Source of the DNA: Podarcis tiliguerta
Lineage: Eukaryota
Assembly (NCBI GenBank): GCA_965153285.1
Contig: OZ229115.1
Length of the DNA stretch: 64,000 nt
Direction: 5' to 3' (one strand)
Shown here: positions 1 through 64,000 of the stretch, in pieces
How positions within the stretch are numbered: the stretch's first letter is position 1
Layout: each line of letters opens with the position of its first letter
Position numbers and translations under genes: made by a program
The notes under the pieces: model-generated
What the model saw: the letters and a program-made list of their open reading frames with translations, nothing else
Told to the model about the DNA's origin: nothing
The model's database searches: none

Positions 1-616
1 GTCCCCCATATTTTGTGCCCCAATACTTGATTATTTGGGGCGGGGATGTCCACTAACTCTAGGGGAAGAACTGACATTCATGCCTGTAGCTTTCTGGCAA
101 AAGGGCAAACTACTGTCTCACCTTAGTGAAGCCATTATCAGATACAAATGCAGCTGCTCTCTCCAGTTCATAGAACTCTTCCAGCCTGGTGGTTGGGGGA
201 CGTCCACTTGCTTCTGCAGGAATCACAACCCGCTGCATAACCTCAGCACCATCACTGCTGAATGCTGTTGCCATGGTGGCCTATATCCAAACTACAAAAA
301 TACAAGGTGATGCTCGTCCGCATAGCAATATCCCACTACTAGCAAGATGCTGGATGAGAATGGTCCTGAGCGTCAGTTCTCCAAGGTCACATTTATAGGA
401 TCATATTCTATATTAATCAGTAGGGAACCGACATAGCTAAAACCCTTTGTATCCATGTTTCTAATCACTAACACTGATTAGAATGCCTCCTTCATTCAGA
501 AACATGTACTGAAATGGGTTTGGAGAGACACAAGAAAATGGAACTGAAGTGGCTTGGGAAACAGAAGAACTCAGGAAGGCTCCTTACACAAAGACAGACC
601 ACCAGTCTCTCTAGTT

Positions 617-752
617 CAGGGATAGGCAAACTCGGCCCTCCAGAAGTTTTGAGACTACAATTCCCATCATCCCCGACCACTGGTCTTGTTAGCTAGGGAT
701 GATAGTAGTTGTAGTCCCAAAACATTTGGAGGGCCGAGTTTGCCTATGCCTG
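617..752. mobile_element. hAT-type MITE (palindromic, 136 bp)
   Basis: Terminal inverted repeats CAGGGATAGGCAAACTCGGCCCTCCA / TGGAGGGCCGAGTTTGCCTATGCCTG; perfect 8-bp TSD CTCTAGTT at 609-616 and 753-760. Confidence 0.9.
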
Positions 753-1324
753 CTCTAGTTCCATGTTGTCAAGAGGACTGACTGGCATTTCGGGCAGAAG
801 CATTTCTCAACCTTACCTGGAACTGCCAGGAATTGAATCTGGAACCCCTTTGCACACAAAACAATTGTATCCCCCCGCCCCCCTGCCCGCCCGCCATAAG
901 AAACATTAACTACTGTGCCCCATTACTGTCACTCTACTCACCTAGAGGACCCCCCAACATCCACCACATGGCCACCAATACACTTCCTGGGTGGGGTTAA
1001 AGGCACCCAGGAAGTGTATTTCCCTATCAGAACGCGTCTTTTTTCTATCGCTTCGCTTCTCTTTCTCTCTCCTACGTCATTAGCGGGAAGCTTTGCAGCC
1101 AATAAAAGATCCCGACACAGCAAGGCCCTCGGAAAGTAGAATAAACGGGAAGCCTATCAGCGCGGTGCATTGTGGGGGTTGGAGTTTCGCCTTCCTCCCA
1201 TCCGACCAATCATTCCAGCCGGCGAAAGGCGTCAGATAAACTTCGTCTGGTCACGTGGAGCGTGGTTCCCGTCATTCTGTGGGTCAGGTGATTCCCGGTC
1301 GCGTTCAGTCCGTGCTGAGGACTC

Positions 1325-1345
1325 GCCGCCGCCGCCGCCGCCGCC
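1325..1345 (+). repeat. (GCC)7 microsatellite abutting the ATP6V0B start codon
   Basis: Seven GCC units followed directly by ATG at 1346. Confidence 0.95.
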
Positions 1346-1412
1346 ATGTCCGGGCTCGCGCTGCTGTATTCGGGACTGGGGCTGACCGCGGCCGCCACCA
1401 TCACCGGCATTG
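1346..1412 (+). CDS. ATP6V0B: ATP6V0B exon 1 (MSGLALLYSGLGLTAAATITGI)
   Basis: ATG in GCCGCCATG context; 67 nt; donor GTTAGT. Confidence 0.93.
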
Positions 1413-4400
1413 GTTAGTACTTTCAACGGGGAGCTGGGAGCGCCGCTGCGAGGGCCAACGCCGCTTTGCCGAAATCCTCCTCTCCCCTCCCTTCGCCGGG
1501 GCTGTGTGCGGTTATACGCAAAGGAAATGGCTGTGGGAAATGGCTTGTCGTGGGCGGGCGGGGGGCGCAGGGCGCTGGGGGTGGGATGCCGCCCTCCAGG
1601 CTCAGCGAATGTTTTTGGGTGCTTCTTGATCCGCGGTGCTGCCTTGCCCTACCCTAGTTTGTCCATCAGGCTGTTCTCGGGGTTGGGGGGCGAGGCGACA
1701 TCCCTGCTGAGGGGAGACTCGCATCCTCCTGCTTGCGCGGGGAGAGCCGTTTTGTCTTCAGGGGGTGGTCCGGAAGATACTGTACTTGGTTCTCCTTGTC
1801 CATGACCTTCTCATAGGGAAGGTTTCCGGAGGGGCCCTCGCATGTGGGTTTCCCACGGCAGGCCCACCTCTTGTCGTTCTTGGTCTCAAAAATAAAAATA
1901 GTTTAAGAGACGACTCCAGACTTCCACCATATTGGGCTCTGTGGTGCTCAGTTTGCTTCCTCATCTGTGAAAGCAGCGAAAAGGCGAGGGGTGGGGAAAG
2001 GCTTTCTTAATGGCTGTTCAGTGCTAGTTGTGAATTTTGATGCTGTGCACACCAATGGCATTTTGATGTCTGAAAGTAGATCAAAAGAAGTGCATTTGGT
2101 GGAACTTTCTAAAAGTGCAGTGTTGTTTCCTTTTTTATGTGGTGAAATTTGAGCAAGGCCTAGAGGGTGTAGCCTTGGAACCAGGGGACCTGTGGCAGAG
2201 TCTGAAGCTGCTGTCCCTTGGTTATCTTTAGTATCAAAGCAATTGCACTTTAATGAACTCCTGACTAGCTATGTAAATGTTTATACATTGACAGGATTAC
2301 TGGGTCTTAATGTTGATATATATCTTTTCCTTCACTACCAAACATTGATTTCATTGTTCATCATGGTTTCGATGTTAACCATCCTAGCATTGGTAAGAAG
2401 TTCTGCATGTTTTTGGGTGAAGGAGACTTGGCTCACCAATAGCCTGGATTCATTCTTGCTGGAGAGATATTTCCATTTTCTGGTAGTCTCTACATTTGTT
2501 CAGGTGATAATTTGTTCTTGGTGAGCCCATGCAGGTATGCTGTGTCCTTATTCTAAACAAGGAACAATTCAGAAAGTCCTCCATCATGAGTTGAATGACA
2601 TATTTGTTCTTGTATTGTGTGGTTGCAATTTATGGGAACCAAAAAAGCGTTAACACTGTTGGGGGAAATGTGACGAACCATGCAAAAGGTGCACAGTGGA
2701 CTCTCCCCCCCCCCCCCCCAGTTTGTTTTGTCAACAAGCTTTGGAGCAGTTGTCCTACAACAGTCCTGTCCCAGCTCTCTGGGAGCTATTGGTGGCTTCA
2801 ACTGGATTAGCCCAGCTGATTTGGTTAAGACTTCACCAGTCAGGGTTGAGGAATGACAAACAGCAAACTAAGCTCTGACCTTCTGATTCAAACTCAGCTT
2901 CTTTAAGGTCATTTTACCAATTGGACACATACCTTGCTTAGAAGCAGAGTTTCTTACTGGTTCCTGTTGGGACTAAGCAGTCTGCTCACGTATACCACTC
3001 TACTCAAACAGTACTCCATTTCCTTTTCTCCTTCATTATATCTTATTTGCAGCTAGGGTTCTTCTGCCCCTCCCCTCCTCTTTTTGCTACTTTTCCAGTG
3101 GTAAGTGTGACTCTTAGTTCCCCTTTCAGATCAGCATGGATGGGAAGAACAGAACTTCTCCTTTTCTAGCCATGATTACTACAGCTGTACCAGGGAGGAC
3201 GTTAACATTTTCCTGTCTTTTCAGTAGGATGTGAGCATAGATGCCTCATGGTGGGTCTCTGAGTATCGCCCTGTCTTGGCTTCTGTGGACCCTGAACCAA
3301 GCATGATTCTGTTATTCCTCTGGGACATTCATGCACCTGAGCTAGGGTTTGTCAGACTGGTGGCTGGGGACTGTGGCCAGGAAGGAATGTGCTCCAAGTC
3401 ATGAGACATCTGTCCCAAAATGTGAGAAGCTATTTGACCTATAGATGGGCTACATAGGTAGAAATACCTTACCCCATCCCAATATATATCTGGAAGGGAC
3501 AATGAAGAACTCTTTCCTATAACAGTACTTCAGTGTTCTGCCTCATGACTAAACTTATTGGAGAGGAAGCAGAGCGGAGCACCACTTGAATGAATAAATG
3601 ATGTATGTAACCATACTCAGGGGGGGTAGCCTGTCATTTGACCTTGCTACTATAGGGAAGAAGCAGTGTGATGAATGGAGGTTTATTCACTGTGCTGTCT
3701 CTTCTTTTTTATGGTAGCTTTGGGTAACTGTTGTTGCAAAACAGTGACTTAACTTCTCAGATGTGATTGAATGATTAATAACTTTGAAGAGTCTTAAAGG
3801 TTTTGGATCTTAACCTTTAGGATCACAATCTTTAATGTGAAGGATTTACTGAAATATTATTCTCTCTAGGTTTTATGCTCGAAACACTGTTACATTTTTA
3901 TTTTTTCATCATTGTTAAACGATTAATAAGATCAGTTGTACAGGCCAATTCTCAAAGCATCAGCAGAATCCTGGCTTCACTGGTCAGTTTGCTGTTGTGC
4001 CAACTCTACTTTGTGTAATAAACTACACTTAACTTGGTTTTCCATAGTGTCTGCTAACAATTTTGGGACTTTGTATGGGTTGTCTGGGGGGCGGGGAGTT
4101 AATTTCCCCCAAGAATTCTTGTAGCTTTAAAACTTTTTACATGCACTGCATACAAGGGTGTCACTCATGTCTTTTGGCAGGATGATGAACCATTTGGTCT
4201 TGGACTTAGAGGTAGGATAGGTTTGTGTTGCTTTTTATACTATCTGGCCCAAATTATAAGAGGGCTCCTGTAGGAGTTTTACAGAAAGTAGTGTATTTTC
4301 ATCAGTTGCTGCAGCACTGCGTTGGGTAAAACAACTCTGAAAAAATGCTACCTGTATTCTGAAATAATGCATTCCAAAATAGTATTGGGCCTGAAAGTGG

Positions 4401-4831
4401 TAGTTTGCTTCCTTTCTTTGCAATTGCATATTCCATCCTTGCTATGTGTTATATACTTGTAATATAAATCAAGGAGGAGAAAAGTGAATGACTACTACTG
4501 CAAGGGTAAAAAACATTAATTGTGACACTTCAAGCAAGAGACAAAAATCTGGAGCTGGTCCTATTGGAAGTAACATATCAAGATCAGCATTGTGGATCTG
4601 AAAAGTAGAGACCAGAATTCTGGGTGGGAATCTTTAGCCCACTTCCTGTTAGGCCTCACAGAGTGCCATGGAATTTTCTCCCCTTCTGAAAATACAGAAA
4701 GAGACTCTCCAGTCTACTGAGTGTATTCTCTACTGCTTATAGTACAAATTGATTTGGAATATAGAGAGGGATTGTCCTAGCCAGTATCCACTGAGAAAGC
4801 AGTGAACAAATCCACATAAGGACAGGAAGCT

Positions 4832-5564
4832 TCTTTTGCCAGCTCACTTCACACTTTTCTTGTGAAGAAAAGTAGAGGTGTCCTTAGAGTTCATTTTTGG
4901 CCCTTGGGTTCTCCTGCAGTATGTAAAGAAGATCCTTCAAGCAGTGTGAGTAAACTACCGTTCAGCTGTGCTTTGTCTTATTATGCCTTTCCATTCCTGT
5001 ATTCCTCCATTGTTGGGATGCCTTCAGATACCTGATTGCTGACTTCAAAGTTCACATTGTGTACTGTTTCTGAATGATGCTGCTGTAGTACGTGAGGGTA
5101 GCTAGAATTACTGATATGTTTTCCTACCATGTTGTAAAGACTTGGGATGGATTACAAGAACCCCTCTTTTTTAGTAGGGTTCTTGCACTCAGTGGGATAT
5201 GCCAAGGTTGCCCACCACCCCAGGATGTTTTATTTAATGCTGCTTAGCATGAAGCCATTGGTAAGGAGAATTTTGAGCTAATATTTGCCAGATTTAAAAT
5301 TTACTTGTAAATCGGTATGCATTAAAATATAGCTTTGGTATAATATAATAAAAATATAACTATATTTTATGCAATAAATTATTATAACCAGAGAAAAAAG
5401 CTTTAATTTATGCTAGTTGATCTAATTTTCTACATTAGAAAGGAGGACCATAAGTTCTCAAATTGTCCCAGCTCTTTTGCCAGCTTGCTTCACACTTTTC
5501 TTGTGAAGAAAAGTAGAGGTGTCCTTAGAGTTCATTTTTGGCCCTTGGGTTCTCCTGCAGTATG
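4832..5564 (+). repeat. 92-bp direct duplication (4832-4923 and 5473-5564)
   Basis: Two copies of TCTTTTGCCAGCT..CTTCACACTTTTCTTGTGAAGAAAAGTAGAGG...CTCCTGCAGTATG differing at 2 positions. Confidence 0.95.
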
Positions 5565-5579
5565 CAGTCTACTTTTGCT

Positions 5580-5960
5580 TAATTGTACTATTTCTCTTTA
5601 ATTTTGTTACTGTAGCAAGATACCAAACTCTATCAAACCATTCTCATTCTGTTGAAATGATTGAAAAATACCATTTCACTTCCAAAATATATATTTTGGC
5701 AGCAGCTAATAAAACCCAAATAAATTTTCATGTTCTGCTCTCACATCTTCATTAGGATATTCCAGAAAAATTATTAGCAGATTTATAAGTATGTGATATG
5801 CAATTATAATTATATAAATGCATCTAGTGGTCTTTCCTACCAAATTCCTGATTTTGTCTCATGTCCATCAGACATTAATATAACCCTCAACTGTTTCCCC
5901 ACATTTCCAATATATTCCACTAATGTCTTTGGTTATATGTTTGGTGAATATTTGAATATA
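5580..5960 (-). mobile_element. Decayed L1-like LINE, ORF2 C-terminal fragment
   Basis: Minus strand reads LLAAAKIYI...WFDRVWYLA, resembling the C-terminus of non-mammalian L1 ORF2; AT-rich; boundaries approximate. Confidence 0.5.
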
Positions 5961-7994
5961 ATTTGATGTGGTATCTTTTATTTAAAAAAAATATTAAATT
6001 GAATATAATCTGGAGCTTTGGGCAGTGATGTTATTGACATAGCACCAAGCTGTATATGTTGTTAACTAAATGAACAGGTACTACTATTTTGGTTTTAGTT
6101 AACACTGACACATTTTGGTGGAGTGGATGGTTAAAACAAACTAGATTTGAATTTAGGCAAGTTGAAGGTAGTTCTGGTAGATAGTTCTGGACTGGTAGCA
6201 GCCCTGCCTCTATTAGACGGAAGTGACAGTCACCGCATCAAACTAGTTAGGTGTCTAGAAGTACCGTACCCTTAAACCCTGTCTTATTTTTTGACAGGCT
6301 GGTATGGGGGTTTCCAGGAGCACCTTTAATCAACTACATCTATTGTGTAGCTGTGTAGCTTTCTGGAGAGGAAGGCTCTAGCTATGCTTTTTGATATTTT
6401 GTAACCAGTACTGTAGTATGGATCTTCCAGAAATTTTTGAATTAGATACCTTTCTGGGAAACTTTCTTATGCTATTAGGCTAATTTACACTGTAGATAAT
6501 TCACTTTGTGTTGGAAACTTTTATTACACTCCCAATTTAGCATGTTCATTTTTCTAATATTTTGTAAACAAAGCAAAAAAACTTGGGCATTGGCAAGCTT
6601 GCCTGTGTTTGTAGTTGGCATCCAACTCACAAAATGTGTGTGTGGGGGGGGGGAATTCCACAGCAAAATAAATCACTGGTAAATTTTCCATTCCACATCT
6701 TGGTTTGTAACTGCCGGGTTTGGCTACTTTTTGTAAGGAAGACTGCAAAGTGCAGTTAATACAAAATGGCATCAGATTATATCTTATGCTAACTCTCTCA
6801 GTGTTGGTGGCATGGCTTGGCAAGGAAGGATGCTATGCCACACTCCCCTCTTCTCCAACCTTCACCTGGGTTGCTCCAAAAGAACACTTTGCCTTCATGG
6901 GGCCCCGTTCCCCCCTTGTGCATAGACTATTAACCTGCACAGCATACAAATTTGAATAGATTTTGCTCCTAGTTCTTACCTAAATGTCAGGAAGAGTGTA
7001 GCTCTCCCTGGGTGTATATGCCCATTATCTCTCTCTCTCCAGTGTTGCTTTCAAAGCCTGCGTGTGCAGGGAAAGGCAGCAGGCTGTCGGCTCCTGGTGC
7101 CAATTTTTTTCTGAGATCAGAGTCTGCTGCTGCTGAGTGAAGGGTCTGGAGTTGGCAGTGCCTGGGGCTTAAAGCTGTTGCTTGGAGCAGGCTGCACACC
7201 TATGAGCAGATAGGCTTCTGCTCACGGGGATGTGAATATGACCCTGATGAGCTCTGAGCCATTGAATAGAGTCTTCAGTTTCCTGACCCACTTTCTTCTG
7301 CTTCCCCATACATGGTTAATTCTACCAGACTTGTTTTTGGTGTGGTGTATTATACTGTCCCTACTGATAGGGACTTCACACCCTCTGTTGAACTGCCTTG
7401 TTGTCTAACCCTTCCTAATGTCAACGCTATTTTTTAAAAATAGATCAAAGGGTCACCCTACTTGCATTCTCTCTTTAGTTATTCTCCATGGGAGCCAATC
7501 TATCCTTTCTTCCCCAGTTCTGTGGCTCATTTGTTCTCTATCCTGCCCCATGATGCTCTGTTTCTGCAGCCTTGCTCTTTCTTTCTCAGCTCCTTCCCAC
7601 CTCTGTGTCTGCCTGTGTCTTTTTTCACATTGTCAGGCTCACAGGAGGATAGTTCTGCCTGGAACATTTGCATCCTGTGACTGTCCCATCATATTCTATT
7701 CATATATCCCGAAATACAGTTCCCATCATCATGTCATTGACTCATCTTCTTCCACTCTGCTTCCCAGTCTGAGGTTGTGGGGTGATTTTCCCTTCCTGTC
7801 TGCAGTATGTGATACTGCTAACTTTTTCACAGCTGGTTTTCTTCCCCATGCATGTTTTTCATCCAGCCCTTTAAAAGGAGAAAATGGTTTTTGGATGAAA
7901 AAAGGCCCCTAGAGCCAAGATTGCTGTGGATGTGAAGGTACAGCATTCTTGCTTATCTAAGAATGAAAGCTGCTGGGGATCCTTTTGGTATTGT

Positions 7995-8310
7995 TAATAA
8001 TAATAATAACATTTATCAGTCACTTTATGCAATAAAAAGTCTCAAAGCAACTTGACAAATTAAATTACAACACCATTTAAAGTTTAAAGCAGCGAGAATA
8101 TATAGAACATAAAATGCACATTCATCAGCAAATTAATAAGGACCAAGTCCTACCCACCCCACTAAAAGATGGGCACCACCATAGGAGGCAACATTAATTA
8201 ACCAAAGGTCTTGGCTTGCTGCACCTAAAAATTGACAAAGATGGTGACAGGCGCCTCTCCCTAAAAAGAGCATTCCACAGGTGAGGCGGTTGGGAACATC
8301 ACAGAAAAGA
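7995..8310 (-). mobile_element. Decayed L2-like LINE 3' fragment
   Basis: (AAT)n tail followed by motifs such as AGAGCATTCCACAG typical of L2 3' ends in reverse; boundaries approximate. Confidence 0.45.
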
Positions 8311-8489
8311 ATGACTGATTATAAAAAGACTTCATGAATAACTTTGCTTATTTGGGTTGGTCACGAGTAGTGTCACAGATGGATGTGCTTCAGACTGCAG
8401 CAGTTAGATAACATTTTTCATAGCAATGCCCATTAGGGCTACCACAAAGGGGCCGTGCCCTTCCAGTTAGCTGTGTGAACATGGGGGGT

Positions 8490-9210
8490 TTATTTTTTAT
8501 ACATAAACATAATATTTCAATGAATATTAAACTAAGAAAGATTTTCATTTATACGTACAGAAAAAATGGGGCGGGGGCAGAAAAGCGTTTCCATTACTGC
8601 ACACAGTAAAATCAGCAAATCTATAGACATAGATTCATTAAGCATTATATTAAATCACCCTGTTCAATATTTATTTTAGGAATTGCAGTACATCATTTCT
8701 CCTGAAAGCTGACATTTTGGCTAGATAAGATGATTCCCAGACTGTCACTGATCCTTCCCTGATGATATAGATTGTCCTTCCCATTGTTTGGCATAAATCA
8801 ACTTTGCAGCAACCAATAAATTTGAAATCAGCTCATGCAATCTTTTGCATATTCTTCTGTTACATAATTCAAAAGAGGGAGGATCAAATGGCAGCTACAT
8901 TTCATTTTATCAGTCCCACTAGCATTTCCCAAATTCTCTAGTTCTTATACAATTCCACTACCTGCAGAGAAAATGTTTTTTCCCCTGATGCTAAAAAGGT
9001 ACCCAGTATCTGGTTTACACATTTCTGTGGCATAAGATGCCACTGAATTGCCATGTTATAGCAGTTTCCCCTTAAATTCAAGCACAACGAAAACATTGAC
9101 CTTTCCGTAAATAAAAATGTCTGCACTTCCACAGAATTTTTGTAAGTTTCTTTTTCAGTTTGTCATAAAAGAATTTGACCATATGCACTAATGGAAGATG
9201 AAACAAGGGT
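8490..9210 (-). mobile_element. Decayed L1-like LINE 3' fragment
   Basis: Minus strand reads ELISNLLVAAKLIYAKQW (L1 ORF2 C-terminal motif); T-rich tail at the left end; boundaries approximate. Confidence 0.55.
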
Positions 9211-10182
9211 GGTTGGGGTTTTTTTTTAACCGGAGTTCATAGCCATTATCTCTCTGAACATTGCATTTTCTTTTTGTAGAGTCAGATTATGAATATAGGG
9301 ATAAAAGGCCATATTCTCTGCCTCCAAGATACCTGTGACTTCTTTATAGGCGATCATAGGAGATCTTCGTTACATTTTTCCAGTAAACTGAAACTTTCTA
9401 AATATTGATAAAGATCTAAATCACTTGTTACCCAAGCCAATGTGTTGTATTAGGAGCTGTTATTTAGATTTTGAGGATAGACATAGACAAAGATACATTA
9501 ATGATAGGTGGAATGGTTACATCTCTTGAGGTTTTCTATAACTGCCAATTGTGCCACTAGGAAGCTTCCATCATAGCTACACAGAGCATCCTGCCCATAC
9601 ATTGGTGGCTGTTACCTTGCCTTTGGCTGAGCCTGGCTTCTGCACGGGCCTGGCAGAAGTCGAAAGTGATTGTTTGAGGTCCAAGGTGTTGTATTCCTAT
9701 GTGGGTCAGTGCTGCAGCACTCAGAAGATAAAGAGTGAGGTAGCCGGTATGGTACCCCAAATGTTATTTTTGCACTACTGACTGGAGATGATGAGAACTG
9801 GAGTTGCACAGCATCTAGAGGATGCTCACATTGGGTACCCTGGAACAGAGAGGGGCAAGACTTCCTGTTGGTGCTGAAAGGATTTTAAAAAGTGTGCTGG
9901 TAGGAAGCCTGTAGGATAGGAGTCTGTCTCTTATTTCTAGTATGTAGTGACGTTTTGGGTCTTGTTAAACAGAGCACAACAGAAAGGAATAAGTGATAGT
10001 TTCCCCATGAAAGAGGTGATTTGGAAAGGGGCAATTTGTGGTGTAAGCTGTATGAAGACTATATAAACCCTTTCTGCTCTCCCTGTGTGGGGGGGGGGGG
10101 TTCAGCACCGGTGGCGAGGTGTGAGCATCACAGATTGGGCTTTGAGGAGACCAAGCCAAAAAGTGTTTCTCTTGTTTTTCAG

Positions 10183-10231
10183 GAATCTGCTACACAATAT
10201 TTGACCTTGGTTTCCGTTTCGATATAGCATG
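10183..10231 (+). CDS. ATP6V0B: ATP6V0B exon 2 (GICYTIFDLGFRFDIAW)
   Basis: Acceptor TTTTTCAG, donor GTAAGA; 49 nt; matches the known protein. Confidence 0.96.
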
Positions 10232-11171
10232 GTAAGATGGCACTTTCCCCTAGAGGCTGGGGTTGGAGTAGCATGGGGGACAGTGGCTTATTGGTGTTTT
10301 CAGCAATATATTGGGGAAGAGAGCATGAGGAAAAGCAGTAATTTGCCTTCGCGTTTTCTTTTCCATGGGCGTGAATTACAGAAAGCCCAACAGTGCAGGC
10401 AGATGTTTGCATGGTTGCTTCCACAGGAAGGCCGTGTTTCTCCCCCCTCCCTTCCCCCGTTGGTTGACAACAGTATTGATGGCAGTGTCCCATTTCACTA
10501 GTCGATGCTGCTAATTGCATCATTTTGCCTGCAGGTCAGCTGGCTGCCTCTCCTCTTCGCCTGCTGTTGCAAGCCACTTGTCCCCGTGTGCTGCTCAGAT
10601 TCTGTTGGCACATCCGCACATACATCTTGAACATTTTTGGGGCACTTTTTTCTGTGCTTCTGGACTATTGCTTGGGCCTGAAAACAGATGCTTCTCCATG
10701 CACCCACTAGTCTTAATGGTATAGGATTAGTGGTCTTGAGGAGTTGCCGTGACCCATATCCTGCTTCTGCTAGTTCAAGAGCTAACCAAAGAGTGCTGTA
10801 TTGAACAGCATCTTAAGCAAGCCTCTAGCTCACCCTGCTTTCATGGACCTCCTTTCCTGTTGGCTAAACTAGCCTAGGGTTGCTTGGGCTCAGCACAGCT
10901 TTTCTACAGTGTTGTTTTGTAGCCCAAACTATAACAAATAACACCTTTCCTAATGGGTTATGAAGTCTCCTAGTTACTGCTAAAGAGGCAAGGCCTTCTG
11001 GCTGCCACCCTGGGCAGCAGGCGTTAGTTCTCTTTTACCACTTACCAATTGTGCAGGATGGGTAGACTGACCTGGCCAAGTTCTGTCCAGAAATGGGATG
11101 GATTGGTTTGACTAGGGCTGCTTCTCCCCTGCGGGTGCTATGACTTGATGCTATGATGGAGAAAGGAATAG

Positions 11172-11288
<117 letters not shown>

Positions 11289-11868
11289 TGAGTACTTCAT
11301 CTCTCCCAGCCCCTAGCGATCTGTTAATGGACATCATTCCTCAACCAATACTTTGGGCTTCCATTTTGGGGGGTTAGTCCCAAGGCACAGTCTGAGGGCA
11401 CATGATGCAGCCACTTCACCCAAGGTCTGTGTCTGGTCAGTGCCTGGAGGGAGATCCCCAAACTCTGTCTGGACCCTGGGATTGTCATCTGAGACCCTTT
11501 TCTGCCTGATGCATCAAAGGCAGACTCAAAGAGTGGTGATGAGAGAACAGGCCTTTTCTGCAGCTCCCCAACTATGGAGTGTGGCAGCAATTCTGTCATA
11601 GTTCAAGTACCGGACAGATACAGTTTTGTTTCCCTGGGCATTTGGGAAGCACCAATGATTGGATATTCCCCTTACTCTGCCTGCATTTTTAATATGCTGG
11701 TGTGTTTTCAATACTGTATTGTATTATTGTTGTAAATCACCCTTGGAATTTTGGGATTCAATAAACCTAACCTAACTTCATGTACACCACCTTGACTTCT
11801 ATGATGGAAGAAAGTCAAGATATAAGTGTACTTAAATAAGTGTAGTGCTCGGCATTAATGAATAATAA

Positions 11869-12048
<180 letters not shown>

Positions 12049-12739
12049 TGAGAGGACCCCCTTGTTCAGCATATATTCCACAGGTATAGGTACTGCAAAG
12101 TCCCAAAGCTCACTTGCCCATCCTTGATATGCCTTGTTTCCTGCTGCACAGATTTAAAAAAAATGTACATTCCTGAATTGGCTTCTGTGTACCGTAAAAT
12201 CCTTGTGAGAGCTAGGCATTGAGTTTGATCCAGCACAGGTGTGGGGACCCTCAATGCTTGCAGGGCAAAAGATGGAACTGGGCACAGCAAAATACAAAGA
12301 AAAAGCAAATAAATAAAATCCCCTCTAGTTCAGTACATTACCTGTTCCTCACCCCTGGCTTAATGGGTGGGGTGTGAGAATAGGGGTGTGAGCACCTTGT
12401 GGAAGGATCTGCTTTGGGCCGGCTTTGCCTGTGCTCAGAAGCACTCTGCCTTAAGTGTCAAGCAAAGACTTTAAACAAATGAATCAGCTTTACTTTTGGG
12501 GGAACTAGGTGTGCTCTGAAACTTGCTGCTTCCTTGGTTGCCTGGTTCTTCTCAGGCTGCTGCCTCATCTGCAAGGTTACCACCTCATTCCTAGCTAGCC
12601 AGGGGAAGGAAGGAGGTGGTTGGGAAGCCAAGGAGGGTCCCAGTGGTAGATGTGCCATTGGAGGCCAGCCCATTCCTCCCTCTCTCGTTCCCTGGTCCCA
12701 TGCCCACATTTGTCACCCTTGAGATGTTGCAGCTGCTAA

Positions 12740-12964
<225 letters not shown>

Positions 12965-13464
12965 TAATCAGAGAGGTATTGATGGAGTCCAGGCAACTGT
13001 GGAGCCAAGTGCTATGCTGGGTAGAAGCCCAGTTGCAGGAGGCAATCCTGGCTCATGCCTCTGAGCAAAAGTTTTCTATCCTTGTAGGGGAGAACAAGCC
13101 CTGACTAATTGCTCTTGAAGCAGGGGCTGGTATCAACACAGGGACATAGTATTGACATAGAGAGAAATAGGGAGTAATTTTCACCTGGGATAAATCCCAC
13201 TACTGAGCCATAGATTGCCCAAGACCTTGGAGCAAGGTTAAACTGCATCTGGCAGATGTTTAGAGTTATGAGCTTATGAGGAATGAGGCACCTTGGTGGG
13301 CCGCAGTCCTCTCAGCTCCCCTTCCCCCTGCTGTAATTCTGAAAAGGGTACGAGTTTATTTCAACTCAAGTCTGGATAGTTCCTATCTACAGTGACGTGC
13401 CTTAATGCCACATCTAATGTCTTTGTCAGAGACTTGCTTATTAAAATCCTTCCTTTCCTTGCAG

Positions 13465-13516
13465 CAATTTTCGGGCAGAACCCCTAAGGCGATTGGCGCC
13501 CAGAACTACCATGCAG
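13465..13516 (+). CDS. ATP6V0B: ATP6V0B exon 6 (QFSGRTPKAIGAQNYHA)
   Basis: Acceptor CCTTGCAG, donor GTAGGC; 52 nt. Confidence 0.95.
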
Positions 13517-14674
13517 GTAGGCTGGGATTCGTGGGGACTGGGGATGGGCAGGCATAATGGTTCTTGCCCTTGCGATATCATCAGGCGCCCCTTGTTACGT
13601 AGGAAACCTAGGAGGCTGTCTTATAGCAAGTCAGCCCATTGGTCCATCAAGGCCAGTATTCTCGACACTGACTGGCAGCAGTTTCTCAGGGGCTGCCAGC
13701 CCTACTTAGATGCACCAAAGATTGAACCTGGAACCTGCTCTATCTCTGAGCTGCAGCCCTTCCCTAGTTGAATTGTGTCTTGGCACAAGTTCACCTGCAG
13801 TAGGACAGCTTTTTTCCAATAGGCCACCGAACATTGTCTGACAAGCAGGGGGTATATGTATTATCTCCAGTTGATTTTCTGGCTTTGCAAAGCTCCCTAC
13901 CGCCATGTTGCAGTATCTGATGTGCCAACTATATCTGTGCTGTCACCCTGGGGTGGTGGGTATATCATCTTTTGTCATCACAGAAGAGACCGACACATCT
14001 TGACATGTTTGCTGGCAGCAGCTGTCCTCTTGGATGGCTATAGTGGCAATGCTATTCTTGTGGCATGCCACAGATGCAAGCCTGAGCGAGGTATGAGCTT
14101 GTGGCCAAGATGCTGTCTTTGGCTGTATCCTGTCCCAAAGTCTTTAGAATTGTGACATCTAATACCACCCTGTGGCCTGGGAGGCTTTCTAGTGCTCCAG
14201 AAATAACTAAATAAATAGTATATAGCCATTGTTCTGCTTAGATAGTGTTACTGTCGCCACTCTTTGCTTTGCTGCATTTCCCCTGAGTGAGTCAGGAACA
14301 CCTTTAAACTCTGTAAATCTGAACCCAGTAGTCTGGTTCATGATTAAGGTGTGGCGAGGGAGGGTGACAGGGAGAGCTTTCTCCAATAAATAAGGAGCCC
14401 TTGCACCAGTTGCACTAAATTCCTAAGAACTAGTTTATTTTATTTGTGGATTAAAAGGTTTGCATATAGAAAACAAGGGTTAATATACATAACATACACC
14501 TTTTCTTCCTAAGGAAAAATCGGTTTGTGTGTGAGTTTGGGAGGGAAATTGTTACAATTTCTTGTTACCTTATTTCCATCTGCAGATAATGCATAACAAG
14601 GACAGGCTTAGAAGAAAACATAAGGGCCTTCATCCTAACGGTCTCTGAGGCCAGTCTTGTCAGGCCTGCAATGA

Positions 14675-14986
<312 letters not shown>

Positions 14987-15088
14987 TAGAAGGAAGAATT
15001 TAGAGAGGATGAAGGTTTGGAAATGCCAGTAGTCATGCCTAGACTGCTCTTTGCAGATTAGCGAAACAAAAAAGAATTTCAAAAACTA

Positions 15089-15257
15089 CCGTATTTTTCA
15101 CTCTATAACACGCACCCGGCCATAACACGCACGTAGTTTTTAGAGGGGGGAAATCTGTAGGCATGCCACCCGTAGGCATTCCCTCCATAACACGCACAGA
15201 CATTTCCCCTTACTTTTTAGGAGGAAAAAAGTGAGTGTTATGGTGCAAAAAATACGG
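15089..15257. mobile_element. Tc1/mariner-type MITE in ATP6V0B intron 7
   Basis: TIR CCGTATTTTT / AAAAATACGG flanked by TA on both sides; internal ATAACACGCAC subrepeats. Confidence 0.85.
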
Positions 15258-15908
15258 TAATTTGTTCCTTCAAAGGGGCTCTCATCTACTCTTAAGTTGC
15301 GCCCAATATTTACTGGTTCGGTAGGTTAGGTAGTTATCTCGCGGTGCTGGTGTTGCTTTAAGGAAACCCCAAGCCATCCCTGCTTCAGGGCAAGGAAGAG
15401 GCAAGGCCTTTAATGGGTGTGTGTGGCTCAACCTTCAGCCTTCTTCAATGACAAGAAGCTTCCCTGTCCATAAGATCTACTATGGCTCTGTCTCTTCAGC
15501 ATCCTTCTCCACAACTATTGCCCCTCACTTTTGGCTGCTGCTCTGTGCACCTGTCCTGAGCAGCCATATTTCCTCATGATCATGTACAGGTGGGTGCATT
15601 TGCAGTGTTAAAAAGCTGCTACATGCGACAAATATGATAGCATGCCCAGTTTGCATTTCACAGTCTGTAATCGGTAGTTAATGGTTTACTGTGAAGGCAC
15701 AGAAGGCTCCCAATTTGCTCCTCCCTTCTAGTCAGCAGGAGCAACAAATCACCATTCCTGGCCTGGGGGTTGCTGTTTGTTTCACTCCAAACACTCTTAA
15801 GCCAAAAACAAATCCTGGCATTATTATTGGCAATACTGGGGGTACGTAGGGGAGCTTAATTCATGGCGCCTGTGTTTTCTTACCTTCTCTCCTTTTTGTC
15901 TTTTGCAG

Positions 15909-15935
15909 GTGTCTAAAGTGAAAATGGGCGACTAA
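15909..15935 (+). CDS. ATP6V0B: ATP6V0B exon 8 coding part (VSKVKMGD*)
   Basis: Long polypyrimidine tract then GCAG; TAA stop. Confidence 0.95.
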   Translation: MSKVKMGD

Positions 15936-16241
15936 GCCCTTTGCCACCAGCCTGTCTGCCAGCTGCAGACTCTGTACATATTTATTTAATGTCTTCTGTT
16001 GGCTTGGGATGGAGCTTGGTGTATAAATTTATTCCCGTGATCTTTCCCTGCAAGGCCGTGGAAGAACCTGACCAATTGATGTGTGTGTGAGAAAGAATCT
16101 GTCCTCCTTTCCTTCCATCCTTTCCTGCTCCACTTCCCCTGAAAGAAGGGGCTGGATGGACCTAGGAGAAGGAGCCTAGAGTCTTCCAGCCCTTGCACTC
16201 TTTGTGGCAACCACTGCCAACAGCAATGCCATGTTCTGTGA

Positions 16242-16247
16242 AATAAA
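16242..16247 (+). terminator. Probable ATP6V0B polyadenylation signal
   Basis: First AATAAA about 300 nt after the stop; U/GU-rich sequence downstream. Confidence 0.7.
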
Positions 16248-16889
16248 CTCATCCGTGTCCCAAGTAGTTTCCCTTCCTTGTGCGCCCCGTGCTGCTGTGC
16301 CCCTCCTGCTACCCCGGCTCCTGCTGCCTCCCACAGTCCACATTTTCTGGAACAGCCAGTGGTACTGGCTGAAGATTTGGCTCTGCAGGCTATGGGAGGT
16401 GCCCTCCTAGGCACATCTGTTCCATACTGAAGGGGTGCATAGGAGCTAAAAGTTGTGATTTTTTGAGTTCCCTGAAACTTCACAAATGATTGGTTAATTA
16501 AAATTAATTATGGGAAATGTCTTGTACTGTGATTAATAGTTGCTGTTTCTCTGTGGTGTGCCTGCTGTTCATCAAACTGCTCAATGCAGGGGTGGGCAAA
16601 CTTCAGGTTTATCTGATTGTCTTTGTTTCTTTAACTGGAATGCAAAATCTACTAACCAGGGGCAAAATATAGATTTATTTTTTTTTAGAAGGGGTTCCTC
16701 TGAGCCCATTTTGAATCGTAGGAATTGGTTTTCAGTAGTAGAACGGAGCTCATAGTCCTTTTGCCCAAGTCTTCTCCTGCGTAACTTTCATCATTTCAGC
16801 GGCCAAATTTAGATGGGAAAGATCATTTTGTTATTTCCTTTAGTTGAAAAGCCCTGCTGATTGATTGCAAATCACTCAGCGGTTTGATA

Positions 16890-16975
16890 GAGCCTGTGAG
16901 GTAGGTGCAAAGGCTGTAACTGGCCCAAGGTCACCCAGTGAGCTTCATGACTTGAGTGGGGATTTGAACCCTGAA
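16890..16975 (-). mobile_element. Truncated MIR/Squam3-like SINE
   Basis: CCTGTGAGGTAGG...GGCCCAAGGTCACCCAG...GGGATTTGAACCC (core plus B box in reverse). Confidence 0.6.
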
Positions 16976-19900
16976 GTTTTAAAGTGTTGTAAACTTTAAG
17001 GGTTTTTTTCCTTTATAATGTGGTATAGAAATGAAATTAATCATCATCAACATCATCCCTGAGAAAGAAAATGAGACCTGGACATTCCATTGTGGCAGCC
17101 ACAACCTAGGTTTAAATTACCATTTAGCGATTAGCGTATATATCTGAGTTTCTACACTGGACGCCCATGGATTGGAGGTTCCCTCTCCCAGGGTAAAGAG
17201 TATTCCTGCTACCTCTTCCCAGGGGTGGGTAGTTTTGCAGTCCTAGGACCATGAAGCATATTAATTTACAAAACTGTATTTGTATCCTATCTTGGGAGTT
17301 GCCAAAGGCAGCTTTCAGTTAAAGCAAAACTTAGCTGAAAATTAGAAGCCAGAGAGTCACATTGCAGAAGGGGAAACACTTCTTATGGTAGGATGAATCT
17401 AAAGATCTTATAGCTTAAGCCCTGAGCAGGATTTGCCATCTGTAATCCAATCCCATGCCAGCCTTACCTGGTAACTGTAAGGGTGGGAGGAAAGAGCTGG
17501 ATTCCAGGCAGCAAAATTTGTTATTTTCCCTGCAAAGTTTAGATAGTCAAATGGGGGGGGGGGGTTATTGTGATATATTCTTATTTTAAGGAATATATAA
17601 ACTCCTAAAAAAAGAAAACTGATTCTGTTTGTTTGTTATTTCATTATTTACAGCAAGTCTTCACTGTTCTGATTGGCTCAGTGCTTTTGGAGAGCAACAG
17701 AGCTGTGCTTATTTTTCTACAGGAACTTAAAAAATTATGTGGCAGGGTGTTTAGTGTCACCTTTTGGGTTCCTTGCTGGGACAGAGCCCCACCCCGGGAG
17801 ATTTCCTGAAACACTTTTGACAACTGTATATTTAGCCTCTTTTCCACGTTTCCCACTACTCTGAGTAAAAACACTTGAATTTACATGTGTGAGCCATTCT
17901 GCTGTTTGTTCTGAAGGCAAAGATGTTCCTTTGGGACACTCTTGGCACTTCTCAATGACATAACTGGTGTTCATCTAAATAAAGCTTTTAAGAACATTGC
18001 TAGTGGGGCAAGATCTGACCCATATAAGCTAGAGCAGGGCTACCAGATGGGGTTGCATGTTCCCTTGCTCTCCATAATTTGATTGTCAAACTGTAGCTTT
18101 ATCAGCATGTGGTTATAAAAGTCATCAAAGGATAGAGAACATCATCTTTATGTTGATGATACCCCAATGCTCTCTCATAGCCTGACTGAAATGGATTCAT
18201 TTAGTGTTTAAAAAATGATGTAGGTCAGGTGGTGGAAGAAGCCCTCCAGTAAATGGCTCTGTCAAGGACGTTTCCTTCAGTTTAGATCTGTACATGTTTT
18301 GATAGCTAGATGTGATGGCTTGTGTATATTTAGAGGACATAGAGCCTCAAATTTCATTTCAGCTTGATAACTGACAAGCCTAACATCTTGCTGTGGGGCA
18401 AAACGGATTTCAAAAGACAAACATTGTTTTGTCTAGTGCCACATACATTCTTTCCTGGTGATGTATTTACAAAATCTTTCCTATTTAAAACATATAGGAC
18501 TATAACAATATGTCCAGAATAGCCTTAACACAAACTGGAGTTGCTATAGATGGGGATGAGGGATTTATTTTCCTAACCTTTAACCTGCGCTACAAGACTT
18601 ACCTGCTTTTGAATGCAGCCCGGTGGTCCCTACACAACATTTCTTAAGCACTGAGATATGTAGAACAAGTCTCTTCAAAGTCTGCATCTCAGTTACTTGT
18701 GATGGCTTCGTTTGCCTGCAGTTCATACTCTTAATGTTCTTCTCATTGTGATTGCAGCTCGGGGGGGCTTTTCTTTACATGGATAATAACTCAAAATTTG
18801 ACCTGTACACGTAACCTCAGGTCCTTGATTTTGCATACCCCACTTCTGTGTATTTAAACACAGTCATTGGGTGAGCAGTCAGTATCACAAGATGAATCTT
18901 GATCCAAACAAAACACCTACATTCTGATTGTCATATGTGAAATCATAGTAGCTGTCACTGTTCCAAGAAATGGGCTAGTTTGGCTTTATTCTCATTGGAA
19001 ATATGCTGGAGAAGTTGTGAGGGTTCCTTCAGATCAGGACAGGTTGCTGTTCTGTGGCATGAGTAGGGCCTGCTACACTGTAGCTCCACATTCCCCCCCT
19101 CAAAACATGTTGTGGTTACTGCCTTGAGGTGGCTTATCTTGCAGAGGCATAACCCTGGCAAGCCCATTGCTTTTTAGGAACTTTACACTGGCCTTGCGTG
19201 TTTCTGTGCTGCAGATAATTCTCTCTATTTAACAAATGTGTGTCCTGCCCTGTCTGCTATGTGCCAGGCTGATGGTAATAAAAGCTTAAAAGAAGAACAG
19301 ATTCCGACTAGTGAGCAATGGAAGTGGTAGCACAATCAAATGCTTGAAAATAAAAACAGCAGCAAACTACAAAACACTTCAACTGATATTTAAAAGGCTG
19401 GGGGGGGGGGAAGTCTAGGAAATTAAAAGGCTATGTGCGTCACATCAAAAAGGCATTGTAGTTGGCACTAGGTGTGCTTTCTTGGGAAAGCATTCCAGTG
19501 ATGTGCTAAAATGGTGAAGGCCCCTTCTGTAGTCCCCACCTGCCACCTGCTGTGTTTTTTCCTACACTGAAATGGTGTTGCCTCCTAGCACTGTTAGGAG
19601 CTGTTGTCCTCAGGAATCTTGCCACACCATTTTTCTGAGGGTGTTTCTTTCCTTAGTGCCATGAGGTCCTGTGTCTCATGTGGATGACCTCTGAGGCGGT
19701 GCAGACTGGGCCTGAGCCTACACAAGGAGTGAAAGTGAAGTCCTCCATTTTTCCTCTCTAGGAGGCTTAAGTACAATCACTGTGCTTTTGCTGGCTTAGT
19801 GTTGGCTCCCTGGGTGATTCTGCCACATCCCTGCAAATCTGCTGTAAGATGCAGAAAATCCACTCACTTTGGATGTTTGTAGAGTGCCCGGCATAAGGAG

Positions 19901-22689
19901 CCAAGCTGGCTCATCAGACTAATGAGCTGGCAGGGATCCTTGTAGCATCGTGGGTGGGTGTTGTGGGGAGAGTCTTCCAGAATATTTGTATCCTGCCTCC
20001 CACTTAATGAGCATGCAAGTTGCTGGGTGTGGTAGGAAGGTAAAGATTACCAGATCGAGACACTAGGCTGGCATGCAAAGCTGTAAAGAAGAGCTGGGGA
20101 GCTTGACAGCTCTCACACAGAGAGAGAATAATAAACACATGAGCCCCGCAATATTGCACTGGGACTGAAGGAGCTCAGATGTGCTTGGGCAAGAATGTTG
20201 GCATGGCTTGCAGAGTGCCTGGAAGCACTGAACTCATTAGGTTACGTTACATGATAGTTGGAGGGGAAGGCTGGGTGGGGCTGGGTGGCTGAGAGGGAAG
20301 AAAAACAAAAGAAGCTCTTTGTTCAGGACTTACAGGGTTCTCCAAATTCTAGTGAGGAACAGACAATACTTCCTGATGATTCTTGAGGGCATTAGGGTGT
20401 GGAGATTTTGGAGGCTAGTGTCAATGGCACTGTCTTGGCAACAGCAGCATAGTCCTATTGGCAGAGGTTATAGTTCCCTGGAGGAAAACGTGTTTTGCAT
20501 GCAGAATGCCCCAGGTTCAATAATTAGCATTTCCAACTGAAAAGATACCAAGTGGAGAAAAAGAAGAACCTTGGACTGCCACTGCTAAGATAGACAGTGC
20601 TGTCTATTGTGAGTTCTTCCCAAGGCCTACCTGTGTAGTTGCAAGAACAGCCATTCTGAAGTGTAACATACAAACAAGTGGCATTTATTTGCTTGTCTCA
20701 GCTCAAAAATGTTCAGAGAGGGTGATGTTCCATCAGCCCTGCCATAGTTTACCCAAGTTAAAGTTCAATCCTATTTATTAAAGAAAAGGATACAGAGATG
20801 AAATAAAAAGAAAGATGCATTTGTATTAAATATATGTAACTATGACAAGTTCATCGTTCAAATTTCCTGGGCCTCTCACCACTGTTAACATGTAGCATGT
20901 CTGCCAAACCATATTCTCATTTAATGAGCTCCTCTCCTAGAATGTCCTTTATGAAGAAGGCTCGGTTCATTTCACAGTTACCTGGAAATGTATCCCAAAA
21001 GCATTCTATAGTACAGCTGGAAAGAGAAACTTTGGGAGGAAGGAGTCACAAATTGAACTGAACTGGTGGGGTGGGGGGGCGGCGGCAGACAGACAGACCA
21101 AGACAGAGAACATTTGAATGGTCCATGCCAGGTAGGAAGGTGACAGTGCACTAGCAGGCACAGGTTGGATAACAGTCTCCTAAACATATGGACATTTTGG
21201 GAAACCCTAAGCAAGTTAATACCTCGCTATAGTTGATGAGTTACATATTATGTATGCTTTATTTTTATTTATTTTGCATATTTTGATTAGTGCTGGAAAT
21301 GAAGAGCCCAAATCTCTGGTGTTAGGCACATCTATACCCTACCAAATTCCATGGGTCTGATTATGCACCCCCTTATCCAAGTGATAGCCCAAAGTTCTTA
21401 TTAATACAGAGCTTGCTTCAGGGAGAGGCAACTGCCACTTGCTGGGTTCTGTTCTACTCTAGCATGCCTAGAAGTGTGACTTCTGTGTGCCGCTTCTGTG
21501 GGCAGCATTGGCATCACCCTATCATACCTTCGGCAGCATGAATTTCCCTTGCATCTCCACTTCATTTCCAAGTTGCCTAACCAAGCACCAACATGGTGAC
21601 AGCCACATTTTACATTTCTGGCTATATAACCCTGCTGAGAGGCAGGTCCTGTGAAGCCACATTTAGTGGAAACATTCAGTTAACACTGTCCTGGGGCCTC
21701 AGCAGATGTGCTTATAAACTTGCCACCTGACCATTTATATGCCAAATTCAGAGAAGAGTGGAGAGGCATCAGGAAATGGAAGGACCTTCCCCTTTGCTTT
21801 TGCAGTACGCTAGACTTGAAAGGAATCTTAAAAGCAAGATTTTTTTTTTAATTCTATAGAGCTGCAGATTGGAAGGAGGCCCAAACTTCCTTGTTTGTTG
21901 CATTTCACCAGTTGGGCTCAGGCTCCCTGATGGTTTTTGTTACCCTAAGTAACACCATATTCTAGCTTAAAACATGGCGGGCAGGACTAGTAAGTGGCCT
22001 ATGATGAACCACAGTGCCACAGAAAATGGGTCAGGGTGGCGAGCTCTGTGGAAGGGACAGATGGGCCACCACCCTATCTCGCATGTCAAAAACTCACAAC
22101 CACAGAAAACATTAATTTTGGAATACCAACTAAATGCTCCTTCTTTTTTTGATGTGGCAACCCAACTCCTCCTGTTCGGTGTACCTTTGTAAGAGTGGGG
22201 CCTAGATTTCTGCGTGCCTGGACCCTGCGTACCTGGGAGCCCTGCTGCTAAGTTCAAAAGTGAGAAAAAGGAGTGGGCTATTTAGAAGGGAGGGAGATGC
22301 ATTCTGTATGCAGTCAAACCCGTTCCCTTGTTGCATCTTCACATGCTCCAGAGCCCACGACTGAAAACGTGTGTGTCCCATGGAGCTGAGCCCACAACGT
22401 TTAATATATGCGATTCTATTTATTTTATTTGCAATATGGTGTGTACAGTCGACATTATGGGAAAATATCATGGCGACGAACAGCATAAAATCAACAATAA
22501 CATGAGATTCACAAAACAAGTACGAAATACATCACAGATCGGCAGAGGAGGTCAATACATCGCCGGTTCAAACCTCAGGTGAGCATCATCACCACTGGGT
22601 GATGAGATTCATGCCTTGGCTGGAGTGCGTCGTGTGTGATGAATGGGTACTGCCCACCCCACCCCCTAGGATCTTCTCCTCTGATCGGG

Positions 22690-23450
22690 ACTGAGAGCCG
22701 GCGAGGAACCTGTGATCTCCACCAATCCCGAAGACGCGCTCTCCGCGTTCCCTAATCTCCCACGTGACTTCTTGGAGAGCAGCCCCCCGTCCTGTTGCAC
22801 TAAACGGGGCTGACGAGGGCGGCGGCGGAGACGGCGGCCCGGGGAGCGGGCTGGCTGGGAATGGCTGGCCGGAGCTGGCAGGGGCGGCGCTGAGCGCGCA
22901 GGAGGCGGAGCTGCCGGCGCGCCCAAGCAGGCCTGATCCGCTCCCCGGTGTGGGCGCCGCTCATCGTCCTGCCTGGGCTCCGCTGTGCTGCCCGGGATGG
23001 GGCGCAGGAGCCGCTGTTGCAGCTGGCCGGGCAGCCGCCCGCTCTGAGGCCGGGCCGGGCTGGGCTGGGGCCGGGGGAGCCGCCGCGCCGTCCCCTGAGC
23101 CGCCCGGCCCGGGCGCCGAGAGACAGCGGCACCACGAGCGCACGGCGCGGCCGGGAACGAGCAGGCGGTGAGCTGGAGCGAGCGGGGCCGAGCCGGGGAG
23201 GGAGTCCGCTGCTCGGGCGCGGGGAGCCCAGAGGGGCTGCACCCATCGCGGGCGGGCGGGCGGGTGGGCGAAGAGAGAGACCCTGCCTTTGCGGCCGCCA
23301 GCCTCCTTTTGTTGTGGAGAAGGGGCCGGGTGTGTTCCCAGCAGGTCCTCCTCACACGGCTCCTCTCGGCGCCTCCATCACCTGCACCCACCTCCGGGGT
23401 TCAGGGGCGCATCCCCAGGCGGGGCGCTTCCCCCGGCACCTCAGCCATGT
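22690..23450 (+). promoter_or_regulatory. CpG-island promoter and non-coding exon 1 of B4GALT2 (exon ends at 23167)
   Basis: Very CpG/GC-rich; CCAAT 22722-22726; CACGTGAC 22761-22768; donor GCG|GTGAGC at 23168. Confidence 0.75.
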
Positions 23451-25429
23451 TTCGTCTGATCACCCACTCCTGGGCAAACTGGGTATTGTGTGGACCGATG
23501 GGCTTGGGCATAGGTGTGTCGAGAGGCGCGGATGGATGCTCTCGCGTGTACCAGTTCTCGTTGGTGTGCAGCGTAGATGCGTGTCTCTAGATAACAGTTG
23601 TGCACGGATGTCTGTTTACAAGCAGGTACGTGGGCGAGAGTAAAGGTGTGCCTCTGGCTGTCTGTCTGCGCGTATCTCTAGGATGCTGGCACTTGAGCCC
23701 CTCCTCCAGCCAGCCTCGCTCCCCCTCCCCCAAGATGGCTCCTGCACAATCCCCAAGGCGCTTCTTCGAGCAGAGAAAGGCTGGGGCTGTGTCTGGGCCG
23801 CCTGGGAATTGGGGAGGGGGGCGCTCTGGCACCTGCTGCACAAGCTTGTTCTCAGCCCCTCCGCCTCTGGGCCGGATCACTTTTGAGGTTCTTCTACCCG
23901 TTTGAGGTTCCTGACAAGACGGGGGATTTCCTGTTCCAGGCAGGGGGATCCGTGGAGAAACAATGTAGCCTTTCTCTTAGGAAAAGGGAAGGGGCAGCTG
24001 CTTTTAGGAACGAGGGGCCTCACAGCCAAGGCAGCCCAGGCAGAAAATAATGGAGCTTGTATATGTTTACCAGGCTGTGTGCTCTGTGTGAAACAGAATG
24101 GCCTTGTTGCTGTCTTTTGGATCAGTTTTGCCAAAAAAGAAGAAGAGAGGAATAAACACACACACAACAGCAACCCTTGGCTGGCATCCACTTACCTTTC
24201 CCAGAGCTTCCCCATGAGCTTCTCTTCAGCCAACTGGTTTTGTTGCCCCTTGGGAGCCCATATGGGACTAGGGGCTAGCGCTATATATAGCCTAGAAATG
24301 TGTGTGCCTGGGAAGCAGGGGGCTCTGTGCTGCCTGTGCCTTCCTGCAGGCACCATTTACGAATGTTTCACTTTCCTGTTTTCACAGATAGGTAGATAGG
24401 TAACTTTCCAAAACAGGTAACTGTTAGGGATGCTTATGCCAAGTCAGGTCAGCAAGGAACATTATTGACCCGAGACTATGTTTTCTGACTCCAGTTAAAA
24501 CCTGGATATTTTTTAATGCCCACAAATTGTATAAACATTGGTGTCTGCTCTCTGGTGATCATCAGGCAGAAGACAAGACTGAATTTCCAGATAAATTATT
24601 CACAGCCAAGGAGCAGCCCAGCTGCAGTCTGGCTCCATTAGTGGATTGTTAACATTGCAAAAGCCCATCTCTCCAGCTTTGCTAACTTGTATTTTGCACA
24701 GCTTGCCTGCACTCTGTTTGTACAATGGGATATCCAGCTACATACTTAATCGAGGGGAAAGGAATGGAGAGACTCCTGTGAGGGAAAACACAGGCAGACC
24801 TGGGATGCCATCTCATTTAAGAGGCTGCTGTAGATAATATCCTAGGAATAAGATGGTGGCTAATGGGCTCCTGCAATGTGTACTAGCTTCACAAATAGTC
24901 TTTCTTGCCCCAGAGATGAGCTGTCTCTGACACACGGGCCAAGTTGCCACTTAAGCAGTTTCTGACTTCTGCCTCTGTTTCTCATCCTCTTGTGTGAGAG
25001 GAGGCCAGGGGTTTTCTTGAATGCAGTGGATGTAGGTTGGCAAAGGAAGTATCTGAGGATGAACTCGGGGACCAGCAAAGCTCCTGGGAGGAGATAATTA
25101 TATTCCTTTGGCACCCACTCCACTAGCCAGAGTGCAGCAAAGCCACAATTTTGAAGGAATTACATGATGGACCACAACTTTACCAGACCCAGCTAGCATG
25201 TGCCATCTAGGGCTGTTTGGGAGTTATAGTTCAAAACTTTGGAGGGTGCTATGTTGACAAGGGCTGCTTTAGGACAAGAGACATCAGGTTGACAGGTAAA
25301 ACATAGTGGTTCTAGGGATGCCAATGTGTATCCACATATTCTGTTTTGAGATATTTTGTTCCTTAAGAGGAGCCATCTTATTGTGAACAAGGATGTGTCT
25401 GGACTGGTTTTCTTAATCTTCAGGTTCCC

Positions 25430-25591
25430 AGTGGCAGACTTTGGATCCCCACATTTCAGTGGCACCCTGTGTGATGCTAAACTTTGGTGCCCCCCTCTCA
25501 TGCCCCATTCTACATCACTGTTGTGGTGCCCCCCTGTGGTGCCAGTGCCTAGTGCGGCCAAACTGGCTGCGCTACCTTAAAACTGCCTCTG
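25430..25591. mobile_element. hAT-like MITE
   Basis: Ends CAGTGGCAG / CTGCCTCTG; flanking 8-bp direct repeat AGGTTCCC. Confidence 0.6.
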
Positions 25592-27075
25592 AGGTTCCCC
25601 ACACCCTTCCATTTAAGCAAGGCCTTGTTATCTTCACCACAAATAGAGCAAACTCTGGTGAGGTTATTCATCCAGCAGACTCAGCAAGACACTGGGATGC
25701 TGTCCTGGCACACGTTCTGAGAAATGGCTACTTTTGAGATTCCAGCTCTGCAATGTGGTTGGAGTAGAGCAAGTGCACCCGGCCCATTGCAAACCGTTAG
25801 GAAGCTACATGGCCCTGAGACCAATGTGATGTGCTCTGCAGCCCGCTTCTGCTTGGAGCATGACCCATATACAGCAGTGGTGCTGGTGTCAGTTGGTTTG
25901 GCAAGGAAGCTGCAAATTTGTACGGGGTTTCATTCATTCCCTGAACCATCAGAATGCCCCTGGCTATGTTGTCTTCTGCTCTTGAGCTCTCCTTAGTGTA
26001 TGCTTTGTTGGGTGTGCCGTAGTGGCAGGTGAGATGTGTGAATCTCTGGAGTGGGAATTGTTGCTCACTGTGTCCTGGAGCAAGTAAGTAGGGTGTTTGG
26101 GACATGCAAGGTTAAAATTAAATGAGAGTGCCTTATAAATCCTTTTTCCACTCTGCTGCATTCACAATAAACATACTCAGGGGCATTACTAGGACCTTAA
26201 AATACTCAGGGCACATGCCCATGATATATATTTGCATATGTTAATTTCCGTTCATGTGTAGGTGTAAATTTAGGCTCCCTTTCAAAGGGAAAGCTAGCCT
26301 GCAAGCAAAATGGGTTTGAAGAAAAAAAAGAGAGAGGGGGGCAAGAGATCTAGGACCTAGTGCAAAAGATCCAGGACTCAAGACTTCTGTTCTATCCCAG
26401 CATGTATTTCAGAAGTTGTGAAAAGCTGTGGTTTGTGTGCCAGGGTGAACACTGTCGTTTTAGTTCAACTCTTTTCAACCCCTAGCTCACAGCTGATATA
26501 AAAACTCCCTGCACATAGAAATGTGGGTGTTTGGGAGAAATCCATGCTTTCCCTGACATTTACATTACTTTGTGGGTGCATTTTTCCCCATGGGAAAGCA
26601 TTCAACCTCGCTCCAAACCTTCAGGTCAGATGATAGATCTTTAGGAAGAGTGTTACAATTTAATCTGTTGGTTGTGTGATCTAGACCTGGATGAAGTGAA
26701 GATTCCTATCTGTTAGGGTTGCATCCAAAGCAGCATCAACAGAGTCCTGCTGGCAACAGTGGCACTTCTGTTTCTTCTCCTCCGCCTGGTGTTCCCCCAA
26801 AATCTTCTCCAGAGGGTTTCCCAATCCTCCAGAGCTGATTTTGAGAGTGTATGCGGAGCTGAATGGGAGAGGAGGTTCCATTCCATTAGCACAAGGTCTT
26901 TTGTACCAGTGGAACAGGAGCGTTGGACACTGCCCACAGTCATTGTGAATCTGGAGGCAGAAGGAAGTAGTGATGATCAACTGATTGTTGTAAAATGAAT
27001 ACAGGAGTGTTTTCTTGTGCATACATATTTTGGAAAGAGTGACTACTCCCACACCCACCACCAAAAATTTATTCT

Positions 27076-27228
27076 GACAGCTCAATTAAAAGAGCATGAG
27101 ACTCATAATCTCAGGGTCATGGTCAAGGGTTCAAGCCCCATGTTGGGCGAAAGATTCCATTGCAGGTGGTTGGACTAGAATAGATGATCCTCGTGGTCCC
27201 TTCCAACTCTACAATTCTATGATTCTGT
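27076..27228 (+). mobile_element. tRNA-Lys-headed, CR1-tailed SINE (Squam2-like)
   Basis: Head AGAGCATGAGACTCATAATCTCAGGGTC...GGGTTCAAGCCCCATGTTGGGCG resembles tRNA-Lys(CTT); tail GGTCCCTTCCAACTCTACAATTCTATGATTCT is a CR1 3' end. Confidence 0.8.
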
Positions 27229-27644
27229 TATTCACTGCCTCCCCATGTAAGGAGAGAGTTATTGGCTTCTTCCCTTTTTGTGAGGGTCATAGAACTCTAT
27301 AGTGCAGTAGTAAGGCAGAAAGTCTGCTGTTTCAGTCACAAAGGATGAAAGAGATTTTATGGGATTAAGGTATGTGGGTGAATGTACTGAATATGCAGCT
27401 GTCTGACGTGCTAAATGCTTTGTGATTAGCCCAGCATTTGCCTGAATGAAACAGCTTATTATAACTTTCCTCTGTATTAAGCTGAGAGCCAGGTGCTTTG
27501 TCCTGGTGCCTGAAGTAGTTACTTGAAAACTCCTATTTCCTTCCATCAATGGCAGTGAGTGCAGTGAAATGTTTGACTTTGGCATAAGGTAAGACTCCAA
27601 ATAAATAAATCTATTGTTATAGAGACTTTATTCTTCTTCTAACA

Positions 27645-27772
27645 CAGGGATGCAGAACCCTCCAGATGTTTCTGAACTACCCATCAGCCCCAGCGCAGAA
27701 ATGGACAGTGGACAGGGATGATGGGTGTTGTATTTCAGCAACATCAGGAGGGCCAAAAGTTCTCCACCCCTG
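27645..27772. mobile_element. hAT-type MITE (same family as 617-752)
   Basis: CAGGG...CCCTG termini; perfect 8-bp TSD TTCTAACA. Confidence 0.85.
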
Positions 27773-29187
27773 TTCTAACAAAACCTACTTACACACAGTC
27801 CATGTTCAGTACTTCCTAACATTTCAAAAAGCTAGAATGAATTAAAGGAGCAGGTTTATTATTATTTTTAAGCTGATATTTCATGCACAGTAACTTGAGA
27901 TGGTGATGATGATTATATATTTATACCCTGCACTTTTCCCTCACAGGGATTGTGAAGGTCTAGGCGGGGAAACAAAATATTTGGAGGGGATACCCAGTTC
28001 CACACCAAAAAGCCTTACCCTGCCCCCTGAAGTGAAAAAATAGGCTTATGAAACATTTTCTTTTGGAATGGTGGATAGAGTTTTACTCCCCAAAATGATT
28101 TCTAAAAACTTCATAATAGGAAGACTATTATGTAAGACTTTGTACAGTACAAGATCCTTACAATATTATTCCTGTACACTTAGAATAAGCAGGTCATGAG
28201 TTGCACACTGAAAGCACAATTCTCAAATGCAAAAGCAAGTTGCATTGCTACCTCTGTGAGGCACTGCAATTGACATGTGAAAGATTCAGTTACTTTGCTT
28301 GTGGGCTTCCTCTTGTTGGCACAGTTGTTGGGTTTGTTTCTGTGCTCTTGCCTGGGCCTCAAAGGACTGTGGGTGTGAGTGGAGAAAGTAGAGGTTTTAG
28401 AAGTCTCTGATAAATATGATGACAGATATTAAGAAGAGGGAACTGATGGCAATAGCTCTGAAAATGAGACTGATTAAATTCCATGTAGTATCCATTGAGT
28501 CTTGGTCACCCTCTTTTCCCCTTTCAGTTCTTTTTATGGAATTGAGTGCTTTATGTCTGCTTGACACTGGAGGTCTGGAGGAGACAATAATATTCTTTGT
28601 CTTGCTATAATGTTGATGATTTATTCCCTCTGTATAGTGTTTTGCCTGCTCCTCATAAACTGGTAGAACCAAAGAGATGCTAGGCTCCTTACAGCCTTCT
28701 TGACCATTTGGCCCACTATTGGTCTCTTCTGCTGAACATATTGGAGCCAGTCTTTGCATACAGGGAAAGTCCTTAACTTACTGAGGATTTGAGATCCATT
28801 GGCCACCCTTACCTGCTTTAGCCAGCCAGTTGAAGCCATTTCCTGGAGTGTGCCACTGTCACATTCTGACAGCCTATAGGAGCCACAGGTGAGAGCTGAG
28901 TGCAGGGTAGGAACCAAATGTGGACAAACTTTCCCAGAAAGAGCTTTACAAGTCACCTGCCAGAGGTACTCCTCCTCCCCTAACACCCCTCAATCTGCAT
29001 AGTGCATTTAAAAAGTATTGCAAATGTTTCAGGGTCCCCAGAAATGTCTGTTTTGAGGTAGTGGTGGGAAAAACCCTGGGTTTTTAAATCATGGCTTCAA
29101 TTTTTCCAGAAAATTTACTTCTCTAGTTAGACCTTAGACTCCTTGGGAATCCTGAGAGTGCCATCCTAACCATTCCTATTCAGAAGT

Positions 29188-29537
29188 AAAGGTACCCTTG
29201 ACCATTAGGTCCAGTCGTGTACAACTCTGGGGTTGCAGCACTCATCTCGCTCTATAGGCCGAGGGAGCCAGTGTTTGTCTGCAGACAGCTTCCAGGTCAT
29301 GTGGCCAGCGTGACTAAGCCGCTTCTGGCAAAACCAGAGCAGCGTAAGGAAAGTCGTTTACCTTCCTGCTGGAGCAGTACCTATTTATCTACTTGCACTT
29401 TGATGTGCTTTCAACAGCCTATAGGAGCTGGAACCGAACAACGGGAGCTCACCCCGTTGTGGGGATTCAAACTGCCGACCTTCCGATTGGCAAGCCCTAG
29501 AGTCAGTGGTTTAGACCACAGCACCTCACGCGTCCTT
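29188..29537 (-). mobile_element. Sauria SINE, full length
   Basis: Typical AAAGGTACCC...GTTTACCTTCC...TACCTATTTATCTACTTGCACTT...CGCGTCC body; 12-bp TSD CTATTCAGAAGT (29176-29187 and 29538-29549). Confidence 0.9.
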
Positions 29538-30686
29538 CTATTCAGAAGTTAAGTCCTATTAAACACAGTGGGGCTTACTCAGATAATTGGGGCTAGGAGT
29601 GCAGCCCTGCTCTGCGTTCTGTTCTTTCTGCCTGCTTTCTGCTATTATCCTACAAATTCATTTTCACAGATGGGGGGGGGGGAGATCCTGCTGATAAGGA
29701 TAAGATCAGATACTCTTCACATGTGTGCAATTGTGCCTTAGATCCAGCTTGCCTTTTTTTATCCCCCTCCACACACACAAAAGGGACTCCAGCATGGGAT
29801 GGCAGGATTTCAAAGTGAAAGTGGAACAGCCCCTCTTAAATAAAGCTCCTGTTGAGAATTGTTCCCTTCCAAATGCTGTGGAACTGGTGCCTTTTCTGAT
29901 AAGAGGTGTGATGATGGGTGATTGATCTGTCATGTCTGTGTGTGCAGGATGTAGGTCTTTGAGGGAGCAAAGGATAATTGCATACAGAAAAGGGGGCGTA
30001 GGGGGTGCTGGTCTGGTGTGGTAAAGGTCTAGCTCCAGAGCTGGTATCTGAGTTGCTGTTGGAGAGATAAGACAGGCCCTGGTCCCTGGAAAGGGATGCA
30101 GTGCCTAACTTGGATCATTCCCCTCTTGATTCCTGTGTCTGCCCTCCCCAAAGCTCAAGGGACATCTGCCCTTCTTTCATTTCTGATGTTAAGGGCAGGA
30201 GGATATCAGTGCTGGCAAGTGGGAAGCCCTCTCCTTCCTTCTTAATAACCCCTTGTTGAGTGCCAGCCCTTCATCTCTTTTGTTTTTGTTTCTTTGGCTG
30301 GGCTGCTTCTTGCCCATTTGCCAACATTTCTTTATAGGGGGAGATAGAATGTCAGGAGAGTTATTAGATTGAAAAAGCTCATCTACTTAGACTGGAATCA
30401 ATGCCATAGTGTAAGCATGCATAGTCATTCTGCAGGTTGTGGGTGATGGTAGTGATAGGATGGCCACCCTTTCCCCATGAAACATGCCCAAAATTTGTGG
30501 GGAAGACAGAAGGGGTAGTACTTGCTTGCCTTTAACACACTGTGCTCTTATGAGAGTGTTTGGAGGGTGCTGCTGGTAGGGAAGGTGTATTTGCTGACCC
30601 CTCCATCTTTCCCAAACAGGCTTGGTGCCTGGGCCAGAGCCCCCTACACTGTGCCCCCCTGATGCTGGCTGGCCTGTGCCCAGAAG

Positions 30687-30996
30687 ATGAGCAGATTGCT
30701 GGTGGGAGTGACCCTGGAGAGGATCTGCAAAGCTGTGCTGCTCTTATGTTTACTGCACTTCCTCATCATCATGATCCTCTACTTTGATGTCTATGCCCAG
30801 CGCCTGGACTTTTTCAGCCGCTTCAATATGCGCAACTCCTCCCGCACTCTGCCCTACGTCAACGTCTCTCGGCCTAACGGGACCGCCGGGCCTCTGGGCC
30901 CTGAGCTCCTGGCCCCGAGTGTGAAGTCCGTCAGTATGAACAGCACTGTCACCGAGAAGCCCTTACCACCTTGCCCAGAGATGCCTCCTGGCCTAG
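30687..30996 (+). CDS. B4GALT2: B4GALT2 coding exon 1 (cytoplasmic tail, TM, stem); exon starts at 30620
   Basis: MSRLLVGVTLERICKAVLLLCLLHFL...PPCPEMPPGL; donor GTAAGA. Confidence 0.96.
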
Positions 30997-31767
30997 GTAA
31001 GATTACAGACGAGCTCTGTCTGCCTCATGCCGTGTCCTACAGAAGGCCCTTTAGTGGGGAAACTGTATTGCAGTTATTGGGTTTATTTGTGCCCTGCTTG
31101 CCACCTGCTGTTTCCCTGTCAATGCAAATATGTCAAGTGGCTTTGGCTCCTGATAATAGGAACTAGAAGATCTAGGAATCTGCAGAACAGGCATGGTATT
31201 GCAAATCATAGGCTCCAATAGCCTCCACCATTGGAGCCAATCCTGCAGTGGAAAAGCAGTTGGGAATATGTGGACAGTATTTGTTGAAAGCTGGCAAACT
31301 GAATAGCGTTCTTAGTATATTTACAGTGATCAGATAGCGGACTTATTATTTCCTTTTTTGCCATGGCAACTCCTTGTCTCTTTCCCAGCCCCACTGTACC
31401 TAGCTGGTGCCTTTCTGCAAGTGGGCTACAAGTAATTGGGGAAAGGGCTCAGCTTCTGCACAGACATGGCTTAGTAGGGGCTACAAGGGTTAGCTCCTTC
31501 TTATGCTGATCTCTTCGAATGAATGATGCATGAAGTAGACCAGCTTTCACTCACCTGATGCCCTCCAGATGTATTGGACTACAACATGGTTGCTGCTGCT
31601 GAAACTTGTAGCGCAAAAACATCAGGAGAGCACCTGGTTGGTGAAGACCAAAGTAGACCATCTCCTCACCCTAGGGGGTAAAACATTTAAGGCATAGAGA
31701 ACTTAATACCCTTATTCCTGACAGGTGGATAAAGAGTTGAAGCACAAGCTTTGGTATTGATATTTAA

Positions 31768-32124
31768 GGTAAAGGTACCCCTGCCCGTATGGGCCAGTCT
31801 TGACAGACTCTAGGGTTGTGCGCCCATCTCACTCAAAGAGGCCGGGGGCCAGCGCTGTCCGAAGACACTTCCGGGTCACGTGGCCAGCGTGACATCGCTG
31901 CTCTGGCGAGCCAGAGCCGCACATGGAAACGCCGTTTACCTTCCCGCTATAAAGCGGTACCTATTTATCTACTTGCACTTTAAGGGTGCTTTCGAACTGC
32001 TAGGTTGGCAGGCGCTGGGACCGAACAACGGGAGCGTACCCCGCCACGGGGATTTGAACCGCTGACCTTTCGATCGGCAAGCCCTAGGCGCTGAGGCTTT
32101 AACCCACAGCGCCACCCACGTCCC
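31768..32124 (-). mobile_element. Sauria SINE, full length, young (CpG-rich) and of a different subfamily
   Basis: Same core as 29188-29537 but a different 3' part; perfect 12-bp TSD ATTGATATTTAA (31756-31767 and 32125-32136). Confidence 0.92.
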
Positions 32125-32407
32125 ATTGATATTTAACTGGGGCTAAAACTTTTATTAAACAATGCAATCTGCAACGAGCAACAACCTTTCCTGTTAACTC
32201 TGAATCACTTAGCTGGGTATTCGAGTTAACTCTGCTTTGACTGTTTGCTGTCTCTGTGCTTGATACATGTTTTGGTTTTTTGGTTTCTTTGCTGATTTTT
32301 TTCTGGGCAGTGCCCCGCCAACTTGGCTAGTGAAAGGGACATGAGCTGTTTGTGTAAGTCAAGAGGCTGTGGCTGATGCATAGATAATGGAGTCCTTTCT
32401 CCTGCAG

Positions 32408-32643
32408 TGGGCCGGCTCCTTATCGAGTTCAGCACTCCCATGAGCATGGAGCGGGTGCAACGGGAAAACCCAGATGTGCGGGAGGGTGGCAAGTATTCTC
32501 CCCCAGACTGTGTGCCTCGCCAGAAGGTGGCCATCCTCATTCCGTTCCGGCACCGGGAGCACCACCTCAAGTACTGGCTGCACTACTTGCACCCGATTCT
32601 ACGGCGCCAGAAGGTGTCTTACGGCATCTATATAATTAACCAG
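32408..32643 (+). CDS. B4GALT2: B4GALT2 coding exon 2
   Basis: VGRLLIEF...PFRHREHHLKYWLHYLHPIL...IINQ; 236 nt; AG/GT boundaries. Confidence 0.97.
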
Positions 32644-33200
32644 GTGCGTAGAAAATGATAATGTGGGGGCAGTGGTGCAGTTGGGTCATTGAGCATTCTG
32701 GACTGAATGGTTTCATGGATATCCCTTTCAGATGGTAATGTGCATTACTTCAAAATATGGTGTTCCAGCCCTGCTGTCCTCCAAAGCAGAAGGAGTAGGG
32801 CCTGGATATCTGACCCAAAGTTCTGTCCTAATGGCACCACTGATGCGGAAGAGAGCAAGATGGTTGGATTTAGAACATAGTGCCATCCGGTTCCCTTGAG
32901 AGGAACCTGATTAGGGAAAGCGGTATGTTAGTTTTCATGAATATATGCCTCTCTGTTCTGATTGGAAGCAAAGGCTTCCTGCTTTGTGGGGGAAGCAGAG
33001 TGTGGGCCTTACAATGCACCATGAACTTTGCACCTATGGTAAGTGTGGAATGTGATGTAGATGCTTCTCACTTGCTTCTCGTTTAAAATGACGATAAACC
33101 TGAAATACAGTTGATGGGGCTTTGCAAGATCTATAAAGTGAGATAGAACAGTTCTAGAAAAGAAAAAAAAAATAGAATGTTATTCACAATGAAATGTAAC

Positions 33201-33449
33201 AAGAGCCAGTGTGGTTTAGTGGTTAAGAGCGGTAGACTCGTAATCTGGGGAACCGGGTTCGCGTCTCCGCTCCTGCACATGCAGCTGCTGGGTGACCTTG
33301 GGCCAGTCACACTTCTCTGAAGTCTCTCAGCCCCACTCACCTCACAGAGTGTTTGTTGTGGGGGAGGAAGGGAAAGGAGATTGTTAGCCGCTTTGAGACT
33401 CCTTTGGGTAGTGATAAAGCGGGATATCAAATCCAAACTCCTCCTCCTC
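33201..33449 (+). mobile_element. Squam3-like tRNA/MIR-derived SINE
   Basis: A box TGGTTTAGTGG, B box GGTTCGCGTCTCC, core GGGTGACCTTGGGCCAGTCAC, (CTC)n tail. Confidence 0.85.
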
Positions 33450-33541
33450 AAGAGAGAGGGCGGCCAGCTGCATCAGGTAAGAAAGAGTAAGAGGGTCGTG
33501 GCAGTTGATGTGACCCCGCCCTTCATTATCTTTCCATACAG

Positions 33542-33732
33542 TTTGGTGAAGACACCTTTAACCGAGCTAAGCTGTTGAATGTGGGCTTCCTAGAAGCCCT
33601 TCGAGATGATGAGAGCTATGACTGCTTCATCTTCAGCGACGTTGACCTGGTGCCCATGGATGACCGGAATCTCTATCGCTGTTATGACCAACCCCGGCAC
33701 TTTGCTGTTGCCATGGATAAGTTTGGCTTCCG
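33542..33732 (+). CDS. B4GALT2: B4GALT2 coding exon 3 (DVD motif)
   Basis: FGEDTFNRAKLLNVGF...FSDVDLVPMDDRN...DKFGF; 191 nt. Confidence 0.97.
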
Positions 33733-35365
33733 GTGAGTTTGTGCACTTTGATCTTTTTTGAGATGCCAGTGGCCCCTTGAAATTGTTCAGAGTGTCAGAG
33801 GCAAAATGGAAGGAGGAATATATGACTTTATTGCACACATATGTGCTCTCATTCTGTGTTGGCTTGGACCTTGTGGGGACCTGCAAGCTGTGAAATGTGT
33901 TTCTTATCTAGATTGCAGTACAGGAACCTCCCCCATTCTTAAGACTACCATGTCCCATTTCTTCATAATTTGCAGGGTTTTTGTACTTAAAAGTGGGAAT
34001 ATACAACAGCTTTGGATCAATCCCCAGCCAAAGCAGGGTGCTTTGCAGGGATTCTGGGATGGTCCGAGACAAAGTGGAACCTCTTCAGGGATCCAGAGAC
34101 AAAATGGGGATTTCCCAAAGTGCCTCATGGCACCGTGACAACTCTGACAATTGTCTGCTGAAACCAAAACTAATGTAGCTAACTTTAGCAGAAGGGGTGT
34201 GGAATGGCTGAAGTAGAAAAGTAGAACAAATGCCAGGGTAATTGGGGGGGGGTGAATTCTGCTGTGACTGACAGGTCAAGCTTGTAGCCAGAGGGAATGA
34301 GTTCACCTGGAGTCTTCAACCCCAGTGCTTTGTGGGGAGGAAAGGAAATCCCTTTTAGTTCTGTCCCCTGAACCCCAAGATCAACTTTAAAAGTCCCTAG
34401 TTCACAAAAATTGAACCAATTTGTCTGCCATTGGCAAGTTTCATACCTAGGGAAACTTCTTTCATGTCTGCTTTCCGAACAATTGCCCTCAAAAGACATG
34501 GGAAGTTTAAGTGGACACTTTTTACCCCTCCCAAACTGTGAAGGCTGTCCTTGTGGGAAAACCAATGAAGCTATCGTTCAGAAATTTGACAGGATTCATC
34601 TTTCTTGGAGACTCTGATGCCTGCAAATTTCATCCAATAGTGGGGGAGGGGGAAAGGTTTCCTTAGAAAAATAACCATCAAATTTCAAAGGTACCTGACA
34701 GAAAAAATCCCCACCCTGGAATTATTTGGCTGGCTGAATCTGCTGTGGAGCGGCTAATGTGCCTGCAAATTTTATCCACTGTAAAAAGGGGGAAAGGTAT
34801 AGCTTAAAAAACAACAACAACCCAATAGTGAATGAGGGGAAATGAAATCTTGTTTTTCCCCAACTCAGAAGCACTTGGGACTTAGGCATGTTGTTTTCTG
34901 AAGTACTGACTCAAGGTCCAAACTGAATCTTCTGTTTGGTGCACACCCCTAATTTAAACTTTGCTGCCTCTTATATTAGATGAAATGCTCCAGGGAAGTC
35001 CTTGTGATACTACATTATGGAATGGGCGCTTGCAAAACCTATATGAAGGTGATGTAAACAAGCAGACAGGATGCCCACGTGAATGTTCTGTGTTGCCTAT
35101 ATTCTTACCTGCCAAACATGGCAAAAGGAGATGGAGGAGGTATAGTGTGTATAAAATGGAATCCTGCATTCCAGCTAAGGAGAAGGGAAATGGGAAGGAT
35201 TTAGGAGAGACCTGATGCAGTGGGAGCAATGGGTTGCCATCACATGGCTGATTTGGAAACTGGGATTTAGACTGTGTCAGGTGTAGCTTGGACCACCCAG
35301 GTTCTGTGCTCCTGAACCCATTCGTGGCTTGACTGATTCCCATCTCTCCTGCTTGTCCTCTGCAG

Positions 35366-35488
35366 GCTGCCATACTCTGGCTACTTCGGAGGTGTCTCTG
35401 GCCTGAGCAAGACACAGTTTCTGAAGATCAATGGCTTCCCTAACGAGTACTGGGGCTGGGGTGGGGAAGATGACGACATCTTTAACCG
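35366..35488 (+). CDS. B4GALT2: B4GALT2 coding exon 4 (WGWGGEDDD)
   Basis: LPYSGYFGGVSGLSK...WGWGGEDDDIFN; 123 nt. Confidence 0.97.
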
Positions 35489-35897
35489 GTGCGTGAGAGG
35501 CTGGGCCAAGCCTAGCCAGAACTTGTTCTCTGCAAGTTGGTTGTAGTAGCCATGTAGTCTGTTTTTCCATGTGGTGTCTCCTGGGAATGTGCTGAGTGGC
35601 AGGGAACAGCATTCTCTTCTGGGGTGGGGTAGCTGTGCAAATGGCAGGTGGCAATATGCAACACCTGCCTTTTCTATAACAATGCTCCCAAATCTGAGAG
35701 AGGAGGACATAGGCAGGTAGGTATTCCACAGCACATAACAATCAGGGCCAAATAGCAGGCCTGGGGAGCCAATACTCTGAAAGCCAGAAGGGGTTGGGGG
35801 TGCTGAGGACTGGAGGGTGAGGACTAACTCCTGCTTTATTTAGAGTTTGCCCCCGACCTGTCTGCTGATCTTTGAGCTGCACTTTTTCTTTGCACAG

Positions 35898-36002
35898 GAT
35901 CTCGCTTAATGGCATGAAAGTGTCACGTCCTGATGCCCGCATTGGGCGCTACCGCATGATCAAGCACGAGCGTGACCGACACAATGAGCCCAATCCCCAG
36001 CG
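35898..36002 (+). CDS. B4GALT2: B4GALT2 coding exon 5
   Basis: ISLNGMKVSRPDARIGRYRMIKHERDRHNEPNPQ; 105 nt. Confidence 0.97.
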
Positions 36003-36190
36003 GTGAGAAAGACAATGTGCTTGCTAGCTCCCTACCTAGTCCATTGCAAGCTACATAAGGAGATGGAAAGCTCCCACAAAATTTCTGCACCATTTTCCAG
36101 GGCACATAATGGCTTTCCATCCTGATTTCCAATGGAAAATAATCTTCCAGAAGCCTCTTCCCTTTTATAGCATACTACTCTGCACCTCGA

Positions 36191-36409
36191 GGGACGCTGG
36201 TGGCTCTGTGGGTTAAACCACAGAGCCTAGGACTTGCTGATCAGAAGGTTGGCGGTTCAAATCCCCACGACGGGGTGAGCTCCTGTTGCTTGGTTCCTGC
36301 TCCTGCCAACCTAGCAGTTCGAAAGCACGTCAAAGTGCAAGTAGATGAATAGGTACCGCTCCGGCGGGAAGGTAAACGGCATTTCCGTGCACTGCTCTGG
36401 TTCGCCAGA
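36191..36409 (+). mobile_element. Sauria SINE, 5' part only
   Basis: GGGACGCTGGTGGCTCTGTGGGTTAAACCACAGAGCCTAGG head; reverse complement of the copies at 29.2 and 31.8 kb; 3' part missing. Confidence 0.88.
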
Positions 36410-37118
36410 GAATGACCATGAGACAAACCAAGATAGCCTACAAGTCCTTAGCCTTCCCCCAGAGAGTGTTTTCTATTACTGCGTGTGCGTTCCTCTCTTT
36501 CTGACCTACCCCCCATTTTAATTCCACTCTCTGCCTCTTACTTCTAAGAGACACAGACATGAATCAGAGTCCCAACCATGCACCAGGTTCTGCTATGTTC
36601 TGCTAGTTTTAGGCAAGAAAAGAGAGAGAGACTCCTGTCCTGTGCCCTACCATTTATTGTCTGGAACCAGAGAAAAGCCACAGCTGGCATGGTTTCAGGG
36701 CAATACACTAAACCGTATTTCATGAGACCCTGACATTCCACTTGAGAAGGTTGTGTGGTGGTAGTAATCACCTATCATGAGAACTAAATGCAGTCACCAT
36801 CCATGGCCCTCCCGGATCCTATGACGCCATCACACTTTGCAACCTTGCTATATCATTTGACAGGGACTGTTGTTTTACAGCTGAGCTCTGGGTGGAGAAG
36901 CTCACTCTGTTACTTGGGACTTTCAACCTGGAAGGGCTGTGCATGGTGACTGTCCGTTCATGTGTTCAGAAGACACAATTTCATTTCGGAAGTCCCACAG
37001 TGCTTTGTATGCTGGAAATCTGACATAAGAAATTGCTTTATTGTGCGTGGATAATGTCACGTAAGGCTCTACCCAAAATCCTTCCAAGTGGCCTGAGCTG
37101 TCATTAGACTCTCTATTC

Positions 37119-37254
37119 CAGGCTTCCTCAAACTCAGCCCTACAGATGTTTTTGGCCTACAACTCCCATGATCCCTAGCTAGCAGGACCAGTGGTCAGGG
37201 ATGATGGGAATTGTAGTCTCGAAACATCTGGAGGGCCAAGGTTGAGGAAGCCTG
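37119..37254. mobile_element. hAT-type MITE
   Basis: TIR CAGGCTTCCTCAA / TTGAGGAAGCCTG; perfect 8-bp TSD CTCTATTC. Confidence 0.9.
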
Positions 37255-37356
37255 CTCTATTCCATTCATCAAGGAATGGCTTGTAGGTTTAACTTGAATT
37301 AACCTAACTGCCTACTTTCATGTGTAAGATGAGTTTTTCTCTGGTTCTCCTGGCAG

Positions 37357-37507
37357 GTTCACCAAAATCCAGAATACCAAGGTGACCATGAAACGCGATG
37401 GCATTGGCTCGCTTCAGTACCGCCTGGTGGAGGTGGTTCGTCGTCCCATGTACACCAATGTAACCGTGGAGATTGGCCGCCCACCACCACGCCCCCCTCG
37501 GGGCTGA
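37357..37507 (+). CDS. B4GALT2: B4GALT2 last coding exon
   Basis: FTKIQNTKVTMKRDGIGSL...GRPPPRPPRG then TGA. Confidence 0.97.
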
Positions 37508-38884
37508 CTCTTTGCTGCCTGGCTCTGCCCATGGCCCCATGCATGAGGAGCTGTGCGGATCCCAGCCCTGACTGGTTCAGAGGACTGTGTCCTGGCTTGG
37601 AGGAGCTGTCTGCCTCCTTTGTGGGGATGCGGGAAAGGCCAAGACTACACCTTCGCCTTGCCCCAGCCTTTGGCTGAAGCCCATCTCCTGATCACTAGTC
37701 AGTTCTCCACAGTGCCCTTCACAGGTTGGGGAGGAAGTGCGAGTGTGTCATGGTGCCTGGCGCAGCGCTTAGGGGTCCTGGGCACAGCCAAGCCCCACTC
37801 CTGGCTGGAAGGCACTGAGGGCAGAGAAACCTTGTGCAGGTTCTTGAACCTCCCTATCCTCTCCCAGAACTTTTCACAGAGCGGCATCCCTTAAGGATCC
37901 CGGAAGTACAGTACAGGTAGTTGTTTTCCTTTCCTCTCAGTGTGCAAGAGTGCCGTTTGAGCCTTCCTTCCAGGGGGTGGCCTGGCCTTACGACAAATGC
38001 CAGCTCGCAAGGTGTCCAGGTGGTTCACTCGTGCCCAGCTGAGGAGAAGCTCTTCCAAAGGAGAAGCTCTCATGGGCCTGGCCACTGCCCACCTCCATTC
38101 ATGGCTTGGTGCTGTCCCCCTGCTGGGCCCTGGGTGTCACTTCTGGCTCCAGTAACACAGGGGCGTTTTATACAAAACCCTCATTAGAATACTTGAGTGC
38201 TTCCTGGGTTAGTGTGACAGGTAGCCTGTCTGTCAAGGGACAACAGGTCATTCTTCCTAGCAGTGTTTGCTCTTCTGTCTGTGAATGGGGAATATTGGTT
38301 GGGCAGTGTGTGCTTCACTTCTCAGCAAGGATGGAATCAAAATGGCATGGTTTGGCCTACTCTCTGGTGTGGGCTGGCTTCTCTTTTTTACAGGCACCAA
38401 TGGGCCTATGGCCATGGCTACAGAACAGAGGAAGGTGAAGTTAGCTTCTTGCTGCCTGTCCCCTACCTCTCACCTCCAACCCACTTACCCCATACCAACC
38501 CTCACTCACCAATCAACCTTCCCGCCATCTGCCAGGCAACCTGCCGTTGACCACTCATCGTGCCCTCTTTGTCAAGCTGCCATCTGCCACCACCTGAGGC
38601 CAGGCCCCTGGGTCCGACCGTCTGCTCATGACACATGGTGGCCGTGTGCCTAATACCTGGAGCTAGGAAGCTGCTGGTGTCCCTCATCTCTGGTTATGGT
38701 GCCTGGCAGGTAGAATCTCCTGCGCCGGTCCACTTTGGGATGGCAGCTGGGCCAGGCTTGAAGCCAGGCACCAGTGTGTTGCGCAGCCCAGGTGTTGGTG
38801 ACTTTTGTACATTTGAATGTTTTGATCCCTTTTCAAGCCTATGGTGAATGCAGCACTGGTCACTACGATCAGACTTTTGTATTC

Positions 38885-38890
38885 AATAAA
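38885..38890 (+). terminator. Probable B4GALT2 polyadenylation signal
   Basis: AATAAA about 1.4 kb after the stop, preceded by TTTTGTA. Confidence 0.75.
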
Positions 38891-39143
38891 GTTTCAAAAC
38901 TTGGGAGACTCCTTGCCTATGGGATTCAGGTGGGGTCTGTGGATAGAGGTAACACTGCAGGTTTATGCAATCTATCTTGGCAAGGTACAAAATTAAGAAT
39001 TAAATTCGTTTCCAAATGAATGGCACCTCATTGTGCTTCCCCACCAAGTTTGTTTAAAGCAGGGAGTGGGTTTTCTGGCCCAGGAAACTCTGGGCGTAGT
39101 TACTCAGCCCAGAAGACAAGAGAGAACTCTTCTACAAGGTTCT

Positions 39144-39149
39144 TTTATT
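39144..39149 (-). terminator. Probable polyadenylation signal of the VWC gene
   Basis: TTTATT on + (AATAAA on -), about 470 nt past the stop. Confidence 0.65.
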
Positions 39150-39617
39150 GATGCTCACACACAGAGAAAAACTGTTAAATAGTAGCAAAAGATGCTATGT
39201 TTAGTTGAAGTTGGAGTGGGAATGTGGTGGTGGTTGGTGGGTGATTCCCTAAATCAAATGGGGAACCTCTAGCTTTCAAGATGTGGCTAAATTATTTCTA
39301 ACCATTAGCCATGCTGGCTACAGCTGATGGGAGCTGGGAATCCAACTATATCTGAATGGCCACAGGTTGCCCACCCATCCTAAATAAAATGGGCTTTCTC
39401 ATATGAGCTACTCCCCTGTGTAATAACTCTAGACATTGTCAAGGGAAAGGGGGTAGACCTGGAAAGGGGTCTGGGACTGGCAATTGCTTATGTGTATGGT
39501 TGAAGGAGTTGGGCCAGGGCTGGGTGTAAGGGCACACTAAGGCTTGTCTGGATAAGCAGAAGCCTTGCAGGTGCTGAAGAATGGCTGGCCCAGGAATTGT
39601 TTGGTGTTTGGAGCAGC

Positions 39618-39802
39618 TCAGGTGTGATGTGCACCTGTAGCCCGGCATCCCCGTAGCCGCTCGCATTTAGCTAAGCGGTTTCCTTCCCAGTAACCGGCGT
39701 CCTGGCCATCATGACAGCGGCAACGGGTGCAGGGCCCCACCCATATGCTCTCCCCAGCAGGAATTACGCGTCGCTGGCTCCCATCCACGTAGCAGTTGGG
39801 CC
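39618..39802 (-). CDS. VWC2-like gene coding exon 3
   Basis: GPNCYVDGSQRRVIPAGESIWVGPCTRCRCHDG...CERLRGCRATGAHHT then TGA; acceptor CTCCACAG. Confidence 0.92.
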
Positions 39803-40343
39803 CTGTGGAGAGACATGTCCATGTATTAGAGTCTGCCATTGTTTGCAGAAGTCTCATCATGACTCTTAGAAGCAGAAATGGCAAGCAGTTTAAGAGTACA
39901 TGTGTAGGTGGGGGCAACCCAGCCAGATGGGCGGGGTATAAATAATAAAATTATAAATTATTACTCCAGCCTTGCACCCCATCCTCGACCGGGAGCTCAC
40001 CTAGTGCCTGTTCGTCCACAGGTTCTGTGCTAGAGGCTGCTTTTGTACCAGGAGGACATTTTTCATTTTGGGGGGAGCCTCTCTTCTAACACTAGGGCTA
40101 AACACCTGTCAAATCCTTCAAGATGAGGTGGGGCTACCAGGTGTCCCCGCCATCATTTCTAAGTAGGAAGCTTCCTGTTCAGTTAAGCAAGCTTGTGTCT
40201 GGTCAGCTTGGCCCAATTCCTCTCACTTCCCAGCTCCATTAGGACAGGGGCCCTGAACAGCGAGGGAGACAAAGTTCTCTCCCCCTTCTGAACAGCTTGA
40301 AGTGGAACATTTGTCCCTTGCTGGGAAGGTGTGTCTTTCTCAC

Positions 40344-40473
40344 CATCCTCACAGGTGGGGCAGCAGTGGCCCTTCTCGTAGACTGGATTGACGCAGGGCG
40401 GAGGGGCGCAGTCTGCCACTAGGCAACGAGCGATGCCATCTAGGTCACAGGTACACTGCTCGCACTCTGAGGG
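40344..40473 (-). CDS. VWC2-like gene coding exon 2
   Basis: PSECEQCTCDLDGIARCLVADCAPPPCVNPVYEKGHCCPTCED; acceptor CTCTCACAG, donor GTGAGA; 130 nt. Confidence 0.93.
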
Positions 40474-43113
40474 CTGTGAGAGACAAAGACTGGTCAATAG
40501 AGCAAGGCAGCTTTACGTGGACAGCACACAGTTATGATGATGATGATGCAGCTCCAGAACTATTTTGCATCAGTGGTGCAGAAGCTAATTCTTTTCTGAG
40601 AATTGCATTCCCTTGGGAATCTGTTCAGAATTGCATGCCAGTGGTGTGCTGCTCCAGAGTCAAAGTGGGTAGGGCACCTTCTCTGCTACCCTGTTTCCCT
40701 TCCCCTTTTCCTCCTAATGAAATTAGGCTCAGAGAAATAGGTTACCCATCCATCCGACACCACCATGTTGCAGAATTGACTGGATTTTTGCTGTTCCAGA
40801 TTGAATTAGTCATGTCTTCTGTCTGTAATTTGCAAAGAGATGTGCGTATGCAAGCAGGTGGGGAACTCATGCCTCAGATACTTAATTAGATTAGGCTCCT
40901 GCCTGCATCTTTGCTTACCTGTATCTGTGCTTTAAGTAACAGAGGAAGGGGTGATCACAAGAGACATATAAGGCCCACCATCTTCCTTTTTTTTGTAATG
41001 TGTGAAGAAGCATTCCAAACTGAATGCATAGCCATGGCAGTACTGGGATTATACCATCAGATGGCACTATCAACCAAGAATTGATAGATAATGAGGGAGA
41101 AAAAGCTTCTGTCCCAATCTCCCTTGATTTTGCGTATCTTGTCAGCTCTGGCCAACTCAAGATTACTCTCAAATAATCATGCGGCTGGCCACTGGGGAAA
41201 CTGACTGATCATAAGAAAATGTTGAATAGAGAAAACTGTGAGTGAGTGAGAGATCGTCCTCAGTAGCGCAGAACCATCAGGAATCCCAATATGCTAAAAA
41301 GGCCCATGAATGTGTTTTGGAACCCATTAACCAATCAAGCTCCTCCTTAAAATATCCAGCAAAGGATACTGAAGTCATTTTCAGCACCTCACCTCTCATT
41401 CACCTTCTTACTTGCAAAACATGAGGCTAATTCTAGCCAAGCCACATGCTTTTGTTCTCTGCCCTAAGGGGAAAGTTCCAAGATTCTACCTTCTGTCAAA
41501 TTCCCTCCCTCCTGAACTAATAGGTTGGTTGTCTGATTTCACACCTTCAGGGTGGGTGATGATAAAGACTGGGCTCCACTGAAGTTCAAGTGGTTGCAAA
41601 TAAAAACATTGGTCACTTGCTCTAGATCACTCGTCACAATACTTTAAAATAACAAAGCTGGAAGATGACATCAACATTTAACACCAAAAATCATATCTTA
41701 ATGATATAATTGTCCATGATCATCTTTATAACTCCAGGGAAGGAGATTGCACAACTTCACTGGCAAGTTGATATCTTGTTCTTACTACAAACTTACAGTA
41801 CAAAGGAAAGTGCTTACCCTTCCTAATTACAGAACTTTTCTCTCTCTAGATCTATAGCACTTGTCTTGCTTGTAAGCAAATGCAAGATAACCTACCGGTA
41901 GTTCCAGGAAGTGTTGGGAAGCAGCCCTATATTACTGTATCCACAACCCAGATGTTCTGGACCTAGAGCAAAATCTGGCCATCCCTAGTAAAGAACTGTG
42001 AAGGTTTGGGTGAGCAAAGTATTTTAGGGCAAATTAGGCCCCAGCTGAATGGTTCTGGATAATCAAAAGCTTGCTTGCTATTTTATGATATTTTGGTTGG
42101 CCATAATAAAGTTATTATTTGGGGGGAAATTATGGCTCAGTATGGTTTTGCAGAAAGCAGTTACTTTCTGTGTACCTTTCAATAGAATTTTGTGTTTGGG
42201 TAAATGGGACAGGCCAATAGATAAGTCATCAAAACGACACACAATAATTTGATGTTTAGGTAACAGACAATTCACCTAGGAAGAACTCCACTGCCCATTC
42301 TTTGACTATATGTAGCAACTGGTCCTTTCTTCATCAATACACTTTTTTTTTTTGCAAACACTCAATTCATGCTGTCCAAAGAGGCATGGAGCCCAGAAAT
42401 GGAGGGCTTTGATCTTCCACCTGCAGCCTCAGGGCCAGAATTTGACTCCCTTCGGCTAGTGCAGGCTTAGTGCCAAAAATACTCCTTTCCCCACCCACCC
42501 TCAATTGTCCAAGTCAGCCATGCTAGAGATTGTTTGGTCTGACTCAAGTCCTAAAATAAACTACACACATTTTTGGCAGCAACAGACAATAGCCAGAAGC
42601 AAGGTGCTGAACTGGTCAATGTCAGGCCTAAGAAATGGATGAAAATGAAATTCAGTTAGTCAAAGGATGCTCAGCTAGGTAGTACAGCCAATAAAATTGC
42701 CTTCTGAATTATCAAAGAGCTTTGGTTTTATGGGAACATCTTAAGAGCACCTCCAGCTTCATAGTGCACTTTTGATTTGGTGCTTCTCGCCCACTTTGGA
42801 AAAATGCAATTTATTAGTTTTGTTTGAATTTTCTTTTCCTTCAGCCAGTAACGAACAAACTATAAAGACACAGCCAGCATTCCTGCTTCCAGTCTCTTAC
42901 TCTCCTGCCTAGGCCTCCCTTTCAGAACAAGATTTAAGAAACAAAAGTGACGGCTTGCGATTCTTAGACAGTGCCTTTTTCAGGAGCATTCGCCTTTTCT
43001 CCTGCTTTTGAATATCCTCACTTTGCCATCCATCACATATTCAGCCCTGCCCACCTCGCTCTAGATTTCTTCTCATGCCACCCCTTTGCCTAATTGTCCC
43101 GTGAATGCCTTAC

Positions 43114-43461
43114 CTGGAAATGCTGCCCCAGCTCATACACTTGTCCACGGTGCTCACAGCCAACCCTTTCGCAGCGTGGACAGCAGTCGCTGGGGTAGTG
43201 GCTGACGTGAATGCAGGCAGGTGGCAGAGCGGTGCAGTCCGTGCGGGCGCAGGCGGGCCCCTCCGCTGTGCACTCGCACTGGGTGCAGTGGTCACTGTCC
43301 AGGAAATACCACTCCCCAACGTAGTACAGGCTCCCGTTGGCATCGCACGTGGTCACTGGCCCGGCCAGTCCTGGGATGGGCACCAGAGTCAGCAGCAGCG
43401 CTAAGCTCAGCTGTGCCAACGGAAAGGGCATCGCTGAACTCGAGGGACAGATGCCGGGCAT
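43114..43461 (-). CDS. VWC2-like gene coding exon 1 (signal peptide, VWC1, start of VWC2)
   Basis: MPFPLAQLSLALLLTLVPIPGLAG-PVTTCDANGSLYYVGEWYF...CTQCEC...CCPRC...LGQHFQ; donor GTAAGG; start ATG ambiguous (43461 or 43431). Confidence 0.9.
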
Positions 43462-43469
43462 GGGAGTTG

Positions 43470-44410
43470 GCGAGAGGGAGGAGCAGAGCAGCAGCAGCAG
43501 TAGGGAAGCGAAGCGGAGGAGAGCTGGCGGGGAAAGTGGGCATCCAGTCTGCCCCAACGCCGCCTGCGGGGTACCGCCGGGAGGTTGCCTGCTGAAGCTG
43601 CGGCTAAGAACCGCCCTGGCGCGCCTCGGCCTTTGTGCAGCCGCCGCCCGGCCCGGCCCGCCCCTTCTTGCAACCCGAGCCCGCCCAGGGGCACAGCACC
43701 CCCTCCCCAACGGAGCGGGCGGGACCGGGGCGGTGGGAGGGACCTGGCCCCCTATCTGCACCTCAGGAAAAGCCTGCTAAGAAAAGTCTGCTGTGCTCCC
43801 TCTCCAAACCCCTCGAACACTCATCCGGGGAGCGAATGCTGCGTCTCCCCAGTTCCCAGTCTCCGCGGCCTCCAAAACACGCGCGGCGCTGGATCTCTCC
43901 CCCCCCCCCCCCGCCGCCCCTCTTATTCCTAGGAACATTAATGGGCAAAGAAATAAGTTTCTCAATACTGTACTGTTGGCCAAAGCGTAAAGCCAGTGGA
44001 ACCCCTCCCGGATGAAAACTGGCCGACGTGTGGCTTCTCTTTACCTCCGATTGCTTGGGTGCAAGCGCGGGCGCGCCAAGAGCGTCAACGCACACGTTTC
44101 CTTCCCCCAGGACCCCCGTCTCCACGCTCGACCGACATCCTGTCTGCCTCGTGGGCACGGCTCCTTTAAGAGGCGAGGCTTCAGAGGAACGCGGCGGGGC
44201 GTTTCCATGGAGACGGCGAGTTTATATTCCTGAGAGTTAGAGGGTGGAGGGGGCTCGGCTAGGGCAAGACGCCTGGCCCTCCGCCCCTCCGCCCGGTGTC
44301 GCAGGTGAGGGCTACCGCAGAGTTATGCCCGTGAGTCCGTAGGGAGTGAGGAAGTGTGGGGAGAGTAAAAGGTCTGGGGCGGAAGTGGGCTCGGTGGGCC
44401 GAGACGTAGG
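43470..44410. promoter_or_regulatory. Bidirectional CpG-island promoter (VWC2-like gene / CCDC24); CCDC24 non-coding exon 1 ends at 44304
   Basis: CpG-rich region between divergent genes; GC boxes near 44280-44293; donor CAG|GTGAGG at 44305. Confidence 0.75.
44201..44214. promoter_or_regulatory. RFX X-box
   Basis: GTTTCCATGGAGAC, a near-palindromic 14-mer matching the RFX consensus, just upstream of CCDC24 exon 1. Confidence 0.7.
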
Positions 44411-44479
44411 TGAGCAACTATGCACTGGGAAGCAACTATGGGGAGGGATAATGGGCAATAGGTTACATTTGGGGCTATA

Positions 44480-44622
44480 AACAACTACCTGACATTCAGA
44501 AGACATCTGAAGGCAGCCCTTTTCAGGGAAGTTTTTAATGTGTGACATTTTAATGTATTTTTAATTTTTGTTGGAAGCCGCCCAGAGTGGCTGGGAAAAC
44601 CCAGCCAGATGGGTGGGGTACA

Positions 44623-44652
<30 letters not shown>
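44480..44652 (+). mobile_element. 5'-truncated L2-like LINE 3' end with (AAT)n tail
   Basis: GGAAGCCGCCCAGAGTGGCTGGG...CCCAGCCAGATGGG...AAATAATAATAAT; a shorter copy of the same tail lies at about 39911-39955. Confidence 0.7.
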
Positions 44653-44653
<1 letters not shown>

Positions 44654-45286
44654 TAACAGGAATTAGTGTGACTCTCGAGATTAATGTGAGGGGATGAATA
44701 TGGGGAGCAAGAAAAATTATATGCTCTTATTCTCTGGTGGCCCACGTGTTAGAAATATGATTTGTAGACAATCGTGCAACTCAGGGGGAAAGTACAGAGC
44801 ACCATAAAAATGGGGCACCTCAAATGGCCATCTAGAGAGTGTCAGGTGATGGAGTCAGGAACAAACGACCTGTGGCAGCACCTGGGCTGGCATGGGCATG
44901 TTGTGGTCTATTGGCGCTGATGGTAGTCACAGCGGCATCCTTATTTTCTACAACAGTTTTAGTCAGAGGGTGGTTATCATGTACACGGCACTCGGTTCTA
45001 TTTTTTACTTTTACTTTCATCCTTGGTGCTCCCCACCCCCATAAATATGTTTAACATCAGGGCAGCAGAAGCAAACTCCATTGTATTCCTGTAATGCTAG
45101 TGCTATGACTTAAGTGAGTTTAGAATGTGAAACTGTACATGCTCAGAGTATTTCACAACCATTTATCTATTGTGCTAATGTATCAGGAATGTAGGAGCAG
45201 TTATAAAACATCGAATGGCTTACCTTACAACTGACAGCTGACAAATGTAGTATGTGTGGCTGTCTAATGGGAGAGGGGTGTAAAAC

Positions 45287-45484
45287 CATGGATGTGGCCA
45301 GGATTTTAGTTGGGGACGAACAAAGTTGTTGGGCTTTTCTTGGGAAATCATGGGTAAAAATACCTCATAAATAGGACATTGTGGGGGGCCAGGCTTCTGT
45401 TTGGGGGGGCAGAACCTCAGATATTTGAATACTTTCAATGCTTTTCAATAATATTTGTGAATCTTGGGAGGGCAGCAGCCCATG
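45287..45484. mobile_element. hAT-like non-autonomous element
   Basis: CATGG...CCATG termini; perfect 8-bp TSD TGTAAAAC. Confidence 0.7.
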
Positions 45485-45639
45485 TGTAAAACCATTAAGT
45501 TCAGTGTCTAAAAGTACCTAGGTGCACCACTGCTTGTTGCACCGAGTAGTTGTGAAGTGGAGCTTCTACTCACTGTCTCATTGGCACAATCTTTTTTTCT
45601 TTTAAAGCCTCATTTATTGTGGAACCGGATACAGCACCC

Positions 45640-45795
45640 ATGTTGCCCTTGCCTGGTGCATGTGGGGAATCCTTGCAGTCCGTGCCATCACTCTGGACAA
45701 TGGTAGAGGAACAATTGGCACCCAGTGAGAGGCTTGAGGCGAAAGCTATCTTGGGTCATGGCCTTGTGGAACGGAGCTTGGAACTTCATGCTGAG
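45640..45795 (+). CDS. CCDC24: CCDC24 coding exon 1 (exon starts about 45608)
   Basis: MLPLPG...PSLWTMVEEQLAPSERLEAKAILGHGLVERSLELHAE; donor GTTAAG. Confidence 0.88.
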
Positions 45796-47548
45796 GTTAA
45801 GTACCGAAATACTGGATCTCCTATTCAAAATGATTCACAAAAGAGCAGAACAAACAAACAAACCACCCCTCTTATTACACAATTTAGAAGTGGCTGGTGA
45901 CAAAGGGATATCTGAATAAAGCATCAAATCTAGGTCTCATCAGCTAAAGGGGCAGCACTAATTTTGCAAGGGGATTTGACTGATGAAAGGGCCCGCCTTT
46001 CGTGTCTATAGATTGAGTGGAGTGGACTGAGTGCTAAAATTGAGTGGAGCTGAGGGGGGCTTATAAATTGTATTAAGCCCCCTTCCACTGAGCACTGGCC
46101 ACTAGTTTTGGCATACATGCATTTTCATATAGAGTAGTATTCATGTCTTTGATAATCTTGTATGGAGAAAACTTCTGGTTTGCCACTTACATCTGCTTTG
46201 AGTGCTGTTTAATTTCAGTGAAAGGAAATCATATCTGAGAAGGCAAGTCAAGGAGGGGATAAAATATTGCAACCACCCCCTCCCTGTTTGACAAGGTCCC
46301 CCGATTGCCAGCTCCCAGCTCAGCTGGTTCCTAATGCTTGGCCAGAGCCCCTAATCCATGCTATCCCAGGCCCTTTGTTCTCCTCCAGCCATTCATGCCC
46401 TTTCTTTATTCAGCATGGTCCTGACTGCAGCTGAGAAGAACAGTAAACATCCCAGAGGCTTTTCACATGGTAATTGCCTTACCTCCTCCTGAAACCAGAA
46501 AAGCAAGCACAGCACACCCTGACAAGATGGCACCTTTTTCACTCTATCACTTCTTCATGTTAGAGCTTTGCTTGAGATCCAGCCCCCCCCCAACATTGTG
46601 ACCAGTGACCCCCTCCCCAGCCTTTATGGGGTCTTTCACCTGGCTGTCTATTACCTCTTCATCACAAGCCTGATAAATGTGGCCCAGGTACTGCCTGTCT
46701 CCCTGCTGTGTTCTTGTATGTGTCTCTGCTCCCCTCCCCAATTGGATATCCGAGAGGCCGCCCAGGGAAGCAGCTGTACCATAACGTTCCTCTTGTGGAT
46801 GTGTGGGGCCAGAAAGGGAGTTCTGGCGCTTGCTTGCCTTACAAATATCCTGCAGATATTTTTGCGGCATGACCTTGACTTTCCTCATGGGGGGAGGGAG
46901 AGAATGATTGTGGGTGGGCTGTCTGCAGCTTTGCACCTTTTATGGAGTGTACAGACAGCAACAATGCAGTGCCCTCTTGCCAATTACATTGGAATGACAG
47001 TGTCCTGGCTGGTGTTCTTTGCCCACTTTCTGCGAAAGGTTTTTTTTAAAAAAACCTAAAAACTTCACTCTTAATCCTAAAATACTCTTCACATAAACTA
47101 ATAGCCTCATAGTCTGTTCCCAGTCTTTGGGGACATGCAACGTTTTACTGAATTCAGTGTGCTCTCACACACATTTATCACATCTGAGGCATCTTTTATT
47201 CCCTTGATGCATGACATACTTCCGAAAAGTTGTCAGTTCCCTGACTGTGGCCTTTATGAAATGTAATTGTCTACCATCAGGTGAGTAATTAACCCATGGC
47301 TAGGTATTGGTTTTCTTTTCTTGCAGGCAGGCACCTGGCTTGATTTCCAGGTTTGCAGAATAGCAATACTGGGAATGGGAGTGCAACTTGTATTTTTAGG
47401 TTTTGTCAGTGCTTTATCATTTGGGGAGGTGGAGGGTGGGGGAAAGGTAACTTTGAGAAAGTTATTGCAGTTTGTGTCAATGTGCACATGTGTGAATTTC
47501 TGCATGTGGCTATGCACTAATGCAGTCCAACCCCTTCCCTATTTACAG

Positions 47549-47733
47549 GTGCGGACACTGTTGGAATTCCATCAGGAGTTGCAGTCAGGCCGCCTTGGAG
47601 TGGAACAAAGCCCACTGCAAGCAGCTGACAGCTGGGCCTTGCTGGCAGCTCCCCCCAACCTCAAGGAGCTGGTGAGGGAGGAGATCCGCCTTCTTCTAAT
47701 TGGCCTACAGCAGAAGGCATCGCAGGAGGGCAG
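47549..47733 (+). CDS. CCDC24: CCDC24 coding exon 2
   Basis: VRTLLEFHQE...LLAAPPNLKELVREEIRLLLIGLQQKASQEG; AG/GT boundaries. Confidence 0.92.
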
Positions 47734-49488
47734 GTACTGGAGATTGGAAGAGAAGGGACTTGAGATAATTAAGGGCTGAGTTGAGGGGGAGCAGATAGTA
47801 GGGATAGAAGAAAAGCAAGCAGAATATATTAAGACCTGAAGCCTATTCAATATAAGAATGAGCCCATTAGTTTCCAACTGATGTGGCTGGTGGCATTTAT
47901 GTGTGCGGAATGGGTGAGTTTTATATCATCTTTTGGCCAAAGCAGTCTAGATTGAGGAAGCCATAACTATTTGTTATGAGAGGCTTAGAATTTCATGGGA
48001 CAAATCAGTTAGGAGGCTAGACAATAACTTGATTGTCTCTCTTAACAAGAACAGGATGGGGGAAACCTCTGATTCCACTCAGATATAAATAAGTCCAGTG
48101 CCACCTAGTGACTAAACTATATATTTACACTATTGACACAGTATTCTTTCTCCCTTTGCCTTCTAAGGGTGACTGTTCCAGAAATGCTTACTAGGAAATA
48201 TCAGCTCCAATGCAATTTAATTTGAAGTTCCAGTATAGTTTCAACATGATTGCCACTCAGATGGCCAATGTCCAGCAAAAATAACCTGTGCCAAACATAT
48301 GTTTGCACCATACACCTCCATCTGTAACTTGCGCTCCCCATTCAAGTGCAGCTTGTCAGTTTGTGTGTCTCTCTAGTCTTTATCTGTAGAATTAATTCCA
48401 GCCTTACATTCCTATTCTTTGGGTCTCAATCATATAGCCTTTGTCATTCCCACTTAGCTCCCTTACATCATGCAGGAATCGCATTGCTGAGCGCCTCTAT
48501 CAAGAATGCCAGTCCTGCTAGTGGGTTTGTTTTTTATGGTGTGTTCAGCCCGTAGCCTGAGGCTGGGATTATGTCCCACCTCCAAGTTCAAAGTGAGCAT
48601 TCATCCGAGTGAGCACTGGGATCAGCACCTGCTGGAACCCTTGCCTGAGGATTTGCTCTCTGCCTTAGCCCTGTGTAACCAACGAATAGCTCAGTGAAGG
48701 CACGGATTAGAACAGGCTGGCTAGTAAGGGATGAGCTCTCAAACTCCTCATGCTGGAGTTGTTTGTACCATGTTGCCATATCAGAGAATCCCTTCACACC
48801 CTTCAAACCTTTCTACTATCTCTGTCACAACCTGAAATTCTGCATTTGTTACTTACTTTCAAATAGCTCCCCTCTTGTTGAATTGACATGAGCACAGGTC
48901 ATGGCTCCCTGTGTGCTGCCTAGAACTGGGTCCAATGAATGGCCTGAGGGCTGCATGTAGCCCTCAAGGCCTGTTTTGTTGGCCCTGGGCAACATTTGAC
49001 ACCCTCCCCAGCCCTCATGCTGCCTTCCCAAAGCCAGATAAGCAAGGCACTAGGCTTAGCGAAGGAGGTGTAAAGGATCTGGCAGGGTCCTAGAGTCCTC
49101 CTGTCTCCTGCCCAAAGCCTAATTACTGCTTCCCTGGAGTGCTCTAGGACTCTCCCAAAGCCCGTTGTCTCACTTAGCTGGCTTTGGGAAGGCAGGGCAA
49201 GGACTGGGGGGTGGCATCAAATTTTTGCCTCAGTCTCCCCACTGCACAATACAGTATGTGTTCTCTTGGTTCTGTGTCAAACTACTTTTGTGGTCTACTT
49301 GGTATGGAAAATTGGACCTCACTGGGCTCTTTAGTCTAGCTTGTTTTTCCTTTTAAGCTTCTATGCATTCCAGCTACTGGGTGGTTTTGTGACCCAGCAC
49401 TGCCACCAACTGGTCTTCTCTTGTCCTTGTCATCCCAAAGACTGGGGATGAACAATTGCCTTATGGTTGTACGTTTTCTGCTTCACAG

Positions 49489-49596
49489 GAACCAAGATTG
49501 TGCCATCGCTAAATACAGCCCTCATGTGGTCACCTTTGCCCTGAAGGCAAATGCTGGCAATAGTCAGTCTTCATCTGGGAGCAGTGCCCTAGTCAG
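49489..49596 (+). CDS. CCDC24: CCDC24 coding exon 3
   Basis: NQDCAIAKYSPHVVTFALK...; acceptor CTTCACAG, donor GTAAGA. Confidence 0.88.
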
Positions 49597-50483
49597 GTAA
49601 GACTGAAGGAAGCTGCAGCCTCCACACAATGAGCTTCTGGGCTGTAACTTGTTCTTACCCAGAACACCATGAACTGTATCACCACAGGAGGTCTCAGAAT
49701 CCAGGACTGATTTTGTCTTTAGGAAGCCTAACATCATAGAGTGCCATATGCCATAGACTTAGAAACCTAGCAGCGATTTGTTCTTTTTGCATCCATGGGC
49801 AGTTTGGGGCTGATCACTGTTATCCCATTTGATCCTCATACAAGTTTCAGGAGCGGGGACTTGCAATGTGTTGGCCTCCGTGCTGGTTTCAGTCCCATTG
49901 TGGTATTAATCTAGAAATGTGTTTGTATTATTTATATAGACATGCATATTATGCACATGTAGAATTAGCAGTGGTGTGCCCACTTAAATTATAAGTCTCC
50001 ATTTTGGATAGAACCTTAATGTTAAGTCAGAGAGGCCGTGAAATTACAGACTCAGCCAGCAAAGATGGAGCAATATCAGTGCAGTGGGGAGACCCATTGA
50101 GGAAGAAGAAATCTTTGTGCAGGGCTTCCACTGACAGAGATGGTTAGGTGAATCCCACCCCTAGTATGTTTTCCTTTTATATCTAGTTGAAGAAACTAAG
50201 AGCAGTCTAAAGATAGACTAATAACTTGTGCTAATCATAAAACAACATCAACAGAGCTGTGCTGGATCAATCCAAAGGCCCATCTATTCCTACATCCTGC
50301 TCTCACATTGGCCAGCCAGGAGCCTATAGAAAGCCTATAAGCTGGACCTACTGCAACAGTGGTCTTCACACTTGTGATTACCAGCAACTGGTATTCAGAG
50401 GCATATTGCCTCTGTCAGTGGAGGCAGAATATAGCCATCACAGCAAGCTGCCACTAATAACCTTTTCTTCCATGAATTTGTAT

Positions 50484-50634
50484 CATAGGTGCCAACTCCC
50501 TGGGTGCCCGAGCACCCACAAAATTCCTCATGAAGTGGCCAGGCACCCACAAATTTTGGTGCCAGGGCCATGCACACTGCATGGCACCCACAGCCCTGGG
50601 CACCCACAGTTGCGGGGCCAAGCTGGCACTTGTG
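50484..50634. mobile_element. hAT-like MITE nested in CR1
   Basis: Imperfect TIR CATAGGTGCCAACT / AGCTGGCACTTGTG; GCACCCAC subrepeats; degenerate TSD ATTTGTAT / ATCTGTAA. Confidence 0.65.
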
Positions 50635-50851
50635 ATCTGTAATAATATTTTAGAGCCAACTTAGTTGGTGGCCATCACTACATTTTGTGGGAGTGAATTC
50701 CATAATTCAGCTGTGCGCTGTGTGAAGAAGTACTTACTTTTGTCTGTGCTGAATCTTCCAACATTCAGTTTCATTGGATGGCCCTGGGTTCTAGTATTTT
50801 GAGTGGGGCATTTTTCTCCCCCTATCCTCTTCCTTCATACCATGCATAATC

Positions 50852-50946
50852 TTACACTACTGTCATATATCCCTTTACACTACTGTCATATATCCCTTTA
50901 CGCTACTGTCATATATCCCTTTACACTACCGCCATATATCCCTTTA
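50852..50946 (+). repeat. Minisatellite, 23-bp unit x4
   Basis: TTACACTACTGTCATATATCCCT repeated four times with 0-2 mismatches. Confidence 0.95.
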
Positions 50947-51135
50947 TTTGCCTTTTATCTTAACTAAAAAGCCCCAAATCTTGTAACCTTTCCTCATAGG
51001 GGAGTTGCTCCACCCCTTTGACCATTTTGGTAGCTCTTTTCTGAACCTTTTCCAGCTCTGCAATATCCTTTTTGAGGTGAGGCAGCCTGAACGGTACACG
51101 GTATTCCAAGTGTGGTGTCACAATCAATTTGTATA

Positions 51136-51361
51136 CAGTGGTACCTCTGGTTAATAACTTAATTCATTCCGGAGGTCCATTCTTAACCTGAAACTGTTCT
51201 TAACCTGAGATACCACTTTAGCTAATGGGGCCTCCCACTGCTGCTGCACCACCGGAGCACGATTTCTGTTCTCATCCTGAAGCAAAGTTCTTAACCTGAG
51301 GTACTATTTCTGGGTTAGCGGAGTCTGTAACCTGAAGCATCTGTAACCCGAGGTACCACTG
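51136..51361. mobile_element. Tc1/mariner (Tigger/pogo-like) MITE nested in CR1
   Basis: TIR CAGTGGTACCTC / GAGGTACCACTG with TA on both sides; internal TAACCTGA subrepeats. Confidence 0.9.
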
Positions 51362-51852
51362 TAATGGCTTTATGATATCAGCACTTTTATTTCCTAATGA
51401 TCCACAACATAGAACTGACCTTTTTCACAGCAGTATCCTCTTGACCAAGCCTATCACACCTAAAATTAGGGCAGTAATGTGTTAGCATGTGTTGTTTTTC
51501 TTATATGCCTGATTTTATGCTTGTTTTTGTTTTCCTAAATGCACATTTCCTTTCGTTTAAGAATATACTTATCTTGAGGATTCAAGAGTTTAGGCTTAAA
51601 CCCCCATAATAGCTTTAGATAAAATGTTTAGATATGCATTTCGGTGTCCCATAGATTAAGATCCCAGAGACTTAATAGCAGTCTCAAGTCTATTTGCTTA
51701 TTCAGCTAGTATGTATCCACAAGGTATGCTTGCTTACCTAGATCAAAATCTGTGGCAAAATGAAGAAAGCAACTCCAAGTTTAGGCGCCTGTGTGAAAGC
51801 TGGTTATGCTGTTCTTATGGCTCGTAATTCCAGGGCTGTGTCTGAGTTATTA

Positions 51853-53590
51853 TTTTTTAGTTTGTTTTTGTTAAAGATTTTCTTGGTTTACAAAAGTAAA
51901 AAATGCCTTGTCTTTTTCAGGTTGTACAGTCTTTCTTACAAGTCAGTTACATTTGCTGTGAGACATTAGTGTTGAGTACGGTATAAGCTTGGGGAAGAAG
52001 GGGGGGGGAGAGGAGGGGTGGTGTGGTGAGGCTTATATTCTTTTGTATAGTGTACTTGTGGGGTTCTTTGTCAGCGTCAACTGGGTAGGGTCTCTTTCTA
52101 TTCGTTATTACATTTCCTTGGTAGTGAGATGTATTGGGGAGCAGGGTGTGGTTGGCTGCCTCAATGGGGTTTGTTTGCATTGGGGGGGGGGCGCTTGTTG
52201 GGTCAGGTAAGCCAGGTTGATTCGTACGTATGCTGTCAGTGAATTCTTGTCATTGTCTTGTTGGGCTGTGATAAATTGGAACTATACTGGGGTGAATGTG
52301 TTTTCTTCTATTTTTCCCGTGTCAGTTTATTGGTTAGCTTTTCTAGCAAAGCCGTTTCCCATACAATTTGATACCATTGGTTCATGTTTACTCCTGACAG
52401 GTCTCTCCAGTGTCTGGCTATGAGGCTTCTGGCTGCTGAGAGTAGGTGGCTTATAAGATCTCTATAATGTGAGTGGTCATTATGGTCTTGGAAGATGTTC
52501 AGTAGGGCCAGTTCTGGGGTGAGTTCTAACACTTTAGTTATTTTGTATCTCTTGTAGGACTGCTGTCCAGAAGGGTTGGATTATAGGGCATTTCCACCAT
52601 GTGTGGAGGTATGTGCCTGTGGAGGTACACTCTCTCAAACATCTTGGTGAGGTTCCTGGGCATATCAGCTTCAGTTTCCGTGGTGTTAAGTACCACCTGT
52701 AGGTGAGTTTCAGAGTGAGTTCCTTTTTTTGGCTGATATGGACTTAAAGGGAGGTATAGACCACATTCTAGTCCATTGGGTGGGGTTAATTTCATAGCCT
52801 ATATGATGCTCCCATTGTTCTTTGATTGCATCAGTGTTGTGGGGATTTTCTTTAGTTTGTTTTGGAGAAATGGGTGTGCTGTTGTGGGGATATTTTCGAT
52901 GGTGTCCCCATGAATTTTTGTTCCTCTGCAGTTATGGTTGGCATGGTCAGCCCTGTTAGGAATCTTCTGATTTCCTGTTCAGGTGGGTTGCGGGAGGTGT
53001 ATAGGTTGGCATAGAATTCTGAGGTTATTTCTTTAGTGGAGGATGTTAACGCTACTGTCTTTTATAGTGACACAGTGTATACTTGTTTTGAGTGACACCC
53101 CCCCCCCGCATCTGTTTGCTAATAGTCTGTAGTTCTTCCCTCCATATTCGTAAAAGCATTGTTTAGGGTATAGGATGTTAATCACTGTTTTAGTGATTTC
53201 TGGAGAGTCAATTTCCCTTCTTTTTTGTTCTATGGATTTAAGGAGGGTTTTTTTTGGCTCCTGTTTGTTTGTAGTGTGATGACAAGGTTGAAATGTCTTG
53301 TTCTAATTTACCAATTTTTGAGGAAGTTTGTTTTTTAAGGGATGTCCTCTCCTTTATGTAAGCTCCTCTGATGACCACTTTCATTGTGTCCCAGAGAAGG
53401 GGGGCTGCAATCTCGTCCACATTGTTGTCCTTAAAGTAGTTTTGGAGAGTTTTCAAGAGACTCTCTAGGTAGTTTGTTTGTGGTTAGGATGGGGCTGAAG
53501 GACCATGATTGGGTAGTTTATGCTTCCTCTCCTATTATGAGGGTTGCTTCTACTGGGGCAGAGTCTGTGATTTTAATGTTCTGTGTCTGA
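51853..53590 (-). mobile_element. L1-clade LINE remnant, internally deleted
   Basis: Minus-strand peptides LLWDTMKVVIRG (post-endonuclease), a Cys/His-like region and HLLSAARSLIARHW (ORF2 C-terminus); T-rich tail at the left end. Confidence 0.8.
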
Positions 53591-53849
53591 GTTCTAAGAA
53601 GCATGCTAGTTCAGTCTGATGAATCCTTGTCCTGTGACAGCCATACAGAGAGGATGGGAGTACAACTCATTGAAAGAGACTAGGAGTCCTGGAAATAAAA
53701 TGACTGACATCCCCAACCAAATTCTGTTACCTGATCCTTGTGCCAGTGTCCCAACCAAGCTTTGTTTAGTGCAGCAATGCCCAGTTGCAGGCATCAAGCC
53801 CGTCTGGTCACAGGAAAATGCAAGTCTCACCCAATTTCTGTTTCCTTAG

Positions 53850-53936
53850 GCCATTATTCTCCAGAACTGCTAATCTGGAATCCTTCTGTAATAAACTGAA
53901 TATTGCCCATATCAGTGAGGTAGCCTCTCAACTTCG
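53850..53936 (+). CDS. CCDC24: CCDC24 coding exon 4
   Basis: PLFSRTANLESFCNKLNIAHISEVASQL; acceptor TTCCTTAG, donor GTAAGT. Confidence 0.85.
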
Positions 53937-54921
53937 GTAAGTTTTTGCTCTATTAGGTTTTTTATTTGCACAAATATTGTAAGAGGGAAGAAGGCACAAG
54001 AGGGTTACAGGTATCCGTTGCAGGTGTCTGGAAGGCAGATATAACAGAAGACCTTGTGCCTGAGAACAGTAAACTCACTGCAGAGACAGAAGGGAAGCTG
54101 AGGATGGCATTGTGTGAAAATGTGTGCAGATGGACCCAAACAGCTTGTATTCTACCTTCTAACTCTCCCCATCAGCTGTCTCCCAGTCTGGCCTCTATAC
54201 CACAATCATGAAGACAAGGAGGGGCAAGAGTCTCTTTCCAAACTTCCTCTGGGTACAGATATAATTTCTATGGCACATTTTGCTCTGTGTAATTGCAAGG
54301 AGTGAAGCAGATCAAACAACAGTTGTGGCAGAACTTGGTGGGAAGGGCATAGCATAAAAAGGTGGGAACCTCAAGAGAAGGTCAAGAAGCAACACAGGAG
54401 TGTGGTGTCTAAGCCATACATAGTCTTGGCTCCCAGTGCAGTCTCCAGTGGGGAACACACAAAGGGCTTTGTAAAGATTCTTCCATCTTGTGCCACTGGG
54501 CATCCTGCATATTCCAGGCAGTATGTATAGTTATTGAAGAGAGCTTGCTATAGTCCACCCCCAGAAATGCCAGAAAGTGTTCACCAGCCAGGAACTTGGG
54601 GAACTCTGAACAAGGAGAGCAGCAGAGTACAAAACAAGGTTTAGAAACACTGTCGGCATTAGAGATACTTGTGCCTAGTTACGAACTGCTTCAAAGAAGT
54701 GTGGTTTTCTCTTCTCATCCCTAGCAACATGAGCTGCCATTGCAAGCAGATTGTGGCTATCCTCACATCTAACTTTCATTTGAATTGCCAGCCCCTACAT
54801 TGGGAACGTAAACAAAAAGTAAGGAAGATGTGGAGACACCAAGTCTGCAATGCTGGCAATTGCTTTCTGTCCCAAATGTGTCACCTCCTTTGGCTCTCAC
54901 TGGCTGTACTATTTTTCCTAG

Positions 54922-54976
54922 AACCTTGCTAGAGGATGAGTGCTCTGATCTGGAAAGATACATCCCCTATTTACAG
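54922..54976 (+). CDS. CCDC24: CCDC24 coding exon 5
   Basis: TLLEDECSDLERYIPYLQ; donor GTAAGG. Confidence 0.9.
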
Positions 54977-55829
54977 GTAAGGGCTGAACCCTTCTCATCT
55001 CAAGGAGGGTCTCTAGAGTTCCTCCTAAGCAGTGTTTCTCCCATGCGCTTCCAAGCATTTGCTTCAAGTTTTGGCCAATAGGTCTGTGAGACTGGTTTGT
55101 GTTGCAGCTTGGGTGGAGCATCTGCGGCAACATTTCCTCAGCCCTTCTAGACTATTGTGTAATAACAGAGGCAAGGCGCTGTGGGATCTGACCAAAGCCC
55201 CATCTAGTCTAGCACCCTGTTCTCACAGATGCTTATAGAAAACTTGCATGCAGGATATCCCCATGGCACGTCATCTAAGTTGACACCCATCCCTATATCT
55301 CATGGGGCAAATTCCATAGTTACATTTGTTTGTCCTGAATGTTGCAACCATCTTCTTCATTGGATGGACCCAAGTTCTAGTATTACTGCTCTCATGTCTT
55401 CCCTCCTGCCCACATAGGAGCTTGGTCTCAGAGCTGTATATACAAAGCTGTTCCCATGGCTATGGCAGCCTGGGTTAGAACAGAGTGTGGGCAGGCCTTG
55501 GGTCAGAACTCTTGAGAGGAGTGACAAGGGTGTTTGGCTTTCATACCAGTTCTACAACTGCCCAAATAGCTAGCTTTTTTGTCTCCTTCCCAAATCTGGG
55601 GGACAGGGAGGGGCCGAGGAAAGATGTGAGTGGCAGGAAAACTGTTATGATGGTTTGGATGTGAAAACACCATCACATTGGGCTGCAGGACTGCTGCAAG
55701 AGTACTTCCTGTCACCAGTGTCTGATGATTATTATTAATTATTAAAACACACCTTTGCAGCAGTACACCCATAGTGCTGAGAGCTGCCAAGTCAATCACA
55801 GTGACTTGTGACTGCGGAATCAGGGTCAA

Positions 55830-55980
55830 AACAATAGTTGAACTGCAGTTGGCATGATCATCTAGTCCCAATGATCATCTACTCCAACCTCCAACAATGT
55901 AGGCTATCCACTGCTAGAGCATCCCTGAGAAGTGGCCATTTAGCCTCTGCTTAAAAACCTCTAGCAAATGAGAGCCTATT
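55830..55980 (-). mobile_element. Decayed CR1 3' fragment
   Basis: TCATCTACTCCAACC...AGCCTCTGCTTAAAAACCTC motifs. Confidence 0.5.
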
Positions 55981-56269
55981 AAGTCAGCCCACTAAGTTTC
56001 TAAGCAACCTGACAGACTGTTTTCCAGAAGAATATGAAATGAGCATCTTCAGCTGAAGGGACTGGATACGCTGGTGCCTATCCATTAGCTTTCTGCAGTT
56101 ACTGGGGCAACTAGAAGGCTGGGAGGAAAAGTAAAGTATTTAATACGGGAAGACATTCCAACATGAGGAAAACCTGTAACACGTACATCTTTAAGAGAAA
56201 TGGTATAGTTAAAGGAGCAGCTTCTTTCTTCTGCGTTGTGTTTCCTATAGCATTTTTCATGTTCTACAG

Positions 56270-56339
56270 TGCCAACTGGAGGAGGCGCATCACCATGCTA
56301 CAGAGCTGCTAGAGGCAACACATGAGCCCACCATGGCTG
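56270..56339 (+). CDS. CCDC24: CCDC24 coding exon 6
   Basis: CQLEEAHHHATELLEATHEPTMA; donor GTATGC. Confidence 0.88.
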
Positions 56340-56547
56340 GTATGCAGAACCCGAGTCTCGGATACGGCCAGGCTGGGAACTGGGGAAGGGATGCAGCATC
56401 ATGGTGCCTATAGCCATCATCTTTAGGCAGGTGTTGCCAAGGAATGGTGTTTGCAGTGGGCATGGTCTCTTTGTGAGTGCCAGCCCCAATGCTCTTCATG
56501 ATTGTTGCTTCCCCCAATCCCCATGAAATAGGGTCTTCTCTCCACAG

Positions 56548-56668
56548 AATTGCAAGAGGAGAAGCGCGCCATGGAACGGGATTTGCAGCTAAGCCAGCCT
56601 AAGCCAGGCACCAGCCCTTCCCTGATGTCAAAACATCTTGGGAGTAGCAGCTACCAACCGCAATTCAG
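56548..56668 (+). CDS. CCDC24: CCDC24 coding exon 7
   Basis: ELQEEKRAMERDLQLSQPK...; donor GTGAGC. Confidence 0.88.
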
Positions 56669-57057
56669 GTGAGCCTGCAAGCACCAAAGCTATGATACCA
56701 TGAAGCTGCATAATATTATAACTGAGGGGTAGCTGTCAAACTGGCGCCTGCAGCAGAGAGGTGCAAGCATAGTTCAGGTTTGGTTTATTATTCTATGGCA
56801 GGGGTCACCAACGCAGTGCCCTCCAAGTGGGGCTGTTGGGAGTCTAACATCTAGAGGGGGCATCTTGCTGGCTCTTTGTGCTGTATGGTCTCTAGCATAC
56901 CTGCCATATTTTAAGTAAAAATTCTGGAGTTTGTTCTGTGCAGGACCCATTAGTTCTGCTATAGTGACTAAGGCTTTTCTGTCCTTGATGCTTTACATGG
57001 AAAGATGCTTGGGCAACACCTCCTGCTTCTTGGTAACCCCTTCCTTTCCTTTCACAG

Positions 57058-57427
57058 TGGCTTAAGAGGCTCAGCAAAAGGACCAAGCTTTGGAGAGATC
57101 AGTCCGGCTTCTTCACCAACTCTCAGAGACCAGACTTCTCATTTATGCCATCAGGCACTACCCCGGCGGGGCCACTCAGCACGAGGGTCCTATGGATGGC
57201 CGCAGCGAGATGGTGAGGAACCCAACCAAGCCAGGAAGGACAATGATGTTCTGTTGCCCAGACCTGTGCTGCCAGTGCCTCTGAAAGGGGGCAGGATTGC
57301 TTCAGCCTGTGGGCTGGCAGTAGCAGGGTTGGACCATGTCTTCCACCCCACGCCTCCTACAGAGCCATGCCCAGTGCCCCGCTTCTGCCCTCGCACTCGG
57401 CTGCTGCGATGCAAAGGACCCAGCTAG
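57058..57427 (+). CDS. CCDC24: CCDC24 last coding exon (Pro-rich tail)
   Basis: Acceptor CCTTTCACAG; open frame to TAG, ending HPTPPTEPCPVPRFCPRTRLLRCKGPS. Confidence 0.8.
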
Positions 57428-57790
57428 GGAATGGAGAGCTGCCGCCTTCCCTTGAGCTGCAGAGTCTTCAAGGGACCCAGCCCTGCAGCACCCTGTGCCT
57501 CAAGAGTTGCTGCTGTTGCCTTTTGCTCATCCTTGTGAACAGGGTCAATGAGATTCCAGGGAAAGCGAAAAGGCAAAGAAATGCATACACACAACCTCCC
57601 CCAACCCACGAATGCAGATAAACTACTTGCAAGTGGGACTCATGCCAGTGAGATGCTTCTTCTCCTTCTTGTCCACAACACAGAGCAGTCGGCCTTGTGG
57701 CAGTGAGGCTGTGAACCCAACCCACACCTTCCCCATTCCTCCACGCACACCAAAGAACTGTACCACCCAAGGTTCAGGAATATAAATTTC

Positions 57791-57796
57791 ATTAAA
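57791..57796 (+). terminator. Candidate CCDC24 polyadenylation signal (ATTAAA)
   Basis: First variant hexamer about 360 nt after the stop; a second ATTAAA at 57935-57940. Confidence 0.5.
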
Positions 57797-59942
57797 ATCT
57801 ATCAGACTTTAAAAATCTACAACTGGAAGAGTCACAGTATGGGAGACGCGTCACAATTATTGCTATGAACAATGAGGCGGCAATGCTAGCTGCCGCCTTG
57901 GACACAGGAGGAAAGGACAGACACGGAACCATGCATTAAATAGTGCAGCCTCGGCGCAGAGGAGGGAAGGTCTGGGGGCTGGCGGCTTAGGGCAAAAGTA
58001 CCATCATGGCATGGAGCCATCTGTCCCCCCTCTCCCTCTTAACTGCTCACGATGCAGACGTTTGGCACTTGAACACTGGCTGCTATGCCCATGCCACTGG
58101 CTGGAGCAGGTACCATGTGGGTAGGAGCCAGGTGTGCCCTTGCTGTTGGCACCATGGCTACACCGCAGCAATCGTGCACGGCTGGGAGCTGAGGGGCGCC
58201 CCCGACATGCACTGTTTGGCATTGGTTAAGTGAATTGGCATCGGGGTACAAGACAGGATTGTGGCTGCCGGGGTCTCCTGTCTCCTCCACCCAGGCGTTT
58301 CTAGGGGGTAAAGTGCAGGCAGCAACACTGACATGGAAACACGGGACGGTGAGGCCGAAAGACGGAACCATTAGTACCTCCTACCCATCCGAGGCAGCAC
58401 AGGCCCTGCTTTGTGTTAGGGAGAAAAGCGTTGGAGCTGGAGACGGGGCTGGTGCCTATGGCCAACTTCTCCAAAGCTTCACCATGAAGCTAGCAGCTTC
58501 TGCCCCCACCACTAGTGGAGAAGTGGGCCACATGGAACCCAGGCCTGGCCAGGATAGCCTTTAGGGAAGCTTGTGCTTTTGCTCTGTGTGTGTGTGTCTT
58601 TCCCACCTGCAATGGTGTGGGCAGGACTTGGCACATCATCTGCTCTTAGCACCATGGTTGCTCTGTCCCTTTCCCTGTGGGATAGGGCAGAGCTAGGTCC
58701 CAATGGTCTCTTACCTTTGTGGAGACCCCATTCAAATTAATTTATTCCTCTTAGGGGAAGAGTGTAGAAAAGTGCTCCAGAATAACAGGCTTGGGGGAGC
58801 ATCGGGAAGATGCTGTCTAGACCAAGAATGCACACCTGGGCAAAATCTGTCCAGTGGGCTGCATGTGCTGCCCAGAGTCTGTGGCGCTGCCCAAGATGTC
58901 TATCATGGTAATACGGTGCATCCAGCCTCTCAGCTGTCACTTTTTCTATTTGTGAGAGATGCTGTTTGCTTATGTTTCACTATGCAGGTGTGCGATTCTG
59001 GATGGTGTGCAAATAAGGCTCAATATTAAGATCAGGAGGGAGACAAGTGCATATTTTTGTTCATGGAGTTGTGATCCTCCCATGCTCTTGCAACCCAATT
59101 AAGGAGAGCTCTCCTGCCCGCTACCCACCCACCCCAATCATTAACCTGCCAAATTCAATACATAGTTTCTAGCAGGAACGTTTCTTCTCATGGGAGGCCA
59201 TGGCGAGAAGTGCAAATTGTTAAGTGCTGGGGAAGCTAGCTTTCCTTTCCTAGGTGGGGAAGCTGGGAAGGTCTGTGCAGTGGTTGGGGGGGGGGAGGTG
59301 CAGTCTTAAGTGCATCTCTGGAAAAGCCCTCGCAGGGGCAACAGCCTAGCTGAAGGCTGCCTAGCCTGTGGCCAAGCGATGCCTAGAATGTCAGGATTAA
59401 CATTTACAATTACAACCAACCCTCTTGCCCTCCCCCTCCCCCCACCCCAACCCCCCATTTGCTTATCTGTGGGGCCAGTCCCCAGGGCCCTGATCCAGGG
59501 CAGTATGGGGCATACTACCCCCAATAGATACCAGACCCCCTGGGCCCAGGTGCAGCTGCCAGAATCCACCCCCAAAGGGGTTGCTGAGCCAGCGAGGCTC
59601 CAACTGACCCTCCTCCTGGTGCCCTTTCCCAGGGCACCCCCAACGGTTCAGCCAGTGCACACCCTCCCCACCCCTGACCCTGGTCCTGGTTGCGAATTGG
59701 GGCCATCCGAACGTGACTGTAAACATGAGGGTTACAAGATGGCACGGGGGCACTAATGAGGTGGGTGGGGTTGGAACTCACAGCCCCTCCCCCAGAGTCC
59801 GGCGCAGCCCGGGAGCCAGGGCTCCCCCACCCAGTGGGGGGGCGCTGTCATATATCTGAGCAGAGTAGGGTTTGGAGAACCAGGGCAGGTGGGAGAGGGG
59901 AGGTGCAAGGAGGGCTCCCTGCCCTGCCTCCCAGGCTCATGT

Positions 59943-60161
59943 TCAGATCTTGGAGTCCTGGCTGTGGGTAGAGCCGTTGGTTCCCACGGTGATGGCAACA
60001 GCCACGCCAGCCTCGTCGCTCTTGGGCTTCTCGGGGTTCAGCAGCTGCACCTCCAGCTGGGACTCCGTGGAGGAGCTGAGTACGGGCGCATAGCGGCCTT
60101 TCCGGTGCTCCATAAGGGCTGGGCCCCACTCGCGGCTGGGACGGGTAGCGTTTTTCAAACG
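59943..60161 (-). CDS. SLC6A9: SLC6A9 last coding exon ([20 protein letters not shown]...QDSKI*)
   Basis: Acceptor CCCTGCAG; TGA stop; C-terminal PDZ-type motif. Confidence 0.97.
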
Positions 60162-60268
60162 CTGCAGGGAGACAGGAGGCAAGGGAGTGGGTTAGTGGTT
60201 TCAGAGCCCTTGGCCATTGGGATCCAAGGCAGGGGGCGCTCGGCTAGCCTGCTCACGGACAGCCTCAC

Positions 60269-60439
60269 CTGCATCAGCGAGTCCCCTTCTGAGCGCAACA
60301 CGCAGAACACGGCATAGATAGGGATGCAGACGACCGACGAGAGCGCCATAAGGAAACCGATGGAGATGGCCCAGGTGGGGTACACATAGGTATTGTAGGA
60401 GATCGGTCGGTACTGGATCACTGTGAACACGAGGATGAA
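60269..60439 (-). CDS. SLC6A9: SLC6A9 penultimate exon ([13 protein letters not shown]...EGDSLMQ)
   Basis: 171 nt; donor GTGAGG. Confidence 0.97.
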
Positions 60440-60798
60440 CTGAGGAGAGAGGGGAAAGAAGACTGAGTGATACAAAGCCCAAGGGGAGCAAGAGGGGGGG
60501 GGGGGGATGGCATCAGGCAACTGCCCTAATTCCACACCCTCCTGTCCTCCTTCATACTGGTTACGCTTATGCCCAATGTTACACTCACTGCATCTTTGGG
60601 AACCCCTCTTGCCTCTGCAGATGTGGTTCTTCCTCGTTGGTATTTCCCTTGTCTTCTTCCTTGGCACTGTTCTCTCCTGTACTGGTGCGCTACCTAACGT
60701 CTCCCCCCTCCCCCAACTCATATACGAGTGGCTGTTCACAGTCCTCTCCCTCCCATTCCAGCCCCCTCTCACTGGGAGTGTTCTCGTCACACACTCAC

Positions 60799-60899
60799 AA
60801 ATATGATAACAGGAGAGATGAATCTCCAGCAGATTTGGAAGAACATGGGTGGTGGGAAGCCCAGCATCATCTCAATGTCCTTGAAGTAGTTCCGGTGCC
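60799..60899 (-). CDS. SLC6A9: SLC6A9 exon ([34 protein letters not shown])
   Basis: 101 nt; donor GTGAGT. Confidence 0.97.
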
Positions 60900-62259
60900 C
60901 TGTGTGAAGCAGAGGCAAAGGGTGGTCAGAGGAGTGGCATGAACCAGGGATGTTGTAACTAGGCACTAGGGCCTGTTGGAGGTTTCCATGGGCCCTGTTG
61001 TGTGTAGCAGGGTGTCTGCGGGACTCCACATTGTAGATTGTGCACTCTCTCCCAGCGTGATGGGTCTCTCTTCCCACCCCACATCATGATTCCACAGATT
61101 TCCCCTGCTTTGACAGAGGAAGCAGAGCACCAGATAGTCAGAGTTTGCCCCAGAGGTTTCAACTGCTTCATGGGAAAGGACCTGGATGAGACAACGGAGC
61201 TGAACCCTTGCACACAGCCAGTTCCAGGGTTGTGTTTCTTTTGTGGGGTGGGGTGGGAACTGGGCCCTCTAGTGGGCCAACTTCCACAGACAGCTAGGAG
61301 ACACCCTTGTACTTTCCCACAATGCCCTTGGGTGCCTGGTGTAGCTCTAGGGCACTGTGGGAAATGCAAAGACTTTCCCAGCTGGATAAATAGCTGTTTA
61401 CAAGAGTGTCCACTCCTTAGGGTTTTAATTGTATTTATTGTTATTGTGTTTTTAATTGCTTTTAATTATTTTATGTGTACATTGCCTTAAGACCACTGGT
61501 TTAAGAAGGTGATCAATAAATTGTGGTGATGGGAGTGGTGGTGGTGATGATATAGTGCTACCTGCAGTCCCAGCTGAAAGGCACAGAGGATCCAGAGCAG
61601 CTATCAGCATTGGTGGGCCAAGAAATAATACTGAGGCCTCAGCAGTTGTCCAAGATTCCAGATGCTGACACCAGGCCTGCTCTTGCACAGTTTATTTTCC
61701 TAGCAACAAGCATTTCTCTCACTGGCGAATGGGAGATCAGCCCGGCATCTTGGACCTCAGCAAGTGCCTCACCAAACTGACCATTGGTACAAGCCTTGTT
61801 GGACATGTTATCTTCAACAGAATCCATATCGCCCTGCCTGAGTGACGTTACTCCTAATTGGATTTGGAGACTAGCGAAAACATTGCCTTCATCATTAGTC
61901 TGGAGAAACTGATCTATGGTGAAGGTTTCACAAGCCAAGAATGAGCAGAGAGTTTGCTGATTTCCCTCCCAGAGGTACCACAGTCCCTTTTTCTTGTTGA
62001 ATATAATTTATTCAATTTCCCTAACAATTCTAGGGTTCCTATCTGTCAGCCACACTGCAGACAGAAGAAAGATGTCTTGGTAGTCTTGACTACCAGTGAA
62101 AGGTTTTGTTGGACTGTGGAATACTCTGCCCAATTCTGATTGGGAATGTCAATCGCTGCCCAGCTTATTCCTGACATCTAAAAAGGACAAAGTGCAAATG
62201 GCCCACATCTTGACTAGCTACCCCAGAAGAAGCTTCCAGGCAACTCTCAGGATACTTAC

Positions 62260-62359
62260 CATAGATGTACATGATAGAGACACACATGATGCACGAAATA
62301 ACGACAAGTGAAAAGCTTGCTGCATAGTTGTCCATTAACAACAGCCAATAGATGCCAGC
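62260..62359 (-). CDS. SLC6A9: SLC6A9 exon ([33 protein letters not shown])
   Basis: 100 nt; donor GTAAGT. Confidence 0.97.
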
Positions 62360-62466
62360 CTGGAGAATGGAGGGAAGGAAAGCTGTCAGTATGGGCAAGA
62401 CCTATTGCCTTCAGCTCAGTAAGGACTGACTCCCCTACGAATGCCCCCTCTCCCTGTGCCCCATAC

Positions 62467-62601
62467 CTGTGTAGTGAGTGGAACCCCTAGAAGAAAGCCC
62501 ACTACAGCCACACCTAGAGTCACAAAGGTTTTCCGACGGATGATCCACTCATTTCCTATTTCATCCACAATGGCTGTGACGAGAGTCTCCAGGAGGCAGA
62601 A
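62467..62601 (-). CDS. SLC6A9: SLC6A9 exon ([21 protein letters not shown]...GVPLTTQ)
   Basis: 135 nt; acceptor CCTTAG, donor GTATGG; not in the ORF track. Confidence 0.96.
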
Positions 62602-62949
62602 CTAAGGAGAGAATTGACCAAGGAGAAACAGGACGTGAGGAATGTTGAGATGGCTCCAACCTCTCCATCCACCCCCTTTAGCAACAGGGCCTGCTGCCTT
62701 CCTCCTCCACCTGAACCAGTTCTAATACACTTTCAGGGTGAGGATCTGGACTGTTTGAGATGTGGCCCACAGCCTGTGATCAAAGATGCTTTCTTTGGGC
62801 ACAAATAACATTTTATATAACACCATTCTTATCTGTTCTTATTTTATCTGTAAGCCACAGTGAGTCCCTGTCAGGGTAAAAGCTGTGATATAAAATAATA
62901 ATAATAATGGTTTTTTATTTGAAAAATGATGTAACTTTTTTGTCTGCAG

Positions 62950-63092
62950 TAGGGATAGCCAAAGAGATGCCTTTCAGATGTTGTTAGATTACAATTTTTA
63001 CCATCGTTGACCATTGGCCATGTCAGATGGGGCGGATGGGAAATTTGTAGTCCAAAACATCTGGATGCAACCAGCTTGGCTACCTATCCCTA
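62950..63092. mobile_element. Degenerate hAT MITE (family of 617-752)
   Basis: CAGATGTTG...TTACAATT...TGTAGTCCAAAACATCTGG palindromic remnants; similar remnants near 31550-31650 and 39255-39380. Confidence 0.6.
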
Positions 63093-63359
63093 GTCCCTAA
63101 GCATGTGACTCAGCTCGTCCTTGCTCTACCCAGTCTGGAAAAAAGAGAATTCATTTCTGATGCAGTGCCCTGGGTGATTTCTGTCAAACCCTCCATCACC
63201 CAGTTCTGCAATGCCTCAGACACCAGTGCCCACTCTCACATACCCAACCCTCCAACTAAAGCACTCAAGTGCCCCAATTGCAAGTGTGCCTGTTCTACAT
63301 AAGTGCCTATACCCTCTTTCCCACTCCACAATATCTGATGGGTCGATTTCCATGATTAC

Positions 63360-63597
63360 CTGTGTTCCCAGCCCCAGCAGGATGAGCATGAAGAAGAAGA
63401 GAACAGACCAAAGGGGCGAGATAGGAAGTAGTGTCAGTGCCTCTGGATATGCCACGAAGGCCAAGCCAGGACCATGGTCAGCCACCTTGGAAACATCCAC
63501 ACCTAGATGATTGGCCATGAAGCCAAGGATGGAGAAGATGACGAAACCTGCATAGACACTTGTGGCGCAGTTGGTGATGCTGATGATGATGCTGTCT
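63360..63597 (-). CDS. SLC6A9: SLC6A9 exon ([18 protein letters not shown]...[13 protein letters not shown]...LGLGTQ)
   Basis: 238 nt; acceptor CCAACAG, donor GTAATC. Confidence 0.97.
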
Positions 63598-64000
63598 CTG
63601 TTGGAAGTGGGAGGACATGTCACATTATGAGACACCAGGGAAAGGGTCAAAGAATGAGCCTTGGAGGTGGAGAGAAGGAGAGATTATTTCAGCCATGAAA
63701 AAATCACTGAATGAAGGAGGAAAAGGTCAAGCGAATGGTTTCAATGTATCTCATGTACTTTGCATTCTCTAAAGCTAAAGCACTTCTAACTCTCAACAAT
63801 ATCACCAGAGACCCTCTGTAGAGCCCCAAGTAAGCAGCTCTGATTTTTGGAGGAACAAAAAAGCGTAAGACACAAAATTGAAATTTTAAAAGGAGTAGGG
63901 GAAATCACCTCTTACTTCCCTTAACAAAGTATGGCTGACATATGTATGAGGTAACTAGTCCACCGTGTTTAATTCTGAACACATGCCCTATATTAGGGGT

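Follow-up and report, generated by a model that had tools for sequence, protein, structure and literature searches.

The window, a 64,000-nucleotide stretch of contig OZ229115.1 from the lizard Podarcis tiliguerta, contained a three-exon gene on the minus strand at 39618-43461, with a stop-free frame and two GT-AG introns. The gene lay between a beta-1,4-galactosyltransferase (B4GALT) gene and CCDC24, as a first-pass annotation of this DNA had proposed, and both neighbours were recognised by Pfam matches. The features of the locus were as follows:

33509-33733 and 35337-35543, plus strand: B4GALT exons, tail-to-tail with the VWC gene (Glyco_transf_7N, E 9e-21; Glyco_transf_7C, E 7e-22)
39126..39617, minus strand: probable 3′ UTR (AATAAA at 39149-39144 on the minus strand)
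39618..39802, minus strand: exon 3 coding sequence including the stop, 6-Cys C-terminal domain (translation, Pfam VWC2L_C)
39803..40343, minus strand: intron 2, 541 nt, GT..AG (contig joint skips 541 nt, four runs)
40344..40473, minus strand: exon 2, the rest of VWC domain 2 (CxxCxC ... CCPxC; translation, Pfam VWC2L_2nd)
40474..43113, minus strand: intron 1, 2640 nt, GT..AG (RNA joint 40473>43114 skips 2640 nt)
43114..43431, minus strand: exon 1 coding sequence from the conserved ATG, with the putative signal peptide, an NGS sequon, the complete VWC1, and the start and first Cys of the second VWC domain
43432..43461, minus strand: ten-codon in-frame upstream extension with a second ATG at 43461, the start of the RefSeq model (220 aa); lacertids only
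47285..47776, plus strand: CCDC24 exon, arranged head-to-head with the VWC gene, a GC-rich stretch lying between the two (PF15669, E 2.1e-10)

The exon 1 donor GT was at 43113-43112, and introns 1 and 2 were in phases 0 and 1, respectively. Counted from the conserved ATG at 43431, at which squamate models outside the lacertids begin in our alignment, the product has 210 aa, and from the upstream ATG at 43461 it has 220 aa. Contigs covering exon 3 extended 164-175 nt below 39300 and stopped near 39126-39136, although contigs cannot prove an RNA end. Intron 2 contained a fragment of a high-copy repeat (39909-39957), and depth over 39888-40034 reached 7,000-25,000. The galactosyltransferase neighbour was taken as B4GALT2 from its position only, since Pfam scans of the further long ORFs of the window recovered no additional parts of B4GALT2 or CCDC24; these long-ORF scans likewise gave no Pfam match to ATP6V0B/DPH2 at the window start.

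Architecture, splicing and constraint

The encoded protein comprised two VWC domains of 10 Cys each and a tail with six more, giving 26 Cys in total. Searches were run exon by exon, while the full-length alignment, tree, and fold analyses used the RefSeq protein XP_053248665.1, which is identical to the exon products. All three Pfam models specific to VWC2L, which define the VWC2L-like (brorin) protein family (PF23333, PF23334, and PF23331), were matched, one per exon, placing the protein in that family: VWC2L_1st in exon 1 (E 1.5e-14, 54.1 bits against a cut-off of 27), VWC2L_2nd in exon 2 (E 4.7e-10, 40 bits against a cut-off of 27), and VWC2L_C in exon 3 (E 2.1e-17, 63.2 bits, above the curated cut-off). 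The first 15 profile positions of VWC2L_2nd were encoded by exon 1, and the Cys spacing in exon 3 (C..CxxCxC..C..C) resembled that of the first six Cys of a VWC domain. At the N-terminus, a hydrophobic run (LSLALLLTLV) followed by PGLAG was judged by eye to be a putative signal peptide, a region of low pLDDT. The NGS sequon was retained in most orthologues and was absent from those of turtles and Chiloscyllium. Read from its sequence, the mature product would thus be a secreted, N-glycosylated protein of ~185 residues, with two VWC domains and a half-VWC-like C-terminal domain.

Contigs from four runs (X1, X5, X6, and X13), representing two related organisms, had the exons joined precisely where the gene model predicts. 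In all four the intron 1 joint ended in CT..AC on the plus strand, and the contigs had an exon depth 20-60 times that of the introns. None of these runs is recorded as RNA, and they were guessed to be so; the spliced joints are themselves evidence of their RNA origin, and the contigs carry neither expression level nor strand. Constraint on the coding sequence was evident at two scales. An alignment of 37 orthologues that span sharks to lizards showed each of the 26 Cys, and about 75 columns, to be invariant, with an identity of 63-72% over that distance. Within run X1, exon 3 showed a single, synonymous difference in 185 nt; the 3′ UTR had 10 differences in 318 nt, and intron 2 had 26 in about 540 nt. 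Indels in the signal-peptide region were multiples of three. The gene is therefore intact, transcribed, and under purifying selection, and we hold it practically certain that it is real and expressed.

Orthology and taxonomic range

The exon products were 100% identical to XP_053248665.1, annotated as "VWC2-like" in Podarcis raffonei, so the gene already exists as an automated model, just as had been guessed from the DNA. The zebrafish protein zgc:113531 / LOC541359 (NP_001013504.2) was about 68% identical and belonged to the same orthology group and the same 90% cluster family. Three motifs of this group (GEWYFLDSD, PSECEQCTC, and GYWEGNR) were invariant or nearly so in 37 members. Word searches, first with exon 1 and afterwards with an orthologue of full length, returned members of the zgc:113531 clade only and no true VWC2 or VWC2L; the paralogues were reached via a full HMMER search and a profile of brorin-type representatives. 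Two matches of 37% identity proved to be intron-retaining calls of the same fish gene. The proteins of this group are uncharacterised automated or clone-derived models labelled 'VWC2-like', and no searchable paper studies zgc:113531 / LOC541359 or its relative si:dkey-283b1.7.

In the phylogenetic reconstruction, the lizard gene was placed in a supported zgc:113531 clade (97/97), separated from all brorin-type genes, including those of cyclostomes, by a branch with 100/99 support and a length of 2.11. AU tests rejected a union of this clade with VWC2L (p 1.2e-4) as well as with VWC2 (p 7.9e-4), and the si:dkey-283b1.7 group was recovered as sister of VWC2 (100/97). We thus consider it very probable that the lizard gene belongs to a separate orthology group, and the claim that it is a separately retained family member, not an orthologue of either brorin, was borne out. 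The same annotation had called it a third brorin paralogue; its standing as an old, separate member of the family holds, while the ranking does not, since the zgc:113531 group is sister of the whole brorin-type group and not a sibling of VWC2 and VWC2L alone, and a further paralogue exists in si:dkey-283b1.7. The zgc:113531 lineage would have split off before the VWC2, VWC2L, and fish si:dkey-283b1.7 lineages radiated in early vertebrates; whether this happened before or after the tunicates diverged is uncertain, as the tree is rooted by two long outgroup branches only (Ciona and one further sequence).

Members of the zgc:113531 group were present in cartilaginous fishes, ray-finned fishes, lungfish, amphibians, turtles, tuatara, and squamates. 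Among the group's matches, which cover annotated and predicted proteins only, there were no mammal, bird, or crocodilian names; the same databases returned many mammalian VWC2L, and the sequence comparisons took in no human sequences. We judge the gene to be probably truly absent from mammals. That it is missing there, as had been suggested, agrees with the lack of mammalian names, but mammals are not the sole apparent loss because bird and crocodilian names are absent too. A single divergent fragment (P0180) nevertheless shows that GC-rich copies which escaped annotation may exist somewhere. In a more far-reaching reading, which we regard as possible but rather doubtful, a VWC lineage parted from the brorins ahead of both vertebrate genome duplications and survives only in the zgc:113531-type gene, which kept the ancestral CxxCxC in VWC1, has a ligand or receptor specificity unlike that of brorins, and was lost independently in mammals and archosaurs. 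If so, fishes, amphibians, and non-avian reptiles would have an extracellular signalling modulator of their own that has gone unrecognised.

Two readings would deny the gene this separate status. The database name suggests nothing more than a lizard orthologue of VWC2L or VWC2, and the names are indeed 'VWC2-like' throughout and all three VWC2L Pfam models match; the tree and AU tests nevertheless refute this, the protein is just 35-40% or so identical to VWC2 and VWC2L, and a true VWC2L occurs together with this gene in Anolis, Varanus, Chrysemys, Pristis, and Danio. Co-occurrence extended to VWC2 in Leptobrachium, and single species also carried the gene alongside the si:dkey-283b1.7 paralogue. 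The other reading, that the copy is decaying or without function or that the annotation is an artefact, draws on the automated name and the empty literature, beyond which nothing favouring decay was found, and it is contradicted by the open frame, canonical splice sites, invariant Cys, and spliced contigs in four runs, and by a coding sequence far more conserved than the UTR or introns. We consider either of these readings extremely improbable.

Proposed function and significance

The overall best explanation is that the gene encodes an intact, secreted VWC protein of its own orthology group, predicted to modulate BMP signalling (probability roughly 0.8). By analogy with known VWC proteins, its most likely role is that of an extracellular BMP-binding modulator: the VWC domains would bind BMP/GDF-type ligands outside the cell and hide the surfaces to which receptors bind, as happens with brorin, brorin-like, and the VWC1 of Crossveinless-2 (CV2). 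Brorin and brorin-like have been reported as BMP antagonists (PMC5407822). The AF2 model (pLDDT 84.9) matched tandem VWC proteins and single VWC domains, including that of the CV2 VWC1-BMP-2 complex, and a profile of the zgc:113531 clade run against all PDB sequences found CV2 VWC1 only (E 7e-4). VWC proteins that do not inhibit BMP (NELL, CCN, and collagen IIA) were equal or better fold matches to the model. For the narrower proposition that the protein is a BMP binder or antagonist, we give approximately even odds.

Two further readings accept a secreted VWC protein and differ on what it does. Its main role might lie outside BMP antagonism, as part of the extracellular AMPA-receptor/Noelin network, to which VWC2 and VWC2L are reported to belong, or as a ligand of another receptor in the manner of NELL-type proteins. 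A review counts brorin as one of the AMPA-receptor auxiliary proteins (PMC6502786), VWC2L bound CD36 in a receptor screen (PMC9578707), and the best fold matches to our model were the tandem VWC structures of NEL/NELL2; yet the zgc:113531 clade lacks the N-terminal DYRGKGC region common to all brorin-type proteins, so partners specific to brorins need not carry over, and we regard this role as unlikely. Somewhat less likely still is a BMP binder whose effect, like that of Crossveinless-2/BMPER or KCP, is positive or depends on context, and which is not a plain antagonist. Such a role is suggested by CV2 VWC1 being the sole PDB sequence match of the clade profile, and by the retention in the clade's VWC1 of the canonical CxxCxC, which brorins changed to CPCxC; the match is, however, weak at the E-value given above. 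Moreover, the pro-BMP activity of CV2 involves domains that are absent from the zgc:113531-type protein, which counts against a positive modulator.

BMP antagonists, like VWC proteins, take part in shaping the nervous system and the skeleton during development. Within this setting, the zgc:113531 group constitutes a deep, strongly conserved lineage, apparently without members in mammals and birds, that has been hidden under the shared label 'VWC2-like', and it needs a distinct name in annotation to guard against wrong orthology transfer. Since mammals have commonly lost members of gene families, the finding is useful and not surprising. Work on brorins assumes a two-gene family (PMC5407822); our trees show at least four genes of the family in gnathostomes. 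Knock-down and knock-out of brorins in zebrafish and Xenopus may suffer from redundancy with zgc:113531 and si:dkey-283b1.7, and the zgc:113531-type gene should be covered when BMP regulation is compared across regenerating lizards, amphibians, and fishes.

Comparison with known VWC proteins

The closest characterised systems are VWC2 (brorin) and VWC2L (brorin-like), secreted neural BMP antagonists of the chordin family that have a signal peptide, putative in the lizard protein, and share with it two 10-Cys VWC domains and the C-terminal Cys domain specific to the family. The three-exon structure, the domains, the 6-Cys tail, and the sequon recognised at first pass were all recovered by translation, Pfam, and spliced contigs, and the lizard protein shares with both brorins the motifs V(A/S)DC..P.CVNPVYE, CCP.C, and GPNC...IPAG. 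It differs from them in having no acidic linker and no DYRGKGC motif and, as had also been seen at first pass (there as FDDYRGKGC), in its distinct VWC1, with CxxCxC in place of the brorin CPCxC. Additionally, it carries the NGS sequon after the first Cys, unlike VWC2 and VWC2L, and its C1-C2 stretch comprises 20 residues versus 17 in these proteins. Its tail had been credited with a distinctive insert, which does not stand as a large feature: the C4-C5 loop has 16 residues, only two more than the 14 of VWC2, cyclostome, and Ciona proteins, and it is VWC2L, in tetrapods and teleosts, that carries a deletion (10 residues). The B4GALT-CCDC24 locus likewise differs from those of VWC2 and VWC2L, which the first-pass annotation placed at human 7p12 and 2q34, with human B4GALT2 and CCDC24 next to each other. 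Neither the marks of VWC2L orthologues (membership of that clade, FDDYRGKGC, and CPCxC in VWC1) nor those of VWC2 orthologues (membership of that clade, a long acidic N-terminal region, and PDYRGKGC) were found in the lizard protein.

In contrast, zgc:113531 / LOC541359 and the RefSeq 'VWC2-like' models, from fishes to squamates, showed no structural difference from it. The si:dkey-283b1.7 group ('D' clade; rays, lungfish, gar, and teleosts) is similarly without mammalian names and is labelled 'VWC2-like' or 'brorin-like'; unlike the lizard gene, its members are true brorin-type: they carry DYRGKWC and CPCxC, and their tail departs from the 6-Cys pattern. Beyond the family, the VWC1 of Crossveinless-2/BMPER (PDB 3BK3, with BMP-2; 2MBK), a large multi-domain protein with five VWC domains as well as VWD/TIL domains, was about 22% identical; it matched the VWC1 of the zgc:113531 clade, the one part of the protein to hit a solved structure by sequence (E 7e-4 to 1e-3), and the AF2 model of the lizard-type protein in fold, with a TM of 0.65 on the target.

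Gene structure, neighbours and transcripts

The brorin-family gene comprised three exons on the minus strand and lay where the first-pass annotation had put it, between a B4GALT gene and CCDC24, exons of which were found on both sides. The galactosyltransferase neighbour is putatively paralogue 2 (B4GALT2), based on its position; a Pfam scan at the start of the window gave no match.

33.5 and 35.4 kb, plus strand: B4GALT-type exons, tail-to-tail with the brorin-family gene
39802-39618, minus strand: exon 3 including the stop codon, open reading frame
40473-40344, minus strand: exon 2, open reading frame
43431-43114, minus strand: exon 1 coding sequence, from the conserved ATG at 43431
43461, minus strand: second in-frame ATG, ten codons upstream, at the end of the interval first proposed for the gene
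47.3-47.8 kb, plus strand: CCDC24 exon, head-to-head with the brorin-family gene across a GC-rich stretch

Counted from the conserved ATG, the coding sequence measured 633 nt (210 aa); starting at the upstream ATG, the product would have 220 aa. Both introns were GT..AG on the coding strand, with mutually compatible phases (0, then 1). When scanned exon by exon against Pfam, each exon exceeded the curated threshold of one of three models built for the brorin family (VWC2L_1st 1.5e-14, VWC2L_2nd 4.7e-10, VWC2L_C 2.1e-17). The encoded protein is hydrophobic at its N-terminus and carries an NGS sequon directly after its first cysteine, two VWC domains of 10 cysteines each (C..CxxCxC..C..C..C..CCxxC), and a 6-cysteine tail whose spacing, C-20-CxxCxC-16-C-5-C, matches that of cysteines 1-6 in a VWC domain. 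Translation and the Pfam scan thus bore out the architecture initially read from the sequence, namely a three-exon frame with two 10-cysteine domains, the tail, and the sequon.

The gene is expressed in related organisms. Logan contigs of four small sequencing runs (X1, X5, X6, and X13) from two such organisms were placed on 39300-43700; these runs were only guessed to be RNA, and we read them as RNA because deeply covered, spliced contigs are the expected outcome of RNA sequencing, although such contigs give no tissue, strand, or level. Two joints, 39801>40343 (skipping 541) and 40473>43114 (skipping 2640), were present in 4/4 runs with CT..AC ends on the plus strand, and coincided exactly with both predicted introns. 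Exons were covered 20-60 times as deeply as introns (in X5, about 1,500 versus 24), and a single X6 contig (record 24) carried the 3′ UTR, exon 3, and exon 2. Contigs bearing exon 3 stopped near 39126-39136, just past an AATAAA (minus strand, 39149-39144), which points to a 3′ UTR some 0.5 kb long. Contigs starting at the exon 1 donor (43114) continued beyond 43700 for another 0.8-2 kb, entering the GC-rich sequence that the gene shares with CCDC24; this run-on may represent a long 5′ UTR or an upstream start or, alternatively, divergent transcripts of a bidirectional promoter that were merged by the assembler.

Coding constraint was evident even at this short evolutionary distance. X1 differed from the window at one of 185 nt in exon 3 (39696, synonymous GCC>GCT), versus 10 of 318 nt in the 3′ UTR and 26 of about 540 nt in an intron 2 contig. 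Length changes in the signal-peptide region among the relatives' contigs were +3 and +6 nt, in-frame CAG and CAGCAG insertions at 43389 falling in its Leu run, where the P. muralis protein also carries an extra Leu. An AGC-repeat length change occurred just upstream of the start codons, at 43486. At 39909-39957 in intron 2, a short AT-rich segment together with its flank formed part of a very high-copy repeat, at a contig depth of 7,000-25,000 versus 10-20 in its surroundings, and many loose contig ends before 39911 had a ...GCCGCCCAGAGTGGCT consensus in common.

Orthologues and their distribution

Searches used single exons, and full-length work the database protein XP_053248665.1 from Podarcis raffonei (P0349, "VWC2-like"), to which the three exon products were identical at 209/209 residues (100%, split codon left out) and whose exon junctions were those derived from the window. 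The gene therefore already exists as an automated model, as had been suspected. Word searches recovered orthologues, 60-94% identical, from squamates, tuatara, turtles, frogs, salamanders, caecilians, lungfish, gar, sturgeon, many teleosts, sharks, and rays, nearly all named "VWC2-like"; that of zebrafish is zgc:113531/LOC541359 (NP_001013504.2). Across an alignment of 37 orthologues, 26/26 cysteines and about 75 columns were invariant, and identity to the lizard protein remained at 65-68% even in sharks and rays. Three turtle orthologues (P0064, P0373, P0380) kept every cysteine, had the first half of VWC1 rewritten, lacked the NGS sequon and GEWYFLDSD, and were flagged in tree checks for odd amino-acid composition. 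Several further database entries (P0075, P0077, P0010, P0111) were intron-retaining read-through calls or bore transposon-derived inserts; such "proteins" make the diversity of the clade look larger in searches.

Word searches of annotated and predicted proteins yielded no mammal, bird, or crocodilian name among the orthologues, an absence of predicted proteins only, and a brorin-type profile returned many mammalian and avian VWC2L from the same database. The proposed absence from mammals thus stands at the level of predicted proteins, but is shared with birds and crocodilians. An 89-aa, Ala/Glu-rich, divergent (56% identity) exon-3-type fragment of the clade (P0180) could be an unannotated GC-rich copy from a lineage that apparently lacks the gene, and warns that GC-rich copies may be hidden from annotation.

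RefSeq contains orthologues from over a hundred species. The brorin literature consulted treats the family as two genes (PMC5407822), and in the literature searched we found no mention of zgc:113531, LOC541359, or a third or fourth brorin.

Phylogenetic position relative to VWC2 and VWC2L

True VWC2 (brorin) and VWC2L (brorin-like) were absent from the word-search matches, having too few words in common, and were reached by a full HMMER search, naming by cluster look-up, and a profile search with representatives. In the maximum-likelihood reconstruction (IQ-TREE, LG+C20+F+G4, 54 rows, 225 columns), rooted with two long-branched outgroups, one from Ciona and the other an unnamed sequence, the orthologues formed one clade (97/97), and a long branch (100/99, length 2.11) lay between it and a clade of all brorin-type genes. 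The latter comprised VWC2L (99/97), VWC2 (99/92), a fourth group of si:dkey-283b1.7 type (100/99) that was sister to VWC2 (100/97), and three lamprey/hagfish groups. Topologies joining the new clade to VWC2L or to VWC2 were rejected by AU tests (p 1.2e-4 and 7.9e-4, respectively). Moreover, the orthologue co-occurred with VWC2L in Anolis carolinensis, Varanus, Chrysemys, Pristis, and Danio, with VWC2 in Leptobrachium, and with the fourth group in Mobula, Protopterus, and Lepisosteus. Tree, tests, and co-occurrence in single species together ruled out a VWC2 or VWC2L orthologue, and the idea of a separately retained member holds; rather than a third sibling of these two genes, however, it is sister to the whole brorin-type group.

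With the tree rooted on these outgroups, this sister position places the origin of the lineage at or before the cyclostome-gnathostome ancestor, and the family counts at least four gnathostome genes. The three brorin-type gnathostome clades, (VWC2L, (VWC2, fourth group)), are compatible with two duplication rounds inside the brorin lineage, which, with a chromosomal argument from general background, suggests that the new lineage had split off earlier. The fourth group (P0148, P0231, P0250, P0253, P0254, P0281, P0233, P0251, P0277), with a DYRGKWC motif, turned up in no taxa other than rays, lungfish, gar, and teleosts, and is likewise masked by the names "VWC2-like" or "brorin-like".

Fold, putative function and comparison with brorins

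An AlphaFold2 model from a 57-row family alignment was confident (mean pLDDT 84.9, core above 90). Foldseek matched it in the PDB to tandem-VWC proteins (NEL, NELL2), to the single VWC domains of collagen IIA (TM 0.61 on target, rmsd 2.9) and CCN3, and to the Crossveinless-2 VWC1-BMP-2 complex (TM 0.65 on target). Among all PDB sequences, the clade profile matched only Crossveinless-2 VWC1 (E 7e-4 and 1e-3). BMP antagonism has been published for both brorin and brorin-like (PMC5407822), and the evidence here best fits a secreted modulator that binds BMP/GDF. Architecture, fold family, expression, and constraint are established; the protein would be secreted and bind BMP/GDF through its VWC domains, and signalling by the bound ligand would be modulated, perhaps by antagonism as in the brorins or, as a rival, in a context-dependent manner like that of Crossveinless-2. 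Other candidate roles lie in the extracellular AMPA-receptor network, as reported for brorins, or at another receptor, as for NELL-type proteins, or CD36, which has been reported for VWC2L (PMC9578707).

Neither the (F/P)DYRGKGC motif nor the acidic linker of brorin-type proteins is present in the new clade. In VWC1 it keeps the canonical CxxCxC, as does the Ciona protein, where brorin-type proteins have CPCxC. Its C1-C2 stretch in the tail spans 20 residues versus 17 in other family proteins. The C4-C5 loop has 16 residues in this clade. In VWC2 it has 14, as it does in the cyclostome and Ciona proteins, and a loop of 10 is confined to the VWC2L of tetrapods and teleosts; the tail insert originally attributed to the lizard protein is thus mainly a deletion in VWC2L.
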